Shown here: piece by piece, positions 1-60,087 of the stretch
Layout: every line of letters starts with the position of its first letter
Position numbering within the stretch: position 1 is the first letter of the stretch
DNA from: a bacterium
GTDB lineage: Bacteria; Patescibacteriota; Patescibacteriia; JAHIZJ01
Direction of reading: 5' to 3'
NCBI GenBank assembly: GCA_030699685.1
Contig: JAUYLJ010000007.1
Location: forward strand, 1 to 60,087
Length of the DNA stretch: 60,087 bases
Translations under genes and position numbers: made by a program
The notes under the pieces: generated by a model
What the model was told of the DNA's origin: nothing
What the model saw: only the letters and a program-made list of their open reading frames with translations
The model's database searches: none

Positions 1-218
1 TTCTTTTTGGAAAACTGCACTAAGCCGTCGGAGAGCGCCATCAACGTGTCGTCGTTTGTTCGCTTGACGTTCTTGCCTGGATGCTACTTAGTGCCGCGCT
101 GGCGTACTAAAACATTGCCTTTCATGGCTGTTTGTCCGCCGAAGATTTTGACGCCGAGCCGTTTGCTTTGTGAATCGCGTCCGAGCTGTGTCGAGCCGCC
201 TGACTTTGTGTGGGCCAC
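1..218 (-). CDS. rpmA: 50S ribosomal protein L27. The 3' end lies beyond the window edge, and the frame carries an in-frame TAG at 84-86.
   Basis: Not in the ORF track because both pieces are <60 aa. Hand translation from GTG at 216-218 gives (M)[70 protein letters not shown]. This carries the L27 hallmarks AH.K.GGS, RQRGT, G.NV, DDTL.A and DG.V.F. Confidence 0.85.
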
Positions 219-303
219 AGGTGTGGATAGTTCAAGGGTAAGTATTGAAAGTGTAAAATGCCTAGATTCAGGACTATTTTACATTTGCTTTGTCAATTGT
301 ACA

Positions 304-594
304 TCACTCTATCGGGCTGTCAAGTTGCAGGGCGCGGAAGGGGTCCTCAGAAGGAAGGCGAAAGGATGATTCGCTGATTTTTTCCTCGGCTTTTTCTGTG
401 ACGCGTTCCACGGTTGCTGTATTGACCTTTTCCTGGCGGGCGCTGATTTGGGTGTCTTGAATCATGGGCGGATGGAAAAGTGCTTCGTCCAGGGACTGAT
501 ACATGGAGAAACCCACCCAGGCGATATAGACCGCGCACAGCAAGGCGATAATTCGAAAGGCGTTATTTTTCAGTTTTACCAGATTAAGTTTCAT
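304..594 (-). CDS. Small single-TM protein, last gene of the pilus assembly operon (PilP position). Family not recognised.
   Basis: The ATG at 592-594 overlaps the stop of the upstream gene (ATGA). It has a TM helix FRIIALLCAVYIAWVGF. The track ORF 304..609 was trimmed to the coupled start. Confidence 0.5.
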   Translation of the reverse strand: MKLNLVKLKNNAFRIIALLCAVYIAWVGFSMYQSLDEALFHPPMIQDTQISARQEKVNTATVERVTEKAEEKISESSFRLPSEDPFRALQLDSPIE

Positions 595-1145
595 GGCTGT
601 TGCCGCCAAAATGATTTACCTGAAAGTGAAAGTTTGATCGCCGTGGTATCGCCGGAATCGATACTGGGCAAACTTCCTCCTCGACTGACGTTCACCGTTT
701 CAAAATTAAGGTAATACCCCTGGTTTTCCATTTCGTCAACCATGCCAAGTACTTGGTCGAAGCGGCCGCTAAGCATGACATTGATGGGGTGCTCGAAGAC
801 CAGCTGTTCAGTCTCCGGAAATTCGCTTAGTTCAATTGTTTGCGCTACAGCGTATTCCGTTGCCAGGTCCTCAATAGTGGAGATAAATTCTAAAAACTCC
901 GAACGATCAATAAAGTAATTATTAAGATCATCGTCCAGCTCCTTGAGCGCGGACTCATTGTCACTCTGTTCTGATTGTTTGAGCTGAGATTGCAGCAATG
1001 CCAGATCGAGCCTTTTCTCGCTCAGAGCGAGGGATTGGTCCGTAATCCCGAAATACAGGGGAACGAAACCAAAGCCGATCATGGCCAGTGTGACCACCAG
1101 ACCGACGACAATTGTGACCATTGATTTATTGCGAAACAATTGCAT
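591..1145 (-). CDS. Type IV pilus assembly protein PilO-like
   Basis: N-terminal TM (VTIVVGLVVTLAMIGFGFVPLYF), then a coiled-coil, then a globular domain. It sits after the PilM/PilN-like genes and overlaps both neighbours. Confidence 0.55.
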   Translation of the reverse strand: MQLFRNKSMVTIVVGLVVTLAMIGFGFVPLYFGITDQSLALSEKRLDLALLQSQLKQSEQSDNESALKELDDDLNNYFIDRSEFLEFISTIEDLATEYAVAQTIELSEFPETEQLVFEHPINVMLSGRFDQVLGMVDEMENQGYYLNFETVNVSRGGSLPSIDSGDTTAIKLSLSGKSFWRQQP

Positions 1146-1698
1146 CGGGAGTTATTAATTCTTTGTTGAGACGGCCGCTGAACTCAAACGTGATGTTTTC
1201 CCTTTGAATCAGGTCTGCGATTGGTGAGACGATATTTTCAAAGAATGGTATGGTTTCAACCTCTTGCTTAAACTCAAGCAGAGAATCACGATCCAGCGCG
1301 AACCCCTTAATCGTGAATTCTTCCAATGAAGAGTCAAAGTCGAGATTTTCAATCTGGATTCCTTCATTTGCCGTCTCGCTCACTTGCGCCAAGACGTCCT
1401 GCCACCGGATGTGGCTGGACTGTATCTCATCGAGAAATTTTGCCTTTGTGTTAATCGCCTCAATCAGCTCTCCGGAACTGTCGGCTACGTTTGCGCTCAT
1501 GACCTGCTGGGTCTCTGAAATCTTTTGCGCCACTTCGCTGATTTCTCGCCTGATGAGGAAATGAGAGGAAAGGAGCATGGCAATGCTGAGTACGACCGCG
1601 CCAACCACCAGAAACAAGCCATTGCGAATCTTATGAAGGTCTATTTCCTTTTGCAACTGCTCTTTTTTTTCTGATGAAAGAAGGTTGAGTATGATCAT
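1126..1698 (-). CDS. pilN: Type IV pilus assembly protein PilN-like
   Basis: Short cytoplasmic N-terminus, single TM (LFLVVGAVVLSIAMLLSS) and a periplasmic domain. ATGA overlap with pilM. Confidence 0.6.
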   Translation of the reverse strand: MIILNLLSSEKKEQLQKEIDLHKIRNGLFLVVGAVVLSIAMLLSSHFLIRREISEVAQKISETQQVMSANVADSSGELIEAINTKAKFLDEIQSSHIRWQDVLAQVSETANEGIQIENLDFDSSLEEFTIKGFALDRDSLLEFKQEVETIPFFENIVSPIADLIQRENITFEFSGRLNKELITPDAIVSQ

Positions 1699-2774
1699 TG
1701 CCGGGAACTGAAAGTTGAATTCAGGCCGAGCATCCCCAGGCCGAGCACCGTCGCTTGAGAAAGTTGTTCTCCTTTTGAAATAAGCTTTTTCTTTTTGTTC
1801 TGCGGAAAACGTGACCAGATATCTCCAATCTCCACCGGATAATTCATGATCTGAGTCATCTCTTTGGCGATATTCCGCAGATTTGCGCCGCCGCCAACCA
1901 AAACGACCTTTTCCACGTTTCGGCCGTCTGGAACGCTATTTTTATAAAAATTGATGATGCGAAATGATCGTTGAATCAGACGGTCTATGACGGGCATCAG
2001 TAGCTTCGGTATGGCTGCCTTGCCTCGCGACGGATCAAGTCCGCAAAGCCGTTTTGCTTGTTCAGCCTGCTCTTCAGTCAGCCGCAATTTTTCGGCAATA
2101 AGTTTTGTCATGAGCGAGCCTGATATATTCTGGGCGGAAGCGCTGAATCGGACGGCACCGCGATCGAAAATGAAAAAGCTGGTTCTTTGCCTTCCCAGAT
2201 CTATAATCAGAGCGTTAGCTTCTTTTTCCTGCTCGTCGGTAAAAAGCGATCTGGCGATGGCCAGCGACTCTATCACTAGATTGACGGGCTGAAGATCGGC
2301 TTCCTCCAAGGCGGAGACGTAGGTGTCGGCTATGGTACGGGGAGTAGTATTCGTGATCACTCTGGTAGTCTCCGGATCATCGGTTTGAAGCGTTTCCCAG
2401 TCAAGGTAGATTTCTTCCTGGTTGTAGGGTACGTGCTGAACGATTTCCCATCCTATTTTTTCCTCAATAGCCGTTTCGTCCGATTTCGACAGGTCAAGTA
2501 TTTTGATAAACGATTTTCGCTCAGGCAAACAGGCAATCACTCGCTTGGTTGTAAAACGGCCTGTTCGGGGGCGGTTGAGGCACTCTTTTACCGCTTCACT
2601 AAAAGCGGCCGGTTCGAGTATTTCACCGCTTCGAATAACGCCTTCAGGCAGCTCCAACCACGAGTATGCTTCAAATGCCAGCGATTTCCCCTGGCCTTTC
2701 AGCTCGACCGCGCGGATGACGCGATCGCTCACGTCGAGGCCGAATGTTTTTTTATTTTGTGTGAACAATCCCAT
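1695..2774 (-). CDS. pilM: Type IV pilus assembly protein PilM (actin-like ATPase fold)
   Basis: 359 aa with FtsA/PilM-type motifs (FGLDVSDRVIRAVEL, IIDLGRQRTSFFIF, VVLVGGGANLRNI). It lies upstream of the pilN/pilO-like genes. Confidence 0.85.
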   Translation of the reverse strand: MGLFTQNKKTFGLDVSDRVIRAVELKGQGKSLAFEAYSWLELPEGVIRSGEILEPAAFSEAVKECLNRPRTGRFTTKRVIACLPERKSFIKILDLSKSDETAIEEKIGWEIVQHVPYNQEEIYLDWETLQTDDPETTRVITNTTPRTIADTYVSALEEADLQPVNLVIESLAIARSLFTDEQEKEANALIIDLGRQRTSFFIFDRGAVRFSASAQNISGSLMTKLIAEKLRLTEEQAEQAKRLCGLDPSRGKAAIPKLLMPVIDRLIQRSFRIINFYKNSVPDGRNVEKVVLVGGGANLRNIAKEMTQIMNYPVEIGDIWSRFPQNKKKKLISKGEQLSQATVLGLGMLGLNSTFSSRQ

Positions 2775-2819
2775 GCGCTGTCTTGAAATGACTGATTCAG
2801 ATAGATAATACCACGTATG

Positions 2820-4685
2820 CTAATATTTTTCACCCGGCAGAAGCTCTTCCCAGGAGATGAAGGTGTATTCGCCAGAAGTCGGGAAAAATGGAGGCGGGGA
2901 GTCAAGCATGTGGGAATCGTAGTTTGTTTCATTGATCCTATATCCCGAAACCACCGGACAGCCCGCGCAATTAACCCAGCTAAAGGTCCAAATAGTGTTG
3001 GTAATGATGGTTCCGTACACCTCTATCTTGTTGCGTGAATGCCAGGGAGAGTAGGAACTGGAGTAATAATACCTGAACACGTGGCCGTTTTGCGCGAGCA
3101 TCACGGCATCAATTTCCAAAGTATCCTCAGACCGAAGGGGGATGAGTACATCTTTCTGGGCGATCAGGCCAAGTTTCGAAGAACCATCATGGCCACCCCA
3201 GTATTTAATGTCATTTTGTATTCTAATACTGGTGTTCGTGGCCGGAGTTTCAGGAAACACGCCCGAAGCGACCGTGACGTTTCCGGACAGTTCGCCGTCC
3301 ACCCAGACGTTGTCTTCCACGAAAATTACATTGTCGTCCGGTACGGGATAATTGCCGACAAATGACTGGAATCGCCAGCTATTTGCTTCCAGCACCCATT
3401 CGGTGCCGTTATAACCCCAAACCGCTGGCCACAAGCCAGTGACGCGATTGAGATTGAAGGTTCCGTTGTTGACGAAGGTAATATGATAGCCCAGACTTCC
3501 GGACGGAGGCAGGTATTCGCCATTGGCGATAGCCTCGTCTTTCATATCTGACAGTAGTATGGAGATATAGTCGAAATCTATATGCCCTACCGGGAATTCC
3601 CAGTATTCCGGACCTTCTCCTATGCCCCAAACTCCAGGCTTCTCTTCGTCCGGACAGCCGTGTTCCGGGCCGCAAATGTAGGTTTCGCGAGCGGAGGTCA
3701 TTCTGGCGTTTCCTTCGCCATCCATGCGGATGCCACCATTGGAATGCACCTCACCTTTGATTTCCTCGTCCTCGCCAAACCAGATATTACTGTTCGTCAA
3801 ATAGGCGAAGCGTGTCAGATCCCAGATGCCATAGCGAGCCAAAATTGTACGCTTCACGTCGGGCTGTTCAGTAGTCCAGCCAGTGGATTTGATGGTTACC
3901 TGGGTTGAGCTGGCCGCGTTTGGAGTAATTTCCAAAGAGTACTGGCCAATAACCCCGCCCAGCGGATCAGTATAGTCATGGACGTACGGGCCTTTGGTCA
4001 ATGTTTTCTGAATCAGGACGACATACATGCTTTGAGCGCCGCTAGCGCCTGCGGCCATATTTCCACCGAGCACGACATCGCCGCTAAAGAACTTCTTTTC
4101 GTACAGATTGAGAGTGTTTACTCCCGTATCATTGACTTGAATCGTATCACCGGTAGGCGTGAATTCGTTTACTAACCAATCTGGCAGGCTGCTAGCCCTG
4201 TCGTCATAGGCGATCAAGACATTGACCTCACGATTGACTTCGAATTGCAAAAACTGTTCTTCAGTCGAGTCCTTGTCGTCATTGGCTGTTTTAATCCAGA
4301 GCAAGTCCTCATAGTCGTCAGGAATATCCGTCAAAGTATAGGATCGATCGACGTAGTATTCCTGCCCTTCTGTCAGTTCGGCTGTTTCATACATTGGCAT
4401 GGAAATATTGGATACTTGCAGCAGCGGTCCGTCGTTTCCCGTGCCGTCCTGAAAATCTTCCGGCTCATGCGCCAAATGCCAGCGGTAATAATTTACGCCC
4501 GCTTCGGCGATAGCCAAAGACCGATGCCAGGAAACTTCGCGAATGGTGTTACCGTGCTGAGTAGTAATCAGCGTAAGCAAGCCGCCCATGATCATCAGGA
4601 AGATTGTCACAAAGACCAGCACCATGACCAAAATAGCGCCTTTTGAATCCCTGGGAATTTTAGAATGAGTTGATAAACGCATCAC
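2820..4685 (-). CDS. Large PilX-like minor pilin / pilus-associated protein (621 aa)
   Basis: N-terminal hydrophobic segment (GAILVMVLVFVTIFLMIMGGLL) followed by AIAEAGVNYYRWHL, as in the PilX N-terminal family. The remaining ~550 aa are unassigned. 4-nt overlap with the upstream pilin gene. Confidence 0.6.
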   Translation of the reverse strand: MMRLSTHSKIPRDSKGAILVMVLVFVTIFLMIMGGLLTLITTQHGNTIREVSWHRSLAIAEAGVNYYRWHLAHEPEDFQDGTGNDGPLLQVSNISMPMYETAELTEGQEYYVDRSYTLTDIPDDYEDLLWIKTANDDKDSTEEQFLQFEVNREVNVLIAYDDRASSLPDWLVNEFTPTGDTIQVNDTGVNTLNLYEKKFFSGDVVLGGNMAAGASGAQSMYVVLIQKTLTKGPYVHDYTDPLGGVIGQYSLEITPNAASSTQVTIKSTGWTTEQPDVKRTILARYGIWDLTRFAYLTNSNIWFGEDEEIKGEVHSNGGIRMDGEGNARMTSARETYICGPEHGCPDEEKPGVWGIGEGPEYWEFPVGHIDFDYISILLSDMKDEAIANGEYLPPSGSLGYHITFVNNGTFNLNRVTGLWPAVWGYNGTEWVLEANSWRFQSFVGNYPVPDDNVIFVEDNVWVDGELSGNVTVASGVFPETPATNTSIRIQNDIKYWGGHDGSSKLGLIAQKDVLIPLRSEDTLEIDAVMLAQNGHVFRYYYSSSYSPWHSRNKIEVYGTIITNTIWTFSWVNCAGCPVVSGYRINETNYDSHMLDSPPPFFPTSGEYTFISWEELLPGEKY

Positions 4686-5308
4686 AAGTTCGTTTTTAAG
4701 TTTCTTATCTGGACGTACGAACTGACTTCAATATCATCAGGGGAGCGGTTAGTAAATACGTTTACCTTGAGATAGACGTCCATCATCTTCGTTTCAGTCA
4801 AACGACTGGGGGTGGGCAGAGGGTTGTTGACGTCATCACCGGGGAAATCGCCGTTGTAGTAGGTAAAGATAGGATCAGTATCGTTGCGGATAAATTCTGA
4901 CAAGACGCTGACTTCCTCGTTGGCGTCCAAATACTCGATAGGATCACCCGTTGGCTCAGTCACGGCTTTTTTCAAAGAAGTACCGTCAAGAAAATAGCGG
5001 ATTCTCTCTATCACCAAATCCGCGTCCGTGTCGCTGAAGAAAACTATTTCCTGGTCGTTCGCCAGCGAGAGAATATATGAGCCGTCATCCCCGGTGGAAG
5101 CTTCGCGCAGCTCTTTCACCATGGTTTGTACGCCTCGCCTGGCACTTTGGACTGCTAGCTGTTGTTCGTTGTTATAACTTTGAATCCGGTTTCCTTGCGT
5201 AAAGAAAGTATAAACGAGAGTGAGTACCAGCGAGAAAATAGCCAGTGAAACAATGGCCTCAACCAGTGAAATGCCCGCATTTGAGGGAGGATTCAAACGT
5301 GGCTTCAT
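4682..5308 (-). CDS. Prepilin-type N-terminal cleavage/methylation domain protein (PilW-like minor pilin)
   Basis: AGISLVEAIVSLAIFSLVLTLVY matches the class III signal / N-methylation motif (G|xxxxE plus a hydrophobic helix). Confidence 0.75.
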   Translation of the reverse strand: MKPRLNPPSNAGISLVEAIVSLAIFSLVLTLVYTFFTQGNRIQSYNNEQQLAVQSARRGVQTMVKELREASTGDDGSYILSLANDQEIVFFSDTDADLVIERIRYFLDGTSLKKAVTEPTGDPIEYLDANEEVSVLSEFIRNDTDPIFTYYNGDFPGDDVNNPLPTPSRLTETKMMDVYLKVNVFTNRSPDDIEVSSYVQIRNLKTNL

Positions 5309-6645
5309 GGCGATTCAGTTAAGAACAGCTCTGCCGATGTCCATCCGTCGATGGGTATATCTTGCGCGTAAACTTCATAGCCGGCGGCAGTTACCTCAAC
5401 GGTATAGGTGGAGTTCGCGAGGTTTGAAAAAAACGTTTGTCCATAACTAGTGGTTGTTTGCGTCGCGTCGTAGAGGGGAGCGGCATTGGTTACATGTACG
5501 GACGCGTTTTCAATCAATGCTCCGCTTTCGCCTCGCGCCGTCACTAGCAAAGAATGATCGGTGTGGGGCGCAACGTATATGTCCAACGTTTGATTGGATC
5601 CGGGCAAAAGATTTATCGGCAAAGGCAAGTTGGCTCCGGCGATATCATATCCTGACAGAGCGCCGTCAATCGACAAAGTATACGTATCCCATTCCATGTC
5701 ATTCAGCGTGATGACGCCAGTTGCGTCCGTGGCGTGTGCTAGTTGGTATTTGTAGATGGGTTGTTCAGCGCCGTCGGTGCCGATCGTTTTTGATCCCCGA
5801 AGAGAAAAATCAATATTGCCTATGGCCGACTCATCCAGGTTGCGTGTTTGGATAGTCAAGGCGCTTAGTTGATCGATAGTGAAACTATGCTCTGTCACGA
5901 TGCCGTCAAAAATGCTGATTGGCGGGGGATTTGGATTCGGGTTATTCACCGGATCGGTTTCATGGGTTTGATCGGTGCTATAGCCGGCTTTTGTCACCAC
6001 AATATCGTAGGTTTCTACGGATGGGGTCATGCCGGGGAGAATGAGTTTTCCGGTGACTGTAGTTTGAGTATCGAGATTGATGACGGGAACAACGTCAGTA
6101 TTCTCTAGGTGCACGTCCGCTGTCGGCACAATATTACCCAGGGCGTCAAACACAGTTAAATTCAGCGTCCCGCCGGTGATATCCGATTCGATGCCTTTCG
6201 GCGCGATATCGCTTATGAAGATAACGGGCGAATCGTTGAGCGCGCGTGGCCAAGCTACTTCAACCCGGACGCGCTTGTAATCGGAATTGAACAAGTCGTC
6301 AGGCACTTCTCCCGCGAGACCGTCAAAAGGGTCATCAATATACATGACGTCCGTGGTCACGGTGTAGGAAATCCTGTTGCGTACTATTTCTTCCGTGCGG
6401 GGGATCGTACCGGAAGGTACTCCGCCTTCGGTCCCTACGTCGTCATAGCGAAGGTTTCTCACCATTTCCAGGCGCTGATTGGCGATGGCCGTGGCATCCA
6501 CGCGCGCCCTGGTGTCCGACGTCACCCGGGTTGCGAGATTAAACAATGAGTATATTCCCACCATTGTAATACTGAAAATCGCCAGCGCGACAAGCACTTC
6601 AATAATAGTCATGCCTTGCTGGTTGTAGCGGAGATTGCTCATCAA
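5305..6645 (-). CDS. Prepilin-type minor pilin (PilV-like) with a long beta-sandwich-repeat C-terminus (446 aa)
   Basis: QGMTIIEVLVALAIFSITMVGIY is a prepilin motif. Downstream segments resemble carboxypeptidase-regulatory-like repeats (GNIVPTADVHLEN, ALIENASVHVTN). Confidence 0.75.
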   Translation of the reverse strand: MMSNLRYNQQGMTIIEVLVALAIFSITMVGIYSLFNLATRVTSDTRARVDATAIANQRLEMVRNLRYDDVGTEGGVPSGTIPRTEEIVRNRISYTVTTDVMYIDDPFDGLAGEVPDDLFNSDYKRVRVEVAWPRALNDSPVIFISDIAPKGIESDITGGTLNLTVFDALGNIVPTADVHLENTDVVPVINLDTQTTVTGKLILPGMTPSVETYDIVVTKAGYSTDQTHETDPVNNPNPNPPPISIFDGIVTEHSFTIDQLSALTIQTRNLDESAIGNIDFSLRGSKTIGTDGAEQPIYKYQLAHATDATGVITLNDMEWDTYTLSIDGALSGYDIAGANLPLPINLLPGSNQTLDIYVAPHTDHSLLVTARGESGALIENASVHVTNAAPLYDATQTTTSYGQTFFSNLANSTYTVEVTAAGYEVYAQDIPIDGWTSAELFLTESP

Positions 6646-7862
6646 AAAGTTTCAACAAGATTATACATCGGCATGATGATGGCAATGGCGATGAAGCCTA
6701 CTCCGACACCCAGGATCAACATTAACAACGGTTCAATAATCGTGGCGAGGCTGGCCATGGTTTGTTCCACGTCGTCTTCGTAAAAGATCGCCACTTCCTC
6801 AGAGATAGTATCAAGCGTCCCGGATTGTTCACCCACGTTGACTATCTGGGTGACGACTGGCGGAAAAAGCTTGGGATACCTCTCCAATACCGTCGTGACA
6901 TTGACGCCTTGCTTCACTTCTTCGGCGGCGATTTTCATCACATCCTGATAGTACACGTTTCCTAGCGTGGTGCTGATGATTTCAAAGGCCTTGACGATTG
7001 GTATGTCGGTCTTGAGCAGCGAGCTGAGCGTACGGGTAAAGCGTGCGAGATTAATCTTCTTGATAATCTTTCCAAAAATTGGCGATCGCAGGAGCAGTGC
7101 TTGCCAGATGCGTTTCCCTCGCCTGGTTTGGATAGCTCGGAAGAACGCGAAGATCAGTAGAACGATCCCGACAATTACTAAAATGGCGTTTTGAGAAGCG
7201 AAGTCGCTGGTACGGATCAATAGTTTAGTTGCTAACGGCAGTTCTACCGAAGTCTCCGAATACAAGCTGGTGATTTTCGGGATAACGAAAATAAACATGG
7301 CAATAGAGATGCCAACCATGGCCACGAGAATGACCGCGGGATAAGTAAGCGCGCTCTTCACTTTTGCAATCAGGCCGTGATCTTTTTTCATCTGGATGGT
7401 CAATCGCTTGAGCACGGATTCGAGCTGACCGGAAACTTCGCCGGCTTCAATCATGTTGACGAAAATAGGAGGAAATATTTTGGGATATCCACGAAGCGTG
7501 CTCGCCAGTGTTTTGCCTTTTTCTACTTCTGAGCAGAGTTTTGTGATAACTTTCGAGAAATACGGATTGGAGGTTTGGAGTCCCAGCGTTTTGAGAGCTC
7601 GAGCCAGGGAGAAGCCGGTTCGCACCATCACTTCGAGGTTCTGAGTGAAGAACATCTTATCGACCATGGAGATGCGGCTCAGTTTGTCTACCCAGGTGAT
7701 GGCGCCGGAGCTCGTCTTTTTGTTCGCTATCTCCTTGGCCGAGACATAGCGCAGGCCCTTTGTTGAAATTTTTGCCTGGAGTTCGGAAAGATTGGCGGCT
7801 TCCATGGTATCTTTCACCGTGCTCCCATTGCTAAGTTGAGCTGTGTAAATGTATTTTGGCAT
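6642..7862 (-). CDS. pilC: Type IV pilus platform protein PilC (GspF family)
   Basis: 406 aa with two GspF-type repeats and three TM blocks. It is adjacent to pilB. Confidence 0.9.
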   Translation of the reverse strand: MPKYIYTAQLSNGSTVKDTMEAANLSELQAKISTKGLRYVSAKEIANKKTSSGAITWVDKLSRISMVDKMFFTQNLEVMVRTGFSLARALKTLGLQTSNPYFSKVITKLCSEVEKGKTLASTLRGYPKIFPPIFVNMIEAGEVSGQLESVLKRLTIQMKKDHGLIAKVKSALTYPAVILVAMVGISIAMFIFVIPKITSLYSETSVELPLATKLLIRTSDFASQNAILVIVGIVLLIFAFFRAIQTRRGKRIWQALLLRSPIFGKIIKKINLARFTRTLSSLLKTDIPIVKAFEIISTTLGNVYYQDVMKIAAEEVKQGVNVTTVLERYPKLFPPVVTQIVNVGEQSGTLDTISEEVAIFYEDDVEQTMASLATIIEPLLMLILGVGVGFIAIAIIMPMYNLVETF

Positions 7863-9593
7863 TTAGTCTTTGGTTACGCGGAGCACCTCTTCCACTGAAG
7901 TGATTCCAAGTTTTGCCTTGATAAATCCGTCCTCAAGCATGGTGATCATTCCCTTCTCTGCGGCTTTTTCAAGAAGCGCCTCGTTGGTGGCGTTGCGCGT
8001 GATCATATCGGCGATCTCGTGATCGATTTCCAGCACTTCGTAAATTCCAATCCTGCTTTTATAGCCACTATTGTTGCATTCGCGACAGCCTTTGCCCCGG
8101 TAAAAAAGGAGATCCTGGAGTCCCGTTTCTGACTTGGAAATAGCGTCTTCGCGCTCCATGGCCCGCAGGACTTCTTTGACATTCAGTTGTTTTTCAAGCT
8201 CGCGTATTGCCTTTGTGCTCAGGTTATAGCTGGTGATACAATTGGGGCAGATTTTTCTGACCAGGCGCTGGGCCATAACTAGGTTGGTGGTGGTAGCGAC
8301 CAGAAATGAAGGAATATTCATCTCACGCAATCGCGGGAGCGCTCCAACCGCGTCGTTGGTATGGAGCGTGGATAATACGAGGTGGCCGGTCATGGCGGCG
8401 TTAACCGCGATCTCGGCGGTCTCATTGTCCCGAATTTCTCCGACCATGATGATGTTAGGGTCTTGGCGAAGCAGCGCGCGGAGTCCACCGGAAAAGGTAA
8501 AGCCGATCTTCGGGTTAACCTGGCTTTGATTGACGCCGGGCATCCGGTATTCGATCGGATCTTCCACCGTGGAAATATTTACACCCGGCTTGTTCAAAAT
8601 ATTCAAAATGGTGTAGAGGGTAGTCGTTTTTCCGGAACCCGTGGGGCCGGTAACCAGGATCATGCCGTGTGGTTTTTGGACGTTGCGCTTAACCAAGTCA
8701 TAGGCTTTGGAAAGAAAACCCAGCTGCTCCAGTGTCAGTATTTGCGCTGATTCATTCAGCAGGCGAAGCACAACCTTCTCTCCGTCGTAGACTGGGATGA
8801 TGGAGACGCGAAAGGCGACCTTATACTCGTCCGTTGAGACTTTGAACCTGCCGTCTTGCGGGAGGCGGTGTTCGTCGAGTTTGAGGTTGGCTAGAATTTT
8901 GATACGGGCAACGACGCCGGATTGGATTTTTTTCGGCAGGGTCATCACTTCCCGCAGAATGCCATCGATGCGGTAGCGGACAATAACTTCTTTTTCCGTC
9001 GGCTCTATGTGGATATCAGACGCGCTCTCATAAATCGCGTATTCGAGCAAGGTATCAACGATGCGGATGATAGGAAGATCCTGCGCGAGTTTTTTCAGGT
9101 CTTTTTGATCGGCTGCTCCTTCTTCCTCGCCCGGCTTAGATATCTCCTGGAACTTGGCCTTGATTCCTTTGTGATATTGCTTGAGAGCTTCTTTCAGCGA
9201 GCTGGGTGTGGTGACAAAGATCTCAGGACGAAGGTTCGTTTTCTTTTTGATGAATTCGGCGATCTCAAGATCAGTGGGGTCAGCCATGGCCAGCTTGATG
9301 TTTTCTTCATCTTTTTCAAAGGCAATTATTTGATGGGACTGGACGATGGCTTCAGGGATGATTTGCAGCAAGTCTTTCCGAATAGGTTTTCTTTCTAGGT
9401 TTACAAAAGAAACACCGTAGAAGCTAGCGATGCTTTCGTACAATCCGTTTTCCGACAACACTTTTTGGCGGACGAGGTATTCAGTCAGTGAAATCGACTC
9501 ATTTGCCGCCTCCGTGATTGCCTTTTTGAGGTCTGCCTCCGGAAGTATCTTTGATTTGAGGACTATGTTTTGTATTTGTTCTTGATTCAGCAT
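7863..9593 (-). CDS. pilB: Type IV pilus assembly ATPase PilB (GspE family)
   Basis: Walker A GPTGSGKTT, IMVGEIRD, the His box TGHLVLSTLHTN, and the tetracysteine CPNC...CRECNNSGY. Confidence 0.92.
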   Translation of the reverse strand: MLNQEQIQNIVLKSKILPEADLKKAITEAANESISLTEYLVRQKVLSENGLYESIASFYGVSFVNLERKPIRKDLLQIIPEAIVQSHQIIAFEKDEENIKLAMADPTDLEIAEFIKKKTNLRPEIFVTTPSSLKEALKQYHKGIKAKFQEISKPGEEEGAADQKDLKKLAQDLPIIRIVDTLLEYAIYESASDIHIEPTEKEVIVRYRIDGILREVMTLPKKIQSGVVARIKILANLKLDEHRLPQDGRFKVSTDEYKVAFRVSIIPVYDGEKVVLRLLNESAQILTLEQLGFLSKAYDLVKRNVQKPHGMILVTGPTGSGKTTTLYTILNILNKPGVNISTVEDPIEYRMPGVNQSQVNPKIGFTFSGGLRALLRQDPNIIMVGEIRDNETAEIAVNAAMTGHLVLSTLHTNDAVGALPRLREMNIPSFLVATTTNLVMAQRLVRKICPNCITSYNLSTKAIRELEKQLNVKEVLRAMEREDAISKSETGLQDLLFYRGKGCRECNNSGYKSRIGIYEVLEIDHEIADMITRNATNEALLEKAAEKGMITMLEDGFIKAKLGITSVEEVLRVTKD

Positions 9594-9764
9594 GCTTTCA
9601 TCGCTGAATTAGGGAGTATTGACTAATATTGCGAACGAAGCGAAGGCGTGTGCCACTTCGAGCGACGCAGGCGACAACAGTCCAAATAGTATCAGCAGTT
9701 TGTGTTGTATTTATCTTTCGACTGGCCGGTCTGAATTCCGGCATTTCATGGTCTGATAGCTATT

Positions 9765-9793
9765 ATTATATCACAGAAAAAACCATTCGTCAA
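9765..9793 (-). promoter_or_regulatory. Sigma70-like promoter for the pilus operon (TTGACG-17-TATAAT on the minus strand), giving a ~170-nt leader
   Basis: Plus strand has cgtcaa at 9788-9793 and attata at 9765-9770, with a 17-nt spacer. Confidence 0.6.
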
Positions 9794-9842
9794 TTTTTGG
9801 CGTGTTGGCATTATATTCCCAGTGAATTGTCAGCCAAAAGGT

Positions 9843-11666
9843 CTATTTGAATTCGTATACCCAGATTGAATGGCCAATTTTGGCGACTGGCTTGTATTGT
9901 AAGAGCCAGCGATAATTTTTTTCTTGGGCGAAAAGACCGGAAACGCTTATCGCTACCACGCCTTTGAAGTCGCCCTCTTGGATTTGATCGTTGGTCGGAG
10001 GGCTGACATGCTCGATGCCATAGGCCTGAGGGTCAGCCGTGCCAAAATAATGTAAATACACAAAGCTGATATTTCGTCCGTCGAGATATTTCTTCAAAGC
10101 AATCAGGTCCTGACCCCAATCAATGTTGGAATCCGTTAAGTAGCGATGACCTCTTTCGGGTCCGCCGATGGCTTCGTTGAAATAGGCGAGATAATTTGGG
10201 TAGATGACAAGCGAGGAGATCGCGTAATACACAAGAAAAGCCAGGATCATGATCCGCCAGGCAATTGCGTTTCTCTTCGGACCGCGAAGTACCAGGCTGC
10301 CAATCAGTATGAAAAGAAAGGGGTACACTGGCAGAAGATGCCGAACGCCGAGATTCAGCTTGCTGGTCAGTGTCCAGGCAAAATAGAGCAGGGGAGTGAG
10401 AGTGAGGATGTACCAATGCAGGGGCACTTGGCGCAAGACGGCAATTTTTGCTCGAATGCCCTCTTTTATCGCGGACCAAAACGTAACAGCTTCAGATCGT
10501 CTTTCCCGAATTGCTTCTTTCCAGTGGCTGAAAAATCTCCCCGCCGCCCACCAGGCAAAATACCCGGCTGCCAATATGGTGACTACAGGAGTCTTGACCA
10601 GCCAGGCCACAATAAAGTAATACCACCAGCCGACGTTCGAGTATTGCCCCATCAGATAGGCCATGTGTCCCCAGAAATTGTGATTGGCCAGAGTGCCAAA
10701 TCCCACGAAGTAACTCAACGCTGGGATCGGTACGCGTCTGGCAAAATTTTCCGCCAGGCGGCCAATAGTCGTCTCAGTATCAGTGAGGACGTTTGTCAGT
10801 CGCAAAAGAAGTGAGTCAAACTGCTGCGCTGATTTACCGGCTGAAAAATTCGCGGCGACATCCGGATTGGAATACAGAGGTTCAAATTGAAATCCGTATA
10901 CCGCCCAAATGGAAATGGCGCTTACGGCCAGGGTCAGCCAGAATAATTGTTTGTACGAAACTTTGCCCGTCAGATTGTCCGCGCGCTTGTTCAGGCCCTG
11001 CCAGTGGGCTATCAGCAGATAGAGCAGCGATAAGGGGATAAGGATCACGGCCGAAAATTTTGCCAATTGCGCCAAAGCAAATACCGCTGAGAATACTATC
11101 GCGCGGGTAAGAGTTGGTTTTTGGATGAACCGTTGCAGGGCGTACAAAGCGGCAAAAAGGAAAAGCGCGATTCCTATGTCAGTGGTGATGAATCGGGAGT
11201 GGGCAGTGACGGTTGGATCCAGCGCATAGAAAAATACCGCCGTTAGTCCGGCGATTGGCCCGAATAACGATTTTGTCCATTTGAAAATCAGCCAGCCAAG
11301 TAGTATACTGAGAAGCATGATTGACAGGCGACCCCAGAAAAGCAGCCAGTTGTGATCCGCTCCGCTACGGTAGAGAAAATACTGCCCGGCGGCCCATTGC
11401 TCGCCAGACTCCCAGTAGGGATTTTCTTCCAGCGATGGCAGGTTCATGAAGAGCAAAGGCGCGCCAGCCAGCATTTTTATAAGCGGGGGGTGCTCTGGAT
11501 TCAGCCGGAAGTCCCCAGTGCGTAGATAAGAGTATCCGGCGACAATATGGGGAGCCTCGTCAATTATTTGAGACTTTTGGGCGGCGCTCGTCATCATGAT
11601 GGCCAGCATGCCGACGAGAAGAAGAGCCGCGATCAGGGTGGCCTTACGGCGAAGAAAATCGATCAT
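9843..11666 (-). CDS. GT-C fold glycosyltransferase (ArnT/PMT, family 39-like)
   Basis: 607 aa and polytopic. The first loop reads IIDEAPHIVAGYSYLRTGDFRLNPEHPPL, which is typical of dolichyl/undecaprenyl-phosphate sugar transferases. Confidence 0.75.
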   Translation of the reverse strand: MIDFLRRKATLIAALLLVGMLAIMMTSAAQKSQIIDEAPHIVAGYSYLRTGDFRLNPEHPPLIKMLAGAPLLFMNLPSLEENPYWESGEQWAAGQYFLYRSGADHNWLLFWGRLSIMLLSILLGWLIFKWTKSLFGPIAGLTAVFFYALDPTVTAHSRFITTDIGIALFLFAALYALQRFIQKPTLTRAIVFSAVFALAQLAKFSAVILIPLSLLYLLIAHWQGLNKRADNLTGKVSYKQLFWLTLAVSAISIWAVYGFQFEPLYSNPDVAANFSAGKSAQQFDSLLLRLTNVLTDTETTIGRLAENFARRVPIPALSYFVGFGTLANHNFWGHMAYLMGQYSNVGWWYYFIVAWLVKTPVVTILAAGYFAWWAAGRFFSHWKEAIRERRSEAVTFWSAIKEGIRAKIAVLRQVPLHWYILTLTPLLYFAWTLTSKLNLGVRHLLPVYPFLFILIGSLVLRGPKRNAIAWRIMILAFLVYYAISSLVIYPNYLAYFNEAIGGPERGHRYLTDSNIDWGQDLIALKKYLDGRNISFVYLHYFGTADPQAYGIEHVSPPTNDQIQEGDFKGVVAISVSGLFAQEKNYRWLLQYKPVAKIGHSIWVYEFK

Positions 11667-11671
11667 ACGCT

Positions 11672-12040
11672 ATGAATGAAAAGCATCACACAAGTTTCCG
11701 TCATTTTATTCGCGATCCTTGGATTGTCGGAAACGTCATCATCGCTTTGGTATTGAACGCGGCCGCTTGGTGGCTCATTGTTACGCAGTTTACCACCGAC
11801 GCGGAGTTCGCGCCGCTCCATTATAACATTTATTTCGGCATCGATCTATTTGGTCCCAGTTGGCAGATCTATCTTCTGCCCGGTTCCGGAAGCGCCATCA
11901 TCGCCCTGAACTACTTGGCGGCCGCGCTACTGTATTCCCGCTTGCTATTGGTCAGCCGCATTCTCACCATGGTGGCGACCCTATGCCAGATGGTTTGCCT
12001 CTGGGCGTCTTGGCTAATAATCCAGGAGTTGATTGTCTAA
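11672..12040 (+). CDS. Small integral membrane protein, unknown function
   Basis: 122 aa with 3 predicted TM helices. It overlaps the mraY start by 8 nt. Confidence 0.55.
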   Translation: MNEKHHTSFRHFIRDPWIVGNVIIALVLNAAAWWLIVTQFTTDAEFAPLHYNIYFGIDLFGPSWQIYLLPGSGSAIIALNYLAAALLYSRLLLVSRILTMVATLCQMVCLWASWLIIQELIV

Positions 12041-13097
12041 TCCTATGAACGTTACTGATACATTTCCAGTCATCAAACTCTTTCTACTGACAGTACTGTC
12101 TTTCAGCGTCACAATATTATGGACGCCGGCTTTGACGCACTTTCTCTATAAGCATAAGCTGGGCAAAAAAATCCGAGATGATGCCTCGGCGCCGATTTTT
12201 TCAAAGCTTCATCAGAAAAAATCCGGCACACCTACCTTCGGAGGAGTGCTGATCTGGGGCACCACATTATTCCTAGGCCTCGTATTTTTCTATCTTGATT
12301 CGCTGTTTAACGGTGAATTCATTTCGGGGCTGAATTTCCTTAGCCGTTCGGAAACACTCCTACCCCTTGGCGCCCTGGTGGCGACCGCTCTGGTCGGGTT
12401 GGTGGATGATTACCTCAACGTGAAAGGGATAGGTCCCTATGGCGGGGGATTGAAGATACGGTATCGCCTTTTGATTTATACCGTGATAGCCAGTGTCGGG
12501 GCCTGGTGGTTTTTCTCGAAGCTCGACTGGGACCTTATTCACGTGCCATTCATCGGCAATTTCGAAATCGGCTGGTGGTATATTCCGATTTTCATCTTTG
12601 TGATCGTTTCCACTTCTTTTTCAGTCAATGAGATAGACGGCTTAGACGGGCTGGCAGGAGGCACTTTGCTGGCCGCCTTCGGGGCTTACGCGGCGATCGC
12701 CTTCGCGCTCGGGCGCTATGATTTGGCGGCATTCTGCGGCGTGATTGTGGGAGCGCTGTTTGCTTTCCTCTGGTTCAATATTCCGCCGGCTCGATTTTTC
12801 ATGGGGGACACTGGAGCGATGGCACTGGGGACTACGCTTGGCATCGTGGCAATGTTGACCAATACTGCTTTAGTGCTGCCGATTATTGGACTGCTTTTCG
12901 TCATTGAGTCGCTTTCCGTCATTATCCAGTTAAGCGCCAGGCGTTTGTTGAAGCGTAAGATATTCCAGTCGGCGCCTATTCACCATCATCTGGAAGCGAT
13001 AGGCTGGCCCGAAACGAAGGTTGTCATGCGGTTCTGGATTATCGCGGCGGTCATGGCGGTGATAGGCGTGGTAATAGTGGTGATTGATAAGACCTAG
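12033..13097 (+). CDS. mraY: Phospho-N-acetylmuramoyl-pentapeptide transferase
   Basis: Motifs DDYLNVKG, NEIDGLDGLAGG, MGDTGAMALG and HHHLE. Confidence 0.95.
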   Translation: MSNPMNVTDTFPVIKLFLLTVLSFSVTILWTPALTHFLYKHKLGKKIRDDASAPIFSKLHQKKSGTPTFGGVLIWGTTLFLGLVFFYLDSLFNGEFISGLNFLSRSETLLPLGALVATALVGLVDDYLNVKGIGPYGGGLKIRYRLLIYTVIASVGAWWFFSKLDWDLIHVPFIGNFEIGWWYIPIFIFVIVSTSFSVNEIDGLDGLAGGTLLAAFGAYAAIAFALGRYDLAAFCGVIVGALFAFLWFNIPPARFFMGDTGAMALGTTLGIVAMLTNTALVLPIIGLLFVIESLSVIIQLSARRLLKRKIFQSAPIHHHLEAIGWPETKVVMRFWIIAAVMAVIGVVIVVIDKT

Positions 13098-13105
13098 GTA
13101 TATAT

Positions 13106-13603
13106 ATGATACGAACTATATTAATCATCGCAGTCATTGTGCTTGGTTTCGGCCTGCTGTACTGGATGAATTCTCAGACAGATCCGCCCGTCGATGTCGA
13201 ATATGTCCAGGGTTTTGAAGGGCGGGCCTTGGGTGTCAGTGATATTGCCGGAGTTTCTGAGATGCCGTATAGCAGCGGGGTAATCATGGCTTTTCGAGCC
13301 GAAGATTGGCAGATATTGCTGGGACGTTTGAATTTGCAAACTGAAGGATTCAATTACGAACGAGCCGGATTGCTTTTAACGGAAGCACATATCAATGACT
13401 TTGATGTGGCCGAGGGCGGCCTTAGCCAAGACGGCGCTTACGCGGTGAATGTAACACCGGGGGAATACGTGGTTTGCGCGGCCAATGTTGGTGATAGTCA
13501 TCCTCAGCCGGAATCCTATCCCAGACTGACCTATGGGTGCGCGGAAGCCATATCAGTGGAGGGGGAGCGCGGCCACGTTGATATCTATTTTGACGGCAGC
13601 TAG
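13106..13603 (+). CDS. Membrane-anchored hypothetical protein
   Basis: N-terminal TM ILIIAVIVLGFGLLYW. No family recognised. It is inserted between mraY and murD. Confidence 0.55.
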   Translation: MIRTILIIAVIVLGFGLLYWMNSQTDPPVDVEYVQGFEGRALGVSDIAGVSEMPYSSGVIMAFRAEDWQILLGRLNLQTEGFNYERAGLLLTEAHINDFDVAEGGLSQDGAYAVNVTPGEYVVCAANVGDSHPQPESYPRLTYGCAEAISVEGERGHVDIYFDGS

Positions 13604-13861
13604 TTCATTAGTGAATTGGTCAATAAGCTTAACCGTCAGCCTCGACCGGTGGGGTTGACCCGATGAAAATGAGTCAAACGCATTTGTTGACCGCATTACG
13701 ACTTATTATCACCCTACCGTAATACAACCGTGAAAGTCTTCAGCCTCATTTATACTAGGGTTGACCGCCCACGGATTTTTTTGTAATCTCACCTGTATCT
13801 GTGTTCACCGCGTGCGGGGTGATCGCACGCACATTCCAACACCGTGAGAACGGAGGTTTCA

Positions 13862-14500
13862 ATGAAGCGCGTACTTCTGGGTTTGATCGCGTTGGTGGCT
13901 ATCGTTGCCATCATCTCCCATCGTTCGCAGGCAAGCACGTCGGTGGACTACGGCTGGACTATGGTCGTCAGCGTCTGCGAAGCCGATCCGGTCTCTGATC
14001 AGCCCGACGTTGTCGAGATCACCTTCATCGTCGAGTCTTCCCGTCCTTTCGGATTTGGGGGGGATTCGTCCTATCCTGCCGTTCTTCTTGTCGACCTGGG
14101 GCAGGATGGAGAACCGGCAAGCAGGCTGGTAAACGGCTGTTCCGAGATCAGATTCTCCAACGTTCCTGCCCGGCAGTGCAGGGTACGAAACCCTGATGTG
14201 GCGCTGCGCGGTGAGTCGGGTGACATGTATGTCGTCTGCGACTACTGCGCTTACGACGGAAACATCGTCCACCGCGTCGATAGCAACGGCATGATCCAAG
14301 CCGATCTGGGGGCGCCAGGCGATTGCCCGGTCCAGGTTCGCAACGTGGTTCAGATGGCGGTTGACGAATCCGAACGAGTGGTCTGCATGTACGACCAAGC
14401 GAATGAGCGTGTCCAGGTCTACTCCATCGGCAGTAACCAGCATCTCGGTACGGTTCATCCCGACCAGTCTGAACTCCTCGCGGCAGTGGCCAATCGCTGA
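13862..14500 (+). CDS. Secreted cysteine-rich hypothetical protein (G+C-rich orphan)
   Basis: Start set to MKRVLLGLIALVAIVAIISHRSQA, a signal peptide preceded by GGAGG. It has its own TTGACC-17-TAATCT promoter (about 13761-13789) and a terminator. Confidence 0.6.
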   Translation: MKRVLLGLIALVAIVAIISHRSQASTSVDYGWTMVVSVCEADPVSDQPDVVEITFIVESSRPFGFGGDSSYPAVLLVDLGQDGEPASRLVNGCSEIRFSNVPARQCRVRNPDVALRGESGDMYVVCDYCAYDGNIVHRVDSNGMIQADLGAPGDCPVQVRNVVQMAVDESERVVCMYDQANERVQVYSIGSNQHLGTVHPDQSELLAAVANR

Positions 14501-14543
14501 TTCAGCGGTACTCCGGCCTATCTTGGCTGCCAAGCGGCCGAAC

Positions 14544-14576
14544 TCCCTTAGCAAAACTGAGGGATTTTTATTTTTC
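14544..14576 (+). terminator. Rho-independent terminator-like hairpin plus T-run after the orphan gene
   Basis: TCCCT..AGGGA stem followed by TTTTTATTTTT. Confidence 0.55.
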
Positions 14577-14600
14577 TCCAAATACGCTATCATACAGTAG

Positions 14601-15986
14601 ATGCAACACGAATGGAAAAACAAAAGAGTGACGGTGATGGGACTGGGACTCCAGGGAGGGGGAGAGAGCGCCGTTCGTTTCTTTTGCCGGCAGGGAGCGC
14701 GGGTGATCGCCACCGACCTGAAGACGAGAACGCAGCTTATATCAACCCTAAAAAAATTAAGGAATCTCAAAGTCCAATATGTCCTTGGTCGTCATCGCCG
14801 GGAAGATTTCACGTCCGCGGATCTGATTATCAAGAATCCCGGCGTACCGAACGATTCGTCGTTTCTTGAGGCTGCGCGAAAATCCGGGGTGCCTGTTGAA
14901 AACGAAGCCAGTGTTTTCTTTCAGTATAGCCCCGCACCGATTATCGGCATCACCGGAACAAACGGAAAAGGCACGGTCGCTACGCTGGTCACTTCATTGC
15001 TGAAAAAGAAGTATCCCGGAATTCGCCTGGCCGGGAACATTGGCAAGACGGCCATGCTTGATATCTTGCCCAAGCTGGATCGCCGCACGCCAATAGTACT
15101 GGAGTTGTCGTCGTGGCAGCTTGAAGGATTGGAGCCGGGAAAAGTCAGTCCGGGTTTCGCGCTGGTGACGAACATCACCCAGGATCACCTGAATCGATAT
15201 CGCTCATTACACGAATACGCGCGCTCCAAATCGATTATCGTGCGTTTCCAAAAAAAGTCCGATACGGTGGTGTTGAATCGTGACGACAAAATTGTCAGCG
15301 GCTTTAAACGCCTCGCCAAGGGAAAAGTTATATGGTTTTCTCTTCAATCCCCAGGGTCAAAAAAATATCAAGGGACCTGGGTTGATCCGCGGGGGATATG
15401 GTTTCAGAATCATGGACGAAAAAAACTTATACTCTCCCATAAAGATATCGCCGTTCGCGGTGAGCATAACTTAGCAAATATTGCTTCGGCAATCGCGCTC
15501 GCAAAATGTTTTGACGTTTCTGATGCTCACGTTAAACAAACAGTCGGGAAATTCCGGGGGCTGCCGTATCGCCTGGAAACGGTTCGGCGACACAGAGGCG
15601 TGCGATGGATCAATGATTCGATTTCATCTTCACCAGAGACGATGATCGCCGCGATAGAGGCAATCAGCCAGGACGGTCCGATAGTGCTGATCGCCGGAGG
15701 GGTGGATAAGAACTTGGACTATCGCCGGGCAGCTAAAATTATCAGACAGATGGTAAAAACAGTCATACTTTTTCCAGGCACGGCCACGGAAAAACTCCGC
15801 CCAGGATTGAAAGAAATGACCGTTCGAAAGGTATCAACGATGTCGCAGGCGGTAAAAATGGCTCAAGTGATGGCCGAAAAAAATGATCAGGTGTTGCTGT
15901 CTCCCGGAGCGGCCAGTTTCAATCTCTTCACCAACGCGTATGATCGAGCCAGGCAGTTTAATCGGGAAGTTGAAAAACTGCAATAA
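14601..15986 (+). CDS. murD: UDP-N-acetylmuramoylalanine--D-glutamate ligase
   Basis: Mur ligase P-loop GTNGKGT, an N-terminal Rossmann-like domain, and its position before ftsW/murG. Confidence 0.9.
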   Translation: MQHEWKNKRVTVMGLGLQGGGESAVRFFCRQGARVIATDLKTRTQLISTLKKLRNLKVQYVLGRHRREDFTSADLIIKNPGVPNDSSFLEAARKSGVPVENEASVFFQYSPAPIIGITGTNGKGTVATLVTSLLKKKYPGIRLAGNIGKTAMLDILPKLDRRTPIVLELSSWQLEGLEPGKVSPGFALVTNITQDHLNRYRSLHEYARSKSIIVRFQKKSDTVVLNRDDKIVSGFKRLAKGKVIWFSLQSPGSKKYQGTWVDPRGIWFQNHGRKKLILSHKDIAVRGEHNLANIASAIALAKCFDVSDAHVKQTVGKFRGLPYRLETVRRHRGVRWINDSISSSPETMIAAIEAISQDGPIVLIAGGVDKNLDYRRAAKIIRQMVKTVILFPGTATEKLRPGLKEMTVRKVSTMSQAVKMAQVMAEKNDQVLLSPGAASFNLFTNAYDRARQFNREVEKLQ

Positions 15987-17123
15987 ATGCCTCAAACCCG
16001 ACGACAACAAATTGCTCCACTGCGCCGGCTCGATCCCGTCATGCTTTTGGTGCTGGCGACGATTGTCGTGTTCGGTATCATCATGCTTGCCTCAGCTGGC
16101 ACGGTGATCGGTTATGAGCGTTTTGGTGACAGTAATTATTATATCAAACATCATTTGCTCTACGGCATATTGCTCGGAGCGATAGGATTCTGGCTTGGCT
16201 CACGGCTGCATTATCGAATTTGGCAGCAGCTATCGCTGCCATTGTTGATTATCACAATCCTTTTATTGATTATCGTCTTTATTCCTGGAATCGGCCTTGA
16301 TTTGAAAGGAGCACATCGGTGGATTATTATTGGCGATTTGACCTTTCAGCCGGCCGAACTCGCGAAACTCACCTTTTTATTTTATTTGGCGACATGGCTG
16401 GAAAAACGCGGCGAGGGGGTGAAAGACTTCTCATACGGCTTCTTACCTTTTTTGTTTATTTTGGGGATTGTGGCGGGACTCATTTTGCTGGAACCGGATT
16501 TCAGCACTATGCTTGTGCTGGCATTCATGGCGGTAACCGTCTTTTTTATCGCCGGTGCCAGCATCATGCACGTGTCATGGCTTGGGATTGCCAGTATTAT
16601 CTTTTTTCTTTTGGTTATTAAATTGACGCCATACCGCGCCGCTCGTTTCACCGTCTTTCTTCAGCCGGATGCCGATCCGCAGGGGATAGGCTATCATATC
16701 AACCAAGCGTTGCTGGCAATTGGTTCCGGGGGATTGTTCGGACTAGGTTTGGGCCATTCGCGTCAGAAATTCAACTATCTCCCCGAAGCGCCGGGTGACT
16801 CGATTTTCGCGGTGATTGCCGAAGAGCTCGGGTTCATCTTCTCCATTGTCTTGATTAGCCTGTTTATCGTGTTGATGATGCGGGGGTTTAAAATCGCCCG
16901 CCGCGCTCCTGACGCTTTCGCGAAATATCTGGTTGTGGGAATTATCACCTGGATTACGTTTCAGGCATTTTTTAATATTGCCGCCATGGTTGGTCTCGTG
17001 CCTCTGACGGGAATTCCGCTGCCCTTCATCAGCCACGGCAGTACGGCCGTAGCCGTTTCGCTTACCGCCATGGGTATTGTCATGAACGTGGCTCGCCATT
17101 CGAAAACTGAATTATCGCCGTAA
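15987..17123 (+). CDS. ftsW: SEDS-family peptidoglycan polymerase FtsW
   Basis: 378 aa with 10 TM helices and FtsW/RodA motifs (PAELAKL, LEPDFST, LPEAPGDSIFAVI). It sits between murD and murG. Confidence 0.9.
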   Translation: MPQTRRQQIAPLRRLDPVMLLVLATIVVFGIIMLASAGTVIGYERFGDSNYYIKHHLLYGILLGAIGFWLGSRLHYRIWQQLSLPLLIITILLLIIVFIPGIGLDLKGAHRWIIIGDLTFQPAELAKLTFLFYLATWLEKRGEGVKDFSYGFLPFLFILGIVAGLILLEPDFSTMLVLAFMAVTVFFIAGASIMHVSWLGIASIIFFLLVIKLTPYRAARFTVFLQPDADPQGIGYHINQALLAIGSGGLFGLGLGHSRQKFNYLPEAPGDSIFAVIAEELGFIFSIVLISLFIVLMMRGFKIARRAPDAFAKYLVVGIITWITFQAFFNIAAMVGLVPLTGIPLPFISHGSTAVAVSLTAMGIVMNVARHSKTELSP

Positions 17124-17166
17124 GCACGACTTTGCAAAATACTCTATTTTCAGTATAGTGGGTGGT

Positions 17167-18234
17167 ATGAGAGTAGTTCTGGCTGGCGGAGGCAGCGGCG
17201 GGGCCACGGTCCCATTATTGGCGGTAGCGGATGAGATTCGCAGAAATAATCCTCAGGCGAAATTTATTTTCATTGGGACTACCGACGGACCGGAGCGTCA
17301 GCTGGTCCATGAGGCAAAAATCGTATTTCGATCTGTCACGGCTGGAAAATTACGCAGATACTGGTCCTGGCAGAATTTCATTGATCCGTTGAGAGTACTG
17401 CTCGGGTTCTTTCAATCCCTGTATTATCTCCATGCTTTCGGCGCTGACGCGGTATTATCGGTAGGGGGGTATGTGAGCGTGCCGGTGGTTTGGGCGGCCA
17501 GACTTATGGAGATTCCGTCCCACGTGCACCAGCAGGACGTGGAGCCGGGTCTGGCGAATCGTCTGCTGACCTGGCCGGCTACGAGAATGTCCGTCACCTT
17601 CAAGCACTCGTTGAAATTTTTCCCCGGCCACAAAACACTCCATACGGGCAATCCGGTTCGTTCAGACATCATGGCTGGTAGCAAGGAAAGAGGAATGAAC
17701 GCGTTCTCGCTTGACCCGAAATTGCCGACAGTGCTCGTCTTTGGCGGCGGTACGGGCGCCCAAAAGATTAACGAGTTGATGGTGGGAGCGGCGTTTGAAC
17801 TTTGTGAGCATTTGCAGGTAATTCATATTTTTGGCAAGACGCGGCAAAGATTCAACATTGCGAATTCGCGGTACCACGCGTATGAGTTTCTCTCGTCGGA
17901 GATGGCTGACGCGTACGCCGTCGCGGATATTGTCGTTTGCCGCGCGGGTTTAAGCACGATTAGCGAGCTGTCCGCGCTGAGTAAATCCGCCATTATTATC
18001 CCGATGCCAGAAACGCATCAAGAAGCAAATGCCGCTTTGCTCAAGCGAAGCAATGCCGCGGTCATTGTTGATCAAGGCACTCTGACGTCCGACTTCCTAA
18101 TAGACGTGATCCTCGGTTTGCTGGCCAACGCGGAATGGAGGGAGATTTTGAAAAAAAACATTCACGCTTTAACGAATACGGAGGCACGAAGCTCCATCGC
18201 TCAATCAATAATCAATCTTGCGAAAGCATCATGA
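17167..18234 (+). CDS. murG: UDP-N-acetylglucosamine--N-acetylmuramyl-(pentapeptide) pyrophosphoryl-undecaprenol N-acetylglucosamine transferase
   Basis: GGGSGGAT, GGYVSVP and FGGGTGAQ motifs. Start taken at the ATG (MRVVLAGGG). Confidence 0.9.
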   Translation: MRVVLAGGGSGGATVPLLAVADEIRRNNPQAKFIFIGTTDGPERQLVHEAKIVFRSVTAGKLRRYWSWQNFIDPLRVLLGFFQSLYYLHAFGADAVLSVGGYVSVPVVWAARLMEIPSHVHQQDVEPGLANRLLTWPATRMSVTFKHSLKFFPGHKTLHTGNPVRSDIMAGSKERGMNAFSLDPKLPTVLVFGGGTGAQKINELMVGAAFELCEHLQVIHIFGKTRQRFNIANSRYHAYEFLSSEMADAYAVADIVVCRAGLSTISELSALSKSAIIIPMPETHQEANAALLKRSNAAVIVDQGTLTSDFLIDVILGLLANAEWREILKKNIHALTNTEARSSIAQSIINLAKAS

Positions 18235-19616
18235 ACGTTAATTCATCAAAATACATATATTGCGTGGGAATCGGGGGCATTGGCCTTTCCGGCTTGGCAA
18301 GAATACTACACTGGCAGGGGAAGACCGTCTCCGGATCTGATTTAATCGCGAGCGAGATTACTGGTGGTTTGCTTGAGTTGGGAATAGACGTCAAGATCGG
18401 ACCTCCTAGGGCGAGCAATATTCCCGAAAACATCGATCTGGTGGTACACACAACGGCGATACCGATCGATCATGTCGAAATAGAGTCGGCGCGCAACAGG
18501 GGAATACGGATTATTTCGTACCCGGAAGCTCTTGGCCAGCTCACCGGTGGGAAATTTCTTATTACCATTTCCGGAACTCACGGCAAATCCACGACTACCG
18601 CTTTTGTCAGCCACCTTCTTCGTACCGCCGGATGGGATCCGACCACGATCGTCGGCAGCCTGGTCCCTGAATTTGGTGGCAATGCCCAGTTGGGACGCAG
18701 TAAATATTTTGTCTTAGAGGCGGATGAGTATAATCGCGCCTTTCTGAATTATTCCCCCCAGGTTGCCATCATTACAAATATCGAGCGAGATCACTTGGAT
18801 GTCTACCGTGATTTAAATGATCTTAAGACCACTTTCCAAAAGTTTCTGCAGCAAGTGAAAGCTGATGGATTTGTCGTGGCGAATGCCGACGATCCTGTCG
18901 TGAAAAAGATTATTCCTGAGCTTGACTCCAAAATTGTGACCTATGGAATACAGAGCGGGGACTACCGGGCGAAAGACATACGATATGGAACGCACGTTTC
19001 GTTCGAGCTGGATGATTTCGGTGCAGTTTCATTGACCTTGCCCGGGAAGCACAACGTCTACAACGCGCTGGCCATGATCGCCACCGGCCTTCAGCTAGGC
19101 ATAGAGGCTGAGACAATCAAAACCACGCTTCAGAATTTTATCGGCCTGTGGAGGAGGTTTGAACGGGTCGGTTCGTATGAAGGAAATCCCATCATCACCG
19201 ATTATGCTCATCATCCCACGGAAATCCAGGTAACCTTGCGCGCGGCCAAGGAAGCGTATCCAGGCAAACGGATTCTGGCTGTTTTTCAGCCCCATCAGCG
19301 TCACCGTACGCAGATGCTTTTCCAGGAATTTTGCGACGCGTTCAGCGATGCCGGAGGAATCATTTTAAGTGAGATATACGAGGTGGCCGGCAGAGAAGAG
19401 GAGAACAATTCAGTCAGTGTTCAGCAGATGTTCGACGTGATGCAGATGAAAGGGCTGAATGTGCAGATGGCTCGTGATTTGAAAGAAACGAAGGATCTTA
19501 TCAAAAAAGTTATCCAGCCGAATGATGTAGTGGTAGTGATGGGCGCGGGATCTATAGACCAGGTAGCCCGGGATCTCGCGCAAGGGGAGGAGTATACTGC
19601 GGAAACCACGAGATGA
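18231..19616 (+). CDS. murC: UDP-N-acetylmuramate--L-alanine ligase
   Basis: GIGGIGLSGLA and GTHGKSTT. Start moved to MNVNSSKYIY, which overlaps the murG stop as ATGA. Confidence 0.92.
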   Translation: MNVNSSKYIYCVGIGGIGLSGLARILHWQGKTVSGSDLIASEITGGLLELGIDVKIGPPRASNIPENIDLVVHTTAIPIDHVEIESARNRGIRIISYPEALGQLTGGKFLITISGTHGKSTTTAFVSHLLRTAGWDPTTIVGSLVPEFGGNAQLGRSKYFVLEADEYNRAFLNYSPQVAIITNIERDHLDVYRDLNDLKTTFQKFLQQVKADGFVVANADDPVVKKIIPELDSKIVTYGIQSGDYRAKDIRYGTHVSFELDDFGAVSLTLPGKHNVYNALAMIATGLQLGIEAETIKTTLQNFIGLWRRFERVGSYEGNPIITDYAHHPTEIQVTLRAAKEAYPGKRILAVFQPHQRHRTQMLFQEFCDAFSDAGGIILSEIYEVAGREEENNSVSVQQMFDVMQMKGLNVQMARDLKETKDLIKKVIQPNDVVVVMGAGSIDQVARDLAQGEEYTAETTR

Positions 19617-20521
19617 CCTCATACCTACAGGTTGTGCCATCCGCGAAGGAGGGCGTGCCTCTCTCCGCACACACCACGTATCGGTTGGGGGGTCCGGCTG
19701 ATTTCTTAGTTGAAGTCAAAACTACGGATGAATTTGTCCAAGCCGTTATCGCGGCGCGGCATTTGGGTTTGCCATTGTTGATTCTGGGTCATGGCAGTAA
19801 CATTCTGGTCGCTGATGTGGGGTTTCGCGGCGTGGTGGTTAAGCTGAAAGCCCAGTCCATCGTCCAAAACGGAAACAGCGTCACGGCTGACGCGGGCGTA
19901 TCGATGGGTCGGCTGGCGCACTGGGCTGTTGACAGGGGATTGGCCGGCATAGAATTCGCGGTCGGTATCCCCGGCACGGTGGGAGGATCGGTGCGCGGAA
20001 ATGCCGGATGCTTCGGCGCGGAGATAAAGGATGTGGTCAGCGTGGTTGAAATATTAACTTCAAAAAACGAACGCCGGACTCTGGCAAACGCGAATTGCGC
20101 GTTCGGATATCGTGATAGTCTGTTTAAACATAGCGACTCCCTTATACTGAATGCCACATTCACGCTACATGATGCTGAGGCCGGTGAAGGGAAAGAGCTT
20201 CTACAACAATGGGGCAAGAAACGATTGGAGGAGCAAGATTTTTCCAAACCATCATCCGGCTGCGCGTTTAAGAACCCGCCGGGAAACGCCGCGGGAAAGA
20301 TGATCGACGATCTTGGTCTGAAAGGATTGAAGATCGGCGGCGCGCAAGTTTCCGAACGTCACGCGAACTTTCTTATCCATGACGGTAGCGCCAAGGCGGC
20401 CGACGTGCTTGAGCTCCTGAAACAGGTTCGTAGTAAGGTGAAAGATCGCTATGGTATCGAACTTGAACCCGAAATCATGCTGGCTGGATTCTCTGAAGAG
20501 GAGCTCAAGGGGATAGGATAG
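19613..20521 (+). CDS. murB: UDP-N-acetylenolpyruvoylglucosamine reductase
   Basis: FAD-binding PCMH domain (GGPADF, GHGSNIL), SGCAFKNP, and an ATGA overlap with murC. Confidence 0.92.
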   Translation: MTSYLQVVPSAKEGVPLSAHTTYRLGGPADFLVEVKTTDEFVQAVIAARHLGLPLLILGHGSNILVADVGFRGVVVKLKAQSIVQNGNSVTADAGVSMGRLAHWAVDRGLAGIEFAVGIPGTVGGSVRGNAGCFGAEIKDVVSVVEILTSKNERRTLANANCAFGYRDSLFKHSDSLILNATFTLHDAEAGEGKELLQQWGKKRLEEQDFSKPSSGCAFKNPPGNAAGKMIDDLGLKGLKIGGAQVSERHANFLIHDGSAKAADVLELLKQVRSKVKDRYGIELEPEIMLAGFSEEELKGIG

Positions 20522-20828
20522 AGGAGTGATATAGTGACATCAACAACGCGCGGGCGAGGAAAGCCTGACCCGGACTTGACCCGGGGATCACCCTCGCCTG
20601 TTTTGTATACAACATGGAACCCAGTCATGTGCAAGCAAGAGCACTTCGAAAAGTAGCAAAATCCGTCTTCGTCTCTTGCTATGTATCACAAGGCTACTCA
20701 TCGTTATGACAATGAATATCCTTTCAGGATTTTCATCGGGACTACGGCGGATTATTTGCGTCGGCTTTGCTACCGTTTATCATTACATTTAACTACTTAA
20801 CACGACATAACTATTGCTGGTTCGATGC

Positions 20829-20863
20829 AAATAAAAATAAAGCCACCGTGGTGAAACGGTGGC
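20829..20863 (-). terminator. Strong rho-independent terminator for the minus-strand two-gene insert
   Basis: The minus strand reads GCCACCGT-ttcacc-ACGGTGGC followed by TTTATTTTTATTT, 13 nt after the TGA at 20876. Confidence 0.8.
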
Positions 20864-20875
20864 GGGCGCGCCGGG

Positions 20876-21067
20876 TCAGCGGCCCCGAAGAGCGTCGTCG
20901 ATGGACTGAAGGTGCTTGGCCATGCGGGATCGCTCCCAGGGGGCCAGCCCATTCATTTTCGCCAGCTCTCTCAGGTGGCGTTGCGTGCTACGATCGACAG
21001 CCGAGCTGGCTGGCTGACCGTAGTACTTCTTCGGCCATGGCTTCGGCGGGTTTTTTACTTTCCGCAC
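20876..21067 (-). CDS. Small basic hypothetical protein (63 aa), second gene of a G+C-rich bicistron
   Basis: The GTG start lies 5 nt after a perfect AGGAGG that begins inside the upstream TAG. The terminator follows. Confidence 0.55.
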   Translation of the reverse strand: MRKVKNPPKPWPKKYYGQPASSAVDRSTQRHLRELAKMNGLAPWERSRMAKHLQSIDDALRGR

Positions 21068-21075
21068 CGAGCCTC

Positions 21076-21291
21076 CTAGCGGCAGTGACGCCGGGCGGCG
21101 TCGATCAGGTTGAGATCTCTCATGATGGCGGGAAACATGTCATCGGGAATGGTGCGGGTGGCTGTAGCGATGCCGATACGACGACGGAAGTCGTCGACAC
21201 AGACGCGGCGTCCATGCCGCCCAGCCTGACTAGCCCCATCCTCGGTCTGTTCCTTTTTCACAAGAGACTCGGGAAGATCACTGAGTTTCAT
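21076..21291 (-). CDS. Small hypothetical protein (71 aa), first gene of a G+C-rich bicistron
   Basis: ATG (MKLSDLPESL) preceded by GGGGG. No family recognised. Confidence 0.55.
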   Translation of the reverse strand: MKLSDLPESLVKKEQTEDGASQAGRHGRRVCVDDFRRRIGIATATRTIPDDMFPAIMRDLNLIDAARRHCR

Positions 21292-21479
21292 CGTAACCCC
21301 CAAAAAAGGTCCATCTTTTTTTCAACGCAGGCACCCCGGATACATCCTGTTACCTGCTTCGATGTTTCGTAGATTACTAGAATATTCTGTTTTTGTCAAG
21401 GTCTTTAAGTTTGCCAGATCAGCCAGCTCGTTTTGTAATACGTTGTTTACTCGACTGGCGTGTGCATACATTCAATGTG

Positions 21480-21508
21480 TTGACTGGTGAGAGAAAGTGG
21501 TGTAAAAT
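21480..21508 (+). promoter_or_regulatory. mraZ (dcw) promoter TTGACT-17-TAAAAT
   Basis: TTGACT at 21480-85 and TAAAAT at 21503-08, preceded by TG (an extended -10). Confidence 0.7.
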
Positions 21509-21543
21509 GGATTCAGAGTGGTTGAAAGTGGATAAATGTGGGG
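21494..21543 (+). promoter_or_regulatory. Array of MraZ-box-like GTGG repeats with ~10-bp phasing
   Basis: aaaGTGG at 21497, aATGG at 21507, gaGTGG at 21518, aaaGTGG at 21528 and atGTGGG at 21538. Spacings are 10, 11, 10 and 10 nt. Confidence 0.65.
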
Positions 21544-21592
21544 ATAACCACCCTCAAGAGTGGATAACCAATTCCTCAAAGCGAATTGCGCT

Positions 21593-22024
21593 ATGTTTAT
21601 CGGTGAATACCATCACAATATCGATGACAAAGGACGGCTGGCCGTCCCGGTTAAGTTTCGTTCGGAATTAGCCAAAGGCGCCGTGGTGACGCGAGGTTTG
21701 GATCATTGTCTGTTTCTGTATACAAAAGATGAGTGGGAGAAGCTGGCCGCTAAATTGGCTCAGTTGCCGATCAGCCAAGCAAACACGAGAGCCTTTGCCC
21801 GGCTAATGCTGGCCGGAGCCATGGATGTTGACGTGGATAAACAGGGGAGAGTGATCTTGCCTGATTATCTGCGCAAATACGCCACGATCAAGAAGAAGGT
21901 CGTTGTGGCCGGACTCTACAACCGCATGGAGCTCTGGGACGCGCAGGCCTGGGAAAAATACAAGTTGGGGACCGAGCGGAATTCCGGCGATATCGCAGAA
22001 GCCCTTGGAGAACTTGGAGTCTAA
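21593..22024 (+). CDS. mraZ: Transcriptional regulator MraZ
   Basis: MFIGEYHHNIDDKGRLAVPVKFR plus a second DKQGRVILP repeat. Start trimmed from the track GTG at 21560. Confidence 0.93.
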   Translation: MFIGEYHHNIDDKGRLAVPVKFRSELAKGAVVTRGLDHCLFLYTKDEWEKLAAKLAQLPISQANTRAFARLMLAGAMDVDVDKQGRVILPDYLRKYATIKKKVVVAGLYNRMELWDAQAWEKYKLGTERNSGDIAEALGELGV

Positions 22025-23000
22025 GACAGCTTCTCATTCAAAAGAGGCAAGCCATATACCGGTTCTGCTTGAAGAAACGATTGACGCCCTCAATGTTCAG
22101 CCCGGCGACAACGCGATAGACGGAACGATCGGCGGGGGAGGGCACTCGGCGGAAATACTGAAGCATTCGTCGCCCAGTGGGCAGCTCATCGGACTGGATA
22201 GTGATACCACGGCCATTCGTCACGCAACGGAGCGTCTACAGCCGTTTGCCGGACGCGTCCACATCATCCAAGCCAACTATTCGAAACTCAAACAAATTCG
22301 CGATGAACAATTTCCAAATCTTCCAATTCGCTCTGTTCTACTCGATCTTGGCCTATCATCACTTGAGCTCGAAGATCGCGATAGGGGATTTTCTTTCCTA
22401 AACGATACAGCACCGCTTGATATGCGGTTTTCCAAAGAGGGGCGAACCGCAGCGGATATTCTGAACACTGCCCCAAAAAACTTCCTTAAAAATATACTTT
22501 CGGAGTACGGCCAAGAAAACTATACTCGCCAAATCGCCGACGAAATCCTCCGCGTCAGGCAAAAACAAAAATTTTCCACAGTGGGCGATCTGGTAGCGGC
22601 CGTACTCCGGGTATATAGAGAGACGCTTCATTCCAAATCCGATATTCCGTGGATTGGGGGTCGGCATCCGGCCACGAAGACTTTCCAAGCACTTCGCATG
22701 GCGGTCAATGACGAGCTGTCGCATCTGGAAAACGGACTCGAACAGGCGATCGACGTCCTGGAGTCCGGCGGGCGGCTGGCTATCATCAGTTTTCACTCCG
22801 GAGAAGACCGAATCGTGAAAGAATTCTTTCGGAAAGAAAGCCGAGACTGCCTATGTCCTCCCGAAGTGCCGGTGTGCCGGTGCGGCCATCACGCTCGGCT
22901 GAAGATAATCACGCGAAAAGTCGTCCAACCCGGCCGTAACGAAATAAAACATAATCCGCGCGCTCGCAGCGCCAAGCTCAGAGTCGCAGAAAAAAAATAA
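22005..23000 (+). CDS. rsmH: 16S rRNA (cytosine1402-N4)-methyltransferase RsmH. The start is uncertain (TTG at 22005 or 22014).
   Basis: HIPVLLEETIDAL, DGTIGGGGHS, LLDLGLSS and SFHSGEDR. The long track ORF from 21903 overlaps mraZ. Confidence 0.9.
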   Translation: MENLESKTASHSKEASHIPVLLEETIDALNVQPGDNAIDGTIGGGGHSAEILKHSSPSGQLIGLDSDTTAIRHATERLQPFAGRVHIIQANYSKLKQIRDEQFPNLPIRSVLLDLGLSSLELEDRDRGFSFLNDTAPLDMRFSKEGRTAADILNTAPKNFLKNILSEYGQENYTRQIADEILRVRQKQKFSTVGDLVAAVLRVYRETLHSKSDIPWIGGRHPATKTFQALRMAVNDELSHLENGLEQAIDVLESGGRLAIISFHSGEDRIVKEFFRKESRDCLCPPEVPVCRCGHHARLKIITRKVVQPGRNEIKHNPRARSAKLRVAEKK

Positions 23001-23007
23001 GAGTCCA

Positions 23008-23373
23008 ATGTCCAAATTTTTCTGGCTCAGTCCAGCCAACCGAAAAAAGCACGTCAATGACAAGAAAGGAGTTCCCCAAAAATTCCGGTTGACCCAATCT
23101 AGGGTGAATTTATTGTTGTTTATTGCTATACTGGTGTTAGGCGCGGCGTATCTGGTGCAAGTCAATCGAACCGCCACCAGCGGATTCGCCGTAGAGGATT
23201 TGGACTCAGAGATCGGCCAATTGCAAGAGTCGCACCGAAAACTGGAATTACAGGTAGCGGAGCTGCAGTCGCTGCAGCGGATCAAAGCGGCCAGTGACAG
23301 ACTTGATCTCGTGGCGACTACCGCGCCAATATATCTTCAGGCGAGTGCCGGCGTGGTAGCGATCGAAAAATAA
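23008..23373 (+). CDS. ftsL: FtsL-like cell division protein
   Basis: 121 aa with a single TM (LLLFIAILVLGAAYLV) followed by a coiled coil. It sits between rsmH and ftsI. Confidence 0.6.
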   Translation: MSKFFWLSPANRKKHVNDKKGVPQKFRLTQSRVNLLLFIAILVLGAAYLVQVNRTATSGFAVEDLDSEIGQLQESHRKLELQVAELQSLQRIKAASDRLDLVATTAPIYLQASAGVVAIEK

Positions 23374-23470
23374 GGCGCACCCGCGTCGACATGGCGAGCC
23401 GAAGAGGAGCAAGGATGCCAGACGAATGTACGTTTCGACGCTTTGACTCACCATTGATTGAATAGACGGA

Positions 23471-25237
23471 ATGCCAACTGTTTGGCGTAAACGGAAAAAA
23501 CATAGCAAGGGAAAAACCACCAAAAGCTTTGACAGGCTGACTTTTTTAAGCTGCGTGATTTTTCTTTTTGTCGGCGTAATCGTCTATCGTTTGTTTACGC
23601 TTCAGGTATTGCAGCATCCTTTTTATGAAGCGTTGGCGTCAGGGCAGCATGATATTTATGAAGATCTGTATCCCGAGCGGGGTGAAATATTTGTCAGGGA
23701 CAGGTATTCTGAAGATGAGCGCTATCCCATAGCGACCAATAAAACGTTCAAGCAGGTCTACGCGGTTCCCAAACAAGTGGATGATCCGAGGGCAAGCGCC
23801 GAAAAACTTGCTTCCTTTCTGGAAATGGAAGAAGAAGAGATTCTGAAACGGTTGGAAAAAGAAGATGATTTATACGAACCCTTACAGCGACAGGTTCCGG
23901 AAGAGCGGGCTGAGCAAATCGCCGCGTTGAATCTGGCAGGCATTAAGTTTACCGATGAAAGCTACCGATATTACCCCGAGGGTCGAATATTCAGCCATGT
24001 GCTGGGGTTTGTTGGTTACCAAGGCGACGTGAGGAAGGGGCAATATGGAATCGAAGGGTACTTTGATGAAGTATTGACCGGAGCGCCCGGGTTTTTTCAG
24101 GCTCAGTATGATTCCGGCGGACGCTGGATTACCGTGGGTGACACGGAGTTTCAGGAAGCCAAAGATGGGTCGGATATCGTGCTGACTATAGACCGGACTG
24201 TCCAGTTCACCGCTTGCGAGAAACTCGCGGCGGCAGTTGAGCGGCACGGCGCGGATTCCGGAAGCCTGGTAATCATGAACCCGAAAACTGGCGCGGTCCT
24301 GGCCATGTGCAACGTGCCTGACTTCGATCCTAATGTCTATAATGAGGTCGAAGATGCCAATGCCTACATCAATCGGGCAACCTATATCCAGTATGAGCCG
24401 GGCTCAGTGTTCAAACCAATCACCATGGCTGCCGCGCTAAATGAAGGGGTGGTGGGTCCGAATACCAAATACGTCGATGAAGGTGAAGTGAAGATAGGCA
24501 AGTACACCATCCGAAACGCCGACAACAAGACTTATGGAGAACAGACGATGACCCAGGTTCTGGAAGAGTCCATCAATACTGGAGTCATGCACGCCGAGTC
24601 TAAGGTCGGGAATGAAAAGTTTTTTGATTACGTTTCAGCCTTTGGTTTCGGGCAGGTTTCGGGAATCGCCCTGCACTCTGAAACATCCGGTGACATCACT
24701 TCGTTGGAAAAATTGCAAGATATTTACGCGGCGACAGCTTCATTTGGTCACGGCATCACCGTCACGCCGCTTCAACTGGTCACGGCGTATTCGGCAATCG
24801 CCAATGGAGGCACCCTTTTCCAGCCCTACATTGTCGACCAGATTGCCCATCCGGACGGCAGTGTTGACATAACCCAGCCTCAAGAAGTGCGTCAGGTTAT
24901 TTCATCAAAAACCGCCGCCACTTTAGGCGCCATGCTTGTACGGGTGGTGGAAAATGGACATGGACAGCGCGCTGGCGTGGAAGGATACTATATTGCCGGG
25001 AAGACTGGCACTGCCCAAATTCCACTGACTGACCGTCCCGGATACGATCCAAACAAGACAATCGGCAGCTTCGCCGGATTTGGTCCGGTTGATGATCCGG
25101 TCTTTGCCATGATCGTAAAAATCGACGTGCCAAAAGACGTCATTTGGGCCGAGAGCTCAGCCGCGCCGCTCTTTGGCGATATCGCTGAGTTTTTGCTGCA
25201 ATACTATGAAGTTCCGCCAACTCGAACCGCCGAATAA
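23471..25237 (+). CDS. ftsI: Penicillin-binding protein (FtsI/PBP2-type transpeptidase)
   Basis: N-terminal TM and a dimerisation domain. Transpeptidase motifs are SVFK (SxxK), SIN (SxN) and KTGT. Confidence 0.9.
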   Translation: MPTVWRKRKKHSKGKTTKSFDRLTFLSCVIFLFVGVIVYRLFTLQVLQHPFYEALASGQHDIYEDLYPERGEIFVRDRYSEDERYPIATNKTFKQVYAVPKQVDDPRASAEKLASFLEMEEEEILKRLEKEDDLYEPLQRQVPEERAEQIAALNLAGIKFTDESYRYYPEGRIFSHVLGFVGYQGDVRKGQYGIEGYFDEVLTGAPGFFQAQYDSGGRWITVGDTEFQEAKDGSDIVLTIDRTVQFTACEKLAAAVERHGADSGSLVIMNPKTGAVLAMCNVPDFDPNVYNEVEDANAYINRATYIQYEPGSVFKPITMAAALNEGVVGPNTKYVDEGEVKIGKYTIRNADNKTYGEQTMTQVLEESINTGVMHAESKVGNEKFFDYVSAFGFGQVSGIALHSETSGDITSLEKLQDIYAATASFGHGITVTPLQLVTAYSAIANGGTLFQPYIVDQIAHPDGSVDITQPQEVRQVISSKTAATLGAMLVRVVENGHGQRAGVEGYYIAGKTGTAQIPLTDRPGYDPNKTIGSFAGFGPVDDPVFAMIVKIDVPKDVIWAESSAAPLFGDIAEFLLQYYEVPPTRTAE

Positions 25238-25246
25238 GGAACTGTT

Positions 25247-26530
25247 GTGAAACGCTTACTTCAATCAATACTTGCGTCGCTGGCGCGCGGCATCCTCCGG
25301 CGATACCAGCCGAAAGTCGTGGCCGTGACGGGGAGTGTTGGCAAGACCTCGGCCAAAGAAGCGATTGCTTTGGTTTTGGGAAAAAAATTCCTTGTTCGAA
25401 AAAGCGGCAAAAATTACAATAATGAAATTGGCGTTCCTCTGACCGTGATCGGCATCGATTCTGGAAACCGCAATCCCTTTGCCTGGTTCAGCATAATCGC
25501 CAAAGCCTGGGCATTGACCCATGGTCCCAAAAAAGAATATCCGGAAGTGCTTGTGATGGAGCTGGGCGCCGATCATCCCGGCGACATTCGGTTTTTAACC
25601 AATTTAGTTTCTCCAGAAATCGGGGTTGTCACGGCCGTTGGACCCGTCCATCTGGAATTTTTTTCCACCATAGAAAAGGTGGCCAATGAAAAAGGAGAGC
25701 TGATCAAGGGTTTGCCCCAAAAGGGCTGGGCAATCCTCAATGCCGATGACGATCTGGTCGTGCCAATGAAGGAAGCTTCCAACGCGCAAAAATTAACATA
25801 TGGTTTCGGTGAAAAAGCCGATGTGCGTTTGACGGATATCACTGTTGTATACGATACGCTCCCGCCCCACTGGCCGAAGGGAATGAGAGGGAAAATAATC
25901 CACGCGGGCAATGTCGTACCAGTGGCTTTTCCGGGCATTATTGGACGCCATCAACTATACTCGCCTATGGCCGCGGTGGCGGTCGGATTGAGCATGGGTA
26001 TGCATTTGATTGAAATCACAAAGTCACTGTCAGAATACCGTTCTCCGGCCGGCCGCATGAATCTGATTCCGGGTATAAAAAAAACAATGTTGATTGATGA
26101 TTCATATAACTCATCACCGGTGGCGGCTGAAGAAGCGCTTGAAACGATTCAGCATATTCAATCCAAAGGAAGTAAATACGCGGCGCTTGGAGATATGGCG
26201 GAACTTGGCCAGTACACCGAAACCGGGCATGAAGAAGTCGGCGTGGTCGCTTCACATTCCGTGGATTTCATTATCACCGTAGGGGAAAAATCACGGACAA
26301 TCGCCCAAGCGGCTCTATCTCAGGGTTTCCCGAAGGATCGGGTCTTCCGCTTTGATTACGCTCAAGAGGCGGGGAAGTTTTTGCAGCATAGGATAAAGCC
26401 GGGGGACATCCTATTGATCAAGGGATCGCAAGTAGCGAGGATGGAGAAGGTGACTAAAGAACTTATGGCGGAACCATTGCGCGCGACTCAGCTGCTGGTT
26501 CGACAAAGTCCGAAGTGGCTGAAGAAATAG
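25247..26530 (+). CDS. murF: UDP-N-acetylmuramoyl-tripeptide--D-alanyl-D-alanine ligase
   Basis: Mur ligase P-loop TGSVGKTS and a C-terminal Mur ligase domain. It follows ftsI. Confidence 0.88.
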   Translation: MKRLLQSILASLARGILRRYQPKVVAVTGSVGKTSAKEAIALVLGKKFLVRKSGKNYNNEIGVPLTVIGIDSGNRNPFAWFSIIAKAWALTHGPKKEYPEVLVMELGADHPGDIRFLTNLVSPEIGVVTAVGPVHLEFFSTIEKVANEKGELIKGLPQKGWAILNADDDLVVPMKEASNAQKLTYGFGEKADVRLTDITVVYDTLPPHWPKGMRGKIIHAGNVVPVAFPGIIGRHQLYSPMAAVAVGLSMGMHLIEITKSLSEYRSPAGRMNLIPGIKKTMLIDDSYNSSPVAAEEALETIQHIQSKGSKYAALGDMAELGQYTETGHEEVGVVASHSVDFIITVGEKSRTIAQAALSQGFPKDRVFRFDYAQEAGKFLQHRIKPGDILLIKGSQVARMEKVTKELMAEPLRATQLLVRQSPKWLKK

Positions 26531-26622
26531 CGGATATTGACAGTAGCGGGATTTTTGGATAAGGTAATCACGGCAAAACGGAGGAAGCTCCGTTCTTTGT
26601 TGGGCCCGAACGAAAGAGGTAG

Positions 26623-27132
26623 ATGATGAAGGTAAGTAAATTGCTGGCCATCCTTGGCCAGGAGGCGACGGATCAAGATCGGCGAGCGGCCTACGCCTTC
26701 GTGGCCGACCATCCTGCCTGGCATCCGGTCGTGAGAGCGCTCTGCGCCGGTCAAGACGACTGGGACCTACGGAGGTTGGAGACTGAGGTTATCGCCCCGT
26801 CAGAGTTGGAGCTGGCCCAAGGCGTAGTCCACTTCACCAAGATCGCGCAGGTGTTCTTCGCGGCGAATGTTTCTCCCCGCGCCAAGCTCCCACTCCATCC
26901 GTCGGTCCAGAAAAAGGGGGACGATGAGAAGAAGGCCATCCGCGCCAGCTGGGAAGACGACGTCTTGCCCAAGATCCTCGAGGTCACCGGCAAGAAGCAG
27001 TTCCCGGCCGCGGCGAGGGCGGTAGTGAAGGAGCAGGGGAACTACAGCGCAGCTGTCAGGTGGCTGCAAGAACAGGGCGTGTCGGGCAGCTTCTCTCTCA
27101 TCCGCTCCAAGATCGTGGAAGCGCACCAGTGA
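26623..27132 (+). CDS. G+C-rich orphan hypothetical protein (169 aa)
   Basis: It has an RBS (AGAGG) and its own terminator. No family recognised. Confidence 0.5.
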   Translation: MMKVSKLLAILGQEATDQDRRAAYAFVADHPAWHPVVRALCAGQDDWDLRRLETEVIAPSELELAQGVVHFTKIAQVFFAANVSPRAKLPLHPSVQKKGDDEKKAIRASWEDDVLPKILEVTGKKQFPAAARAVVKEQGNYSAAVRWLQEQGVSGSFSLIRSKIVEAHQ

Positions 27133-27155
27133 CACGTGGTACGCGCAAGCGACAT

Positions 27156-27184
27156 AGCCGAAACATGGTTTCGGCTTTTTCTTT
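27156..27184 (+). terminator. Rho-independent terminator
   Basis: AGCCGAAAC-atg-GTTTCGGCT followed by TTTTTCTTT. Confidence 0.8.
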
Positions 27185-27210
27185 ACATTCAAGAGTCTAG
27201 CAAGTATAAT
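27182..27210 (+). promoter_or_regulatory. Promoter TTTACA-17-TATAAT for the asparaginase-like operon
   Basis: TTTACA at 27182-87 and TATAAT at 27205-10. Confidence 0.6.
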
Positions 27211-27246
27211 ACAGCCGTCGGTATAAACTACGACGGCGCAAAGATT

Positions 27247-28251
27247 ATGGCCTTGCCACGTCCGAAAATTGGACTGATATTTTCCGGCGGCTCTATCCTG
27301 ATGAGCCGGTCTGGGAAAGTGATCAGCGTCACCGCGGCGAAAGACATGCGGGGCTGGGTGTCAGAGGTGCCTGAGCTGAAGGTCATAGCGGATCTTGAGC
27401 CGATCTTTGTTTTTGGCGGGAAGACTGAAACTATTTCGCCGAGTATTTGGCAAAAGCTGGCTAAAGAAGTGCGGAGACACTACAGGAAAGTTGATGGTTT
27501 TGTTGTTACGCATTCGCCGGATACCATCGGTTATACCGGAGCGGCGCTGAGTTTTATGCTTCAGAATCTGGGCAAACCGGTTGTGTTGACGGGTGCGAAA
27601 GAAGGAGTCGTCAAGAAAAGGATTATTAATCGCGTATTCCGTCCTTTCCGCACCTACGGGATCAGGGCAAACTTGGTCAACGCGGTCCAGGTCGCGACTA
27701 TGGATATTGCCGAAGTGGCCGTGATGACGGGAAGCCGTTTGGTGCGCGCGACCCAGCTGGTCTCGAGCCAGCAGTCGGAACAAGATGGCGTGGGCATGGG
27801 AGTGCTTGGGCAGATCAATTTCGGGATTTCGCTGGAACTGGAGCATCAGCGCCGGCGCAAAACAGCTCTGGTATTCCGACCTGATATTGACGAGCGTGTG
27901 TTTGTTATTCAAATGCATCCCGGCATGAACACTCCGTCTTTGCTTTCATCGGTGCCTACTGACGCCCATGCTTTGCTGATTCGCGGAGTTGAAGCGGCCG
28001 CGTCCAAAGATGATATGAAAGCGGTCCTGTCTTTGGCGGATGAGCGCCAGATTCCCGTTTTTCTTGAGTCGGACGAATCAACCAGGCTGAAAAACGACAA
28101 ACGTATTATTTCTTTGCCGCTGATGGAAGCTGAAACATCGCTTGTGAAAACGATGTGGGCCATGGGGCAAAGCAGCTCCATCGCTGAGTTGAGAGAGATG
28201 ATGGATGAAAATTTTGCCCATGAAAACCTGGAAGAGGAGATCGGCAAATGA
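27247..28251 (+). CDS. L-asparaginase/GatD-family protein with a degenerate catalytic motif
   Basis: Type I asparaginase architecture (KIGLIFSGGSI..., VVTHSPDTIGYTGAAL, PVVLTGA). TGGT is replaced by SGGS and HGTDT by HSPDT. Start placed after the upstream terminator. Confidence 0.7.
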   Translation: MALPRPKIGLIFSGGSILMSRSGKVISVTAAKDMRGWVSEVPELKVIADLEPIFVFGGKTETISPSIWQKLAKEVRRHYRKVDGFVVTHSPDTIGYTGAALSFMLQNLGKPVVLTGAKEGVVKKRIINRVFRPFRTYGIRANLVNAVQVATMDIAEVAVMTGSRLVRATQLVSSQQSEQDGVGMGVLGQINFGISLELEHQRRRKTALVFRPDIDERVFVIQMHPGMNTPSLLSSVPTDAHALLIRGVEAAASKDDMKAVLSLADERQIPVFLESDESTRLKNDKRIISLPLMEAETSLVKTMWAMGQSSSIAELREMMDENFAHENLEEEIGK

Positions 28252-28856
28252 AACTGTATTATTACGCCAGCCGGACGGAAAACTCCAAACTGCGCGGCCA
28301 ACAGGAAACCATACGAACTTTGCTGGAGCAATCCGGGGTGACGGTCATTAGCAACTTACAGCCCGATGACGCGGCGGCCATGACCGCTCTGGAGAGGGCA
28401 GAGGAGGCGGGACAGAACGCTCTTGAGCAGATTGACGCGCTGGTGGTTGAGGGGTCGGCTTCCGACCCGGAAGTGGGTTATTTCCTGGCCTTTGCGATTT
28501 CAACCAAGAAACCGACACTGTTTCTGATGGAAAAAGGCAGTACCGCCACGAACCCTCTCTCGTATCTAGCGGGCAAGAATGTTCCATCCCAGGTCAAAGT
28601 CAAGCGCTATTCCGAAAAAACTCTGGAAAGCGCGGTCTACGAGATGGTGGGAGATTTTGAAAGCAGTGAATTTGCCGAAACGCCGACGATCAAGTTCACT
28701 TTGCGAATCACGCCGCTGATCGAAAATTATCTTCACTGGAAGACGCACAACACAAAAATCACCAAGGCTGATTTTTTACGTAAGCTGATACTGGAGGAAG
28801 TGATTAAAAAGGACGAGGAGTTTCGGAAGTACCGGGGGAGGAAGGATGGCAGCTAG
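28248..28856 (+). CDS. Fusion protein: nucleoside 2-deoxyribosyltransferase-like N-domain plus a ribbon-helix-helix-like C-domain
   Basis: The N-terminus reads MKLYYYAS...IDALVVEGSASDPEVGYFLAFAISTKKPTLFL (NDT/Rossmann-like pattern). The C-terminus reads IKFTLRITPLIENYLHWKTHNTKITKADFLRKLILEEV (RHH-like). ATGA overlap with the upstream gene. Both domain calls rest on pattern only. Confidence 0.45.
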   Translation: MKLYYYASRTENSKLRGQQETIRTLLEQSGVTVISNLQPDDAAAMTALERAEEAGQNALEQIDALVVEGSASDPEVGYFLAFAISTKKPTLFLMEKGSTATNPLSYLAGKNVPSQVKVKRYSEKTLESAVYEMVGDFESSEFAETPTIKFTLRITPLIENYLHWKTHNTKITKADFLRKLILEEVIKKDEEFRKYRGRKDGS

Positions 28857-28983
28857 TTAGTTGATTGGTTAATTTGATTTGCCGAAGAAAGGACGGGCTT
28901 CTGTCCTAATTCTTTTTGCGCATTTTAATCTTTGCAGACATGGGGTTCGGATGAATGGAAAAAAATTCATCGGGACAATTTAT

Positions 28984-29011
28984 TTGACATGGTTATAAGG
29001 TTTGCTAAAAT
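28984..29011 (+). promoter_or_regulatory. Promoter TTGACA-16-TAAAAT upstream of ssb, giving a ~185-nt leader
   Basis: TTGACA at 28984-89 and TAAAAT at 29006-11. Confidence 0.65.
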
Positions 29012-29026
29012 AGAACTAGGAAATAG

Positions 29027-29126
29027 AGCCGTCGCACATTACAGCGCCGTCGCGGAAAATAATCAAAAAATAGAAAACGCGTTCTTCATTGAAATGTTGA
29101 ACCGCCGTCGTAGAAGAGCGCCGTCG
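29027..29126 (+). repeat. Four direct copies of GCCGTCG(C/T) in the ssb leader
   Basis: Copies at 29027-34, 29045-52, 29103-10 and 29119-26. They are bracketed by AGAGCC (29025-30) and GGCTCT (29129-34). Confidence 0.7.
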
Positions 29127-29203
29127 CTAGGCTCTGGGGATAACCTGAGAACAATTCGAACGAATTGGAATAAAGACTGGCTGGGAGAGACGAAAGGACA
29201 GAG

Positions 29204-29635
29204 ATGAACCTTAATAAAGCGTCCATCATCGGGAATCTGACAAAAGACCCGGTCAGCCGGACACTGCCGTCAGGTCAGTCGATCACCACCTTTTCAGTGG
29301 CGACGAATCATGTCTGGCGGGACAAGTCCCAGAACAAGAAGGAATCGACGGAATTCCATAACGTCGTCGCCTGGGGCAAACTCGGCGAGATCTGCGGTCA
29401 GTACTTGAAAAAAGGCGGCAAGGTCTACGTCGAAGGCCGTTTGCAGACCCGAAACTGGGAAGATTCCAAGACCAAGGTCCGCAAATCGCGCACTGAAATT
29501 GTGGCGGATGAGCTGATCATGCTCGGTCACGTCAGTTCCAAGAAAGACGAGCAGAATGACAGCATCCGACAAGAAACTCTGGCGCGCGAGGAAGTCAATG
29601 CCGAAGAGTTGCCGGTAGAAGAAAACGCGTCGTAG
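29204..29635 (+). CDS. ssb: Single-stranded DNA-binding protein
   Basis: OB-fold signature (NKASIIGNLTKDPVSRTLPSGQSITTFSVATN, TEFHNVVAWGKLGE) and an acidic C-terminal tail. Confidence 0.93.
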   Translation: MNLNKASIIGNLTKDPVSRTLPSGQSITTFSVATNHVWRDKSQNKKESTEFHNVVAWGKLGEICGQYLKKGGKVYVEGRLQTRNWEDSKTKVRKSRTEIVADELIMLGHVSSKKDEQNDSIRQETLAREEVNAEELPVEENAS

Positions 29636-29827
29636 AAGCTTCGATTCGTTCGGGGCTTCGGGCAGCCGAGGCCCCGAAAAACAAAAAATGATTTTTTACA
29701 AATCAATAGTCTGAACTTTGCTCATCTGCGCTTCAGCTGCAGTGGAAATCTACCCGTCCTCTGGTTTTCACTGGGGCAACGGAGATAGATGGGCAAAAAT
29801 CAGGCTATTGCCAATACGCATGACAAT

Positions 29828-29856
29828 GACGGGATTGTTTCCCGTCTTTTTGTTTT
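29828..29856 (+). terminator. Orphan rho-independent terminator in a 450-nt non-coding gap
   Basis: GACGGGA-ttgtt-TCCCGTC followed by TTTTTGTTTT. No ORF of 60 aa or more lies upstream of it. Confidence 0.6.
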
Positions 29857-30088
29857 CCTCCAGCCTTCCGTCCGCCTTCAGTGATTAATATCTAAAGACA
29901 TCTCCCTGCCGTCTTTACCGCGCGTTTCTTCCCGCCCAAAAAATGGGAATCGACGCAAGGGTTTCACCAGAAGGTGGGTGGAATGGTGGAGGTAAGAATC
30001 GTTTTTACCGCCGCCATACACACCTGCTCTTTCCAGGAACCATCACTGGTTCACAAACCACGGACATATCGTAAAAAGGAACTCAGTC

Positions 30089-30730
30089 ATGCGAAGGCTG
30101 ACTCTTGTCTTCGGATTTACAGCGTCGCTTTTACTTGGACCGGTATTGCTTACCGGTTGTGGAGATGACGCTACTTCACCTGAACAGAATGCCACCATTT
30201 CCGGACGTGTCCTGGACCAAGACAACCCGGTTTCTTCCGAGATCATGGTTGTATACTCGGAAGACAGGGAAGAGTACGTCCAGACTGACGCGGAAGGTTT
30301 CTTCCAGATCGACGGCACACTGCTTCCCAAGCTGATTGTTGCCGCGACTGAGGGCAAGACCGGTTTCGTCGAAGTCTTCTCGGATCAATCGGTCTATGAA
30401 ATCACGCTCGATGAAATTCCCACGTCTCCCGGTCAGCAGTCTCTCGGCGCCATGGGGTGGTACTGGTTCGGCGTTTACGACACTAACGGGGACGGGGACG
30501 TACGTTTCCGCTACCGCTACAATTTCTCGCATTTCTACTGCTCGTCCTGGCTGCCGGGCTACTGGCCTTTTCCGGATCCGAACCCGAACCATTGGGACAG
30601 CTGGGATTTGAACGACTTCCCGCCGCCGTGGAAGGGGAAGATGTTGCTGGTTCCCAGACGCCACCAATGGTGGCACCAAGCTGTCTATGGGTTCTCGATC
30701 AGTCGCGCGTTGTTCCTGATTTCTCACTGA
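30089..30730 (+). CDS. Lipoprotein with a carboxypeptidase-regulatory-like domain and a Trp/Pro-rich C-terminus
   Basis: Lipobox LLTGC after a signal peptide. ATISGRVLD...TDAEGFFQIDG is a beta-sandwich motif. Confidence 0.7.
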   Translation: MRRLTLVFGFTASLLLGPVLLTGCGDDATSPEQNATISGRVLDQDNPVSSEIMVVYSEDREEYVQTDAEGFFQIDGTLLPKLIVAATEGKTGFVEVFSDQSVYEITLDEIPTSPGQQSLGAMGWYWFGVYDTNGDGDVRFRYRYNFSHFYCSSWLPGYWPFPDPNPNHWDSWDLNDFPPPWKGKMLLVPRRHQWWHQAVYGFSISRALFLISH

Positions 30731-30746
30731 TGACCGTGGCGTGGTA

Positions 30747-30792
30747 AGATTGGGGGCGTGATACGCTCGCGCTCCCAATCTCTTTATTTTTA
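30747..30792 (+). terminator. Rho-independent terminator
   Basis: AGATTGGGGG..CTCCCAATCT stem followed by CTTTATTTTTA. Confidence 0.75.
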
Positions 30793-30804
30793 TACTTATT
30801 ACGC

Positions 30805-31161
30805 ATGTCTTTACGGAAAATAGTCATACTGCTTGCCTCGTACCTCTCTATTCTGATTCCCGGGATTTTGTTCTGGCCCGTTGTCGCGGAATACTTGTTT
30901 CGGATCACAGGCCAAGATTCATCATCGATACTCAATCCTTGGGCCGACGCGTTCATACTCGTGTTTACGTTTGTCTCGGTAATAGGTAATGTGTGGTTTT
31001 TGGTACAATTTTTTCATGGTCGAACGAGGCTGTGGATATTTCCAATTTCCACATTCATTGTGAGTGCGCTGATAGTGGGTTTGATGTTTGTAGACATGAA
31101 CAATTTTGAGGGTTCAGAGGAATATTACAATACGCCCGTGACGCGGGTAAGCCTCGATTAG
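30805..31161 (+). CDS. Small membrane protein (3-4 TM), unknown function
   Basis: 118 aa and hydrophobic throughout. Confidence 0.5.
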   Translation: MSLRKIVILLASYLSILIPGILFWPVVAEYLFRITGQDSSSILNPWADAFILVFTFVSVIGNVWFLVQFFHGRTRLWIFPISTFIVSALIVGLMFVDMNNFEGSEEYYNTPVTRVSLD

Positions 31162-31289
31162 CAAATAGAGAATTGGAGTTTATACACTCAGGATGATTCA
31201 ATTGAGCATGGAACCGGTGATTGCGGAGGCGCACCAATGAGGGTTGCCCCCCTGGATTTTTCTCACAAAGAAGATATAATTTGATTACA

Positions 31290-31883
31290 ATGAATAAAAC
31301 AATAGGTATTACCGCAGTCGCATTGATTGGCATTGCCATCATCACTTTCGTTTTTATAAATTACAAGGGTGACTCTCAGATAGAAGGAACCGAGCAAGAA
31401 TATATCCAAGGCAATGTTGCCCTGGGCTATTTTCTCCCTGATGGCTGGGAAGCGCAGACGACTGAATATTATGAAGAAGGCGACCAGGTAGGTGAGCGTG
31501 AGCCGTTTTTGAGCATTCGGAAACGAATTGACGATGATAGCGGCTTTTTTCCATACGCTTACGTTTGGTACCAATATTTCAGGAACACGGGATCATTTGA
31601 CAATTGGTATCAAGAGCATCGGGAAGAGTTAATTCGGCAATATGGGCTGCCAAAAGATGAAAAGGAAAATAGTCAGGGTACGGTTAAAAGCCTGGTCATA
31701 GACTCCGAATTCATAGTTGACCCGATGAGCAACTCGACAACAACGGTGACGTACCAGTTTACCTACTTTGACGCCGGCGCGAGTTTGTTGGAATTACGCG
31801 CCGAGGCGCCAGTGGGGCAATTTAGCGGGCTGCAAGAGGAAATTAATGCCATGGTAGAAAATTCGTATTTGCGCAATGAATAA
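31290..31883 (+). CDS. Membrane-anchored hypothetical protein
   Basis: Start set to MNKTIGITAVALIGIAIITFVFI, a signal anchor. Confidence 0.5.
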   Translation: MNKTIGITAVALIGIAIITFVFINYKGDSQIEGTEQEYIQGNVALGYFLPDGWEAQTTEYYEEGDQVGEREPFLSIRKRIDDDSGFFPYAYVWYQYFRNTGSFDNWYQEHREELIRQYGLPKDEKENSQGTVKSLVIDSEFIVDPMSNSTTTVTYQFTYFDAGASLLELRAEAPVGQFSGLQEEINAMVENSYLRNE

Positions 31884-32142
31884 CAGCGCGGTTATTCTCA
31901 CCCTTGGAATCTTCGCGCTGCTTCTGATGCCTTTTGTTTATATTGTGGCAAAGCGGCGTGAGGGTGCGCGGGCAGCCCAAATATACGTGATCAGGATTAT
32001 CATTACTTATCTCTTTTCTGTTTGGGTGATGAGTGATTTTGCTCCTGACAATCTGTTCAGCCAGGTCTTCGGGCCGATCATACTGATGATTGTTATGTAC
32101 TGGCTGACGGACCTTTGGCTGGAGCAGTCTCGAAAGAAGTAG
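31876..32142 (+). CDS. Small membrane protein
   Basis: 88 aa with 3 TM helices. It overlaps the upstream stop by 8 nt. Confidence 0.5.
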   Translation: MNNSAVILTLGIFALLLMPFVYIVAKRREGARAAQIYVIRIIITYLFSVWVMSDFAPDNLFSQVFGPIILMIVMYWLTDLWLEQSRKK

Positions 32143-32221
32143 CCGTGTTTAGAAGCTATCGGCAATTTGGTATTTGACCGCGCATGTATTATACTTACGG
32201 CGTAATTACTGATTGCGCAAA

Positions 32222-33145
32222 ATGAACACCAAACTCAAGACCGCGGTCTGGCTGGCACTGGGAACCGCCGTGATTTCCGGAACCAATAACTTCCTGACGA
32301 AATTCGCGGTGACGGTTATTCCAAACCCGACCGTTTTTACCTTTCTCAAAAATGCCATCGTTGGCCTTTTTCTTATCGGGCTCATCCTCCTTTTCGCTCG
32401 GTACAAGGAAATCCGCCAATTACAAAAGAATGACTGGCTGAAGCTGGCCGGGATCGGGATCGTGGGCGGCGGCATACCGTTTATCTTGTATTTCACGGGC
32501 TTGACCATGACCACGGCCGTCAGTGCTGCCATCATCCACAAAACGCTCTTTATCTGGGTGGCACTTTTAGCCGTACCGATACTGAAAGAGCGAGTCGGTT
32601 GGATCCAAGGCGCGGCTTTTGTATTGCTGATCGCCGGGAACTTTGTGTTAGGCGGACTGCATTCGCTGGCATTCGGGACTGGTGAGATGATGATTTTGGC
32701 CGCCACCTTGTTGTGGGCCGGAGAAAACATCCTGGCCAAGCACACGCTCAAAAATATCTCCAGTCTGACCGTAGCCGGAGCCCGGATGGTATTCGGATCA
32801 GTGATTATCTTCATCGTGGTACTGTTCCAAGGAAAAACCAGTTTGTTGACGGGATTAAACGGCGAGCAGTGGTTCTGGACGCTTCTTCCTTCGGTGCTGC
32901 TGCTGGGCTATGTGGTAACGTGGTACACGGCGCTGAAACACGCTCCGGCCACGTTGGTGGCGAGCATTCTTGTTCCGGCCACCTTCATCACCAGTTTTTT
33001 GCAGATGATTTTCATTGACCAGGCTATGAATCCGGAGACCCTTGTTACCGGCGTTTTATATGCCTTGGCGATCGCGCTTTTAGTTTGGCAATCTCTAAAG
33101 GTATCTTCCAATGCCACTGCAGACGCAGAGCGCGCTCACGCTTGA
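32222..33145 (+). CDS. EamA/DMT-family transporter
   Basis: 10 TM helices in two EamA-like halves. The ATG at 32222 is preferred to the TTG at 32213. Confidence 0.8.
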   Translation: MNTKLKTAVWLALGTAVISGTNNFLTKFAVTVIPNPTVFTFLKNAIVGLFLIGLILLFARYKEIRQLQKNDWLKLAGIGIVGGGIPFILYFTGLTMTTAVSAAIIHKTLFIWVALLAVPILKERVGWIQGAAFVLLIAGNFVLGGLHSLAFGTGEMMILAATLLWAGENILAKHTLKNISSLTVAGARMVFGSVIIFIVVLFQGKTSLLTGLNGEQWFWTLLPSVLLLGYVVTWYTALKHAPATLVASILVPATFITSFLQMIFIDQAMNPETLVTGVLYALAIALLVWQSLKVSSNATADAERAHA

Positions 33146-33872
33146 AGGTATCGCCCAATGTTCGAGGTATGCCTTTGGTCCAAACCGGCTGCATTATTGC
33201 GGACCGGACGCCAGCAGTGAAGTGGCGGCCTACATCGCCGAGAACCAAAGCGACCAGGGGCTATCAAACATCCTCCAGGGTTTTCAGACTATGTACCCTT
33301 ATTTAAAGACGATCGCCCACCAGAACGGTATTGGAGATCCTTTTGATCCGCGCGTGGTCGAAGCCTACTGGATTGGCAATGAGCTGCTCGAACCAATCGC
33401 GCCCAAAGCGTTCTACCGACATCTGGCAGAAGACCTGGATCTCAAAACCAAATATGAGCCAAAAATGTTTGATCAGTTGGTCAGCAAACTGCCACAAGGC
33501 GCCAAAATGCACCACTCATTTCATGTTTTCAATGCCTACAAACGGACCGGCCATGACGCGGTCTTCCACAACCTTGAGAGCATGGATTCTTGCCGGGTGA
33601 GCTGGGGTCAAGTGACGCGTCTTGAGGGACCGAAAATTATTATGCAGAGAAAACCCTTGGTGTTGGAAGGCCATCATTTACGGCTGGGTGATGCGGAAGA
33701 ATACGCGCTCAACCGACGTTTGGAAGAAGACGGAACTTTTGACGAAGTGAAGTCAGGCCAGTGGATCACAATGCACTGGCAGCAGCCCTGCGAAATCATT
33801 AGCGACAGACAGACACGCTGGCTGGAGCATTTCACGGTCAAGCACATCGCCCTGGCTAACCAGACTCTCTAA
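33111..33872 (+). CDS. Conserved hypothetical protein immediately upstream of the hydrogenase maturation protease
   Basis: 253 aa, abutting the next gene (stop 33872, ATG 33873). The C-terminal GQWITMHWQQP weakly recalls the HypC/HupF barrel. Confidence 0.5.
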   Translation: MPLQTQSALTLEGIAQCSRYAFGPNRLHYCGPDASSEVAAYIAENQSDQGLSNILQGFQTMYPYLKTIAHQNGIGDPFDPRVVEAYWIGNELLEPIAPKAFYRHLAEDLDLKTKYEPKMFDQLVSKLPQGAKMHHSFHVFNAYKRTGHDAVFHNLESMDSCRVSWGQVTRLEGPKIIMQRKPLVLEGHHLRLGDAEEYALNRRLEEDGTFDEVKSGQWITMHWQQPCEIISDRQTRWLEHFTVKHIALANQTL

Positions 33873-34247
33873 ATGGAAGTCTGGATATTCGGCAATCCGG
33901 ATCTGCCCGAAGACGCCTTGCCAATCACGCTCTTGCCTCGATTGCGGAAGCGCTTTCCAAAGCACTATTTCGTCTTGAAAGATCCTTTGGATGAGTGGGA
34001 GATGCCTTCACGACTGGTGATGATTGATACGGTGAAAGGGTTGAAGTCGGTGCGAGTCTTTAGCTCGCTTGATGAATTTGAAGCGACGCCGCGCGTCTCT
34101 ATGCACGACTATGATCTCAACACACAGCTGAGGTTTTTGGACAAATTGGGGAAATTACCTGAGTTTCAGATTGTCGGGGTGCCTGATCATCTGAGTCCGG
34201 ACCAAGCGCTTGAACAAGTAGCGGGGGAGTTGGAGAAAATTGCGTAA
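33873..34247 (+). CDS. Hydrogenase maturation endopeptidase-like protein (HycI/HyaD family)
   Basis: 124 aa. IFGNPDLPEDALP fits the GN.L..DD..G pattern. Asp (VMIDTV) and His (SMHDYD) occur at the spacing expected for metal ligands. Confidence 0.6.
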   Translation: MEVWIFGNPDLPEDALPITLLPRLRKRFPKHYFVLKDPLDEWEMPSRLVMIDTVKGLKSVRVFSSLDEFEATPRVSMHDYDLNTQLRFLDKLGKLPEFQIVGVPDHLSPDQALEQVAGELEKIA

Positions 34248-34301
34248 GTCGCGTGCTTCTTGGTGAATAAAGAAATTCCCACGCCGTCTCTCTAGCATGT
34301 G

Positions 34302-35423
34302 TTATGTAAGAAATACGCCATAAAGGATTCCGGCCAGCGTTGAATAGGCGATGACCAGGAATATGTAAGTGGCAGTTTTCACATTCCCAAGCACTTTTCG
34401 CACCACGAGCATATTCGGCAAGCTGAGCGACGGTCCGGCCAGTAAAAGCGCCAGCGCTGGTCCTTGGTTCATTCCTTTAGCAATTAACGCTTGAAGAATC
34501 GGAATCTCGGTCAGGGTGGAAAAGTACATAAACGCTCCAAACACTGACGCAACCAGGTTAGCGACGATTGAATTGGAGCCGACAATTCTTTCAATCAATT
34601 CCTGCGGCAAGTAGGGCATGATAAATCCGGCGATAAACACACCGATGAACAACAGCGGCAGGAGCATCTTGGTGAATGACCAGCTTTCATTGAGCCATTG
34701 CTTGCGGGTGTCCTTTTGAAGCATGGACGCGATACCTGCCACTCCCAGCGCGAGCAAAGCCATCAGACCGTATTTTATCGGCGTTGCTATTTGCAATCCA
34801 TTCACCACCAGTATGCCGACTAAGGTTCCAAAAAAGAATACTGCCTGCCATTTTGGCATAGACCGCACCTGTTCATCAGGGGTGATTAATTGTGCGCTTT
34901 CGCTTTTTTCTCTGAATATCAAGTTCATGGTAAGGCCCACCAGAATAGAAAGCCCAATGGCGGCAATCGCCCGGGCCGCGCCGATGTTCACACCCAGAAC
35001 CGAGAAGGTTAGGAATATGGCGGCGATGTTGATGGCCGGGCCGGAAAATAAAAAGGTGATAGCAGGACCAAGTCCCGCGCCGCGCTGGCGGATAGAAGCA
35101 AACATGGGGAGAATAGTGCAGGAGCATACGGCCAAAACCAATCCTGATACCGAGGCGATGCCATAGGACACGATTTTTTTCGTGCCTGAACCTAAGTATT
35201 TCAGAATCGCGCCTTGGCGCACGAATGCGGCAATGGCTCCGGCGATGAAAAAAGCCGGAACCAGACAGGTCAGTACGTGCTGGCGGGAGTATTCGTTGAG
35301 CAAGGAAAAGCCGGACAACAGCGCGTCAATAAAGCTTTCGTTTGATAAGGGCAGGAAATAGAAAACTAGGAAAAGCCCGGTGAGCAATGCGAATATCTTT
35401 GTTTCTTTTTTCATATCAATCAT
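34302..35423 (-). CDS. Permease (DUF318/ArsP-like family)
   Basis: Polytopic, 373 aa. It shows the classical association with a redox-active disulfide protein 2 gene and arsR. Confidence 0.75.
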   Translation of the reverse strand: MIDMKKETKIFALLTGLFLVFYFLPLSNESFIDALLSGFSLLNEYSRQHVLTCLVPAFFIAGAIAAFVRQGAILKYLGSGTKKIVSYGIASVSGLVLAVCSCTILPMFASIRQRGAGLGPAITFLFSGPAINIAAIFLTFSVLGVNIGAARAIAAIGLSILVGLTMNLIFREKSESAQLITPDEQVRSMPKWQAVFFFGTLVGILVVNGLQIATPIKYGLMALLALGVAGIASMLQKDTRKQWLNESWSFTKMLLPLLFIGVFIAGFIMPYLPQELIERIVGSNSIVANLVASVFGAFMYFSTLTEIPILQALIAKGMNQGPALALLLAGPSLSLPNMLVVRKVLGNVKTATYIFLVIAYSTLAGILYGVFLT

Positions 35424-35432
35424 TATTGATAT
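35413..35432. promoter_or_regulatory. ArsR-type operator palindrome, copy 2 (ATATCAAT-N4-ATTGATAT)
   Basis: Perfect 8-4-8 inverted repeat overlapping the permease start codon. Its arms are identical to the copy at 35993-36012. Confidence 0.65.
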
Positions 35433-35447
35433 TTACCACAAAAAAAT

Positions 35448-35681
35448 TTATTGCAGCCATTCTTTAATTTCCTCCACATCGGGAATCCGGCCGGAAGATT
35501 TTACCACTTCATCAATCACCAGAGCCGGCGTCGACATCACTCCATAGGCGATAATTTTGTCCATGTCGTAGACGTGTTCGACCTGCGCGTCTTCTTTTTT
35601 TAACTCTCCTATTGCTTGGCGAGCTTGGTTTTCCAGTCGCTGACAATTGGGGCAGCCGGAACCTAGTATTTTGATCATCAT
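35448..35681 (-). CDS. Thioredoxin-fold redox-active disulfide protein 2
   Basis: 77 aa, MIKILGSGCPNCQ (CxxC). Confidence 0.85.
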   Translation of the reverse strand: MMIKILGSGCPNCQRLENQARQAIGELKKEDAQVEHVYDMDKIIAYGVMSTPALVIDEVVKSSGRIPDVEEIKEWLQ

Positions 35682-35989
35682 ACGCTCATTACGTCTTTTA
35701 ATAATTTTTGAAAATTGGCAATCGCTTTTTCATCTCGGAAATAGATAACCTTCGTCCCTTCTTTTCGGTAATCAATCAGCCCTGCGTCCCGGAGCGCTTT
35801 GAGGTGGTGGGAAACGAGGTTCTGGGGCAAGCCCAGGGGTTCAAAAATATCGCACACGCAGCGTTCGCCTTGCTTCAGTAGACAGAGGATTTTCAGCCGG
35901 TTTGGCTCGTTTAACGCCCGAAGATAGCCGGAAACTTGCCCGACGCCTTTACCCTTTTTCGTATGAATGTTACAGCAGTCCTGTTGCAT
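35678..35989 (-). CDS. arsR: ArsR/SmtB-family transcriptional regulator
   Basis: LNEPNRLKILCLLKQGERCVCDI...QNLVSHHLKALRDAGL, a winged helix-turn-helix with the CVC metal site. Confidence 0.88.
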   Translation of the reverse strand: MQQDCCNIHTKKGKGVGQVSGYLRALNEPNRLKILCLLKQGERCVCDIFEPLGLPQNLVSHHLKALRDAGLIDYRKEGTKVIYFRDEKAIANFQKLLKDVMSV

Positions 35990-35992
35990 AAT

Positions 35993-36012
35993 ATATCAAT
36001 TTATATTGATAT
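35993..36012. promoter_or_regulatory. ArsR-type operator palindrome, copy 1 (ATATCAAT-N4-ATTGATAT)
   Basis: Perfect 8-4-8 inverted repeat between the -10 box and the arsR start codon. Confidence 0.7.
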
Positions 36013-36039
36013 TATAGCGGTTCAAAAAACGGCGTCAAG
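36011..36039 (-). promoter_or_regulatory. arsR promoter TTGACG-17-TATAAT (minus strand)
   Basis: Plus strand has cgtcaa at 36034-39 and attata at 36011-16. Confidence 0.7.
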
Positions 36040-36085
36040 CTCGGACCGGTAGTTAACTACTCAGGGACCACCATCCGTATATAGA

Positions 36086-36137
36086 GCTAAACGAGCCTAG
36101 CTAAGTGCTATCGGGGGCACGTCAACTGATGTTTAGC
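36086..36137 (-). repeat. 52-nt imperfect palindrome with GCTAAAC...GTTTAGC ends, 4 nt after the TauE stop (attC-like candidate)
   Basis: The terminal 7-mers are perfect complements. There is an inner GTGC/GCAC stem and no U-tract. Confidence 0.5.
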
Positions 36138-36141
36138 AGCC

Positions 36142-36864
36142 TTAGTTCGGTAATAGCAAGAACTTCAAGCCTATGAGGAGAAGAAAGATTGAAATAACCA
36201 TTCGGAATTTGTTTTGAGGCACGCGATCAACGATTTTTTTCGCCGCCCCTGCTCCGATGAATGAAGCGGGAATAAACAATAATAATCCCCATAGAAATCT
36301 CTGCTCAAGGCTTACCTTATTCAGTAAGTAAGTAATAATTCGCGTGGAATCAATGAATAACGCGATCGCTCCAGCTGTTGAAATGTATACTGCTTTCGGT
36401 AAGTCGAAAGCTGAAAGAAAAATTCCTCGAACCGCTCCACCAACACCAAAAATTCCCGCAAAAAATCCTGATAGTCCACCTCCGAATAGTGCTGTTACCG
36501 TTTTTTTAGGTATTTTGAACGTAGGTTTGAGAAAAAGGAAGAGGACGTAAGTGATCAAAAATCCTCCTAAAATTTGTGAAAGAAGTTTTTCGGATACTGA
36601 AAATACAATACTTGCCCCCAGATAGCTGGCGGCGATTCCCGCGATTCCAAAGGCAAGTATGAGTTTCCAGTTAAACCCTTTTTTGAAAAAAAGAATTTTC
36701 CAAATGTCACCAAACCAGTGAATCACACCTACCAACAAAAGCGTCTGCGGAAGCGGCAAAAAGAACAGCAAGATCGGCACCATGATTGTAGAGGTGCCAA
36801 AACCCGTGAGAGTGCCCACTCCTCCCGCCAGAACGGTAAGCAGGGCGATGAAAATAATTTCCAT
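36142..36864 (-). CDS. TauE/SafE (DUF81) family anion exporter
   Basis: 240 aa with 7-8 TM helices and Gly-rich TM motifs (GGVGTLTGFGTSTI, GGLSGFFAGIFGVGG). Confidence 0.8.
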   Translation of the reverse strand: MEIIFIALLTVLAGGVGTLTGFGTSTIMVPILLFFLPLPQTLLLVGVIHWFGDIWKILFFKKGFNWKLILAFGIAGIAASYLGASIVFSVSEKLLSQILGGFLITYVLFLFLKPTFKIPKKTVTALFGGGLSGFFAGIFGVGGAVRGIFLSAFDLPKAVYISTAGAIALFIDSTRIITYLLNKVSLEQRFLWGLLLFIPASFIGAGAAKKIVDRVPQNKFRMVISIFLLLIGLKFLLLPN

Positions 36865-36901
36865 GGTATGTGTTTTGAAATATGGAAGGGGTTTCAGCTA
36901 A

Positions 36902-36951
36902 CGTTTCGGTATCATGCGAAGTTGCGTAGCAATCTGGGTGTTTACGAAACG
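36902..36951. repeat. Hairpin CGTTTCG-N36-CGAAACG. Its 5' context (AACGTTTCGGTATCAT) matches the repeat family at 40.9-42.2 kb.
   Basis: AACGTTTCGGTATCAT against AACGTTTGCGTATCAT (copy B) gives 14 of 16 identical positions. Confidence 0.5.
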
Positions 36952-36969
36952 GGCTAATGACCTAATTCT

Positions 36970-37359
36970 TTACGAATGTTCTTTGAAAAATGGTTTGAAG
37001 TATAGCTCTATTTTTAATTTGCATATCTCATCTTTGGTAGCCCATCGTTGTTCTATATGTTCTTCGCTTAGTGTAAGATCTCCAGAAATTATTTCAGTTG
37101 AGTAAATCGTAAAACGATGAGTATTGTCCCCTTTATTATCCAAATCAAACTCGTATACGCCAAGAATCTCAAGCGGTTGAATATCTAAACCAGTTTCTTC
37201 TTTTACCTCACGGGCAATACCAGCCAAGGGGTTTTCATCGGGTTCAAGTTTGCCGCCGGGAAAATCCCAATGCAGGGGAAAATACTTGGCGTTTTCAGAT
37301 CGTAAGCCAATCAAGTACTTGTCACCTTTTTTCACAACTGCTTTTTGAATGAGATTCAA
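36970..37359 (-). CDS. Nudix hydrolase
   Basis: Nudix box GGKLEPDENPLAGIAREVKEETGL. TTG start. Confidence 0.85.
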   Translation of the reverse strand: MNLIQKAVVKKGDKYLIGLRSENAKYFPLHWDFPGGKLEPDENPLAGIAREVKEETGLDIQPLEILGVYEFDLDNKGDNTHRFTIYSTEIISGDLTLSEEHIEQRWATKDEICKLKIELYFKPFFKEHS

Positions 37360-37416
37360 AAGAATTTACATTAATTGTATAGCCCCGAAGTGAGAAGCTG
37401 ATGTCGTATACTTCGT

Positions 37417-37428
37417 GTTAGGCGATGG
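37417..37428. repeat. Conserved 12-mer GTTAGGCGATGG, copy 1. It contains the canonical integron core GTTAGGC (GCCTAAC on the gene strand).
   Basis: Identical to 38104-38115. It is part of the hairpin GCC..ACGAAGT-N18-ACTTCG.GGC on the minus strand. Confidence 0.6.
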
Positions 37429-37442
37429 AACACACCACATGG

Positions 37443-37738
37443 ATGACTGCTTTGAGAGGGTGGGGAGGAATTTCCTCCCCAGAGGGTTGGGTTATTGATT
37501 GACTATCCGCAATGCCGCCTTGGCAGCTTCCTCCATGGTTTTGCCGTAGCCGCGGACATCGTGACTTTCTGCTGCCGGGAGATTGTCGAGCCGAGCCCTT
37601 CCCCTTCCAATTAAGCGGACTTGGAAGGGAGATGGACAGTTCGGATTGTGGTGTAATGAGAACGTTCGCTCACACAGTTGTCTTGTATATGTCTCCACAG
37701 AGCACCTCCTTATATCCAAACCCTCTCAAAGCAGTCAT
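37443..37738. repeat. 19-bp perfect inverted repeat (ATGACTGCTTTGAGAGGGT / ACCCTCTCAAAGCAGTCAT) bracketing a 75-codon ORF
   Basis: The arms are at 37443-37461 and 37720-37738. The GGGGAGG-aattt-CCTCCCC hairpin at 37462-37480 lies just inside the left arm. Confidence 0.85.
37492..37719 (-). CDS. Small hypothetical protein (75 aa, TTG start), possibly HicB/UPF0150-like
   Basis: The C-terminal GYGKTMEEAAKAALRIV resembles the G.G.T.EEA...A...I motif of HicB-type antitoxins. This is a weak call. Confidence 0.35.
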   Translation of the reverse strand: MDIRRCSVETYTRQLCERTFSLHHNPNCPSPFQVRLIGRGRARLDNLPAAESHDVRGYGKTMEEAAKAALRIVNQ

Positions 37739-37801
37739 TGTAAAAAGAGTTCTTTCACCTAAGGTTTGCGTATAACACGCAGTGTTATATAAAGTACTAT
37801 A

Positions 37802-38062
37802 TTATTTCCACTCTATTATGTACATGCCGTATTTTTCTAATTCTTCTTGTGGCCAATATCTTGTTGGGCTTTCATGTTTTAGAACTTTTTTTACCTTTCG
37901 TGTATATTCACGGCCGGTATATTCTTTTGTCTGCGGATCCCATTCTCGGAATTTTATTTGATCACCATCTTGCAGGTCAAAATCCGCTAATTTAAAATCG
38001 TTTGAGGTGTTTTTATCGAGGTCAAAATAGTCTGGCCACAATTTCTTTTCTACGGTTTTCAT
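37802..38062 (-). CDS. DUF3850 (ASCH/PUA-like) domain protein
   Basis: KLWPDYFD...DGDQIKFREWDPQTKEYTGREYTRKV is the typical DUF3850 pattern. Confidence 0.75.
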   Translation of the reverse strand: MKTVEKKLWPDYFDLDKNTSNDFKLADFDLQDGDQIKFREWDPQTKEYTGREYTRKVKKVLKHESPTRYWPQEELEKYGMYIIEWK

Positions 38063-38103
38063 ACGTTTAATGGGAAGAAATAGTACGGTATTTTATAAGC
38101 CAT

Positions 38104-38115
38104 GTTAGGCGATGG
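38104..38115. repeat. Conserved 12-mer GTTAGGCGATGG, copy 2, starting 3 nt after the Nudix stop on the gene strand
   Basis: Identical to 37417-37428. Confidence 0.6.
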
Positions 38116-38117
38116 TA

Positions 38118-38534
38118 TTATTCACTATGTTTAAATGGATTAAAACCTTGTTTAATGAGATTCTGTTCGGAAATGAATAGGGGTTGTGGCGGGTTAGTCC
38201 AATCAAACCATGACCATTGCTCACATTTTTCCGGTTCCATAATTTGCAGATCACCCGAATTATATTCCGCGGTCATAAATATAGTGATGTAGTGTTTGCC
38301 TTCAACCGGGAAAATGTCGTTGGTAGCAGTAGCAAAGTTTACATTTTTAATGCTCAAACCAGTCTCTTCCAATGTTTCACGCACCGCACATTCTTCCCAT
38401 GGCTCATTAAATTCAAGATGACCGCCAGGAAAACACCACGAACCATCACCATGAGCATTTTTACGTTTACCAAAGAGAACTTTGCCATCTTTTACAATGA
38501 GAACCCCAACCCCGACTTTTGGTCTATTGTCCAT
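38118..38534 (-). CDS. Nudix hydrolase (MutT-like)
   Basis: Nudix box GGHLEFNEPWEECAVRETLEETGL. Confidence 0.88.
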   Translation of the reverse strand: MDNRPKVGVGVLIVKDGKVLFGKRKNAHGDGSWCFPGGHLEFNEPWEECAVRETLEETGLSIKNVNFATATNDIFPVEGKHYITIFMTAEYNSGDLQIMEPEKCEQWSWFDWTNPPQPLFISEQNLIKQGFNPFKHSE

Positions 38535-38646
38535 ACATTTAAATATTATTTACTTAGACGGTTTCAGGAATTTAGTGAAACGAGTTTGTTAAATACTTCA
38601 TGAGGTTTGTGGAAGTTAGTGTGAATTTCATTTTTCAAATTATGTC

Positions 38647-40740
38647 TTATTTATTTACTTTCAAAAATTTTGCATTAATAGCTACAATAACTGTACTTAA
38701 GGACATTAGCGCCGCTCCTATAGCAGGGGAGATTAAGATTCCATAACCATACAACACTCCAGCAGCTAGAGGTATGGCAACTACGTTGTATCCAGTTGCC
38801 CAGAATAAGTTTTGAATCATTTTACTGTACGTTGCTTTTCCAAACAAGATTAGAGAAGTAACATCTTTTGGATTGCTGTTTACTAATATTATATCTGCCG
38901 TTTCAGCGGCAACGTCTGTCCCTGATCCGATAGCTATTCCAATGTTTGCTTGTGCTAGGGCAGGAGCATCGTTGATGCCATCTCCAGTCATAGCGACAAA
39001 TTCTCCTTTGCTTTGGAGTTCTTTGATTTTTTCTAATTTCTCATGTGGCAGTACTTCTGCAAAAAATCCTTCTAGTTTTAATTTCGTAGATACTGTTTTG
39101 GCGATTACTTTATTGTCTCCTGTTAACATCCAACATTTTATTCCAGACTCTTGAAGTTGTTTAATCGCCTCATATGATTCAGGCCTTATTTTGTCTGCAA
39201 GTGTAATAACTCCGACTGCTTTGTTGTCCACTATTACATAGACTAATGTTCCGCTATCATCAATTTCTGAAGCTGGAATGTTTACATTGTTCTTTGTAAT
39301 GTATTTTTGGCTTACAAGTTTGACAGTTTTTCCGCTTACTTTTCCTTCTACACCTTCTCCTTTCATTACTTTGAAGTCTGTTGCTTTAACATCTTCAGCG
39401 CCAATCTGTTTTGCTTTGGCAATTATTCCTTTAGCTATTGGATGTTCTGAATTCTTTTCAAGTGATGAGGCTAACTCAATTATTTGCTTTTCATTGTGGC
39501 TTTTGTCAAATATTGCAATTGCAGCGACTCCAAATTTTCCTTCGGTTAATGTTCCTGTTTTATCAAATATAATTGTTGATATTTTTCTTGAGTTTTCAAA
39601 TGCTGTTCTGTTCCTTATCAATAAACCATTCTTAGCAGACAATGAAGTAGAGACAGCGCTTACCAAAGGAATAGCTAATCCCAGAGCATGAGGACATGCA
39701 ATAACCATGACTGTAACCATCCTTTCTATGGCAAAGGCTGTGTCAATACCATAAATAATCCAAAAGGCAAACGTGCCCACGCCTGTTGTTACTGCAACGA
39801 TAGACAGCCATTTCGCTGCAACATCAGCCAGCCTTTGTGTTTTAGATTTTGATGCCTGAGCATCTTTAACAAGATTGATGACTTTATTAAGATAAGATTC
39901 TTCCCCCGTGCCTTCAACCGTAACTTCCAGAATTCCATCTCCATTGATAGAGCCACCTATAACCTTATCATCCTTCTTTTTCTGGACAGGTTTTGATTCC
40001 CCAGTAAGCATTGACTCATCAAGATAGCTATTTCCTTTTACAATAATACCGTCAGTGGGAACTTTCTCTCCTGCCTTGACAAGAATAATATTTCCTTTTT
40101 TCAGCTCAGAAATTTTAACATCTATTGTTTTTCCATTTTGAATTAAATGAGCAGTATCTGGCAATAACTGAGCTAATTTTTCCAAGGCCTTCGATGCTCC
40201 TAAAACAGATTTCATTTCAATCCAATGTCCAAGAAGCATCACATCAATAAGTGTGGCTAATTCCCAGAAGAAAAACTTCCCCCGTAATCCGAATACGACA
40301 GCAGTGCTATAAATGTAAGCGACAAAAATAGCCAACGCTATTAATGTCATCATGCCTGGCTGTTTCTTTTTTAGCTCTTCAAAAATGCCTTTAAGAAATG
40401 GCCATCCTCCGTAAAAGAATATGAAGCTTGATAATATCCATAAAACATATTTATCTCCTGCAAAACTGTAACTTATGCCAAGAAACTGCTGTATCAATGG
40501 GGACAAAAGGAGAATAGGGATTGTGACAATGATTGAGACTAAAAATCTTTTTTTGAAGTCTCTTACCATGTGCTTGTGATGCTCTGAGTGGTCATATTTT
40601 TTGTGCATTGATTGACTATGATCAGATGATTTGTCATCCTCTATTTTGCTAAGTTTAGCACCGTCCATAGTGCACTTTCCTGGCTTGTCATATTCCATTC
40701 CGCATTTTGGACATTTGTATTTATTCATATTAGCCACCAT
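38647..40740 (-). CDS. copB: Copper-translocating P1B-type ATPase (CopB-like, CPH motif) with an N-terminal zinc-ribbon and a His-rich segment
   Basis: TGES, CPH (ACPHALGLAIP), DKTGTLT, GDGINDAPAL, N-terminal CPKCG...GKC, and SDHSQSMHKKYDHSEHHKH. Confidence 0.9.
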   Translation of the reverse strand: MVANMNKYKCPKCGMEYDKPGKCTMDGAKLSKIEDDKSSDHSQSMHKKYDHSEHHKHMVRDFKKRFLVSIIVTIPILLLSPLIQQFLGISYSFAGDKYVLWILSSFIFFYGGWPFLKGIFEELKKKQPGMMTLIALAIFVAYIYSTAVVFGLRGKFFFWELATLIDVMLLGHWIEMKSVLGASKALEKLAQLLPDTAHLIQNGKTIDVKISELKKGNIILVKAGEKVPTDGIIVKGNSYLDESMLTGESKPVQKKKDDKVIGGSINGDGILEVTVEGTGEESYLNKVINLVKDAQASKSKTQRLADVAAKWLSIVAVTTGVGTFAFWIIYGIDTAFAIERMVTVMVIACPHALGLAIPLVSAVSTSLSAKNGLLIRNRTAFENSRKISTIIFDKTGTLTEGKFGVAAIAIFDKSHNEKQIIELASSLEKNSEHPIAKGIIAKAKQIGAEDVKATDFKVMKGEGVEGKVSGKTVKLVSQKYITKNNVNIPASEIDDSGTLVYVIVDNKAVGVITLADKIRPESYEAIKQLQESGIKCWMLTGDNKVIAKTVSTKLKLEGFFAEVLPHEKLEKIKELQSKGEFVAMTGDGINDAPALAQANIGIAIGSGTDVAAETADIILVNSNPKDVTSLILFGKATYSKMIQNLFWATGYNVVAIPLAAGVLYGYGILISPAIGAALMSLSTVIVAINAKFLKVNK

Positions 40741-40869
40741 TTATAAATTAAAAGTTATAATCATTGTATTAGTACTGTTTTTAATAAACACATTTTATAA
40801 CGAAGTGGAGAGAACATATTATTAACCCCCTCATTTCTTATTCTCCGTTAGAAAAATATTTTTTGTGTT

Positions 40870-40935
40870 GCGTATAGCGTTTGTGTCTCATATGCTGTGT
40901 CGCGGAAGTGCATGGCAGATATACGCTGTTGTGCG
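40870..40935 (+). repeat. Structured repeat copy A (attC-like imperfect palindrome)
   Basis: GCGTATAGC-GTTT-GTGTCTCATATGC...GCAGATATACGC-T-GTTGTGCG. It aligns with copies B and C. Confidence 0.8.
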
Positions 40936-41039
40936 TTGATTTAGCTTTTCTTCCATTGACATTTTAGTGTAGCTGTGTCAACCTCTTCACAAGTGGTTTT
41001 AGTCCTTCTAGTTGATCATTCCTAAGGAGGGTGTTTCGT

Positions 41040-41342
41040 ATGCCAAAACTCAACATGTCTATTCGGCATCAGCTTCCGCGAGAGGAAGCGCTTACCCGCA
41101 TCCAGCGGTTGCTGGGCGAGGTGAAGAGAGAACAAGGTGACAAGATTAGTGATCTGCACGAACAATGGAGCGGCAACGCCGGTAACTTCAGCTTCAAGGC
41201 GGCGGGTTTCTCGGTTTCCGGTACTCTGGAGGTGACTTCTTCGGAAGTCAGGTTGAACGGCAATCTCCCGTTCGCAGCCAACTTTTTCAAGGGCAAGATC
41301 GAAAACACGATTCGTCAGCGGGCCCAGCAGCTACTGGCTTGA
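41040..41342 (+). CDS. Polyhydroxyalkanoic acid system (PHA_gran_rgn) family protein
   Basis: MPKLNMSIRHQLPREEALTRIQ...SGTLEVTSSEVRLNGNLPFAANFFKGKIENTIRQRAQQLL fits the family pattern. AAGGAGG lies 9 nt upstream of the ATG. Confidence 0.7.
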   Translation: MPKLNMSIRHQLPREEALTRIQRLLGEVKREQGDKISDLHEQWSGNAGNFSFKAAGFSVSGTLEVTSSEVRLNGNLPFAANFFKGKIENTIRQRAQQLLA

Positions 41343-41364
41343 AGTTCTCTAGACCATCCCGTGA

Positions 41365-41394
41365 GGGTCCTGCACATCGGACCCTATTTTTTTT
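41365..41394 (+). terminator. Rho-independent terminator
   Basis: GGGTCC-tgcacatc-GGACCC followed by TATTTTTTTT. Confidence 0.8.
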
Positions 41395-41406
41395 AAAGAC
41401 GAATTG

Positions 41407-41471
41407 GCGCACAACGTTTGCGTATCATCTGCTGTGTCGCAGTAGCGCATGGCAGATATACACTGTTCAAA
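41407..41471 (+). repeat. Structured repeat copy B
   Basis: GCGCACAAC-GTTT-GCGTATCATCTGC...GCAGATATACAC-T-GTT. Confidence 0.8.
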
Positions 41472-41486
41472 ATATTTTCTTCAAAT

Positions 41487-42131
41487 TCACAAAATGGGCT
41501 TTGATCTCGCAATTTTCCATACTGCCAATGTGCTGTATCCGATAGAAAGAATTGCAAGTAAAATGACAATCGCTAGAGTATTAATACCGACTGGAAGTTT
41601 TAATGGTGCAGATATTAATAGTCCTATGCTTACCACAATGGTGACGGCTAGGAGAACAATTGAGGATTTTAGCATTGAATAGATTCTATTTTTTAGCCTG
41701 ATATTACTTTCGAGAAGGTCGGCCATCCTATTGCTCCATCTTTTTCTTTCATCATGGTCTAGTCTTACGCCGTTATCCATATTAAAAGAGCCTTGTTCCT
41801 GCATCGTAAGTATTCTCACGCCTTCGAGTTGTTGGTAGAGTTCTACAATACCATTTCTATCAAAGACCTCCTCTGCATTATCAGTCACGATTCTTTTGTA
41901 TTCACCAAGTATTTCCTCTTCCGACTTGTCAATAAACTCATCTGGCGCCCTTGCTCCTATACGCCAGAGCTGAACTATGCGCACCACCCTACCACGATAA
42001 TTATCGATGGCCGTTTGCACTTTATCGAGCTTAAACACTACGAATGTGCCTCCTAATGCAAGTATAGCAGCGCATGTTTGTGAAATAGTGCTCAAGGTAT
42101 AGAACCATGTACTTGATTCAGTGAAATTCAT
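41487..42131 (-). CDS. Three-TM membrane protein with a central cytoplasmic helical domain, unknown function
   Basis: 214 aa, with 1 TM at the N-terminus and 2 TM at the C-terminus. A+T-rich. Flanked by a 15-bp inverted repeat. Confidence 0.55.
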   Translation of the reverse strand: MNFTESSTWFYTLSTISQTCAAILALGGTFVVFKLDKVQTAIDNYRGRVVRIVQLWRIGARAPDEFIDKSEEEILGEYKRIVTDNAEEVFDRNGIVELYQQLEGVRILTMQEQGSFNMDNGVRLDHDERKRWSNRMADLLESNIRLKNRIYSMLKSSIVLLAVTIVVSIGLLISAPLKLPVGINTLAIVILLAILSIGYSTLAVWKIARSKPIL

Positions 42132-42155
42132 ATTATTGAGAAAATATTTTGAATG

Positions 42156-42215
42156 GCGTACAACGTTTGCGTCTCATCCGAAGTATTCAATATTTCGGAT
42201 AGACGCTGTTGTGTG
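42156..42215 (+). repeat. Structured repeat copy C
   Basis: GCGTACAAC-GTTT-GCGTCTCATCCGAA-gtattcaata-TTCGGATAGACGC-T-GTTGTGTG. This forms a 13-bp stem with a single bulged C plus an outer ACAAC/GTTGT stem. Confidence 0.85.
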
Positions 42216-42226
42216 GAGTTGACCGG

Positions 42227-42808
42227 CTACTTCTTCAGGCATTCATTTAGAAGTTCTGGAAATTCGACGGTTCCTAAGTCGTCAAGACAAAAATGCCCTT
42301 TATTAGCAAATTCTCGATATGTCACCTGATCAATGTTTTCTCGAATTAGAGCGACTGTTTTTAGAATACTTCCATCATCATTTGTTGAGTAAAAAACAGT
42401 AACACCGCTGGTCCGTGAAACAAGACCCCGATCCATTGAAAAGTCAAAGAAATCTGCTGTGTCAGAGCGAGGGTTATTGGAAGGGTTCGTCCAGGGTGCA
42501 ACGAGGATTACCTTACCGACACGGAGATCTGGATGTTCGCTGAGATATCGGATAAGAAAACCACCGCCACAGCTGTGTCCAACGAGCATTGTTTCAGCAG
42601 TCAGCTCAAAACGCTCCAACTCTTTTTTCCATACAGTATAGCGTGGTTGCCACGGTGTTGGGATTTCGAGTGCGACGGTAAAAATATCCTTGAGTATCAA
42701 TTGCTTTGAAAGCCAAGGAAACCAATGATCGTTACTATTCGTTGGGCGCGCCGGATCGTAATATTCGTCTTGATCAGGTCGTCCGGGGATTAAAATCGCG
42801 TTTCTCAT
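42227..42808 (-). CDS. YdeN/RBBP9-family serine hydrolase (alpha/beta fold)
   Basis: MRNAILIPG...HWFPWL...LVGHSCGG (GxSxG)...ILVAPW. Start trimmed from 42919 to M38. Confidence 0.75.
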   Translation of the reverse strand: MRNAILIPGRPDQDEYYDPARPTNSNDHWFPWLSKQLILKDIFTVALEIPTPWQPRYTVWKKELERFELTAETMLVGHSCGGGFLIRYLSEHPDLRVGKVILVAPWTNPSNNPRSDTADFFDFSMDRGLVSRTSGVTVFYSTNDDGSILKTVALIRENIDQVTYREFANKGHFCLDDLGTVEFPELLNECLKK

Positions 42809-43016
42809 AAACTTAGATGATGTTGGTAGCCGGTCAATTTCACACAACTCGTTTTTTAGCGAACCAGTCTCACCTCTACCCACCATAGTTGCATGAAAAA
42901 CAGAATAAGGCCAGAACATATGTCATTCCGCTGAAAAGGCTCAATTACGCTAACCTATATTGACAGTTAGCCTCCATCCGGCTACCCTGGAATCCCGCAT
43001 GTTGCCTTTGACATGC

Positions 43017-43556
43017 TTATTCAGCTCGCTTCCGCGTGCTTTTGTTCCCGGCTGACCTACTCAGTCGGGATTTTTTATTTTTGGAGAGATGCTTAATAAA
43101 AGCTTGTCCGTAGGGAGTAAATCCAGCCTTGGTATAAAAGGCGTGAGCGCGTTTCAGCTCAGCACTGGATTCGAGACGTATCGAATCAATATTTTCTTTA
43201 CGCGCCCATTGTATTGCCGCGGCCAGCAGTCGTTGCGAAACACCCTTGCCTTGCCGGGATTTTTTGACGAACATTTCTTCAATCTCCGCGCAATACCCGC
43301 CCTTTCTTATCTGGGGAATTTTGTAGATGGTCAGTATGCCGATGTAGCTATTTTTTTCTTGCGCTAAAAAGATGGCCGAATCAGGCGAGGCAAGAACGTG
43401 ATCAAAAAGTTCTCCGCCTTTCTTCTGAGCGGATGTTGAAACGAATTTCTTCCCCGGTTCAATGATGGCCATACAAGCCGCACGGAAATCATCAAGCAAC
43501 CGGAGGACGTGTTTTTTATGAGAGCTTTTGGCTCGCAATATTCTCATCTTCTTCAA
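43017..43556 (-). CDS. GNAT-family N-acetyltransferase, coupled to the hydrogenase large-subunit gene
   Basis: Motif A is RQGKGVSQRLL. The TTG start overlaps the hydL stop (TTGA). An alternative ATG lies at 43547. Confidence 0.8.
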   Translation of the reverse strand: MKKMRILRAKSSHKKHVLRLLDDFRAACMAIIEPGKKFVSTSAQKKGGELFDHVLASPDSAIFLAQEKNSYIGILTIYKIPQIRKGGYCAEIEEMFVKKSRQGKGVSQRLLAAAIQWARKENIDSIRLESSAELKRAHAFYTKAGFTPYGQAFIKHLSKNKKSRLSRSAGNKSTRKRAE

Positions 43557-44863
43557 ACAGCGAGAGTGGCGCCCTTCACCTTCAGTTTCAGGAAATGCGA
43601 GGCGCAGCTCATGCAGGGGTCATAGGCGCGGATAAGTTTTTCCAGCTCGAGCTGAAGCGAGTCTTTGGTCGGATTTTCCGGAAGCATTGTTTCAATCAGC
43701 CGAGCCATGTCCTGCTCGATGTTGATCTGGTTCTGGCCGGTAGGGACGATGATGTCGCCTTCGACGACGTTGCCGGCGGTGTTGATGGTGACTTTGTGAT
43801 AGAGCGTGCCGCGCGGCGCTTCAATCACGCCGATTCCGGTGCCTTCTTTTTTCGTCGGCTCGACCAGCGGCTCTTTGGTAAACTTCGTGTTTTGGAGGAT
43901 ATCGACGGCTTGGTCAAGACAATGCAGAATCTCGACGGCCTGGGCGAGGTTGTTGTGATAGATGTTGGTTGAGGGAAAGAGCTCCAGCGTTTGTTTGAGC
44001 GTTTCCTTGGTTTTAGGATGCAGCGTGTCTTTGGCCAGGTTGATCCGAGCCAAAGCGCCGACCATATACGACTTGCCTTTGTGTTTGTAGCCCGAAGCGT
44101 GGGAATAGGGGATGATCACGTGTTCCAGATGATCGCGGTAGTCTTTTTCCCGGATAAAATCTCCCGCGTCGCTGATAATATGGCCGTTCAGATAGCTAAA
44201 GGGTTTGGCTACCAGAGCCATAAAGGATGTTTGCCGGTCGAAGCTGAAATCAGATTCCTCGAAGAGCTTGACCGTTCGCAGCACGGCCGGGCGCACTGAC
44301 TCCAGTTTATTGATTGCTTCTTCTGTCTCGGCCTCAGTCGGCACTTTCATGAAACCGCCGACCATCGGGTTCATTCCATGGACGCTGCGTCCGGCGATGA
44401 TGATGGAGAGATAATTGCCGGCGGCTTTGATGGCGAAGGCGTCGTGAAGAATCTGGTGCTGTGCTGGATCATTTTCATCAAAATCAAAAAACGCGTCCTT
44501 GCCGAACATGTCGGGCAGGGCGAAGAGATACAGATGAAGGGCGTGATCGCGTATGTTCAGCCCGTACATCGTCAGGTGCTTCATCAGTACAGACTGCTCG
44601 GAGGGGACGATACCTAGCGCGTCTTCGCAAGCTTCGATGCTGCAAGTGAGGTGGGCGTTAGAACAGGTGCCGCAGATACGGGCCAGCAGAGAGGGCAGGG
44701 CTTTGGCTGCTTTGCCGCGCATGGCCTGGGTGTAAAAACGCTTGTACTCCGAAATCCCGAATTGGCAGCGGGTGACTTTCCCTTTTTTTACCTCAACGTC
44801 AAGAGTGGCCGAACCTTCGACTTTGGTAATTTCTCTTTTGAGTGTCAGGTCGACGAGGTGCAT
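43553..44863 (-). CDS. [NiFe] hydrogenase large (catalytic) subunit, group 3-like
   Basis: N-terminal RICGTCSNAH (RxCGxC) and C-terminal DPCMSCASH (DPCxxCxxH), followed by a 13-aa extension. 436 aa. Confidence 0.9.
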   Translation of the reverse strand: MHLVDLTLKREITKVEGSATLDVEVKKGKVTRCQFGISEYKRFYTQAMRGKAAKALPSLLARICGTCSNAHLTCSIEACEDALGIVPSEQSVLMKHLTMYGLNIRDHALHLYLFALPDMFGKDAFFDFDENDPAQHQILHDAFAIKAAGNYLSIIIAGRSVHGMNPMVGGFMKVPTEAETEEAINKLESVRPAVLRTVKLFEESDFSFDRQTSFMALVAKPFSYLNGHIISDAGDFIREKDYRDHLEHVIIPYSHASGYKHKGKSYMVGALARINLAKDTLHPKTKETLKQTLELFPSTNIYHNNLAQAVEILHCLDQAVDILQNTKFTKEPLVEPTKKEGTGIGVIEAPRGTLYHKVTINTAGNVVEGDIIVPTGQNQINIEQDMARLIETMLPENPTKDSLQLELEKLIRAYDPCMSCASHFLKLKVKGATLAV

Positions 44864-45441
44864 CAGGCGACAATGTTAAACTGCTTTAGGGCGCCGTTCA
44901 GCGTCTCAAGAAACTTTGCCTCGTTCATTGGGCAGCCGGGAACGTTGACGTCCACCGTGATCGCTTCAGAAAGCTTGAGAGCTTTCGGAAGATAGTTGAA
45001 CTTTTTCAGCAGGGGCTGAATCTCTTCCTGGCGGGCCGGATCAAATATATTGTGCTGGGCCGACGGCATGCCGATCACGGCGCAGGCGCCAATGGCCACA
45101 ACCACGGTTGCGAGCTCCCGAATCTGTTTGACCGTGTCGACATGTTCCTGCGCGGCCAGCGCTCCTTCAATAAAAGCGACATCCATTTCGTCCAGCGTAT
45201 TTTTCGTCTGGAGCACCCGGGCATGACGAACATCGAGCAAGGGTTTCCACTCCTGCCAATGATCATTAAGCAATTCGGTGAACATTATCGTGCTGTCCTC
45301 GCAGCAGCTGAAAGAAAACCAGCCGATCCGGAGCTTTTTCCCGGTCGGTTTCAGCGTTGGAGCGTGTTCAATTCCCGTTTGTTTCATTACCGTTAGTATA
45401 TCAAATTTTACCCGGCGGGAAAAGAAAAAGCCCAAGTCCAT
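44863..45441 (-). CDS. [NiFe] hydrogenase small subunit (NuoB/delta-like, proximal cluster only)
   Basis: FSCCEDS, IGACAVIG and VPGCPMNE match the CCxxE / GxC / GCP cysteine pattern. TGATG overlaps on both sides. Confidence 0.85.
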   Translation of the reverse strand: MDLGFFFSRRVKFDILTVMKQTGIEHAPTLKPTGKKLRIGWFSFSCCEDSTIMFTELLNDHWQEWKPLLDVRHARVLQTKNTLDEMDVAFIEGALAAQEHVDTVKQIRELATVVVAIGACAVIGMPSAQHNIFDPARQEEIQPLLKKFNYLPKALKLSEAITVDVNVPGCPMNEAKFLETLNGALKQFNIVA

Positions 45442-45722
45442 CAGTCGCTTGGGCGGAGCCAGGACCAGCTGTCCGGGAGCGGGTGATCTGGCAGCGGAAC
45501 TTGGTCGAGCAGCCAGTTGATTCCCTGGTCGCTGGCCAAAGCGGGCAGCTTGGCCTGAGACAGGATGGAGGAAACGAAGAGTCGATCGTCTTTCTTTCGA
45601 AGCAATTGATCGACGAAGTGGCGGATGTCCGGATACCGCTCGGGCCGTTGGGCGTGCTGGATCCGGAGAGCTTCGTTCAGACTAACTGCCTGCGCGGTAA
45701 AACCGAATGTGCTGCAAATCAT
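45441..45722 (-). CDS. Unknown 93-aa protein translationally coupled to the hydrogenase small subunit
   Basis: Its stop overlaps the hydS ATG (TGATG at 45439-45443). GAAGGG lies upstream of its ATG. Confidence 0.55.
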   Translation of the reverse strand: MICSTFGFTAQAVSLNEALRIQHAQRPERYPDIRHFVDQLLRKKDDRLFVSSILSQAKLPALASDQGINWLLDQVPLPDHPLPDSWSWLRPSD

Positions 45723-45742
45723 TTACAGAATCCCTTCTTGGT

Positions 45743-46120
45743 TCAGAGCGGCGTACCGACGAGATTGGCGAGCAGTGGAAAAACGGTCAGATCAATGCAA
45801 TCAAGCTCGCCAAAGCCTTTCAGGAACAGGCGGTTCGGGTCGGAGTTCAGTATCAGGCATTGAAGCCGCATCTCGCCGGGATTCAATCCTTGTCCCAGTT
45901 CGTGCGTCTCAACCAGCTGAAAGTGGAGCCGATGCTCCCTATCCCTTTCCAGCTCACTTATCATCATGGACGCTTCAAGCGCGATTGATTGCAGAGCGCG
46001 CTCTGTAGGAATCGTTCTCAATCCTGACAAAGCGAACCGGACTACTCCTTCTTGTACGAAGTATCGTACACTGATGTTGTAGCGCCGCAGACAAAAAGTC
46101 TCAAACTCAGCAGTAGCCAT
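45743..46120 (-). CDS. Unknown 125-aa protein, first gene of the hydrogenase operon
   Basis: A promoter lies upstream and GGGAAAGGG precedes the ATG. No family recognised. Confidence 0.55.
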   Translation of the reverse strand: MATAEFETFCLRRYNISVRYFVQEGVVRFALSGLRTIPTERALQSIALEASMMISELERDREHRLHFQLVETHELGQGLNPGEMRLQCLILNSDPNRLFLKGFGELDCIDLTVFPLLANLVGTPL

Positions 46121-46183
46121 CCCTTTCCCCCCGGGTATTTCCCCCTATCGACGTGAATGAGCCACGACAAAAAACGTGACGCC

Positions 46184-46212
46184 AGTATACTGTCAAAAGC
46201 GTGTGTTGTCAA
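46184..46212 (-). promoter_or_regulatory. Promoter TTGACA-17-TATACT (minus strand) for the hydrogenase operon
   Basis: Plus strand has tgtcaa at 46207-12 and agtata at 46184-89. Confidence 0.65.
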
Positions 46213-46231
46213 TATTGTATGAATCTCGGCA

Positions 46232-47335
46232 TCAAGCCCGGTCCATCCGGAAGGTCTTCCAGGCCAGGACAAAAGACACCACGATCCAGCCGCCGAGTAA
46301 CGCGAATTGATACGGAAAATCCGTCAGCGGAGAACCGTTGATCGAGATGCCGCGCAACACTTTCAAGAGCGATGTCAGGGGCAGGAAATCAACAATTCGC
46401 TCCATCCAGCCTGGGAGCATGTCGGGGGAGAAAAACACTCCGGACAAAAACATCATCGGCGTGGTGAAAGCGTTGGACATGGCTTCAGCCGTGTTGACTG
46501 TTTTGGACATGCCGGCGATGAAGAAACCGATATTGAGAAAAACGATGGTGCCGACCAGCGTTACCAGGATGAGATAAAAGTAGCTGCCGTAGACCTGGAT
46601 ACCGAAGAATATTCTGCCCACTCCCAGAATCAGCGCGATTTGCATAAATGACAGGAAGAGATAGGAGCCCACCTCAGCCATCAGGAAACTTTGGACTTTC
46701 ACCGGAGTGGCCATCAAGCGCTTGAGGATCTTGCGTTCACGATAGCGGGTGATTCCGACCGCGATGCCGATGATGGCTGAAAACATTATCGCCATGCCCA
46801 GGACGCCAGGCATCAGAAAATCCAGGTATTTTACTTCCTGTCCCTGCACGCCCTCCGTCTCGATCGTGAAGAGTCTGGGCGCGGAAGCAATTTGAAGGTT
46901 GAGCTCGTTCAAGAACTGATTGAGCACGCTGACAATGATCGCGCTTTGTTGATTTGTTTCGTCCAGGGTAACTGAGAACACGCTTGGTTCCGGCGCGGCG
47001 CCTTCAACGCCCTCAAACTGTCCGTAGCTCGCGGGAATGGTGATGATTCCGTCCAGATCCCCGTCCTTGAGAGTTTCCAGCGCTTCTTCGCGTGAAGCTA
47101 TCTCCGTCTCGGTGAAAATTTCCAAATCCAGCATTTGAAACTTGAGCTGCTCTGACTGCTCCGATTGCGCCTCATCAATGATGGCGATGGAAAAATTTGT
47201 CGGGGCGTCGAAATTAAACAAACCAAAAATAACCAGGAAGAGAAGGGGAAAGGCGAGCGACCAGAACAAGGCCTGTTTGTCGCGAAACAGCATTTTGATG
47301 TTGGCCCGCCAAAGTTTGAAGGTGACGTTATTCAC
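46232..47335 (-). CDS. ABC-2 type transporter permease
   Basis: 367 aa, with 1 N-terminal TM, a large loop, and 5 TM helices. It overlaps the ATPase gene by 8 nt. Confidence 0.85.
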   Translation of the reverse strand: MNNVTFKLWRANIKMLFRDKQALFWSLAFPLLFLVIFGLFNFDAPTNFSIAIIDEAQSEQSEQLKFQMLDLEIFTETEIASREEALETLKDGDLDGIITIPASYGQFEGVEGAAPEPSVFSVTLDETNQQSAIIVSVLNQFLNELNLQIASAPRLFTIETEGVQGQEVKYLDFLMPGVLGMAIMFSAIIGIAVGITRYRERKILKRLMATPVKVQSFLMAEVGSYLFLSFMQIALILGVGRIFFGIQVYGSYFYLILVTLVGTIVFLNIGFFIAGMSKTVNTAEAMSNAFTTPMMFLSGVFFSPDMLPGWMERIVDFLPLTSLLKVLRGISINGSPLTDFPYQFALLGGWIVVSFVLAWKTFRMDRA

Positions 47336-48260
47336 GCAGCGTGCTTCCCGTTAAATGTAAAAACACGTCTTCAAGATTGGCGCGGACGATTTCTACGCTC
47401 CGAATCCGATTATTGTTCTGTTCCGCCCACTGAATCAAAGGAGGCAGTGAAACCGAAGCGTGCGAAATTTTTAAACGATATACGCCCTCGCCGTTTTTAT
47501 TGCTCTCCAGCACTCCTTCAATGCCATTAAACGTTTCAGCGCTGACGTCCTTTTCCAGACGGAATGACAGGTTGGCGGTGGCTTCAAGATCGCTGATCAG
47601 CTTCTCCGGAGTATCGAGGGCGATGACCTTGCCGTGGTCGATGATGCCGATCCGGTCACAAAGCACTTCAGCTTCTTCCATATAGTGGGTTGTCAGCACG
47701 ACGGTTTTGCCTTGAGAATTGATTTTGCTGATAAATTGCCACATATGGCGCCGAGCCTGGGGATCAAGTCCGGTAGTCGGTTCGTCCAAGAAGACGATTT
47801 CAGGGTTATTAACCAGGCTGACCGCGATGGAAAAGCGCTGCTGCTGCCCGCCGGACAGTTCTTTCACCAAGGATTTTTTCTTCTCGGTTAAATCGACAAT
47901 TGTCAGCAGTTCATCAGGATCGGCTTGCTCAGGATAAAAATTGCCGAAAAGAGTGAGAACTTCACCCAGATTGAGATAATCATAAAACGAAGAAGACTGG
48001 AGCTGCACGCCGATTCGCTGTTTCACTTTCTGCACCTCTTTCAGTGAGTCAAAACCCAGAACCGCGGTACGGCCTTTGCTTGGTTTCTGGAGACCTTCTA
48101 TGATTTCAAGTGTGGTGGTTTTTCCAGCGCCATTCGGTCCCAGCAACCCGAATATTTCTCCTTTTTCTATGGCAAAAGAAATATCATCCACAGCGGTCAA
48201 GGTTTCGCCGTCGGGCAGAGGGAATTGCTTGGTGAGATTATGGACTTCTATGACAGACAT
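47328..48260 (-). CDS. ABC transporter ATP-binding protein
   Basis: Walker A GPNGAGKTT, signature LSGGQQQR, Walker B VFLDEPT. Start trimmed to MSVIEVHNL. Confidence 0.92.
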   Translation of the reverse strand: MSVIEVHNLTKQFPLPDGETLTAVDDISFAIEKGEIFGLLGPNGAGKTTTLEIIEGLQKPSKGRTAVLGFDSLKEVQKVKQRIGVQLQSSSFYDYLNLGEVLTLFGNFYPEQADPDELLTIVDLTEKKKSLVKELSGGQQQRFSIAVSLVNNPEIVFLDEPTTGLDPQARRHMWQFISKINSQGKTVVLTTHYMEEAEVLCDRIGIIDHGKVIALDTPEKLISDLEATANLSFRLEKDVSAETFNGIEGVLESNKNGEGVYRLKISHASVSLPPLIQWAEQNNNRIRSVEIVRANLEDVFLHLTGSTLRE

Positions 48261-48389
48261 TGATGGTGAGTATAGCACTGGATTTGTAGCTTGAAAAGCA
48301 TTACCGTGCGCGCGAGGCTGTACATTGTTTTTTTGCAAAATATATGCTATACTCATATCACGTTGGAGGAAAAATTAATAAAAGAATAC

Positions 48390-51353
48390 ATGAGTTTTAG
48401 ATCGAAACGCAGCGCGATTATCCTGTCTATCGCGGTTTTTGCAGTATTTGGGTCATTGCTTCCGGCCGCTATTCAGGCCGCGTATGGCGATACCAGCACC
48501 TTCATGGGACGAAGCTATACCGGCGATGGAGGAGACGAGCTCGATGGGTATCTCGACATGCCGATGGGCTTCACGGTCTCATCGGATGGCACGTTTTATA
48601 TTGCCGATTCGGTCAATACAGTCGTGCGAAAAATAAGCCCCTCCGGCACACTTTCCACATATGCCGGGACGGGTGAATACGGCTTGATCAACGGCTCGCG
48701 CCAGCTTACCCAGTGGGGAGAGCCGGAAGCAATTGCGCGTGACGCTTCGGATGGAGCGCTCTACATCGCCGATACGGCAAATAATGTCATCCGCAAGATC
48801 TTTAATAATGAAGTGACCACCCTAACTATTTCCGGTGATACCGCTTTGCTCACACCGAAGGGTATTCACGTAAGCGGTGATACTCTCTATATCGCTGACA
48901 CGGGCAACAATCGTATTGTGAGTGTCTCTAAAACCGGCGGAAGCATGATGGTGCTGGCAACCGGACTCTCGACACCGTTGAAGCTGGTAAAAGAAGGCGA
49001 CTTCCTTTATGTGGCCGACTTCACTTCGGGCAACATCGTCAAGGTCAATGTTCCCGCCAAATCAAAAACTGTTTTGGCCGATGATTTCACCGAGCCACGG
49101 GCGGTGGCCATATACAATGACAATCTGTATGTTGCCGCCGGCGAAAATGGCGTGTGGAACGAGATTTGGCGCGTAGCCCTTTCAAGCGGCGCTAAAACAG
49201 AACTGGCTATTCGTCGGGAAACGACCCTGCTTAACAATGCTTCTGATATGCTGATCAAGGAAGAAAGTGGCGCGCCCTATATCTATCAGCTGCATGGCGG
49301 TGGTTCGACAATCTGGAAATTTGATATCAATGGTCAGAATGAAGAGCAAGTCGCCGGTAAGAACCGCTTTGGTGACGAAATGGGAGCACGGGCCAGCGCC
49401 CTGTTGGGACGGCCTCAAGCGCTCGTTGCTTCGCCCAATGGCAAGAAAATATACATCGCTTACGCTCAAGGCAATAAAATCGCCGAATATTCGACTTCGA
49501 CTGGCTTGGTGCGCGTAGTGGCTGGCTTCCTTCGCGACAGCTACACGGAAGGGACAGGCGAAGAAGCTCGGTTCAGCGATGTGGTCAGTATGGTTATCTC
49601 GCTAGACGGTAAAACACTCTACTTGGCTGACAGAAATAATAACCGAATCCGCACGCTGAATGTTGAAACCGGCGCCTCCGACTACCTGACAGGCGCTGGT
49701 AACATCAACTCCACTGGAAATACCGATAACGGCTATCAAGAAGGTGGCCCCTGTGCCGATGAATTGGACACTGGAGTATCTGGCTGTGCGTATTTCAATA
49801 GACCGACAGGCATCGCGTTAACCGGTGACGGGAAAACGCTCTATATCGCTGACGGCAGCAACAATAGAATTCGCAAAGTGACGGTGGCTACGGGCCAAAC
49901 CTCTTTGGTCGCTGGTTCGGGTGTAGCGGGGCTTGCGAACGGTACTGGCGCGGCGGCAAAGTTTAACGGACCCTACACGGTCGCGTTGTCGGCTGATAAT
50001 TCGAAGCTGTATGTCGCGGATAAATACAATCACGCCATTCGGGAAATAAATCTCTCAAACAATTCTGTCAGCACGTTGGTCGGAACAGGATCCATTGGAT
50101 ATCGGGAGGGCGACTTTGCTACCGCGGTACTGGCCATCCCAGAGTACATTCAGCGGGGGCCTGACGGAAATCTCTATTTGAGCGAGGCGGGCAGTCTGCG
50201 TGTACGCAAACTTGATTTGAACAGCCGAACAAGCTCTCTGGCCTCCGGCAACGGAAGCCGCGGACAGCATAATGGCAGCAGCGCTGCCGCCGAATGGAAC
50301 GCACCCAAAGGCATGGCCTTTCTCGGTCAATCGCTGTTGGTAGCTGATTTCCGCAATGATCTTATCCGTTCCATCGATCTTGGTAATACCATCCCTGGTC
50401 CGCTAGACACAATTCGCGAAGCTAAACAGCAGTTCATGGCGTATAGCCCCTCGCTTCGAGGAGGCTACTTCGTCACCGCCGGCGATGTTACCGGCGGCCC
50501 GAAAGAGGAGATAATTATGGGCACCGGCCCGGGCTTCGGACCGCATGTTCAGGTCTTCAATACCTCAGGCACGGCCTATACCTCGTTCTTTGCCTACGCT
50601 GAGCATCTTCGCTCCGGTGTGCGCGTCGCTACCGGTGACGTCGATGGAGATGGGCGTGAAGAGATCATCACTGCCGCCGGACCGGGTGGCCGGCCGCACA
50701 TCAGGATATTTAACGGAGACGGCACGCTGAAAAGTTCAGGCTTCTTCGCCTTGGACGGTGAGTTTAAAGGCGGGGTCTTCATTGCTTCAGGCGACGTCAA
50801 TGGTGACGGAAAAGCCGAAATTATAGTCACTGCCGGCAAGGGAGGCGGTCCGCAGGTGACCGTTCATCGCGCGGATGGCTCAATGATCGCCAATTTCTTC
50901 GCCTATGACGCCACCTTTCGTGGCGGTATCGCGGTTGCCGTTCTCGACACCAACAACGACGGCAAGGATGAAATATTGACCGGACCGGAATCAGGCGCTC
51001 CGCATATCCAGACCTTCTCAGTGGAAAAAAACTCCGTTCGCCGCCTCAACCCCGGCTTCTACGCTTTCAGTCCCGATTATAGAGGAGGAGTTAGTCTGGT
51101 TGGAGGCGATTATGACGGAGACGGCCGGGATGAAATAATCGTCGGCGTTGGAGAAAATGCTGAGCCTCATGTCAAAGTCTACAACAAAACCGGTTCAATC
51201 CTGATTGATGAATTTCGCCCCTACGCGCGTGCGGTGACAGGAGGGGTGAATGTTTCAGCCGGTGATGTCGATGCTGACGGTATCGATGAGGTGCTCGTGG
51301 TTCCGCGATCGGGCGGTGGCCCGCAGGTTCGCGTAATCGAGCCTGAAAACTAG
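48390..51353 (+). CDS. Large secreted NHL-repeat / FG-GAP (VCBS)-repeat protein
   Basis: Signal peptide MSFRSKRSAIILSIAVFAVFGSLLPAAIQA. There are repeated LYIADxxNNxIRK units (NHL) followed by repeated GDVDGDGxxEII..GPGGGPxV units (FG-GAP). Confidence 0.85.
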   Translation: MSFRSKRSAIILSIAVFAVFGSLLPAAIQAAYGDTSTFMGRSYTGDGGDELDGYLDMPMGFTVSSDGTFYIADSVNTVVRKISPSGTLSTYAGTGEYGLINGSRQLTQWGEPEAIARDASDGALYIADTANNVIRKIFNNEVTTLTISGDTALLTPKGIHVSGDTLYIADTGNNRIVSVSKTGGSMMVLATGLSTPLKLVKEGDFLYVADFTSGNIVKVNVPAKSKTVLADDFTEPRAVAIYNDNLYVAAGENGVWNEIWRVALSSGAKTELAIRRETTLLNNASDMLIKEESGAPYIYQLHGGGSTIWKFDINGQNEEQVAGKNRFGDEMGARASALLGRPQALVASPNGKKIYIAYAQGNKIAEYSTSTGLVRVVAGFLRDSYTEGTGEEARFSDVVSMVISLDGKTLYLADRNNNRIRTLNVETGASDYLTGAGNINSTGNTDNGYQEGGPCADELDTGVSGCAYFNRPTGIALTGDGKTLYIADGSNNRIRKVTVATGQTSLVAGSGVAGLANGTGAAAKFNGPYTVALSADNSKLYVADKYNHAIREINLSNNSVSTLVGTGSIGYREGDFATAVLAIPEYIQRGPDGNLYLSEAGSLRVRKLDLNSRTSSLASGNGSRGQHNGSSAAAEWNAPKGMAFLGQSLLVADFRNDLIRSIDLGNTIPGPLDTIREAKQQFMAYSPSLRGGYFVTAGDVTGGPKEEIIMGTGPGFGPHVQVFNTSGTAYTSFFAYAEHLRSGVRVATGDVDGDGREEIITAAGPGGRPHIRIFNGDGTLKSSGFFALDGEFKGGVFIASGDVNGDGKAEIIVTAGKGGGPQVTVHRADGSMIANFFAYDATFRGGIAVAVLDTNNDGKDEILTGPESGAPHIQTFSVEKNSVRRLNPGFYAFSPDYRGGVSLVGGDYDGDGRDEIIVGVGENAEPHVKVYNKTGSILIDEFRPYARAVTGGVNVSAGDVDADGIDEVLVVPRSGGGPQVRVIEPEN

Positions 51354-51378
51354 GTTTTCAAAGAAAAAAACTGACCGG

Positions 51379-51410
51379 CGCCCCCCATTCGTATGACGGG
51401 GGGCGTCTTT
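51379..51410 (+). terminator. Rho-independent terminator
   Basis: CGCCCCCC-N11-GGGGGGCG followed by TCTTT. Confidence 0.65.
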
Positions 51411-51419
51411 GGGCACTTT

Positions 51420-51446
51420 CCCCTATGCCTTCTGAAGGCATAGGGG
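51420..51446. other. Perfect 10-bp stem hairpin CCCCTATGCC-ttctgaa-GGCATAGGGG
   Basis: Seen directly. A second hairpin right after the terminator. Function unknown. Confidence 0.6.
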
Positions 51447-51449
51447 TTG

Positions 51450-51478
51450 TTGACAGAAAATATTGACTATTGTATTCT
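51450..51478 (+). promoter_or_regulatory. Candidate promoter TTGACA-17-TATTCT for infA and the ribosomal genes
   Basis: TTGACA at 51450-55 and TATTCT at 51473-78. Confidence 0.45.
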
Positions 51479-51587
51479 TTTTCTTGGATATCACATATAT
51501 CCCAGATGTCAGGAATTTGTCTAGAATCAGGCGTTTTTATGAAGATTCTTTTCAAGATGTCTTGACAAAGAATTTTTATTTTAAGAA

Positions 51588-51881
51588 ATGCAGCAAAAGC
51601 AAAGAAGAAGGAAAAGAAACGTAGGTAATAAAGGCGGTCAAGCAAGAGAAGAGCGTAAGCCGCCAAAAGTAAAAGAAGGGTTTGTTCAAGCCAGCGGAGT
51701 TGTAGATGAATTGTTGCCGAACGCTACTTTTCGAGTGATCCTGGATACTGGACATGAAGTGTTGGCCCATCTTTCCGGAAAAATGCGGATGTTTCGCATC
51801 AAAATACTGCCTGGAGACAAGGTAACCCTGGAAATGACGCCGTATGACCTTAGTAAAGGCAGAATTACTTTTCGACATTAG
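51588..51881 (+). CDS. infA: Translation initiation factor IF-1 with a ~25-aa basic N-terminal extension
   Basis: The S1-like core is [62 protein letters not shown]. The only in-frame start is the ATG at 51588. Confidence 0.9.
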
Positions 51882-51889
51882 AAACAACG

Positions 51890-52003
51890 ATGAAAGTCAG
51901 AGCCTCTGTCAAAAAAATGTGCAAAGAATGCAAAGTTGTTCGCCGGAAAAAACGGCTGGTCGTACTCTGCAAGACCCCGAAGCATAAACAACGTCAAGGA
52001 TAA
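51890..52003 (+). CDS. rpmJ: 50S ribosomal protein L36
   Basis: Not in the track (37 aa). Translation is [37 protein letters not shown]. Confidence 0.93.
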
Positions 52004-52006
52004 CTT

Positions 52007-52402
52007 ATGGCCGTTGCGAGAATAGTGGGAGTAGTCATCCCGCCAGAAAAAAGAGTTGAAATCGCCCTGACATACGTCTATGGGGTAGGCCGGGTTATGG
52101 CCAAGAAACTCTTAGCCGAAACGGGAATCGACTCGAGCATTCGTTCAAAAGACTTGAGCGAAGAGCAGATTAAGATGCTCAATACATGGTTAGAAAAAAA
52201 TATTCGAACCGAGGGCGATCTTCGCCGAGAGCGGCTGCAAAGCATCAAACGGTTGAAAGAAATCGGCAGTTATCGCGGCTCGAGGCACAGCCGTGGGTTG
52301 CCGGCACGAGGACAACGGACAAAGACCAATAATCGTACTGTTCGCGGCAATATTCGCAGAACCATGGGTTCAGGAAGAAGAGCGTCGGCAGAAAAGACAT
52401 AA
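52007..52402 (+). CDS. rpsM: 30S ribosomal protein S13
   Basis: ARIVGVVIP..KRVEIALTYVYGVG...GSYRGSRH..GLPARGQRTKTN. Confidence 0.95.
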   Translation: MAVARIVGVVIPPEKRVEIALTYVYGVGRVMAKKLLAETGIDSSIRSKDLSEEQIKMLNTWLEKNIRTEGDLRRERLQSIKRLKEIGSYRGSRHSRGLPARGQRTKTNNRTVRGNIRRTMGSGRRASAEKT

Positions 52403-52413
52403 TCACATTTCCA

Positions 52414-52881
52414 ATGGCCGAAGAGAAGACAACAACTCCCGCCGCTTCTGAAGCAGCGGCTCCAGCAGACAAGAAAAACACTGACAAGAAGCGCCAGTCT
52501 GCTTCCTATCGGAAGAAAAAGAAGATCAAAAAATTCGTAACGAAAGCAATAGTACACATTCACTCAACGTATAACAATACTATCGTTACCTTTGCTGAAC
52601 CCGAAGGCCAGGTGTTGGGATGGGCCTCGGCTGGACAATGCGGATTCGCGGGCCCCAAGAAATCAACGCCGTTCGCCGCCGGAGTAATTGTCAGAAACGT
52701 TATTGAAAAAGTCCGCGACTACGGGGTAAAAGAAGTCGACGTCAGGGTAAAAGGCGTTGGCTCAGGCCGGGAAGCGGCGATTCGCGCTCTCAACGCCCAA
52801 GGCCTCAATATCAATTCAATCAAAGACGTCACGCCGATCCCGCACAACGGGCCTCGGCCCCGCAAAGCACGGCGGGTGTAA
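52414..52881 (+). CDS. rpsK: 30S ribosomal protein S11 with an N-terminal Ala/Lys-rich extension
   Basis: Core AIVHIHSTYNNTIVTFAEPEG...GFAGPKKSTPFAA...TPIPHNGPRPRKARR. Confidence 0.95.
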   Translation: MAEEKTTTPAASEAAAPADKKNTDKKRQSASYRKKKKIKKFVTKAIVHIHSTYNNTIVTFAEPEGQVLGWASAGQCGFAGPKKSTPFAAGVIVRNVIEKVRDYGVKEVDVRVKGVGSGREAAIRALNAQGLNINSIKDVTPIPHNGPRPRKARRV

Positions 52882-52892
52882 CGAACTATCAT

Positions 52893-53522
52893 ATGGGCAG
52901 AAGTCTTGAACCAAAATGCAAACAATGCCGGCGAGCCGGTGAGAAACTCTTTCTCAAAGGAGAGAAATGTTTCACGAACAAATGTCCAATCGTGCGCCGG
53001 AATTATCCTCCTGGAGTGCACGGTGTGAACTCCCGCCGACGCTTGTCGAATTATGGATTGCAGCTTCAAGAGAAGCAGAAAGCAAAGAGGCTCTATCGCT
53101 TGGGAGAAACGCAATTCTATAACTATTACGCCAAGGCTGTAAAAGGAGAGGGCGAAACCGCTGAAAACCTGGGACGCATGTTGGAACGCCGGCTGGATAA
53201 CGTGGTTTTCAGACTTGGTCTCGGTATCTCCAGAGACCAGGCCCGACAACTGGTAAACCATGGCCATTTTCAAGTAAACGGCCGGTCGATGACTATCCCT
53301 TCGTACCAGGTGAAGGTTGGGGACACGATCAGCGTGAAGCAATCCAAGAGAGAAGACACCCCAATCCGAGAGACGCTGAAAAAAACAGAAAAGCTGGATA
53401 TACCAGCCTGGCTGAAGCGCGACCAGGCTGACATGACCGGCACAGTGACCAGTCTGCCAAGCGCTGACGAGCTGCAGCAGAACTTCCAGCCGCAGCTGAT
53501 TATCGAATACTACTCACGTTAA
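52893..53522 (+). CDS. rpsD: 30S ribosomal protein S4
   Basis: KCKQCRR.GEKLFLKGEKC, plus the S4 RNA-binding domain LERRLDNVVFRLG. Confidence 0.95.
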   Translation: MGRSLEPKCKQCRRAGEKLFLKGEKCFTNKCPIVRRNYPPGVHGVNSRRRLSNYGLQLQEKQKAKRLYRLGETQFYNYYAKAVKGEGETAENLGRMLERRLDNVVFRLGLGISRDQARQLVNHGHFQVNGRSMTIPSYQVKVGDTISVKQSKREDTPIRETLKKTEKLDIPAWLKRDQADMTGTVTSLPSADELQQNFQPQLIIEYYSR

Positions 53523-53554
53523 TTTTCTTTTTTCTTTAAATCGGGAGAACGAAT

Positions 53555-54382
53555 ATGGAACCAATTTTACTGCCCAACAGTATCAATGTCGAAACAGGCG
53601 ACGAGAATCAAGGAATTTTTACTATTGAGCCGTGCTATCCCGGCTATGGAACCACTCTGGGAAACGCTCTTCGGCGAGTTCTTCTTTCCTCGCTTGACGG
53701 TTCGGCGATTACGGCAGTTAAAATAAAGGGCGCAAGTCATGAATTTTCTGCCATCCCGGGAGTAAAAGAAGACGTGGTTGATATCATACTAAATCTGAAA
53801 AGCGTCAAAATTAAATGTCATTCTGACGAGCCGGTTACGGTCACCATAAAAGAAAAAGGGGAGAAAAAGGTAACGGCAAAAAGCATCAAAACCAGCAATG
53901 ACGTGGAAGTGGCCAACGGCGATCAGCTGATTGCCACACTGACTGACGCTTCCACCGAATTTGAAATGGAACTGACGGTGGAGCGGGGTCGGGGCTACAT
54001 GCCGGTGGAAAATAGAGAAAAGGAAAATCGTGATATCGGCATGATTGCCATTGACGCTGTCTATACTCCGGTGCGAAACGTCAACTTTGAGGTGGAAAAC
54101 GTTCGCGTCGGCCAGATGACGAATTTTGATAAACTAACATTGGACGTCATCACTGACGGGACTATGACCCCGGAGGAAGCGGTGTCAAAGGCCGCTGAAA
54201 TTCTCCGTGATCATTTTGTCAGCATTGCCGACGCGATCGATGTCGGTGACGGGAAGAAAGAAAAGGAAGAGGTATCTGAGAAAAAGAGCGCCAAATCCGC
54301 TGAGGCTGCCGAACCGAAGAAGAAAGCGGGTCGCCCGAAAAAATCAGAGGCCAAGGAAAAGAAGTCCGAAGAAGCCGAATAA
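53555..54382 (+). CDS. rpoA: DNA-directed RNA polymerase alpha subunit. The N-terminal domain is followed by a Lys/Glu-rich tail, and no recognisable alpha-CTD is present.
   Basis: The alpha-NTD reads FTIEPCYPGYGTTLGNALRRVLLSSL. The protein ends at 275 aa with ...KKEKEEVSEKKSAKSAEAAEPKKKAGRPKKSEAKEKKSEEAE. Confidence 0.9.
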   Translation: MEPILLPNSINVETGDENQGIFTIEPCYPGYGTTLGNALRRVLLSSLDGSAITAVKIKGASHEFSAIPGVKEDVVDIILNLKSVKIKCHSDEPVTVTIKEKGEKKVTAKSIKTSNDVEVANGDQLIATLTDASTEFEMELTVERGRGYMPVENREKENRDIGMIAIDAVYTPVRNVNFEVENVRVGQMTNFDKLTLDVITDGTMTPEEAVSKAAEILRDHFVSIADAIDVGDGKKEKEEVSEKKSAKSAEAAEPKKKAGRPKKSEAKEKKSEEAE

Positions 54383-54400
54383 TATTACCGTTGCTACGAC

Positions 54401-54853
54401 ATGCGTCACCGCCATACCACAAAAACTTTTGACCGACCCGCGTCGCAGCGTGCCATGCTACGGCGTAACCTGGCGGTAAGTTTGATACAGCACGAGCGGA
54501 TCACAACGACCGTGGCAAAAGCCAAGTGGCTCAGACCTTTTGTGGAGCGCTTGGTCACCAAAGGCAAGGCTCAAAACTTGGCCACGCGCCGGCTCTTGCT
54601 CCAACGTCTCAATAACAAATCAGCAGTCCGGAAATTGGTCAACGACCTGGCAAACCGGTTCAAAGCGCGCCAAGGCGGCTACCTTCGTATCACCAAGTCC
54701 GGATCACGAAAGGGTGATGGCGCCGAACAGGCCATCATTGAATTCGTAGACCGTCGCCAGGAGGCGGAAGTCAAGGTCGAATCAAAGAAATCAGCCAATT
54801 CCAAGTCCGATAAACCATCAAGCGATGCCAACAAAGACTCCAAGAAAAAATAA
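54401..54853 (+). CDS. rplQ: 50S ribosomal protein L17 with a Lys/Ser-rich C-terminal tail
   Basis: MRHRHTTKTFDRPASQRAMLRRNLAVSLIQHERITTT. Confidence 0.95.
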   Translation: MRHRHTTKTFDRPASQRAMLRRNLAVSLIQHERITTTVAKAKWLRPFVERLVTKGKAQNLATRRLLLQRLNNKSAVRKLVNDLANRFKARQGGYLRITKSGSRKGDGAEQAIIEFVDRRQEAEVKVESKKSANSKSDKPSSDANKDSKKK

Positions 54854-55208
54854 CCTGGAAACAGAAGAGCATGTTTTGGATGCCAGCACTGTTTCGTTTG
54901 GGAGATTGGCTACGCGCGCTGCCGAGCTGCTTCAGGGAAAACACAGGGTTGATTACGCGCCGAATATTGATTTTCCTGTGACGGTGCGGGTTGAAAACAT
55001 CAAGCAAATCAAAATTAGCGGCCGGAAGACCGAGCAAAAACTTTACTACCGATACACGGGATATCCCGGCGGGCTGAAAACCGTGGCCATGTCAGAATAC
55101 CTGGCTAAAGAAAAACCACGGGTGATTTTTTCTAAGGCGGTACAAAACATGCTGCCGAAAAACCGTCTGCGCGATCGCCGTATGCGCCGACTTATATTTT
55201 CTGAATAG
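54825..55208 (+). CDS. rplM: 50S ribosomal protein L13
   Basis: VLDASTVSFGRLATRAAELLQGKH...YYRYTGYPGGLK. It overlaps the rplQ tail by 29 nt. Confidence 0.92.
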   Translation: MPTKTPRKNNLETEEHVLDASTVSFGRLATRAAELLQGKHRVDYAPNIDFPVTVRVENIKQIKISGRKTEQKLYYRYTGYPGGLKTVAMSEYLAKEKPRVIFSKAVQNMLPKNRLRDRRMRRLIFSE

Positions 55209-55215
55209 AAAGACT

Positions 55216-55773
55216 ATGACTACCAGCGCCAAATCTTCCACAACGAAATCAGTGACCGCGAAAGCCAAGGCTCCGCGAAAGCGCGGCCGGCCAAAGAAGT
55301 CAGAGTCGGTGAAGCCCAGCGTCACGCAGAAACAGCCGGTTCGCAAAGAAATCGGCGATGATTCCAAAACCAAGCCTAAACGCAGCACCTATATTTTCGC
55401 GGTAGGAAGACGGAAGTCGGCCGTTGCCCGCGTTCGCTATCATAAAAAAGGCGAAGGAAAGTTTATCGTCAATGAAAAGCCTGTTGAGCAATATTTTACC
55501 ACCCAGGAACTCCAAGGCATTGCCAGACAGCCATTGGCGATCATGGGCGAATCGTTTGACGGGGATGTGACTGTCAAGGTGCGAGGAGGTGGAGTCCGCG
55601 GCCAAGCAGAAAGCGTGCGACATGGTTTGGCGCGCGCGCTGCTTCAGGTGGATAAAGAATTCCGCGCTCCGCTGAAAAAGGCCGGGATGCTCAAGCGCGA
55701 CGCCAGAGTGAAAGAACGGAAGAAATACGGCCTGAAGAGGGCGCGCCGGGCTCCGCAGTGGCAAAAAAGGTAA
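55216..55773 (+). CDS. rpsI: 30S ribosomal protein S9 with a ~55-aa basic N-terminal extension
   Basis: Core GRRKSAVARVRY...GGGVRGQAESVRHGLARAL...LKRDARVKERKKYGLKRARRAPQWQKR. Confidence 0.95.
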   Translation: MTTSAKSSTTKSVTAKAKAPRKRGRPKKSESVKPSVTQKQPVRKEIGDDSKTKPKRSTYIFAVGRRKSAVARVRYHKKGEGKFIVNEKPVEQYFTTQELQGIARQPLAIMGESFDGDVTVKVRGGGVRGQAESVRHGLARALLQVDKEFRAPLKKAGMLKRDARVKERKKYGLKRARRAPQWQKR

Positions 55774-55786
55774 TTCACAATTTCAA

Positions 55787-55842
55787 AATGTAAAATGTAA
55801 AGCTGTTTCGTTTTCTTCATTTTACATTCTTCACTTTACATT
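55787..55842 (+). other. Alternative-hairpin module built from AATGTAAA / TTTACATT repeats between rpsI and the flippase gene
   Basis: AATGTAAAATG (55787-97) pairs with CATTTTACATT (55818-28). Alternatively, AATGTAAAG (55794-802) pairs with CTTTACATT (55834-42). Confidence 0.6.
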
Positions 55843-55855
55843 CTACATTTGATCT

Positions 55856-57319
55856 GTGGCTGCAAGCTTTCACCCAGATAGGATAGCCAGAAATACGTCG
55901 TACTTGACGCTGGCTTTGGCGTTTCAAAAAGTTCTCTCCTTCGCGTATTTCGTCTACATCTCCCGAGCGGTTGGCCATGAGGATATCGGCAAGTACTTGT
56001 TCGCGTTATCGCTGACTACCATTTTCGGGATATTCATCGATATCGGCCTGAGCCCCATTCTCACCAGGGAGATCGCCAAAGACAGGGAAAAAACGCATAT
56101 CTTCCTTAACACCGCCACCACGCTGAAAATACTCACGGCTATTTTCGCTTATGGGGCGGTTTTCGCGATTATTAATATTTTGGACTATCCAGAGTTGACG
56201 CGGCATCTCGTATATATCGCCGGGTTCATTATGATTCTTGACTCGTTTACGCTCAGTTTCTACGCCGTGTTCCGCGGATACCAGCTCTTAAAGTACGAAT
56301 CCACCGGGGTGATTTTGAACAAAATCGTGGTCATCGGAGTAGGCGCGAGCGCCTTGCTGGCAGGGAAGGGCGTAACCTGGCTGGTGCTGGCCATATTTGC
56401 CGGAAGTTTTTTCAATGTTTTATACACCCTAGTTTTGCTCCTTTGGAAGGTGCGATGGCGGCCGCGTTGGCACTTGAATTTTACGGTGTTGCGCGCGCTA
56501 TTAAGGCTGGCACTGCCTTTCGCTATTGCCAGCATCTTTATCACGGTATTTGGCTATGTCGATACAGTACTTCTGAACATCCTTGGAGGCGAGAGAGGCG
56601 ACAGCTATACCGGCTGGTACGGAACGGCCTATAAATTAACCTACGCGTTCCAATTTATTCCCATTGCCGTGGCGGCGGCGGTGTTTCCGGCCATGAGCTC
56701 GTATTTCGTCTCCTCAAAAGAGCTGTTGGCCCGGACTTTTGATCGGGCGATGTATTATTTGCTGATTATCTCTGTCCCCATCGCTTTTGGAGTGATCGCT
56801 ATTGCCGATAAGCTGATCATGACCATCTGGGGAGAAGCATTTGAAGCGTCAATCCTGCCACTGCAAATATTGATCGTCAGTTTGGTTTTCCTTTTCGCCA
56901 ATTACCCCGTGGGTTCGCTTTTGAACGCGTGCAATCGCCAGACACGCAATACGGTCAATATTGGCGTTACCATGGTTGTCAGTGTTGTTTTGAACCTGGC
57001 ACTGATTCCCAAATATACATTTATCGGCACGAGCATTGCCTCGTTGATTTCCATCATCGTCATGTTTGCGCTTGGGTTCTATGTGGTCGGGCAGATCATC
57101 CGATACGATAAGAAATTTCTGGTGAAGACCTTAGCGAAGACGCTCATATCGGCTGTTATTATGTTCGCTATCATGTTGTTGCTGAAAGGCGCGCTCTCCC
57201 TCTTTCTGCTCATCCCCGTTGGGGTGGTCGTATATTTCTTGCTTTTGTTCCTATTGAGAGGATTTGGCCAACGGGAATACATGCGTATTTACCGGGCAAT
57301 TATGAATCGTTTGTCATGA
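55856..57319 (+). CDS. Polysaccharide/lipid-linked oligosaccharide flippase (MOP/Wzx family)
   Basis: 487 aa with ~14 TM helices. GTG start. Confidence 0.8.
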   Translation: MAASFHPDRIARNTSYLTLALAFQKVLSFAYFVYISRAVGHEDIGKYLFALSLTTIFGIFIDIGLSPILTREIAKDREKTHIFLNTATTLKILTAIFAYGAVFAIINILDYPELTRHLVYIAGFIMILDSFTLSFYAVFRGYQLLKYESTGVILNKIVVIGVGASALLAGKGVTWLVLAIFAGSFFNVLYTLVLLLWKVRWRPRWHLNFTVLRALLRLALPFAIASIFITVFGYVDTVLLNILGGERGDSYTGWYGTAYKLTYAFQFIPIAVAAAVFPAMSSYFVSSKELLARTFDRAMYYLLIISVPIAFGVIAIADKLIMTIWGEAFEASILPLQILIVSLVFLFANYPVGSLLNACNRQTRNTVNIGVTMVVSVVLNLALIPKYTFIGTSIASLISIIVMFALGFYVVGQIIRYDKKFLVKTLAKTLISAVIMFAIMLLLKGALSLFLLIPVGVVVYFLLLFLLRGFGQREYMRIYRAIMNRLS

Positions 57320-58455
57320 AGCGAACGCTTTTTGTCACGCTTGATTTTCCTCCTCGACGCGGAGGCGTGGCGCGCTATTATGACAATTTGGTAAAAGGAT
57401 TTCCGGCTGAGGACCTGGTGGTGCTCGCGCCCCCGGAAGCCGGGTCCGAACAGTGGGACGCGAAGCAGTCCTACAAGATTATCAGAGCGAAGCTGGTTTC
57501 CCGCATCCCTTGGATTTGGCCGAGATGGCTTCCGACTGTTTTCTTGCTGCTGAGGATTATTGACGAAGAAAAGATTCAGTCAATCCATGTTGGCCAGGTT
57601 TTACCGTTGGGCACGGCCGCGGCATTTGTCAGCGGGTTGAAGCGACTGCCGTTTTTTATCTACACGCACGGTTTGGATGTCACCTTGCCTCAGGCACAGC
57701 CGCGGAAAAAGGGCCTGATGAAAGACGCGCTGAAGCGGGCCAGGCTGCTCTTTGCCAACAGCCTGTACACGAAAAAAGAAATTATTTCGCTTGGATTGCC
57801 CGATAGAAAAATTGAAGTCCTCACGCCAGGCTGCGAGATCAACACTGAGATTGATCCTGACCTGGCGCAGAACATCAAGACGAGGTATCAGCTCGAAGGA
57901 AGGTGGATATTGCTGACAGTCGGAAGATTGGAAGAACGCAAAGGCCACGATCAGATTATCAGGGCCGTTAGCCGCTTGCGAGCGCTCATCCCTCATCTGA
58001 CATATTGTATCGTCGGTGAAGGACCGGATGACCAGCGCTTGCGGGCAATAGCCAAAGAGGAAAAGGTGGCCGATCGCGTGGTGTTTGCGGGTTCCGTTGC
58101 CGATGAAGAACTGTCTGCTTGGTATTCCTTGGCCAGCGTGTTTATCATGGTGCCAAGAGTTTTAGCCAACCGGGATGTTGAGGGTTTTGGTATTGTGTAT
58201 TTGGAAGCCGGGGCCTTTGCTTTGCCCGTGATTGGAGGGAGAAGCGGGGGAGTGAGCGAGGCAATACTGGAACGCGAAACCGGATTGCTGGTTGATCCCT
58301 ACAATGTCCATGAGATAGCGGGCGCGATTGGGAGGCTCCACGAAGAACCTGACTTTGCTACGAAGCTCGGCCAAAAGGGGAAAGAGCGGGTGCGAAGGGA
58401 TTTTCGCTGGCCGGATCGATCGCGGAGAGTTATTCAGCTGACGGAAAACTCATGA
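57316..58455 (+). CDS. Glycosyltransferase family 4 (GT-B)
   Basis: GRLEERKGHD...EGFGIVYLEAGAFALPVIGGRSGGVSEAI. ATGA overlap with the flippase gene. Confidence 0.88.
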   Translation: MKRTLFVTLDFPPRRGGVARYYDNLVKGFPAEDLVVLAPPEAGSEQWDAKQSYKIIRAKLVSRIPWIWPRWLPTVFLLLRIIDEEKIQSIHVGQVLPLGTAAAFVSGLKRLPFFIYTHGLDVTLPQAQPRKKGLMKDALKRARLLFANSLYTKKEIISLGLPDRKIEVLTPGCEINTEIDPDLAQNIKTRYQLEGRWILLTVGRLEERKGHDQIIRAVSRLRALIPHLTYCIVGEGPDDQRLRAIAKEEKVADRVVFAGSVADEELSAWYSLASVFIMVPRVLANRDVEGFGIVYLEAGAFALPVIGGRSGGVSEAILERETGLLVDPYNVHEIAGAIGRLHEEPDFATKLGQKGKERVRRDFRWPDRSRRVIQLTENS

Positions 58456-59642
58456 ATCCTCCTTACGACATCGTGATGTTCAATATGTCCAGCTTCCAAG
58501 AATGGGAAAGCGGCATCGTCAATAGGAATTTTCACGTCTTACGTCATATGCTCAACCGGCCTGAAGTGGGACGGGTGTTGGCCGTGGACTATATGCCTTT
58601 CAACCTGAAACGCGGACTGAAATCGTATCTTGAGTCTCAGGCCTTTGGCGTCAAAGGAAAGACAATCTATCGCGACATGACGAACCGATTAGTGCAGGTG
58701 GACGAGTCCAGGATTGGGAGACACGCCGGAAAATTATTCGTGTATTCAACCGTGGATACGATCGTGTCGGAAAACTTTGCTTTGCGCGGTATCAGGCGTG
58801 CCATTAAAAAACTTGGTTTTCAGCGTCCGGTGTTATGGTCGTATACTCCGATCTTCGTGGAACCTTTCCGGAATCTTGATGTGAGACTTCGAGTTTTTGA
58901 CGCGGTGGATGATTGGAGAAACCATTCCGCTTATGAAAAACAGCGAGAAAAACTGGAGCAGAACTACAAAATCATAGGCCGTAAAGCCGATGTTATTTTT
59001 ACGGTAGCGGAAGATCTTCAGTTGCTTTTTTCCGAGCACGGTCAGGCGCACTGGATACCGAATGGCGTAGATTTCGACCGATGGCAGGGCCAGTTCGACT
59101 TTCCAGATGATATGAGAAGTATCCCGGCTCCGGTTGTCGGATATGCCGGCGTGATTCAGGACCGGGTAGACGTCAAACTAATTCACCATCTGGCGGAAAA
59201 TAATCCCGAAAAGTCTTTTGTGTTTGTGGGAATGGTGTGGCCGGAGATCAGCAAAGGGCAGTTTAGCAACACTAAAAATGTTCACTTTCTTGGTCAGAAA
59301 ACCTACGACGATTTGCCGAAGTACATATCGCATTTCCATGTTGGAATTATCCCTCACAAAGTTGATCCTTTTACGCAGTCTATGAATCCTCTGAAACTGT
59401 ATGAATATCTTGCTTGCGGATTGCCGGTTGTCTCCACTCCCGTGGCGGGAATGGAGATGTTTGAAGATTGTGTGAAGATTGCTACTGACCCCGAGTATTT
59501 TAGCGAACAAATTGATTCAGCGCTTGATTCTGACACTCCTGAGCAGCGTCTTCGCCGCCGCCGCGCGGTCAAGCCGCATTCCTGGGACTCGCGAATAGAA
59601 AAGATGCTTGAGTTGATCAAGCAACAGCCTCAGTCAGTCTAG
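58452..59642 (+). CDS. Glycosyltransferase (GT-B fold, GT1/GT4-like C-terminal domain)
   Basis: NPLKLYEYLACGLPVVSTPVAGME. ATGA overlap with the upstream GT gene. Confidence 0.75.
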   Translation: MNPPYDIVMFNMSSFQEWESGIVNRNFHVLRHMLNRPEVGRVLAVDYMPFNLKRGLKSYLESQAFGVKGKTIYRDMTNRLVQVDESRIGRHAGKLFVYSTVDTIVSENFALRGIRRAIKKLGFQRPVLWSYTPIFVEPFRNLDVRLRVFDAVDDWRNHSAYEKQREKLEQNYKIIGRKADVIFTVAEDLQLLFSEHGQAHWIPNGVDFDRWQGQFDFPDDMRSIPAPVVGYAGVIQDRVDVKLIHHLAENNPEKSFVFVGMVWPEISKGQFSNTKNVHFLGQKTYDDLPKYISHFHVGIIPHKVDPFTQSMNPLKLYEYLACGLPVVSTPVAGMEMFEDCVKIATDPEYFSEQIDSALDSDTPEQRLRRRRAVKPHSWDSRIEKMLELIKQQPQSV

Positions 59643-59676
59643 ATTATTTTCCAGTGTATTGGTAAAATCACGTGAG

Positions 59677-60009
59677 ATGTTGAAAGAATCCGACTATGTC
59701 ATCGTTCGTACCTCGGTCCCGCTTGAACAAGCGGAGGCGGTGCGGCAATCGATGGGTGAGGCGGGAGCTGGTCAGCAAGGCCACTATATTCACTGCAGCA
59801 GTAGTTATCGTACGATCGGACGATTCACGCCGGTAGCAGGAGCGCATCCAGCCATTGGCGAAATTGGCAAAAAAGAAGTTGTGGAGGAGGAGGTAATACG
59901 CATGCTCTGTCACAAAGACAAAGTGAAAGTCGTAATTGACGCTTTGAAAAAAGCTCATCCCTATGAAGAGCCGGCAATTGACATTTTTCCGCGATTTGAC
60001 GTAGAGTAA
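59677..60009 (+). CDS. Stand-alone NIF3/YqfO cap-domain-like protein
   Basis: AGAGQQGHYIHCSSSYRTIGRFTPVAGAHPAIGEIGKKEVVEEEVIRMLC...ALKKAHPYEEPAIDIFP matches the insert domain of NIF3 proteins. An alternative TTG start lies at 59659. Confidence 0.6.
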   Translation: MLKESDYVIVRTSVPLEQAEAVRQSMGEAGAGQQGHYIHCSSSYRTIGRFTPVAGAHPAIGEIGKKEVVEEEVIRMLCHKDKVKVVIDALKKAHPYEEPAIDIFPRFDVE

Positions 60010-60051
60010 AGGCTCGCCGTACAGGGGTGGACTTGCACTCAGTCGCCGAAT

Positions 60052-60087
60052 GCCGGAGTAGCTCAGGGGTAGAGCAACGGTTTTGTA
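60052..60087 (+). tRNA. tRNA-Thr (anticodon TGT), 5' part only; it runs off the right edge
   Basis: GCCGGAG-TA-GCTC-AGGGGTA-GAGC-A-ACGGT-TTTGTA gives the acceptor stem, the D arm and an anticodon loop reading TGT. Confidence 0.7.

Follow-up and report, generated by a model that had tools for sequence, protein, structure and literature searches.

The window, by which the whole stretch of 60,087 nt is meant, comes from a CPR/Patescibacteria bacterium, in line with the CPR-type host proposed in the initial annotation. A tblastn synteny comparison with 68 related loci showed that 9.3 kb of it, lying between a hycI-like gene and hydL, are absent at related CPR loci. In nearly all related loci reaching past hydL the hydL-hycI junction was direct, the hycI homologue lying mostly ∼0–100 nt from the end of hydL, and none of the genes of the insertion was present at this place in any related locus, of which more than 60 were compared. 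The initial annotation had suggested synteny as a check; since the block was missing from all of these loci, it is not invariant. The insertion contains an arsR operon, a cassette array and a GNAT gene:

34248–43552, no strand: insertion between the convergent genes hycI-like (33873–34247, plus) and hydL (43553–44863, minus)
34302–36038, minus: arsR / thioredoxin-like / permease operon, inside the insertion, with host-like GC (0.47–0.50)
36142–40740, minus: putative older cassettes with decayed sites (TauE, Nudix1, 75-aa ORF, DUF3850, Nudix2, CopB-like P-type ATPase); per-gene GC 0.356 to 0.513
40878–41414, plus: PHA_gran_rgn cassette (site A and an inverted ORF at 41040–41342, plus)
41415–42163, minus: 3-TM cassette (site B and an ORF of 214 aa; spacing 749 nt)
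42164–42847, minus: YdeN (Ser_hydrolase) cassette (site C and ORF)
43017–43547, minus: GNAT acetyltransferase (Pfam), ∼130 nt beyond the attI-like site

The GC content was 0.405 at 36000–43016 versus 0.505 outside the insertion, bearing out the A+T-rich drop first noticed there. In 1-kb windows it ranged from 0.355 to 0.452 between 36 and 43 kb, and from 0.45 to 0.56 elsewhere; per-gene values within the insertion formed a mosaic (0.356 to 0.541; host value near 0.505). Pfam searches (TauE, NUDIX, a 75-aa ORF, DUF3850, NUDIX, P-type ATPase, PHA_gran_rgn, a 214-aa protein and Ser_hydrolase) agreed with the string of functionally unrelated small genes described initially. All these genes lie on the minus strand except PHA_gran_rgn (plus), the cassette of which has its own terminator (41364–41385). 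The 214-aa 3-TM protein had no Pfam match, and homologues of its gene elsewhere were not within such arrays. For YdeN, ATG 42808 is a more probable start than 42919, since in the longer reading the Pfam match begins only at residue 62. The arsR operon is probably not a cassette: no attC-type site was found in it with two covariance models of the site family described below (R1 and R2) or with half-site HMMs. A promoter-like sigma-70-like site (11/12) at 36038–36011 (minus) belongs to this operon.

Hairpin sites of the array

The gaps between the array genes carry the following elements:

36892–36951, plus: candidate decayed site E, downstream of Nudix1; good 5′ half, TTTCAGCTAAC-GTTT-CGGTATCAT
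37377–37430, plus: candidate decayed site F, downstream of the 75-aa ORF; 3′ half CGTATACTTCG-TGTTAGGCGATGG, weak stem
37751–37798, plus: candidate decayed site G, downstream of DUF3850; ends kept, CCTAAG-GTTT-GCGTAT ... ACACGC-AG-TGTTATAT
38055–38116, plus: candidate decayed site H, downstream of Nudix2; 3′ half TGTTAGGCGATGG, vestigial 5′ AC-GTTT, no stable hairpin
38547–38619, plus: possible vestige of a site downstream of the copB-like ATPase (R2 11.3 bits, E 2.6; alone not significant)
40866–40942, plus: attC-type site A, decayed, of the inverted PHA_gran_rgn cassette
41403–41476, plus: attC-type site B, of the 3-TM cassette; hairpin and AAC/GTT intact
42152–42222, plus: attC-type site C, intact, of the YdeN cassette
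42826–42870, plus: probable attI-like remnant and array boundary, AATTTC-ACAC-AAC|TCGTTTTTTAGCGAAC, with inverted repeat I2

The repeat copies B and C recognised initially proved to be a real family of hairpin sites, with A as a third member; each is 71–77 nt long and no further copy was found elsewhere in the 60 kb. These are the only statistically solid sites in the window. Their high scores with R1 and R2, respectively (A, 67.5 and 60.3 bits; B, 59.4 and 51.8 bits; C, 66.7 and 66.5 bits), are in part circular, since A, B and C themselves supplied the pattern used to retrieve the metagenome copies. On the plus strand site C reads GTACAAC-GTTT-stem with one extra C-loop-stem-T-GTTGTGT, and its DNA fold is stable (dG −16.4, z −3.5). 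Site A has AGC in place of the crossover triplet AAC and a weakened stem, with non-canonical pairs marked in the model alignment; its fold was no better than that of shuffled sequences. B and C look functional, while A is without its AAC.

Inverted repeats of 22–24 nt bracket the 75-aa ORF (I1), the 3-TM gene (I4) and YdeN (I2). The ends of the YdeN cassette (42208–42230 and 42826–42848; 23 nt) are 91% complementary and show the family-typical GAGTT/GAAAT mismatch. I4 (41459–41480 and 42139–42160; 22 nt, 86% complementary) lies 11 nt off the expected register. The flank after site A, GTTGTGCG, is complementary to that before site B, CGCACAAC, and the flank of site F can be aligned, in register, to the reverse-complemented flank of site G over ∼50 nt, a stretch that includes I1.

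The E-values were marginal both for sites E, F, G and H (2.9e-4 to 3.5) and for the attI-like remnant (0.053); what supports these assignments is where and on which strand the elements lie, together with their complementary flanks. Of the five best half-site matches in 120 kb of searched strand, A, B and C left aside, four fell in gaps of the island, on the plus strand and just downstream of minus-strand genes. The 5′ half of site E (36892–36917, E 2.9e-4) ranked third in the window behind C and B; no 3′ box was recognisable in this site. Site G, from which the central hairpin is deleted, scored 12 bits with R1 (E 1.1) and 12.2 bits with R2 (E 1.5), and its 5′ half gave an E-value of 0.15. For the 3′ halves of F (37415–37430) and H (38103–38116) the E-values were about 1 and 3.5; H has a fold z of +0.3 and, weak on its own, takes its weight as a possible decayed site from position and strand. 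The GCCTAAC/GTTAGGC core that had been noted at 37417 and 38104 falls in these two: GTTAGGCGATGG is present and fits the conserved 3′ end of the family (TGTT-NNNN-GATG), but only as a half-site without a hairpin. Two other palindromes of that annotation were not supported as sites. GCTAAAC..GTTTAGC (36086–36137) is present, but it folds at shuffle level (z −0.1 and −0.3) and was matched by no model. GCTAAC..GTTAGCC (42949–42972), a mini-hairpin of 24 nt, does not belong to the family and lies past the attI-like remnant, in the spacer. Site A, the decayed sites at 36892–36951 and 37751–37798, the inverted repeats I1, I4 and I2 and the wider insertion (34248–43552) had been absent from that annotation.

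The best match to the attI HMM in the window was at 42835–42863 (E 0.053; the next had an E-value of 18). On its left, this probable attI-like remnant consists of the YdeN cassette end; on its right it is similar to the conserved site proximal to the integrase, as seen by comparison with the attI regions of loci L078, L093, L096 and L097.

Arrays and recombinase in other genomes

The search pattern based on A, B and C retrieved 23 metagenome loci, and covariance models were then built. A search with these models located 59 co-oriented sites in arrays (e.g. nine in 7.6 kb in L079, seven in 5 kb in L090), spaced 0.16–5.7 kb apart (median 655 bp) with one ORF per unit; the cassette ORF was antisense to the model strand in 32 of 36 cases. 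The 15-bp stem was 97% paired, with compensatory changes in 10 of its 15 pairs and 180 double-change cells compared with 71 in shuffles. It is the structure of the stem that is conserved, not its sequence; the end triplets AAC and GTT are invariant. The flank following the GTT of one site matched the reverse complement of the flank preceding the AAC of the next at 8.4 of 12 positions (41 adjacent pairs), versus 4.9 ± 1.6 for unrelated pairs and 5.2 for the two flanks of a single site. This match frequently extends over 20–25 nt, and I1, I2 and I4 are its counterpart in the window. Since the cassette ends are complementary across each cassette, the crossover was placed at AAC/GTT, as in integrons. 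The hosts are mainly records labelled Patescibacteria.

Seven independent loci (L075, L078, L093-95, L096, L097-98, L103 and L105) have the array beside a conserved attI-like site and a divergent gene for a tyrosine recombinase of 270 aa, in a common order: recombinase, attI-like AAC|TCGTTTCTATACGAA, then sites with divergent ORFs. The attI-like site adjoins the recombinase gene and carries repeated TATACGAA. The recombinase is highly conserved (73–97% identity over 120 clusters). It scored 221.5 bits with the TIGR02249 model, below the cut-off of 265, and lacks ∼43 residues at the IntI-specific insertion; with the XerA model NF040815, which NCBIfam names 'tyrosine recombinase/integron integrase', it scored 225.7 bits, above the threshold of 220. 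By sequence, VchIntIA is its best structural relative, and archaeal XerA structures score as well as IntI. It belongs to the IntI/XerA clade and is not a classical IntI. Two of the arrays lie near dnaA. In the window no recombinase gene or remnant was found within the 60 kb; the GNAT gene fills the spot expected for the integrase gene from the geometry of L078, L093, L096, L097 and L103.

Origin of the block

These observations make it very likely that a variant integron-like recombination system built the block as a cassette array, now orphaned and in part fossil. The initial proposal of a cassette array with no integrase in view was well founded: arrays of the family adjoin a recombinase and an attI-like site elsewhere, cassette ends are complementary, and the 60 kb hold no integrase. 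An ordinary integron remnant (CALIN), with standard attC sites recognisable by classical IntI and by the IntegronFinder attC model, would make the system unremarkable. The architecture is canonical, with a divergent recombinase adjoining an attI-like site; the site ends are close to RYYYAAC/GTTRRRY, an AAC-GTTTG motif is shared with the bottom strands of the aacA4 and OXA-1 attC sites, and the affinity to VchIntIA and the NF040815 name point the same way. This reading is nevertheless unlikely, given the sub-threshold TIGR02249 score and the missing IntI-specific segment. In addition, the 5′ arm carries the unpaired bases in 54 of 58 sites, while in nine canonical attC bottom strands of the same geometry they lie on the 3′ arm or on both equally; the sites have no symmetric 5–6-nt unpaired spacer, and canonical class-1 attC sites were not matched by the family model. 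The system is not a canonical integron: the recombinase is without the IntI-specific domain and the unpaired bases are on the opposite hairpin arm. The deviation from canonical attC was correctly remarked on earlier and goes further, the hairpin asymmetry being mirrored and the recombinase not a classical IntI.

Still less probable is that the recombinase is a housekeeping Xer and the hairpins Xer-dependent modules (dif/pdif-like) or dif-site hitch-hikers rather than integron-type capture. The XerA model match, the similarity to archaeal XerA structures, the strong conservation and the proximity of dnaA to two arrays would agree with this. However, the sites are co-oriented hairpins of 67–198 nt with covarying stems, not 28-bp duplexes in alternating orientation, and cassette-specific complementary ends, together with the gene-adjoining attI-like site and its repeated motif, are integron features. 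Generic REP/MITE-like repeats or terminators in a merely horizontally acquired island, a possibility once considered equal, can be rejected as highly improbable: the elements are palindromic and intergenic, and a simple terminator scan matches site G and part of site A, but they occur alike at 5′/5′, 3′/3′ and 5′/3′ gene junctions without T-runs after the hairpins, lie in recombinase-linked arrays, and are not dispersed, 1.07 Mb of related CPR DNA having yielded just a single additional clustered array.

In the variant integron-like system favoured here, a cassette would be one gene followed by an imperfect hairpin site of ∼50–200 nt, and intact relatives encode the 270-aa recombinase divergently upstream, adjoining the attI-like site. 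If cassettes move as they do in integrons, where a folded single strand is the substrate, their insertion and excision would involve exchange of strands at AA|C (G|TT on the complementary one); this analogy also suggests the single-strand folding and which strand would react. Recognisable sites persist in the three cassettes closest to the attI-like remnant (YdeN, 3-TM and inverted PHA-like), and the six older ones (CopB to TauE) would be reduced to half-sites. The recombinase gene would have been lost, with GNAT now in its expected place, and further cassette movement would require a recombinase encoded elsewhere in the genome. Since all cassettes but one are co-directional with the upstream hydrogenase-GNAT operon, read-through from it would be the likeliest source of their expression.

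Relation to known systems

CALIN, as the term is used with IntegronFinder (Cury et al. 2016), are reportedly integrase-less remnants of sedentary chromosomal integrons. Like these, the present arrays are co-oriented and made of promoterless single-gene cassettes, each ended by an imperfect hairpin site with invariant AAC...GTT (crossover mapped to AA|C / G|TT) and starting with sequence complementary to its own site; intact loci have a divergent tyrosine recombinase by an attI-like site in which putative binding motifs recur, and the cluster in the window, as in CALIN, has no nearby integrase. Unlike in sedentary chromosomal integrons, the recombinase has 270 aa and is without the additional domain specific to IntI, the bases left unpaired, a GTTT bulge and a single extrahelical C, are on the AAC-side arm of the bottom-strand equivalent and not near L″, a symmetric unpaired central spacer is missing, end complementarity reaches 20–25 nt with a conserved GATGT/GAAAT mismatch, and the hosts are mostly Patescibacteria. 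The Xer-dif and pdif systems share a recombinase of this size, which here resembles archaeal XerA and IntI to about the same degree, but their sites are short duplexes, in contrast to the long structured hairpins, co-oriented arrays and cassette-specific ends seen here. No description of the variant system was found in the literature searched. Archaeal integrons likewise extend integron architecture beyond the classical bacterial phyla and are known from metagenome-assembled genomes; their IntIs retain the additional domain and their attCs fold as bacterial ones (Ghaly et al. 2022, PMC9668308), two features both missing here. The array in the window would thus represent a remnant of integron-type gene capture in a CPR bacterium, built on a widespread family of sites.

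The insertion next to the hydrogenase genes

The genes between arsR and the hydrogenase genes, as defined by ORF listing and Pfam scans, lie on the minus strand with a single exception.

Genes of the region
35678-35989, minus strand, arsR
36142-36864, minus strand, TauE (Pfam)
36970-37359, minus strand, first NUDIX gene (Pfam)
37492-37719, minus strand, 75-aa ORF without Pfam match
37802-38062, minus strand, DUF3850 (Pfam)
38118-38534, minus strand, second NUDIX gene (Pfam)
38647-40740, minus strand, CopB-like P-type ATPase (Pfam)
41040-41342, plus strand, PHA_gran_rgn (Pfam; PHA-like gene)
41487-42131, minus strand, 214-aa protein without Pfam match (the 3-TM protein of the initial annotation)
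42227-42919 as ORF, minus strand, Ser_hydrolase/YdeN-type protein (Pfam)
43017-43556, minus strand, GNAT acetyltransferase (Pfam)
after the GNAT acetyltransferase gene, minus strand, hydrogenase genes

In 1-kb windows, GC content was 0.355-0.452 between 36 and 43 kb and 0.45-0.56 elsewhere, which confirms the compositional drop reported in the initial annotation. Per-gene values within the block ranged from 0.356 (DUF3850) to 0.541 (the PHA-like gene); the block is therefore a mosaic, not a uniformly foreign segment. The arsR/thioredoxin-like/permease part, which has a host-like GC content and a strong promoter-like site at 36038-36011 (minus strand), is not counted in the cassette array. No tRNA genes were found in the window, and Rfam searches of it at gathering and E-value thresholds returned nothing relevant; Rfam contains no attC family. 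Exact-protein look-ups with the window genes gave a sole match, a 1.5-kb Logan contig identical to 40024-41518. Outside the block, four diverged 43-nt direct repeats (48749-49871) lie within a 1020-aa ORF (48291-51353), consistent with a protein built of repeated domains.

The closest relatives of the hydrogenase large subunit come from Patescibacteria, Parcubacteria and Kerfeldbacteria MAGs (62-74% identity), so the CPR host proposed initially was correct. In nearly all related loci, hydS-hydL is followed by convergent homologues of 33873-34247 (hycI-like), 33111-33872 and 32213-33145. The gap between hydL and the hycI-like group is usually ∼0-100 nt in these relatives; since the two groups lie 9.3 kb apart in the window, 34248-43552 represents an insertion. 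It is wider than the A+T-rich block first noted (36086-43016). None of the relatives carries it, which disposes of the possibility that this block is syntenic and invariant in related genomes.

A family of attC-type hairpins

Only one repeat family exceeded chance in the region. It has three copies, all on the plus strand.

Sites of the family in the window
40866-40942, plus strand, site A, repeat-family copy with AGC in place of AAC
41403-41476, plus strand, site B, GCACAAC...GTTCAAA
42152-42222, plus strand, site C, GTACAAC...GTTGTGT

The ends of the three copies are conserved (GCGYAYARC-GTTTGYGTMTCAT ... GATAKACRC-T-GTT). The middle of C is unlike that of A and B, and the hairpin is still formed. 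The RYYYAAC/GTTRRRY-like ends described previously were recovered, in that B and C have both AAC and GTT and A is mutated to AGC. Two further palindromes proposed as elements of this kind (36086-36137 and 42949-42972) obtained no support from folding or from the models. The three sites occupy one 5′/5′, one 3′/3′ and one 5′/3′ gene junction, which rules out a role as promoters or terminators. No family copies were found elsewhere in the 60-kb window beyond 36.9-42.9 kb, and a search of 1.07 Mb of related CPR DNA showed a single clustered array. Dispersed REP or MITE repeats, which should appear as many copies scattered over the genome, were rejected on the basis of the 60-kb window and these 1.07 Mb.

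Searching with a strict pattern built from the three copies retrieved 23 metagenome loci; a scan of viral contigs with the site pattern yielded nothing. The flanks of the matches ended in ...YAAC on the left and started with GTTR... on the right; in two loci they were perfectly reverse-complementary (TCGACTAAC/GTTAGTCGA and TCAGCTAAC/GTTAGCTGA). A covariance model trained on 21 metagenome copies only (R1) found 59 sites in these loci (E < 2e-4), 67-198 nt in length, among which the AAC and GTT triplets show little or no variation. The sites are co-oriented within arrays: nine in 7.6 kb in locus L079, seven in L090, five in L089, and four each in L092, L085 and L070. Sites A, B and C scored 52-67 bits against R1 and a broader model, R2; part of their height is built in, since a pattern taken from these three sites had served to retrieve the training copies. 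Independent support comes from the appearance of the metagenome relatives in their own surroundings.

A 15-bp stem was 97% paired over the 59 sites, with compensatory changes in 10 of the 15 pairs. Double-change cells numbered 180, compared with 71 ± 7 in shuffles, and shifting the partner by one column reduced pairing to ∼21%. These statistics derive from a model-fitted alignment; an unfitted MAFFT alignment gives the same picture. The hairpin is hence kept in structure and not in sequence, at variable length, as in attC sites. The flanks were analysed by comparing the 12 nt after the GTT of one site with the reverse complement of the 12 nt before the AAC of the next. Adjacent sites (41 pairs) matched at 8.4 of the 12 positions, as against 4.9 ± 1.6 for unrelated sites and 5.2 for the two flanks of the same site; the identity often extends over 20-25 nt, save for a conserved GATGT/GAAAT difference. 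The sequence just outside AAC/GTT therefore travels with the gene and not with the site, which is the logic of integron cassettes and maps the crossover to AAC/GTT. In 32 of 36 cassettes the longest ORF ran antisense to the model strand; the median spacing was 655 bp. Like the window, the loci thus have the layout of integron cassette arrays, for which co-oriented sites at distances of 0.3-2 kb, usually one ORF per unit and a uniform orientation are expected.

Some arrays showed additional features. A G+C-rich, 97-nt variant of the site (GC 0.63-0.67) is nearly identical on several contigs: L079 (956-1114 and 7514-7610), L087 (37-133 and 826-922), L085 (35-131) and L080 (2697-2793). In L079 and L087 it bounds a 157-158-nt unit lacking an ORF, which could be a recurrent non-coding cassette. 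A four-site co-oriented array is present in L031 (16653-20226), a Patescibacteria locus (MAG041) and one of the 68 related hydrogenase loci, 5-9 kb beyond hydL.

Recombinase loci and the cassettes of the window

One 2.2-kb contig, L078, is a complete miniature of the system.

Order of elements in L078
1, 270-aa tyrosine recombinase
2, ∼95 nt upstream of the recombinase, GTCGCCTAAC|TCGTTTCTATC...
3, 158-aa ORF, opposite strand
4, 121-nt site with perfect 10-bp R boxes
5, 114-aa ORF
6, 77-nt site

The best 120 homologues of this recombinase were 73-97% identical and all 259-293 aa long; those with a name belong to Patescibacteria or Parcubacteria. L075, with a partial recombinase homologue (∼38% identity), has the same layout. 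A conserved motif, NNNN-AAC|TCG(T/C)T(T/A)(C/T)TAT(A/G)CGAA, precedes the recombinase gene in loci L093-95, L096, L097-98, L103 and L105, with a second TATACGAAC ∼45 nt beyond it in all of them except L105. Upstream of this attI-like region there are small ORFs on the opposite strand, with R2 matches between them on the expected strand. What precedes AAC depends on the first cassette, and what follows it is constant, so the junction lies at AA|C of the model strand. It follows that the model strand corresponds to the 'bottom strand' of integrons and that each cassette carries its own site downstream of its ORF; by analogy, we infer that this strand would be the one that folds and is cleaved. 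Judging from the sequences of seven loci, the arrays of the family appear to be associated with the recombinase. No recombinase was found near the L031 array in the part of the contig examined.

Other observations concern the surroundings of these loci. L103 (1-20813) contains a recombinase 81% identical to that of L078, an attI-like site and a two-gene cassette (ChrB_C and MFS); its neighbours (sugar ABC transporters, LacI, aldo-keto reductase) are not CPR-like, which suggests that the platform moves between phyla. In L085 (35-7353) and L096 (9382-18105), arrays or recombinase loci lie a few kb from dnaA or dnaN, and a position near the replication origin may be preferred. Between the array and the recombinase homologue of L075 there are ∼350 nt of G+C-richer non-coding DNA (12500-12850) with no credible Rfam match, which could be an RNA of a new kind or a long attI region.

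In the window, the plus strand is the model strand, and the minus-strand genes therefore have the orientation typical of the family. The PHA-like gene is the inverted exception, and the terminator attributed to it was located at 41364-41385. With the crossover at AA|C, the limits of three cassettes were set. The three best inverted repeats of the region each bracket one gene in the fashion of the family.

Cassettes and inverted repeats in the window
40878-41414, PHA-like cassette, 537 nt
41415-42163, 3-TM cassette, 749 nt
42164-42847, YdeN cassette, 684 nt
42208-42230 / 42826-42848, inverted repeat I2, 23 nt, 91%, brackets YdeN, GAGTT/GAAAT mismatch
37443-37466 / 37715-37738, inverted repeat I1, 24 nt, 92%, brackets the 75-aa ORF
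41459-41480 / 42139-42160, inverted repeat I4, brackets the 3-TM gene, 11 nt off register (GTTGTACGCCA)

The cassette start complements the inner end of its own site, as with a crossover at G|TT. I1 is the outer part of a ∼50-nt alignment starting from GTTAGGCGATGG (37417) and CTTAGGTGAAAG (reverse complement of 37767-37756); the displacement of I4 could be the trace of an off-register crossover or a small insertion. The I2 boundary falls within the first 37 codons of the long YdeN ORF (start 42919), which is thus over-extended: it runs through the cassette boundary and a probable attI-like remnant, and the true start is probably the ATG at 42808 (MRNAILIPG...). At this boundary, AAC (42846-42848) is followed by TCGTTTTTTAGCGAAC, which is similar to the site next to the integrase gene in intact loci, e.g. 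TCGTTTCTATACGAAT in L093. A small attI profile had its best match in the window here (E 0.053; next match E 18). A fourth attC site, 'D', considered at 42822-42990, folds poorly (z -1.5) and is better read as this attI-like remnant. In intact loci the recombinase gene starts ∼130 nt beyond the attI-like site; the window has the 3′ end of the GNAT gene there. As the initial annotation had stated, no integrase is in view: neither tblastn nor phmmer (--max, all ORFs of 60 aa or more) detected a tyrosine recombinase or a remnant of one in the 60-kb window, so that no IntI gene adjoins the array. The region has the composition of a CALIN (two or more neighbouring attC sites without an integrase): A, B and C lie within 1.36 kb, the 60-kb window has no recombinase, and it was a family-specific model, not the canonical one, that called the sites.

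The whole window was also searched with half-site profiles. The best matches besides A, B and C were as follows.

Half-sites in the window
36892-36917, plus strand, 5′ half, E 2.9e-4
37753-37778, plus strand, 5′ half, E 0.15
37415-37430, plus strand, 3′ half, E about 1
38103-38116, plus strand, 3′ half, E 3.5

All four lie in gaps directly downstream of minus-strand genes, and only one comparable match was found elsewhere (35326, minus strand). Intergenic gaps of the block account for ∼1% of what was searched, so such clustering would be very improbable as a chance outcome, although the A+T-rich composition may play a part in it. From their location in these gaps, the GCCTAAC/GTTAGGC cores, initially taken as exact attC cores, can be retained as R′′-type half-sites of decayed attC-type sites, as half-sites only.

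The most economical history would be that an integron-like platform once lay between hydL/GNAT and hycI. Cassettes would have accumulated at its attI-like site, the youngest (YdeN, 3-TM and PHA-like) being closest to it; older sites would then have decayed, and the recombinase gene would subsequently have been lost. Nothing conserved is missing from sites B and C, and a recombinase acting in trans could still use them; site A no longer has its AAC. A promoter scan showed no enrichment inside the array; this, together with the shared orientation, makes expression by read-through from the hydrogenase-GNAT operon plausible.

For the 3-TM protein (214 aa), 12 homologues were found in 5.8 billion sequences. 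In contigs L110 (4781-6642) and L114 (1-7302) they either directly follow a DndB-family gene or have ResIII/CHAT neighbours, and in L110 a Ser_hydrolase gene is 2 kb away, as in the window. These neighbourhoods hint at a defence-related membrane effector. No family sites were found near the homologues examined for cassette mobility.

Relation to known integrons and other recombination systems

Reported integrons are concentrated in Proteobacteria; a few other phyla and, of late, Archaea have yielded some as well. They are defined by an integrase with a unique additional domain, regarded as a requirement for recombination of folded attC sites; in classical IntI this domain contacts the extrahelical bases. 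A literature search for integrons in CPR or Patescibacteria returned nothing relevant, which does not prove their absence. We see about an even chance that a distinct integron lineage exists in Patescibacteria, and sometimes in other bacteria, with a 270-aa IntI/XerA-like integrase lacking the IntI-specific domain, a mirror-image attC asymmetry and long cassette-specific outer stems, and that the window is its fossil, with the integrase deleted. If such a lineage exists, the mirrored hairpins and long outer stems imply a different way of choosing strand and site.

Here, the recombinase linked to the complete integron architecture lacks the domain, and the asymmetry of the sites is reversed. 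Confirmation would widen the definition of integrons, and likewise the search criteria of tools in which the IntI C-terminal signature is obligatory, and would provide a natural experiment on how strand selectivity arises. How the hosts, which are ultra-small symbiotic bacteria, acquire genes is poorly understood; a confirmed lineage would offer a concrete mechanism for accessory-gene turnover in CPR genomes, the captured genes of the window including a copper ATPase, Nudix hydrolases, a sulfite-exporter-like protein and a hydrolase.

An Xer/dif site is a 28-bp duplex with two 11-bp arms and a 6-bp spacer, and the sites of pdif modules alternate in orientation, whereas the sites of this family are long hairpins in one orientation only. 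The L078 recombinase passes the NCBIfam model NF040815 'XerA / integron integrase' (225.7 bits, cut-off 220) but fails the IntI-domain model TIGR02249 (221.5 bits in two stretches, cut-off 265). Its top solved structure was VchIntIA (2a3v; 149 bits), compared with 147 and 143 bits for archaeal XerA structures and 84 bits for E. coli XerD. VchIntIA residues 172-240 face only residues 168-193 of the recombinase, which is thus a tyrosine recombinase lacking ∼43 residues at the IntI-specific insertion, and with them the additional domain.

The sites were compared with nine attC sites taken from class-1 integron arrays in the same geometry (integrase to the right, strand antisense to the cassettes), all being folded with DNA parameters and AAC/GTT forced to pair. 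R2 did not match the class-1 attC sites of contigs L101 and L102. In all nine canonical sites, the unpaired bases of the 3′ arm equalled or outnumbered those of the 5′ arm, while in the new family the 5′ arm had more in 54 of 58 sites (mean 6.3 vs 2.7). The class-1 result agrees with the published description of bottom strands, with extrahelical bases near L′′ (3′ arm) and a roughly symmetric unpaired central spacer (PMC5027507). The unpaired bases of the new family consist of a GTTT bulge straight after AAC and one extrahelical C, and its spacer has 4 nt vs 1 nt; it therefore shows neither the 3′-arm extrahelical bases nor the symmetric spacer of attC sites. Archaeal integrons retain both canonical features (PMC9668308), and are thus not the same variant as the family described here.

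Follow-up and report, generated by a model that had tools for sequence, protein, structure and literature searches.

Integrons are the main gene-capture platforms of bacteria. A 60,087-nt stretch of a Patescibacteria chromosome (hereafter the window, meaning this stretch at its full length) carries three copies of a short structured repeat, sites A, B and C, which raise the question of whether a platform of this kind exists in a group with ultra-small genomes, from which complete integrons are reported to be absent (PMC4889954). We consider it likely that A to C are attC-type cassette recombination sites at the integrase-proximal end of an integron-like array, which would occupy the low-GC island at ~36.9-42.9 kb of this Patescibacteria (CPR) chromosome.

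The three-copy repeat, originally predicted from the letters of the window alone, is real. Site A (positions 40868-40939, right-box GTT at 40928-30) is a degraded attC-like hairpin site; site B (41405-41476) is an attC-like hairpin site with left-box AAC at 41413-15 and right-box GTT at 41465-67; and site C (42154-42219, AAC at 42162-64, GTT at 42208-10) is intact. All three lie on the plus strand, with spacings of 537 nt from A to B and 749 nt from B to C. Repeat detection identifies A and B as a 61-nt pair with 84% identity, and A, B and C together as a 25-nt family. Covariance model R1, constructed from the 3 window copies and 8 public copies, scores them at 75-78 bits (A, 75.4; B, 78.5; C, 75.0) with E values of 1e-17 to 1e-18 in the 60-kb window, and model R2 scores A at 58.1 bits and C at 72.4 bits. 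With filters off, the search of the window returns these three strong copies and nothing comparable beyond them, and R2 gives the same outcome; next in score come C and B on their reverse strands, along with a truncated copy at 37753-37795 (E 0.05). Viral contigs contain no match to the site pattern, plasmids contain no match to site C with its flanks, and no tRNAs were found. A scan of the window for AAC...GTT combined with folding, which ranked C and B high, was too unspecific for finding more sites.

The original prediction had every copy folding into an outer and an inner stem. This holds for C (-15.7 kcal/mol, z -5.4), in which the terminal loop is short; B complies only partly (z -1.9), with a single C.A mismatch in its L-box stem, and A folds no better than shuffled sequences (z -0.25), since damage affects its boxes and two stem pairs, the left box reading AGC in place of AAC (40876-78). 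The predicted GTTT-versus-T asymmetry between the stems is present, with one G.T pair turning the GTTT loop into a TTT bulge; the unpaired C is bulged in all three window copies; and the distal stems are CTGC/GCAG and CCGAA/TTCGG, as described. At the inner-stem position said to covary, the A-T pair of B does become a C-G pair in C, but copy A has a C.T mismatch there.

The element is also recovered outside the window. An exact-pattern scan locates it in 31 public loci, most of them from Patescibacteria (8 in genomes and 23 in metagenomes), the exact 23-base pattern recovering copies from several Patescibacteria classes, and a covariance-model search of those 31 loci yields 81 sites at E<1e-4. 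Across these 81 copies 94% of cells are paired (21-46% in slid controls), compensatory changes occur in 14 of 22 pairs, and none of 500 shuffles reaches the observed covariation score; the covariation noticed among three copies is thus upheld with more. AAC is found in 79 of the 81 copies and GTT in 79-81, the terminal loop ranges from ~10 to >130 nt, and the bases flanking the boxes follow the R/Y pattern (RYYYAAC ... GTTRRRY) only loosely. With an R box, an unpaired central spacer, an L box and a variable terminal structure, the fold meets the imperfect-hairpin criterion for attC sites. G.T pairs far outnumber A.C pairs (249 versus 23), which indicates that the strand kept foldable is the non-coding one; it is 94% paired, versus 81% for the other strand.

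This strand preference bears on an explanation at the level of RNA, according to which the sites are transcription terminators or 3'-UTR stabilizing hairpins of the upstream genes, conserved as useful. The hairpins are indeed stable, and their distance past stop codons ranges from a few nucleotides to a few tens, but if the foldable strand is the non-coding one, the mRNA version would have mismatches; moreover, the coding strand has no T-run after the hairpin, a terminator scan of the window selects the PHA gene's own terminator and not B or C, Rfam at gathering thresholds holds no matching family, and the AAC/GTT boxes and the between-site complementarity described below have no role in termination. 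We regard this explanation as very improbable.

The arrangement of the sites relative to genes is regular. Sites are co-oriented within every locus (81 sites) and form arrays that reach ~10 sites within 7.6 kb in L019 and 8 sites within 5 kb in L030, with one ORF per interval and the stop codon typically ≤ ~25 nt from a site. Genes are opposite to the strand on which the repeat was first read in 52 of 55 intervals (p 1.5e-12), so the coding strand of the array in the window is the minus strand. The same regularity weighs on the possibility that the sites are selfish intergenic repeats (REP/BIME-, REPIN- or MITE-like) spread by a transposase, with the hairpin as its recognition structure. The sites are short, palindromic, intergenic and multi-copy, they occur in several lineages, and an IS200/IS605-type Y1 transposase gene is located inside the array region of one related locus (L036). 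Against this stand the strictly uniform orientation in each locus and the single site per gene interval beside stop codons, the absence of target-site duplications, the lack of any Y1 transposase gene seen near the sites in the window, and a box complementarity to the next site rather than to the site's own partner box, a pattern that transposition does not yield. The REP/BIME or MITE criterion is not met, orientation being uniform in all loci and the window copies being clustered, and there is little reason to credit such an origin.

The box complementarity is the cassette signature of attC sites, in which the core box is divided so that its distal half is part of the following cassette and complements the inverse core of the next site, and this signature is met. 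In 51 adjacent site pairs from the public arrays, the right box of one site is complementary to the left box of the following site at a mean of 4.98/7 positions, compared with 3.48/7 for boxes of the same site, 3.39/7 for the reversed control and 3.22/7 for random pairs (Mann-Whitney p 3e-7). In the window the match claimed between A and B is exact, GTTGTGCG (40928-35) being the complement of CGCACAAC (41408-15) at 8/8 positions. The further claim that the B-to-C junction breaks the rule proved wrong: the right box of B, GTTCAAAATATTTTCT (41465-80), is complementary at 15/16 positions to AGAAAATATTTTGAAT (42139-54), which lies beside C at a 10-nt offset, directly 5' of that site's own left box. 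A motif said to accompany all three copies, AGAAAATATTTTG, is exact at 42139-51 on the plus strand and 41468-80 on the minus strand, but at 40852-64 it is recognizable only with 2 mismatches. Taken together, the box rule, the covariation in 81 copies and the co-orientation within loci support the integron-like cassette reading and extend it beyond the single interval for which it was suggested.

The island that contains the sites has 36-45% GC, versus ~50% in its surroundings, and a gene content typical of cassettes (NUDIX, DUF3850 and hydrolase; Pfam). Cassette 1 (42209-42848, minus strand) carries a Ser_hydrolase/alpha-beta hydrolase gene (Pfam; ORF 42227-42919, likely start at the conserved ATG at 42808) and has 23-nt terminal inverted repeats at 42208-30 and 42826-48. 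Its DNA is 85% identical to part of another array (L007, 4002-4654), and the identity stops exactly after CACACAAC at 42848, the AAC box. The hairpins downstream of these two hydrolase cassettes differ, which makes for a poor fit to a simple unit in which each gene is joined to an attC of its own; on the question of which hairpin, downstream or upstream, moves with a cassette, the fetched loci offer just two pairs of homologous cassettes, and these disagree. Cassette 2 (41466-42164, minus strand) contains a 214-aa ORF (41487-42131) without a family match in Pfam, terminal inverted repeats at 41465-80 and 42139-54 (15/16), and a 10-nt remnant, GGCGTACAAC, ahead of the site C hairpin. Cassette 3 (40929-41415, plus strand) consists of a PHA_gran_rgn gene (Pfam; 41031/41040-41342) between the matching boxes of A and B, with its own terminator-like hairpin at 41364-85 (terminator scan). 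These boxes bear out the proposal of a cassette carrying the PHA-like gene, although not as one typical of the array: with the array coding strand being minus, it is an inverted exception, one of 3 among the 55 intervals. In 10 other loci that carry a homologue of the PHA-like gene, no sites of this kind lie near it, so the gene is not a recurrent cassette, which counts against the proposed reading.

Site A adjoins, still inside the low-GC island, a P-type (E1-E2) ATPase gene (38647-40740, minus strand, 36% GC; Pfam), the cassette status of which is left uncertain by the lack of any site found at its 3' end, where the interval 38536-38650 contains no significant hairpin. Pfam, weak covariance-model matches and a box search delineate a decayed distal part of the array beyond it (36865-38646, minus strand), in which site remnants are interspersed with genes for a NUDIX protein (36970-37359), a 75-aa ORF (37492-37719), a DUF3850 protein (37802-38062) and a second NUDIX protein (38118-38534); NUDIX genes recur in other arrays. 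The remnants comprise a half-site (36892-36920), the truncated site at 37753-37795 and right boxes GTTAGGCGATGG at 37417-28 and 38104-15. A search of the left half of the island for intact sites found remnants only, with folds that are not significant, and the degradation of copy A and of every site left of 38.7 kb counts against the proposed reading. When strain variants of the array were sought through exact-protein look-ups of flanking genes, the outcome was one identical contig, broken off within the array; the look-up of the flanking hydrogenase gave no match.

At the opposite end, a motif at 42838-42864 on the plus strand, TTTCACACAAC TCGTTTTTTAGCGAAC, forms no hairpin. It has 2 mismatches to a consensus for which 0 matches are expected by chance (100 shuffles), and it aligns with a motif found upstream of a recombinase gene in five related loci (L018, L033, L036, L037 and L055); in related genomes the distance from motif to recombinase start codon is 95-132 nt. 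The right box of site C is complementary to its left box at 8/8 positions, and in L018, L033 and L036, as in the window, the variable bases of the motif are complementary to the right box of whichever site lies nearest. By position and matching box the motif appears to be an attI-like array end, a function inferred from these features.

The gene next to this motif in related genomes encodes a 270-aa tyrosine recombinase and is divergent from the cassettes. In all seven recombinase contexts with upstream sequence, the sites are upstream on the recombinase strand, none is downstream, and the enzyme is of the 270-aa type. When 10 mid-sized ORFs from related loci were scanned against NCBIfam, no integrase was detected; a motif scan then revealed the two real recombinases. 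The best match among solved structures is VchIntIA (PDB 2A3V, 149 bits), and the archaeal XerA-type structures 4A8E and 5HXY give 147 and 143 bits; the NCBIfam integron-integrase model TIGR02249 gives 221 bits, which is above the XerC/XerD scores and below the family cutoff of 265, and archaeal XerA-type models give 225 bits. The alignment to VchIntIA skips VchIntIA residues 171-241 (27 versus 70 residues, ~43 missing), and therefore the recombinase lacks the additional domain around patch III that defines IntI (PMC9668308, PMC4889954) and makes contact with the extrahelical bases (PMC5027507). Conserved and very widely distributed among Patescibacteria, the 270-aa recombinase could be a housekeeping Xer that is adjacent to the arrays for another cause, a possibility that weighs against our reading. 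In contrast to Xer systems, it is encoded near dnaA in two genomes (L036 and L057), not at the expected dif position. In the window itself no tyrosine recombinase was found anywhere in the 60 kb by motif scan or tblastn, which also counts against the proposed reading.

Clusters of attC sites without an integron integrase are known as CALINs (PMC4889954), and the window meets the criterion (at least 2 attC within 4 kb on the same strand, no intI nearby) on condition that the sites are attC; the criterion for a complete integron, an adjacent intI with the additional domain, is met neither in the window nor in related loci. The array might then be an ordinary CALIN, in which canonical attC sites are left behind or served in trans by a standard IntI elsewhere, the polarity of the hairpins and the short recombinase being incidental. 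All the generic attC features are there (AAC/GTT boxes, imperfect hairpin, co-oriented arrays and cassette signature), CALINs are common and usually have no intI pseudogenes nearby (PMC4889954), and just 60 kb of this genome is visible. The hairpins, however, are of the wrong polarity: in 81/81 copies the unpaired TTT is on the 5' arm of the non-coding strand, which also bears the bulged base in 59/81, and the 3' arm has an unpaired base in just 1/81, whereas the published consensus has the extrahelical bases on that strand's 3' (L'') arm (PMC5027507) and the control attC-aadA1 in R100 has the arrangement opposite to that of the present family. Nor was IntI seen in 57 fetched loci, and in 7/7 contexts the neighbouring recombinase is the type without the IntI-specific region. 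An ordinary CALIN is thus unlikely, and with unpaired bases mirrored and the IntI domain missing, canonical IntI chemistry cannot simply be assumed.

The mechanism that we propose for an integron-like array starts from what is observed here, namely the sites with their covarying hairpin, the arrays, the box rule, the attI-like motif and the recombinase association. The non-coding strand (plus in the window), when single-stranded, would fold into an R-box helix, in which NNNN-AAC-G pairs with T-GTT-NNNN, followed by the 3-nt TTT bulge, an 11-13-bp L-box helix with one bulged C, and the variable terminal loop. A tyrosine recombinase would cut at the invariant AAC/GTT triplet, strand exchange between two sites leading to cassette excision and exchange between a site and the attI-like sequence to insertion; with exchange at that triplet, each cassette would bear one half-box per end, the two being mutually complementary. 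The likely enzyme in related genomes is the IntI/XerA-like recombinase encoded beyond the attI-like motif, although its action on the sites, the strand recombined and the exact crossover position are inferred, no recombination having been observed directly. As the window lacks a recombinase gene, its array is either frozen and decaying, as the damage to A and the distal remnants would suggest, or served in trans by another part of the genome; decay after recombinase loss would account for the 6-kb low-GC island.

A broader hypothesis, which we hold to be slightly less likely than not, is that Patescibacteria (CPR) possess their own gene-capture system, with mirror-polarized attC hairpins, a conserved attI-like site and a 270-aa IntI/XerA-intermediate recombinase without the domain thought essential for the recognition of folded attC. 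Such a system would either represent a surviving relative of the Xer-to-IntI transition or have arrived independently at the recombination of single-strand hairpins, with cassettes exchanged between distant lineages, and standard integron finders would report only orphan attC clusters. We found no description of the mirrored-site variant in the searchable literature, and nothing relevant was returned by searches on integrons or attC in this group (Patescibacteria, CPR or Parcubacteria) and on systems of the integron type that lack the additional domain. If true, the hypothesis would bring the candidate phyla radiation into the range of cassette-based gene exchange, provide a natural test case for the evolution of strand choice and hairpin recognition from Xer-type enzymes, and imply that 'orphan' attC clusters in metagenomes can belong to unrecognized platforms.

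Among known systems, REP/BIME elements with RAYT have in common with the present sites that they are short, structured, intergenic repeats; they differ from the uniform orientation, one-per-gene periodicity, between-site complementarity and association with a tyrosine recombinase (not a Y1 HUH enzyme) seen here. Xer systems, including XerC/D-dependent pdif modules, move or resolve DNA at short conserved sites. Xer sites are ~28-bp double-stranded cores with two 11-bp arms, whereas the present sites are hairpins of 60-200 nt whose stems covary and which form arrays; the recombinase nevertheless scores about equally on models of the archaeal XerA type and of IntI. Like IntI (VchIntIA), it is divergent from the cassettes beside an attI-like site, but it has only 270 aa and no IntI-specific domain. 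Integron attC sites share with the present family the AAC...GTT triplets in terminal inverted boxes, the imperfect hairpin, the bulged L box and the variable terminal loop; their arrays are likewise co-oriented, with one promoterless-looking ORF per interval and half-box exchange between neighbours, and in the present family a putative attI-like site without a hairpin marks the array end. The present family is unusually conserved in sequence across lineages compared with canonical attC sites, and its covariance model gives attC-aadA1 only 4-8 bits without discriminating the strands. Extrahelical bases on the L'' arm confer bottom-strand selectivity on attC (PMC5027507), and it is this feature of the integron site that the present hairpins carry in mirror image.

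Three copies (A, B and C) of an attC-like hairpin, which in the family has a left box AAC and a right box GTT, are confirmed in the window by a repeat search, which recovers A and B as a 61-nt pair, 84% identical, and A, B and C as a 25-nt family, and by a covariance model of three window copies and eight public ones (R1), which scores A (40868-40939) at 75.4 bits, B (41405-41476) at 78.5 bits and C (42154-42219) at 75.0 bits, all on the plus strand. With filters off, R1 finds no further comparable match in the 60-kb window: the matches ranked next are C and B read on the reverse strand and, at 37753-37795, a truncated copy (E 0.05), and a second model, built on 81 copies, agrees. All of these features of the original prediction are seen in the copies: the bulged C, the asymmetry of GTTT against T, the covariation of A-T with C-G and the exchanged distal stems. 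As single-stranded DNA, C folds exactly as drawn (-15.7 kcal/mol, z -5.4), B folds partially, and A does not fold better than shuffled sequence because it has AGC instead of AAC as its left box and two broken stem pairs.

An exact pattern covering both arms was matched in 8 species-representative genomes (5 Patescibacteria MAGs, 2 titled Gammaproteobacteria and 1 unclassified) and in 23 metagenome contigs, and the covariance-model search that had been suggested for related MAGs, applied to these loci, yields 81 sites (E<1e-4). No locus has sites on both strands; the sites are spaced from a few hundred to about 2000 nt apart, and the longest arrays comprise about 10 sites over 7.6 kb in locus L019 and 8 over 5 kb in L030. 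The covariation inferred from three copies holds with more: in the 81-copy alignment, standard pairs occupy 94% of pair cells, 14 of 22 pairs have compensatory changes on both sides, the covariation score exceeds that of every shuffle, and sliding the partner by 1-3 columns lowers pairing to 21-46%. The alignment is model-fitted, a bias that favours the structure, but this bias falls well short of explaining how large the effect is and how many pair types occur (AU, CG and GC at one position, for example). G.T cells far outnumber A.C cells (249 versus 23), indicating that the modelled strand is the one selected to fold (94% versus 81% paired); this wobble-pair asymmetry between strands and the absence of T-runs contradict a reading of the hairpins as terminators or 3'-UTR elements.

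The further copies also track gene boundaries: of 55 inter-site intervals, 52 have their longest ORF on the other strand from the one modelled (p 1.5e-12), and its stop codon is usually within about 25 nt of a site, so that a site follows each gene and the folding strand is the non-coding strand, as in integrons. The proposed signature of cassette exchange, a perfect 8-mer complementarity between the boxes of A and B, is present and proves to be general. When the seven bases beyond GTT of one site are compared with the complement of the seven before AAC of the next, on average 4.98 of 7 match, and at least 5 match in 37 of 51 adjacent pairs, versus means of 3.48 when the two boxes of a single site are compared with each other, 3.39 in the reversed comparison and 3.22 +/- 1.27 among pairs drawn at random (Mann-Whitney p 3e-7). 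Such a match would be exactly the trace expected from recombination between sites at the AAC/GTT triplets. REP/MITE-like repeats do not explain the arrays, leaving uniform orientation, one-per-gene periodicity and complementarity of boxes between sites unaccounted for. The B-to-C junction, which had been thought to break the rule, obeys it: the right box of B, GTTCAAAATATTTTCT, matches AGAAAATATTTTGAAT (42139-54), directly 5' of the left box of C, at 15 of 16 positions, with an intervening 10-nt remnant (GGCGTACAAC), and this match explains the AGAAAATATTTTG motif noticed earlier. The right box of C (GTTGTGTGG...) is matched by ...CACACAAC at 42841-48, within a 23-nt inverted repeat.

A tyrosine recombinase adjoins the array in two related loci (L018, 1316-2128; L015, from 13007). 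It has 270 aa with intact catalytic motifs and scores 221 bits, in two stretches, against the NCBIfam integron-integrase model (cutoff 265), 225 bits against a XerA-type model and about 185 bits against XerC and XerD. Its top relative of solved structure is a Vibrio integron integrase (2A3V), with residues 4-167 aligned against 5-171 and 194-270 against 241-317; thus, about 43 residues are absent exactly at the IntI-specific additional region. Patescibacteria very commonly have homologues of it, at 73-97% identity. With five more independent contexts (L033/34, L036, L037/38, L055, L056), model matches lie upstream of the recombinase and on its strand in all seven contexts that have upstream sequence, none lies downstream in the same seven, and the cassette genes are divergent from the recombinase, a layout shared with classical integrons. 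Most homologues are on contigs of about 1 kb, and contigs often start only 200-2800 nt upstream of the recombinase (L039, L040, L056, L057 and many homologue matches); L009, the window's own Logan contig, also breaks within the array. These breaks are consistent with assemblies failing in variable or repetitive arrays. In L036 (16741-18105) and L057 (8169-9566), the recombinase is about 6-8 kb from dnaA, beside tsaE and leuS, near the presumed origin and unlike the place expected of dif/Xer. Upstream of the recombinase in L036, where cassettes are expected, are an IS200/IS605-type Y1 transposase gene and an HNH nuclease gene (6192-6794 and 8496-9200).

Ending the array, 95-132 nt upstream of the recombinase start, is a conserved motif without a hairpin, TTTC-NNNN-AAC-TCGTTTYTATRCGAAY; in L018, L033 and L036, its variable bases are complementary to the right box of whichever site is nearest. 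The window has this attI-like motif at 42838-64 with 2 mismatches, where no occurrence is expected by chance, precisely where the first cassette ends. Beyond it, other sequence stands in place of the expected second conserved block and recombinase gene, and by motif scan and tblastn the whole window lacks a tyrosine recombinase gene. Two contigs from sister samples, L012 (1-3165) and L015 (9811-12975), are 99.65% identical over a two-site array and attI-like region as far as the recombinase start codon, past which L015 has the recombinase gene and L012 a BacA (UppP) gene; the recombinase thus shows a natural presence/absence polymorphism, parallel to the window. A strong terminator-like hairpin with a T-run (43046-43080, plus strand) lies within the 3' end of a minus-strand GNAT ORF of the window, and its strand and side match the expected end of a lost recombinase gene.

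The hydrolase gene of the window with its leader (42196-42848) is 85% identical in DNA to a cassette of another array (L007, 4002-4654), the identity ending sharply just after CACACAAC (42848), and NUDIX and hydrolase genes occur repeatedly as cassettes in other arrays. The Gammaproteobacteria label of the L006 and L007 MAGs may be wrong, so that 'cross-phylum' sharing of the hydrolase cassette is unverified; L006 (titled 'uncultured Gammaproteobacteria') is 70% identical in DNA at 105-433 to the SSB gene region of the window (29226-29554), and L007 has PMT_2/DUF2079 genes. The two informative cassette pairs disagree on which hairpin, the downstream or the upstream one, travels with a cassette. 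A long nested hairpin (4655-4823, AGTTGCTGCTTCG...CGAAGCAGCAATT) upstream of the shared hydrolase cassette in L007 escapes the family model and suggests that these arrays also contain sites of a second class. Only three of the 55 intervals depart from the usual orientation, among them that of the plus-strand PHA_gran_rgn gene between A and B. This gene has its own terminator-like hairpin (41364-85), and its homologues in ten other loci have no sites nearby; it is an inverted, self-contained insert between matching boxes.

The copies lie in a low-GC island at 36-43 kb (about 36-45% GC versus about 50% around it), the genes of which, mainly on the minus strand, encode a NUDIX protein, a 75-aa ORF, DUF3850, a second NUDIX protein, a P-type ATPase, a 214-aa ORF without a family match and a serine-hydrolase-fold protein. 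The 75-aa ORF (37492-37719), also without a family match, is flanked in a decayed part of the array by a 24-nt inverted repeat (37443-37466 and 37715-37738, 92% complementary) that could mark either a small mobile element or cassette ends belonging to a different type of site. Elsewhere, four diverged 43-nt direct repeats (48749-49871) within a 1020-aa ORF (48291-51353) are probably protein-level repeat units, unrelated to the cassette sites. The window encodes an S13-S11-S4-RpoA-L17 cluster; the top RpoA relatives with an organism name (60-69% identity) are nearly all Patescibacteria, and the host is a Patescibacteria/CPR bacterium. Its RpoA (53555-54382) has just 275 aa and no Pfam match to a C-terminal domain, apparently a lineage trait because most of the nearest relatives share this short length.

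With these corrections, the evidence supports the integron-type interpretation: the window is the partly decayed, recombinase-less proximal end of a Patescibacteria cassette array, and its value is that it brings to light a widespread, atypical integron-like system. Literature searches gave no record of Patescibacteria/CPR carrying attC sites or integrons, or of an integron-like array whose integrase is without the additional domain; an earlier description is not excluded in either case. IntI is defined through a profile of the additional domain (PMC4889954), and identically in a paper on archaeal integrons (PMC9668308); therefore, standard tools would label these arrays orphan attC clusters. 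That they are a plain CALIN served by a canonical IntI remains possible but improbable; this reading leaves the mirror polarity of the sites and the constant neighbour recombinase unaccounted for. In canonical sites, the bottom (non-coding) strand has its extrahelical bases on the 3' arm, close to L'', and these bases steer strand choice by integrase contacts (PMC5027507); in a polarity control, attC-aadA1 located in plasmid R100 (where intI1 is minus-strand and aadA1 plus-strand), the extra L-box base is on the 5' arm of the coding strand. The present family reverses the arm: the TTT bulge is on the 5' arm of the non-coding strand in 81 of 81 copies, as is a single bulged base in 59 (C in 47), and unpaired bases are essentially never on the 3' arm of that strand in the 81 copies. 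Thus, the two usual pointers to the recombined strand disagree, foldability (G.T pairs) pointing to the non-coding strand and bulge position to the coding strand, and the mirrored bulges, together with a recombinase without the bulge-reading domain, argue that the system is a variant of its own and not a standard integron.
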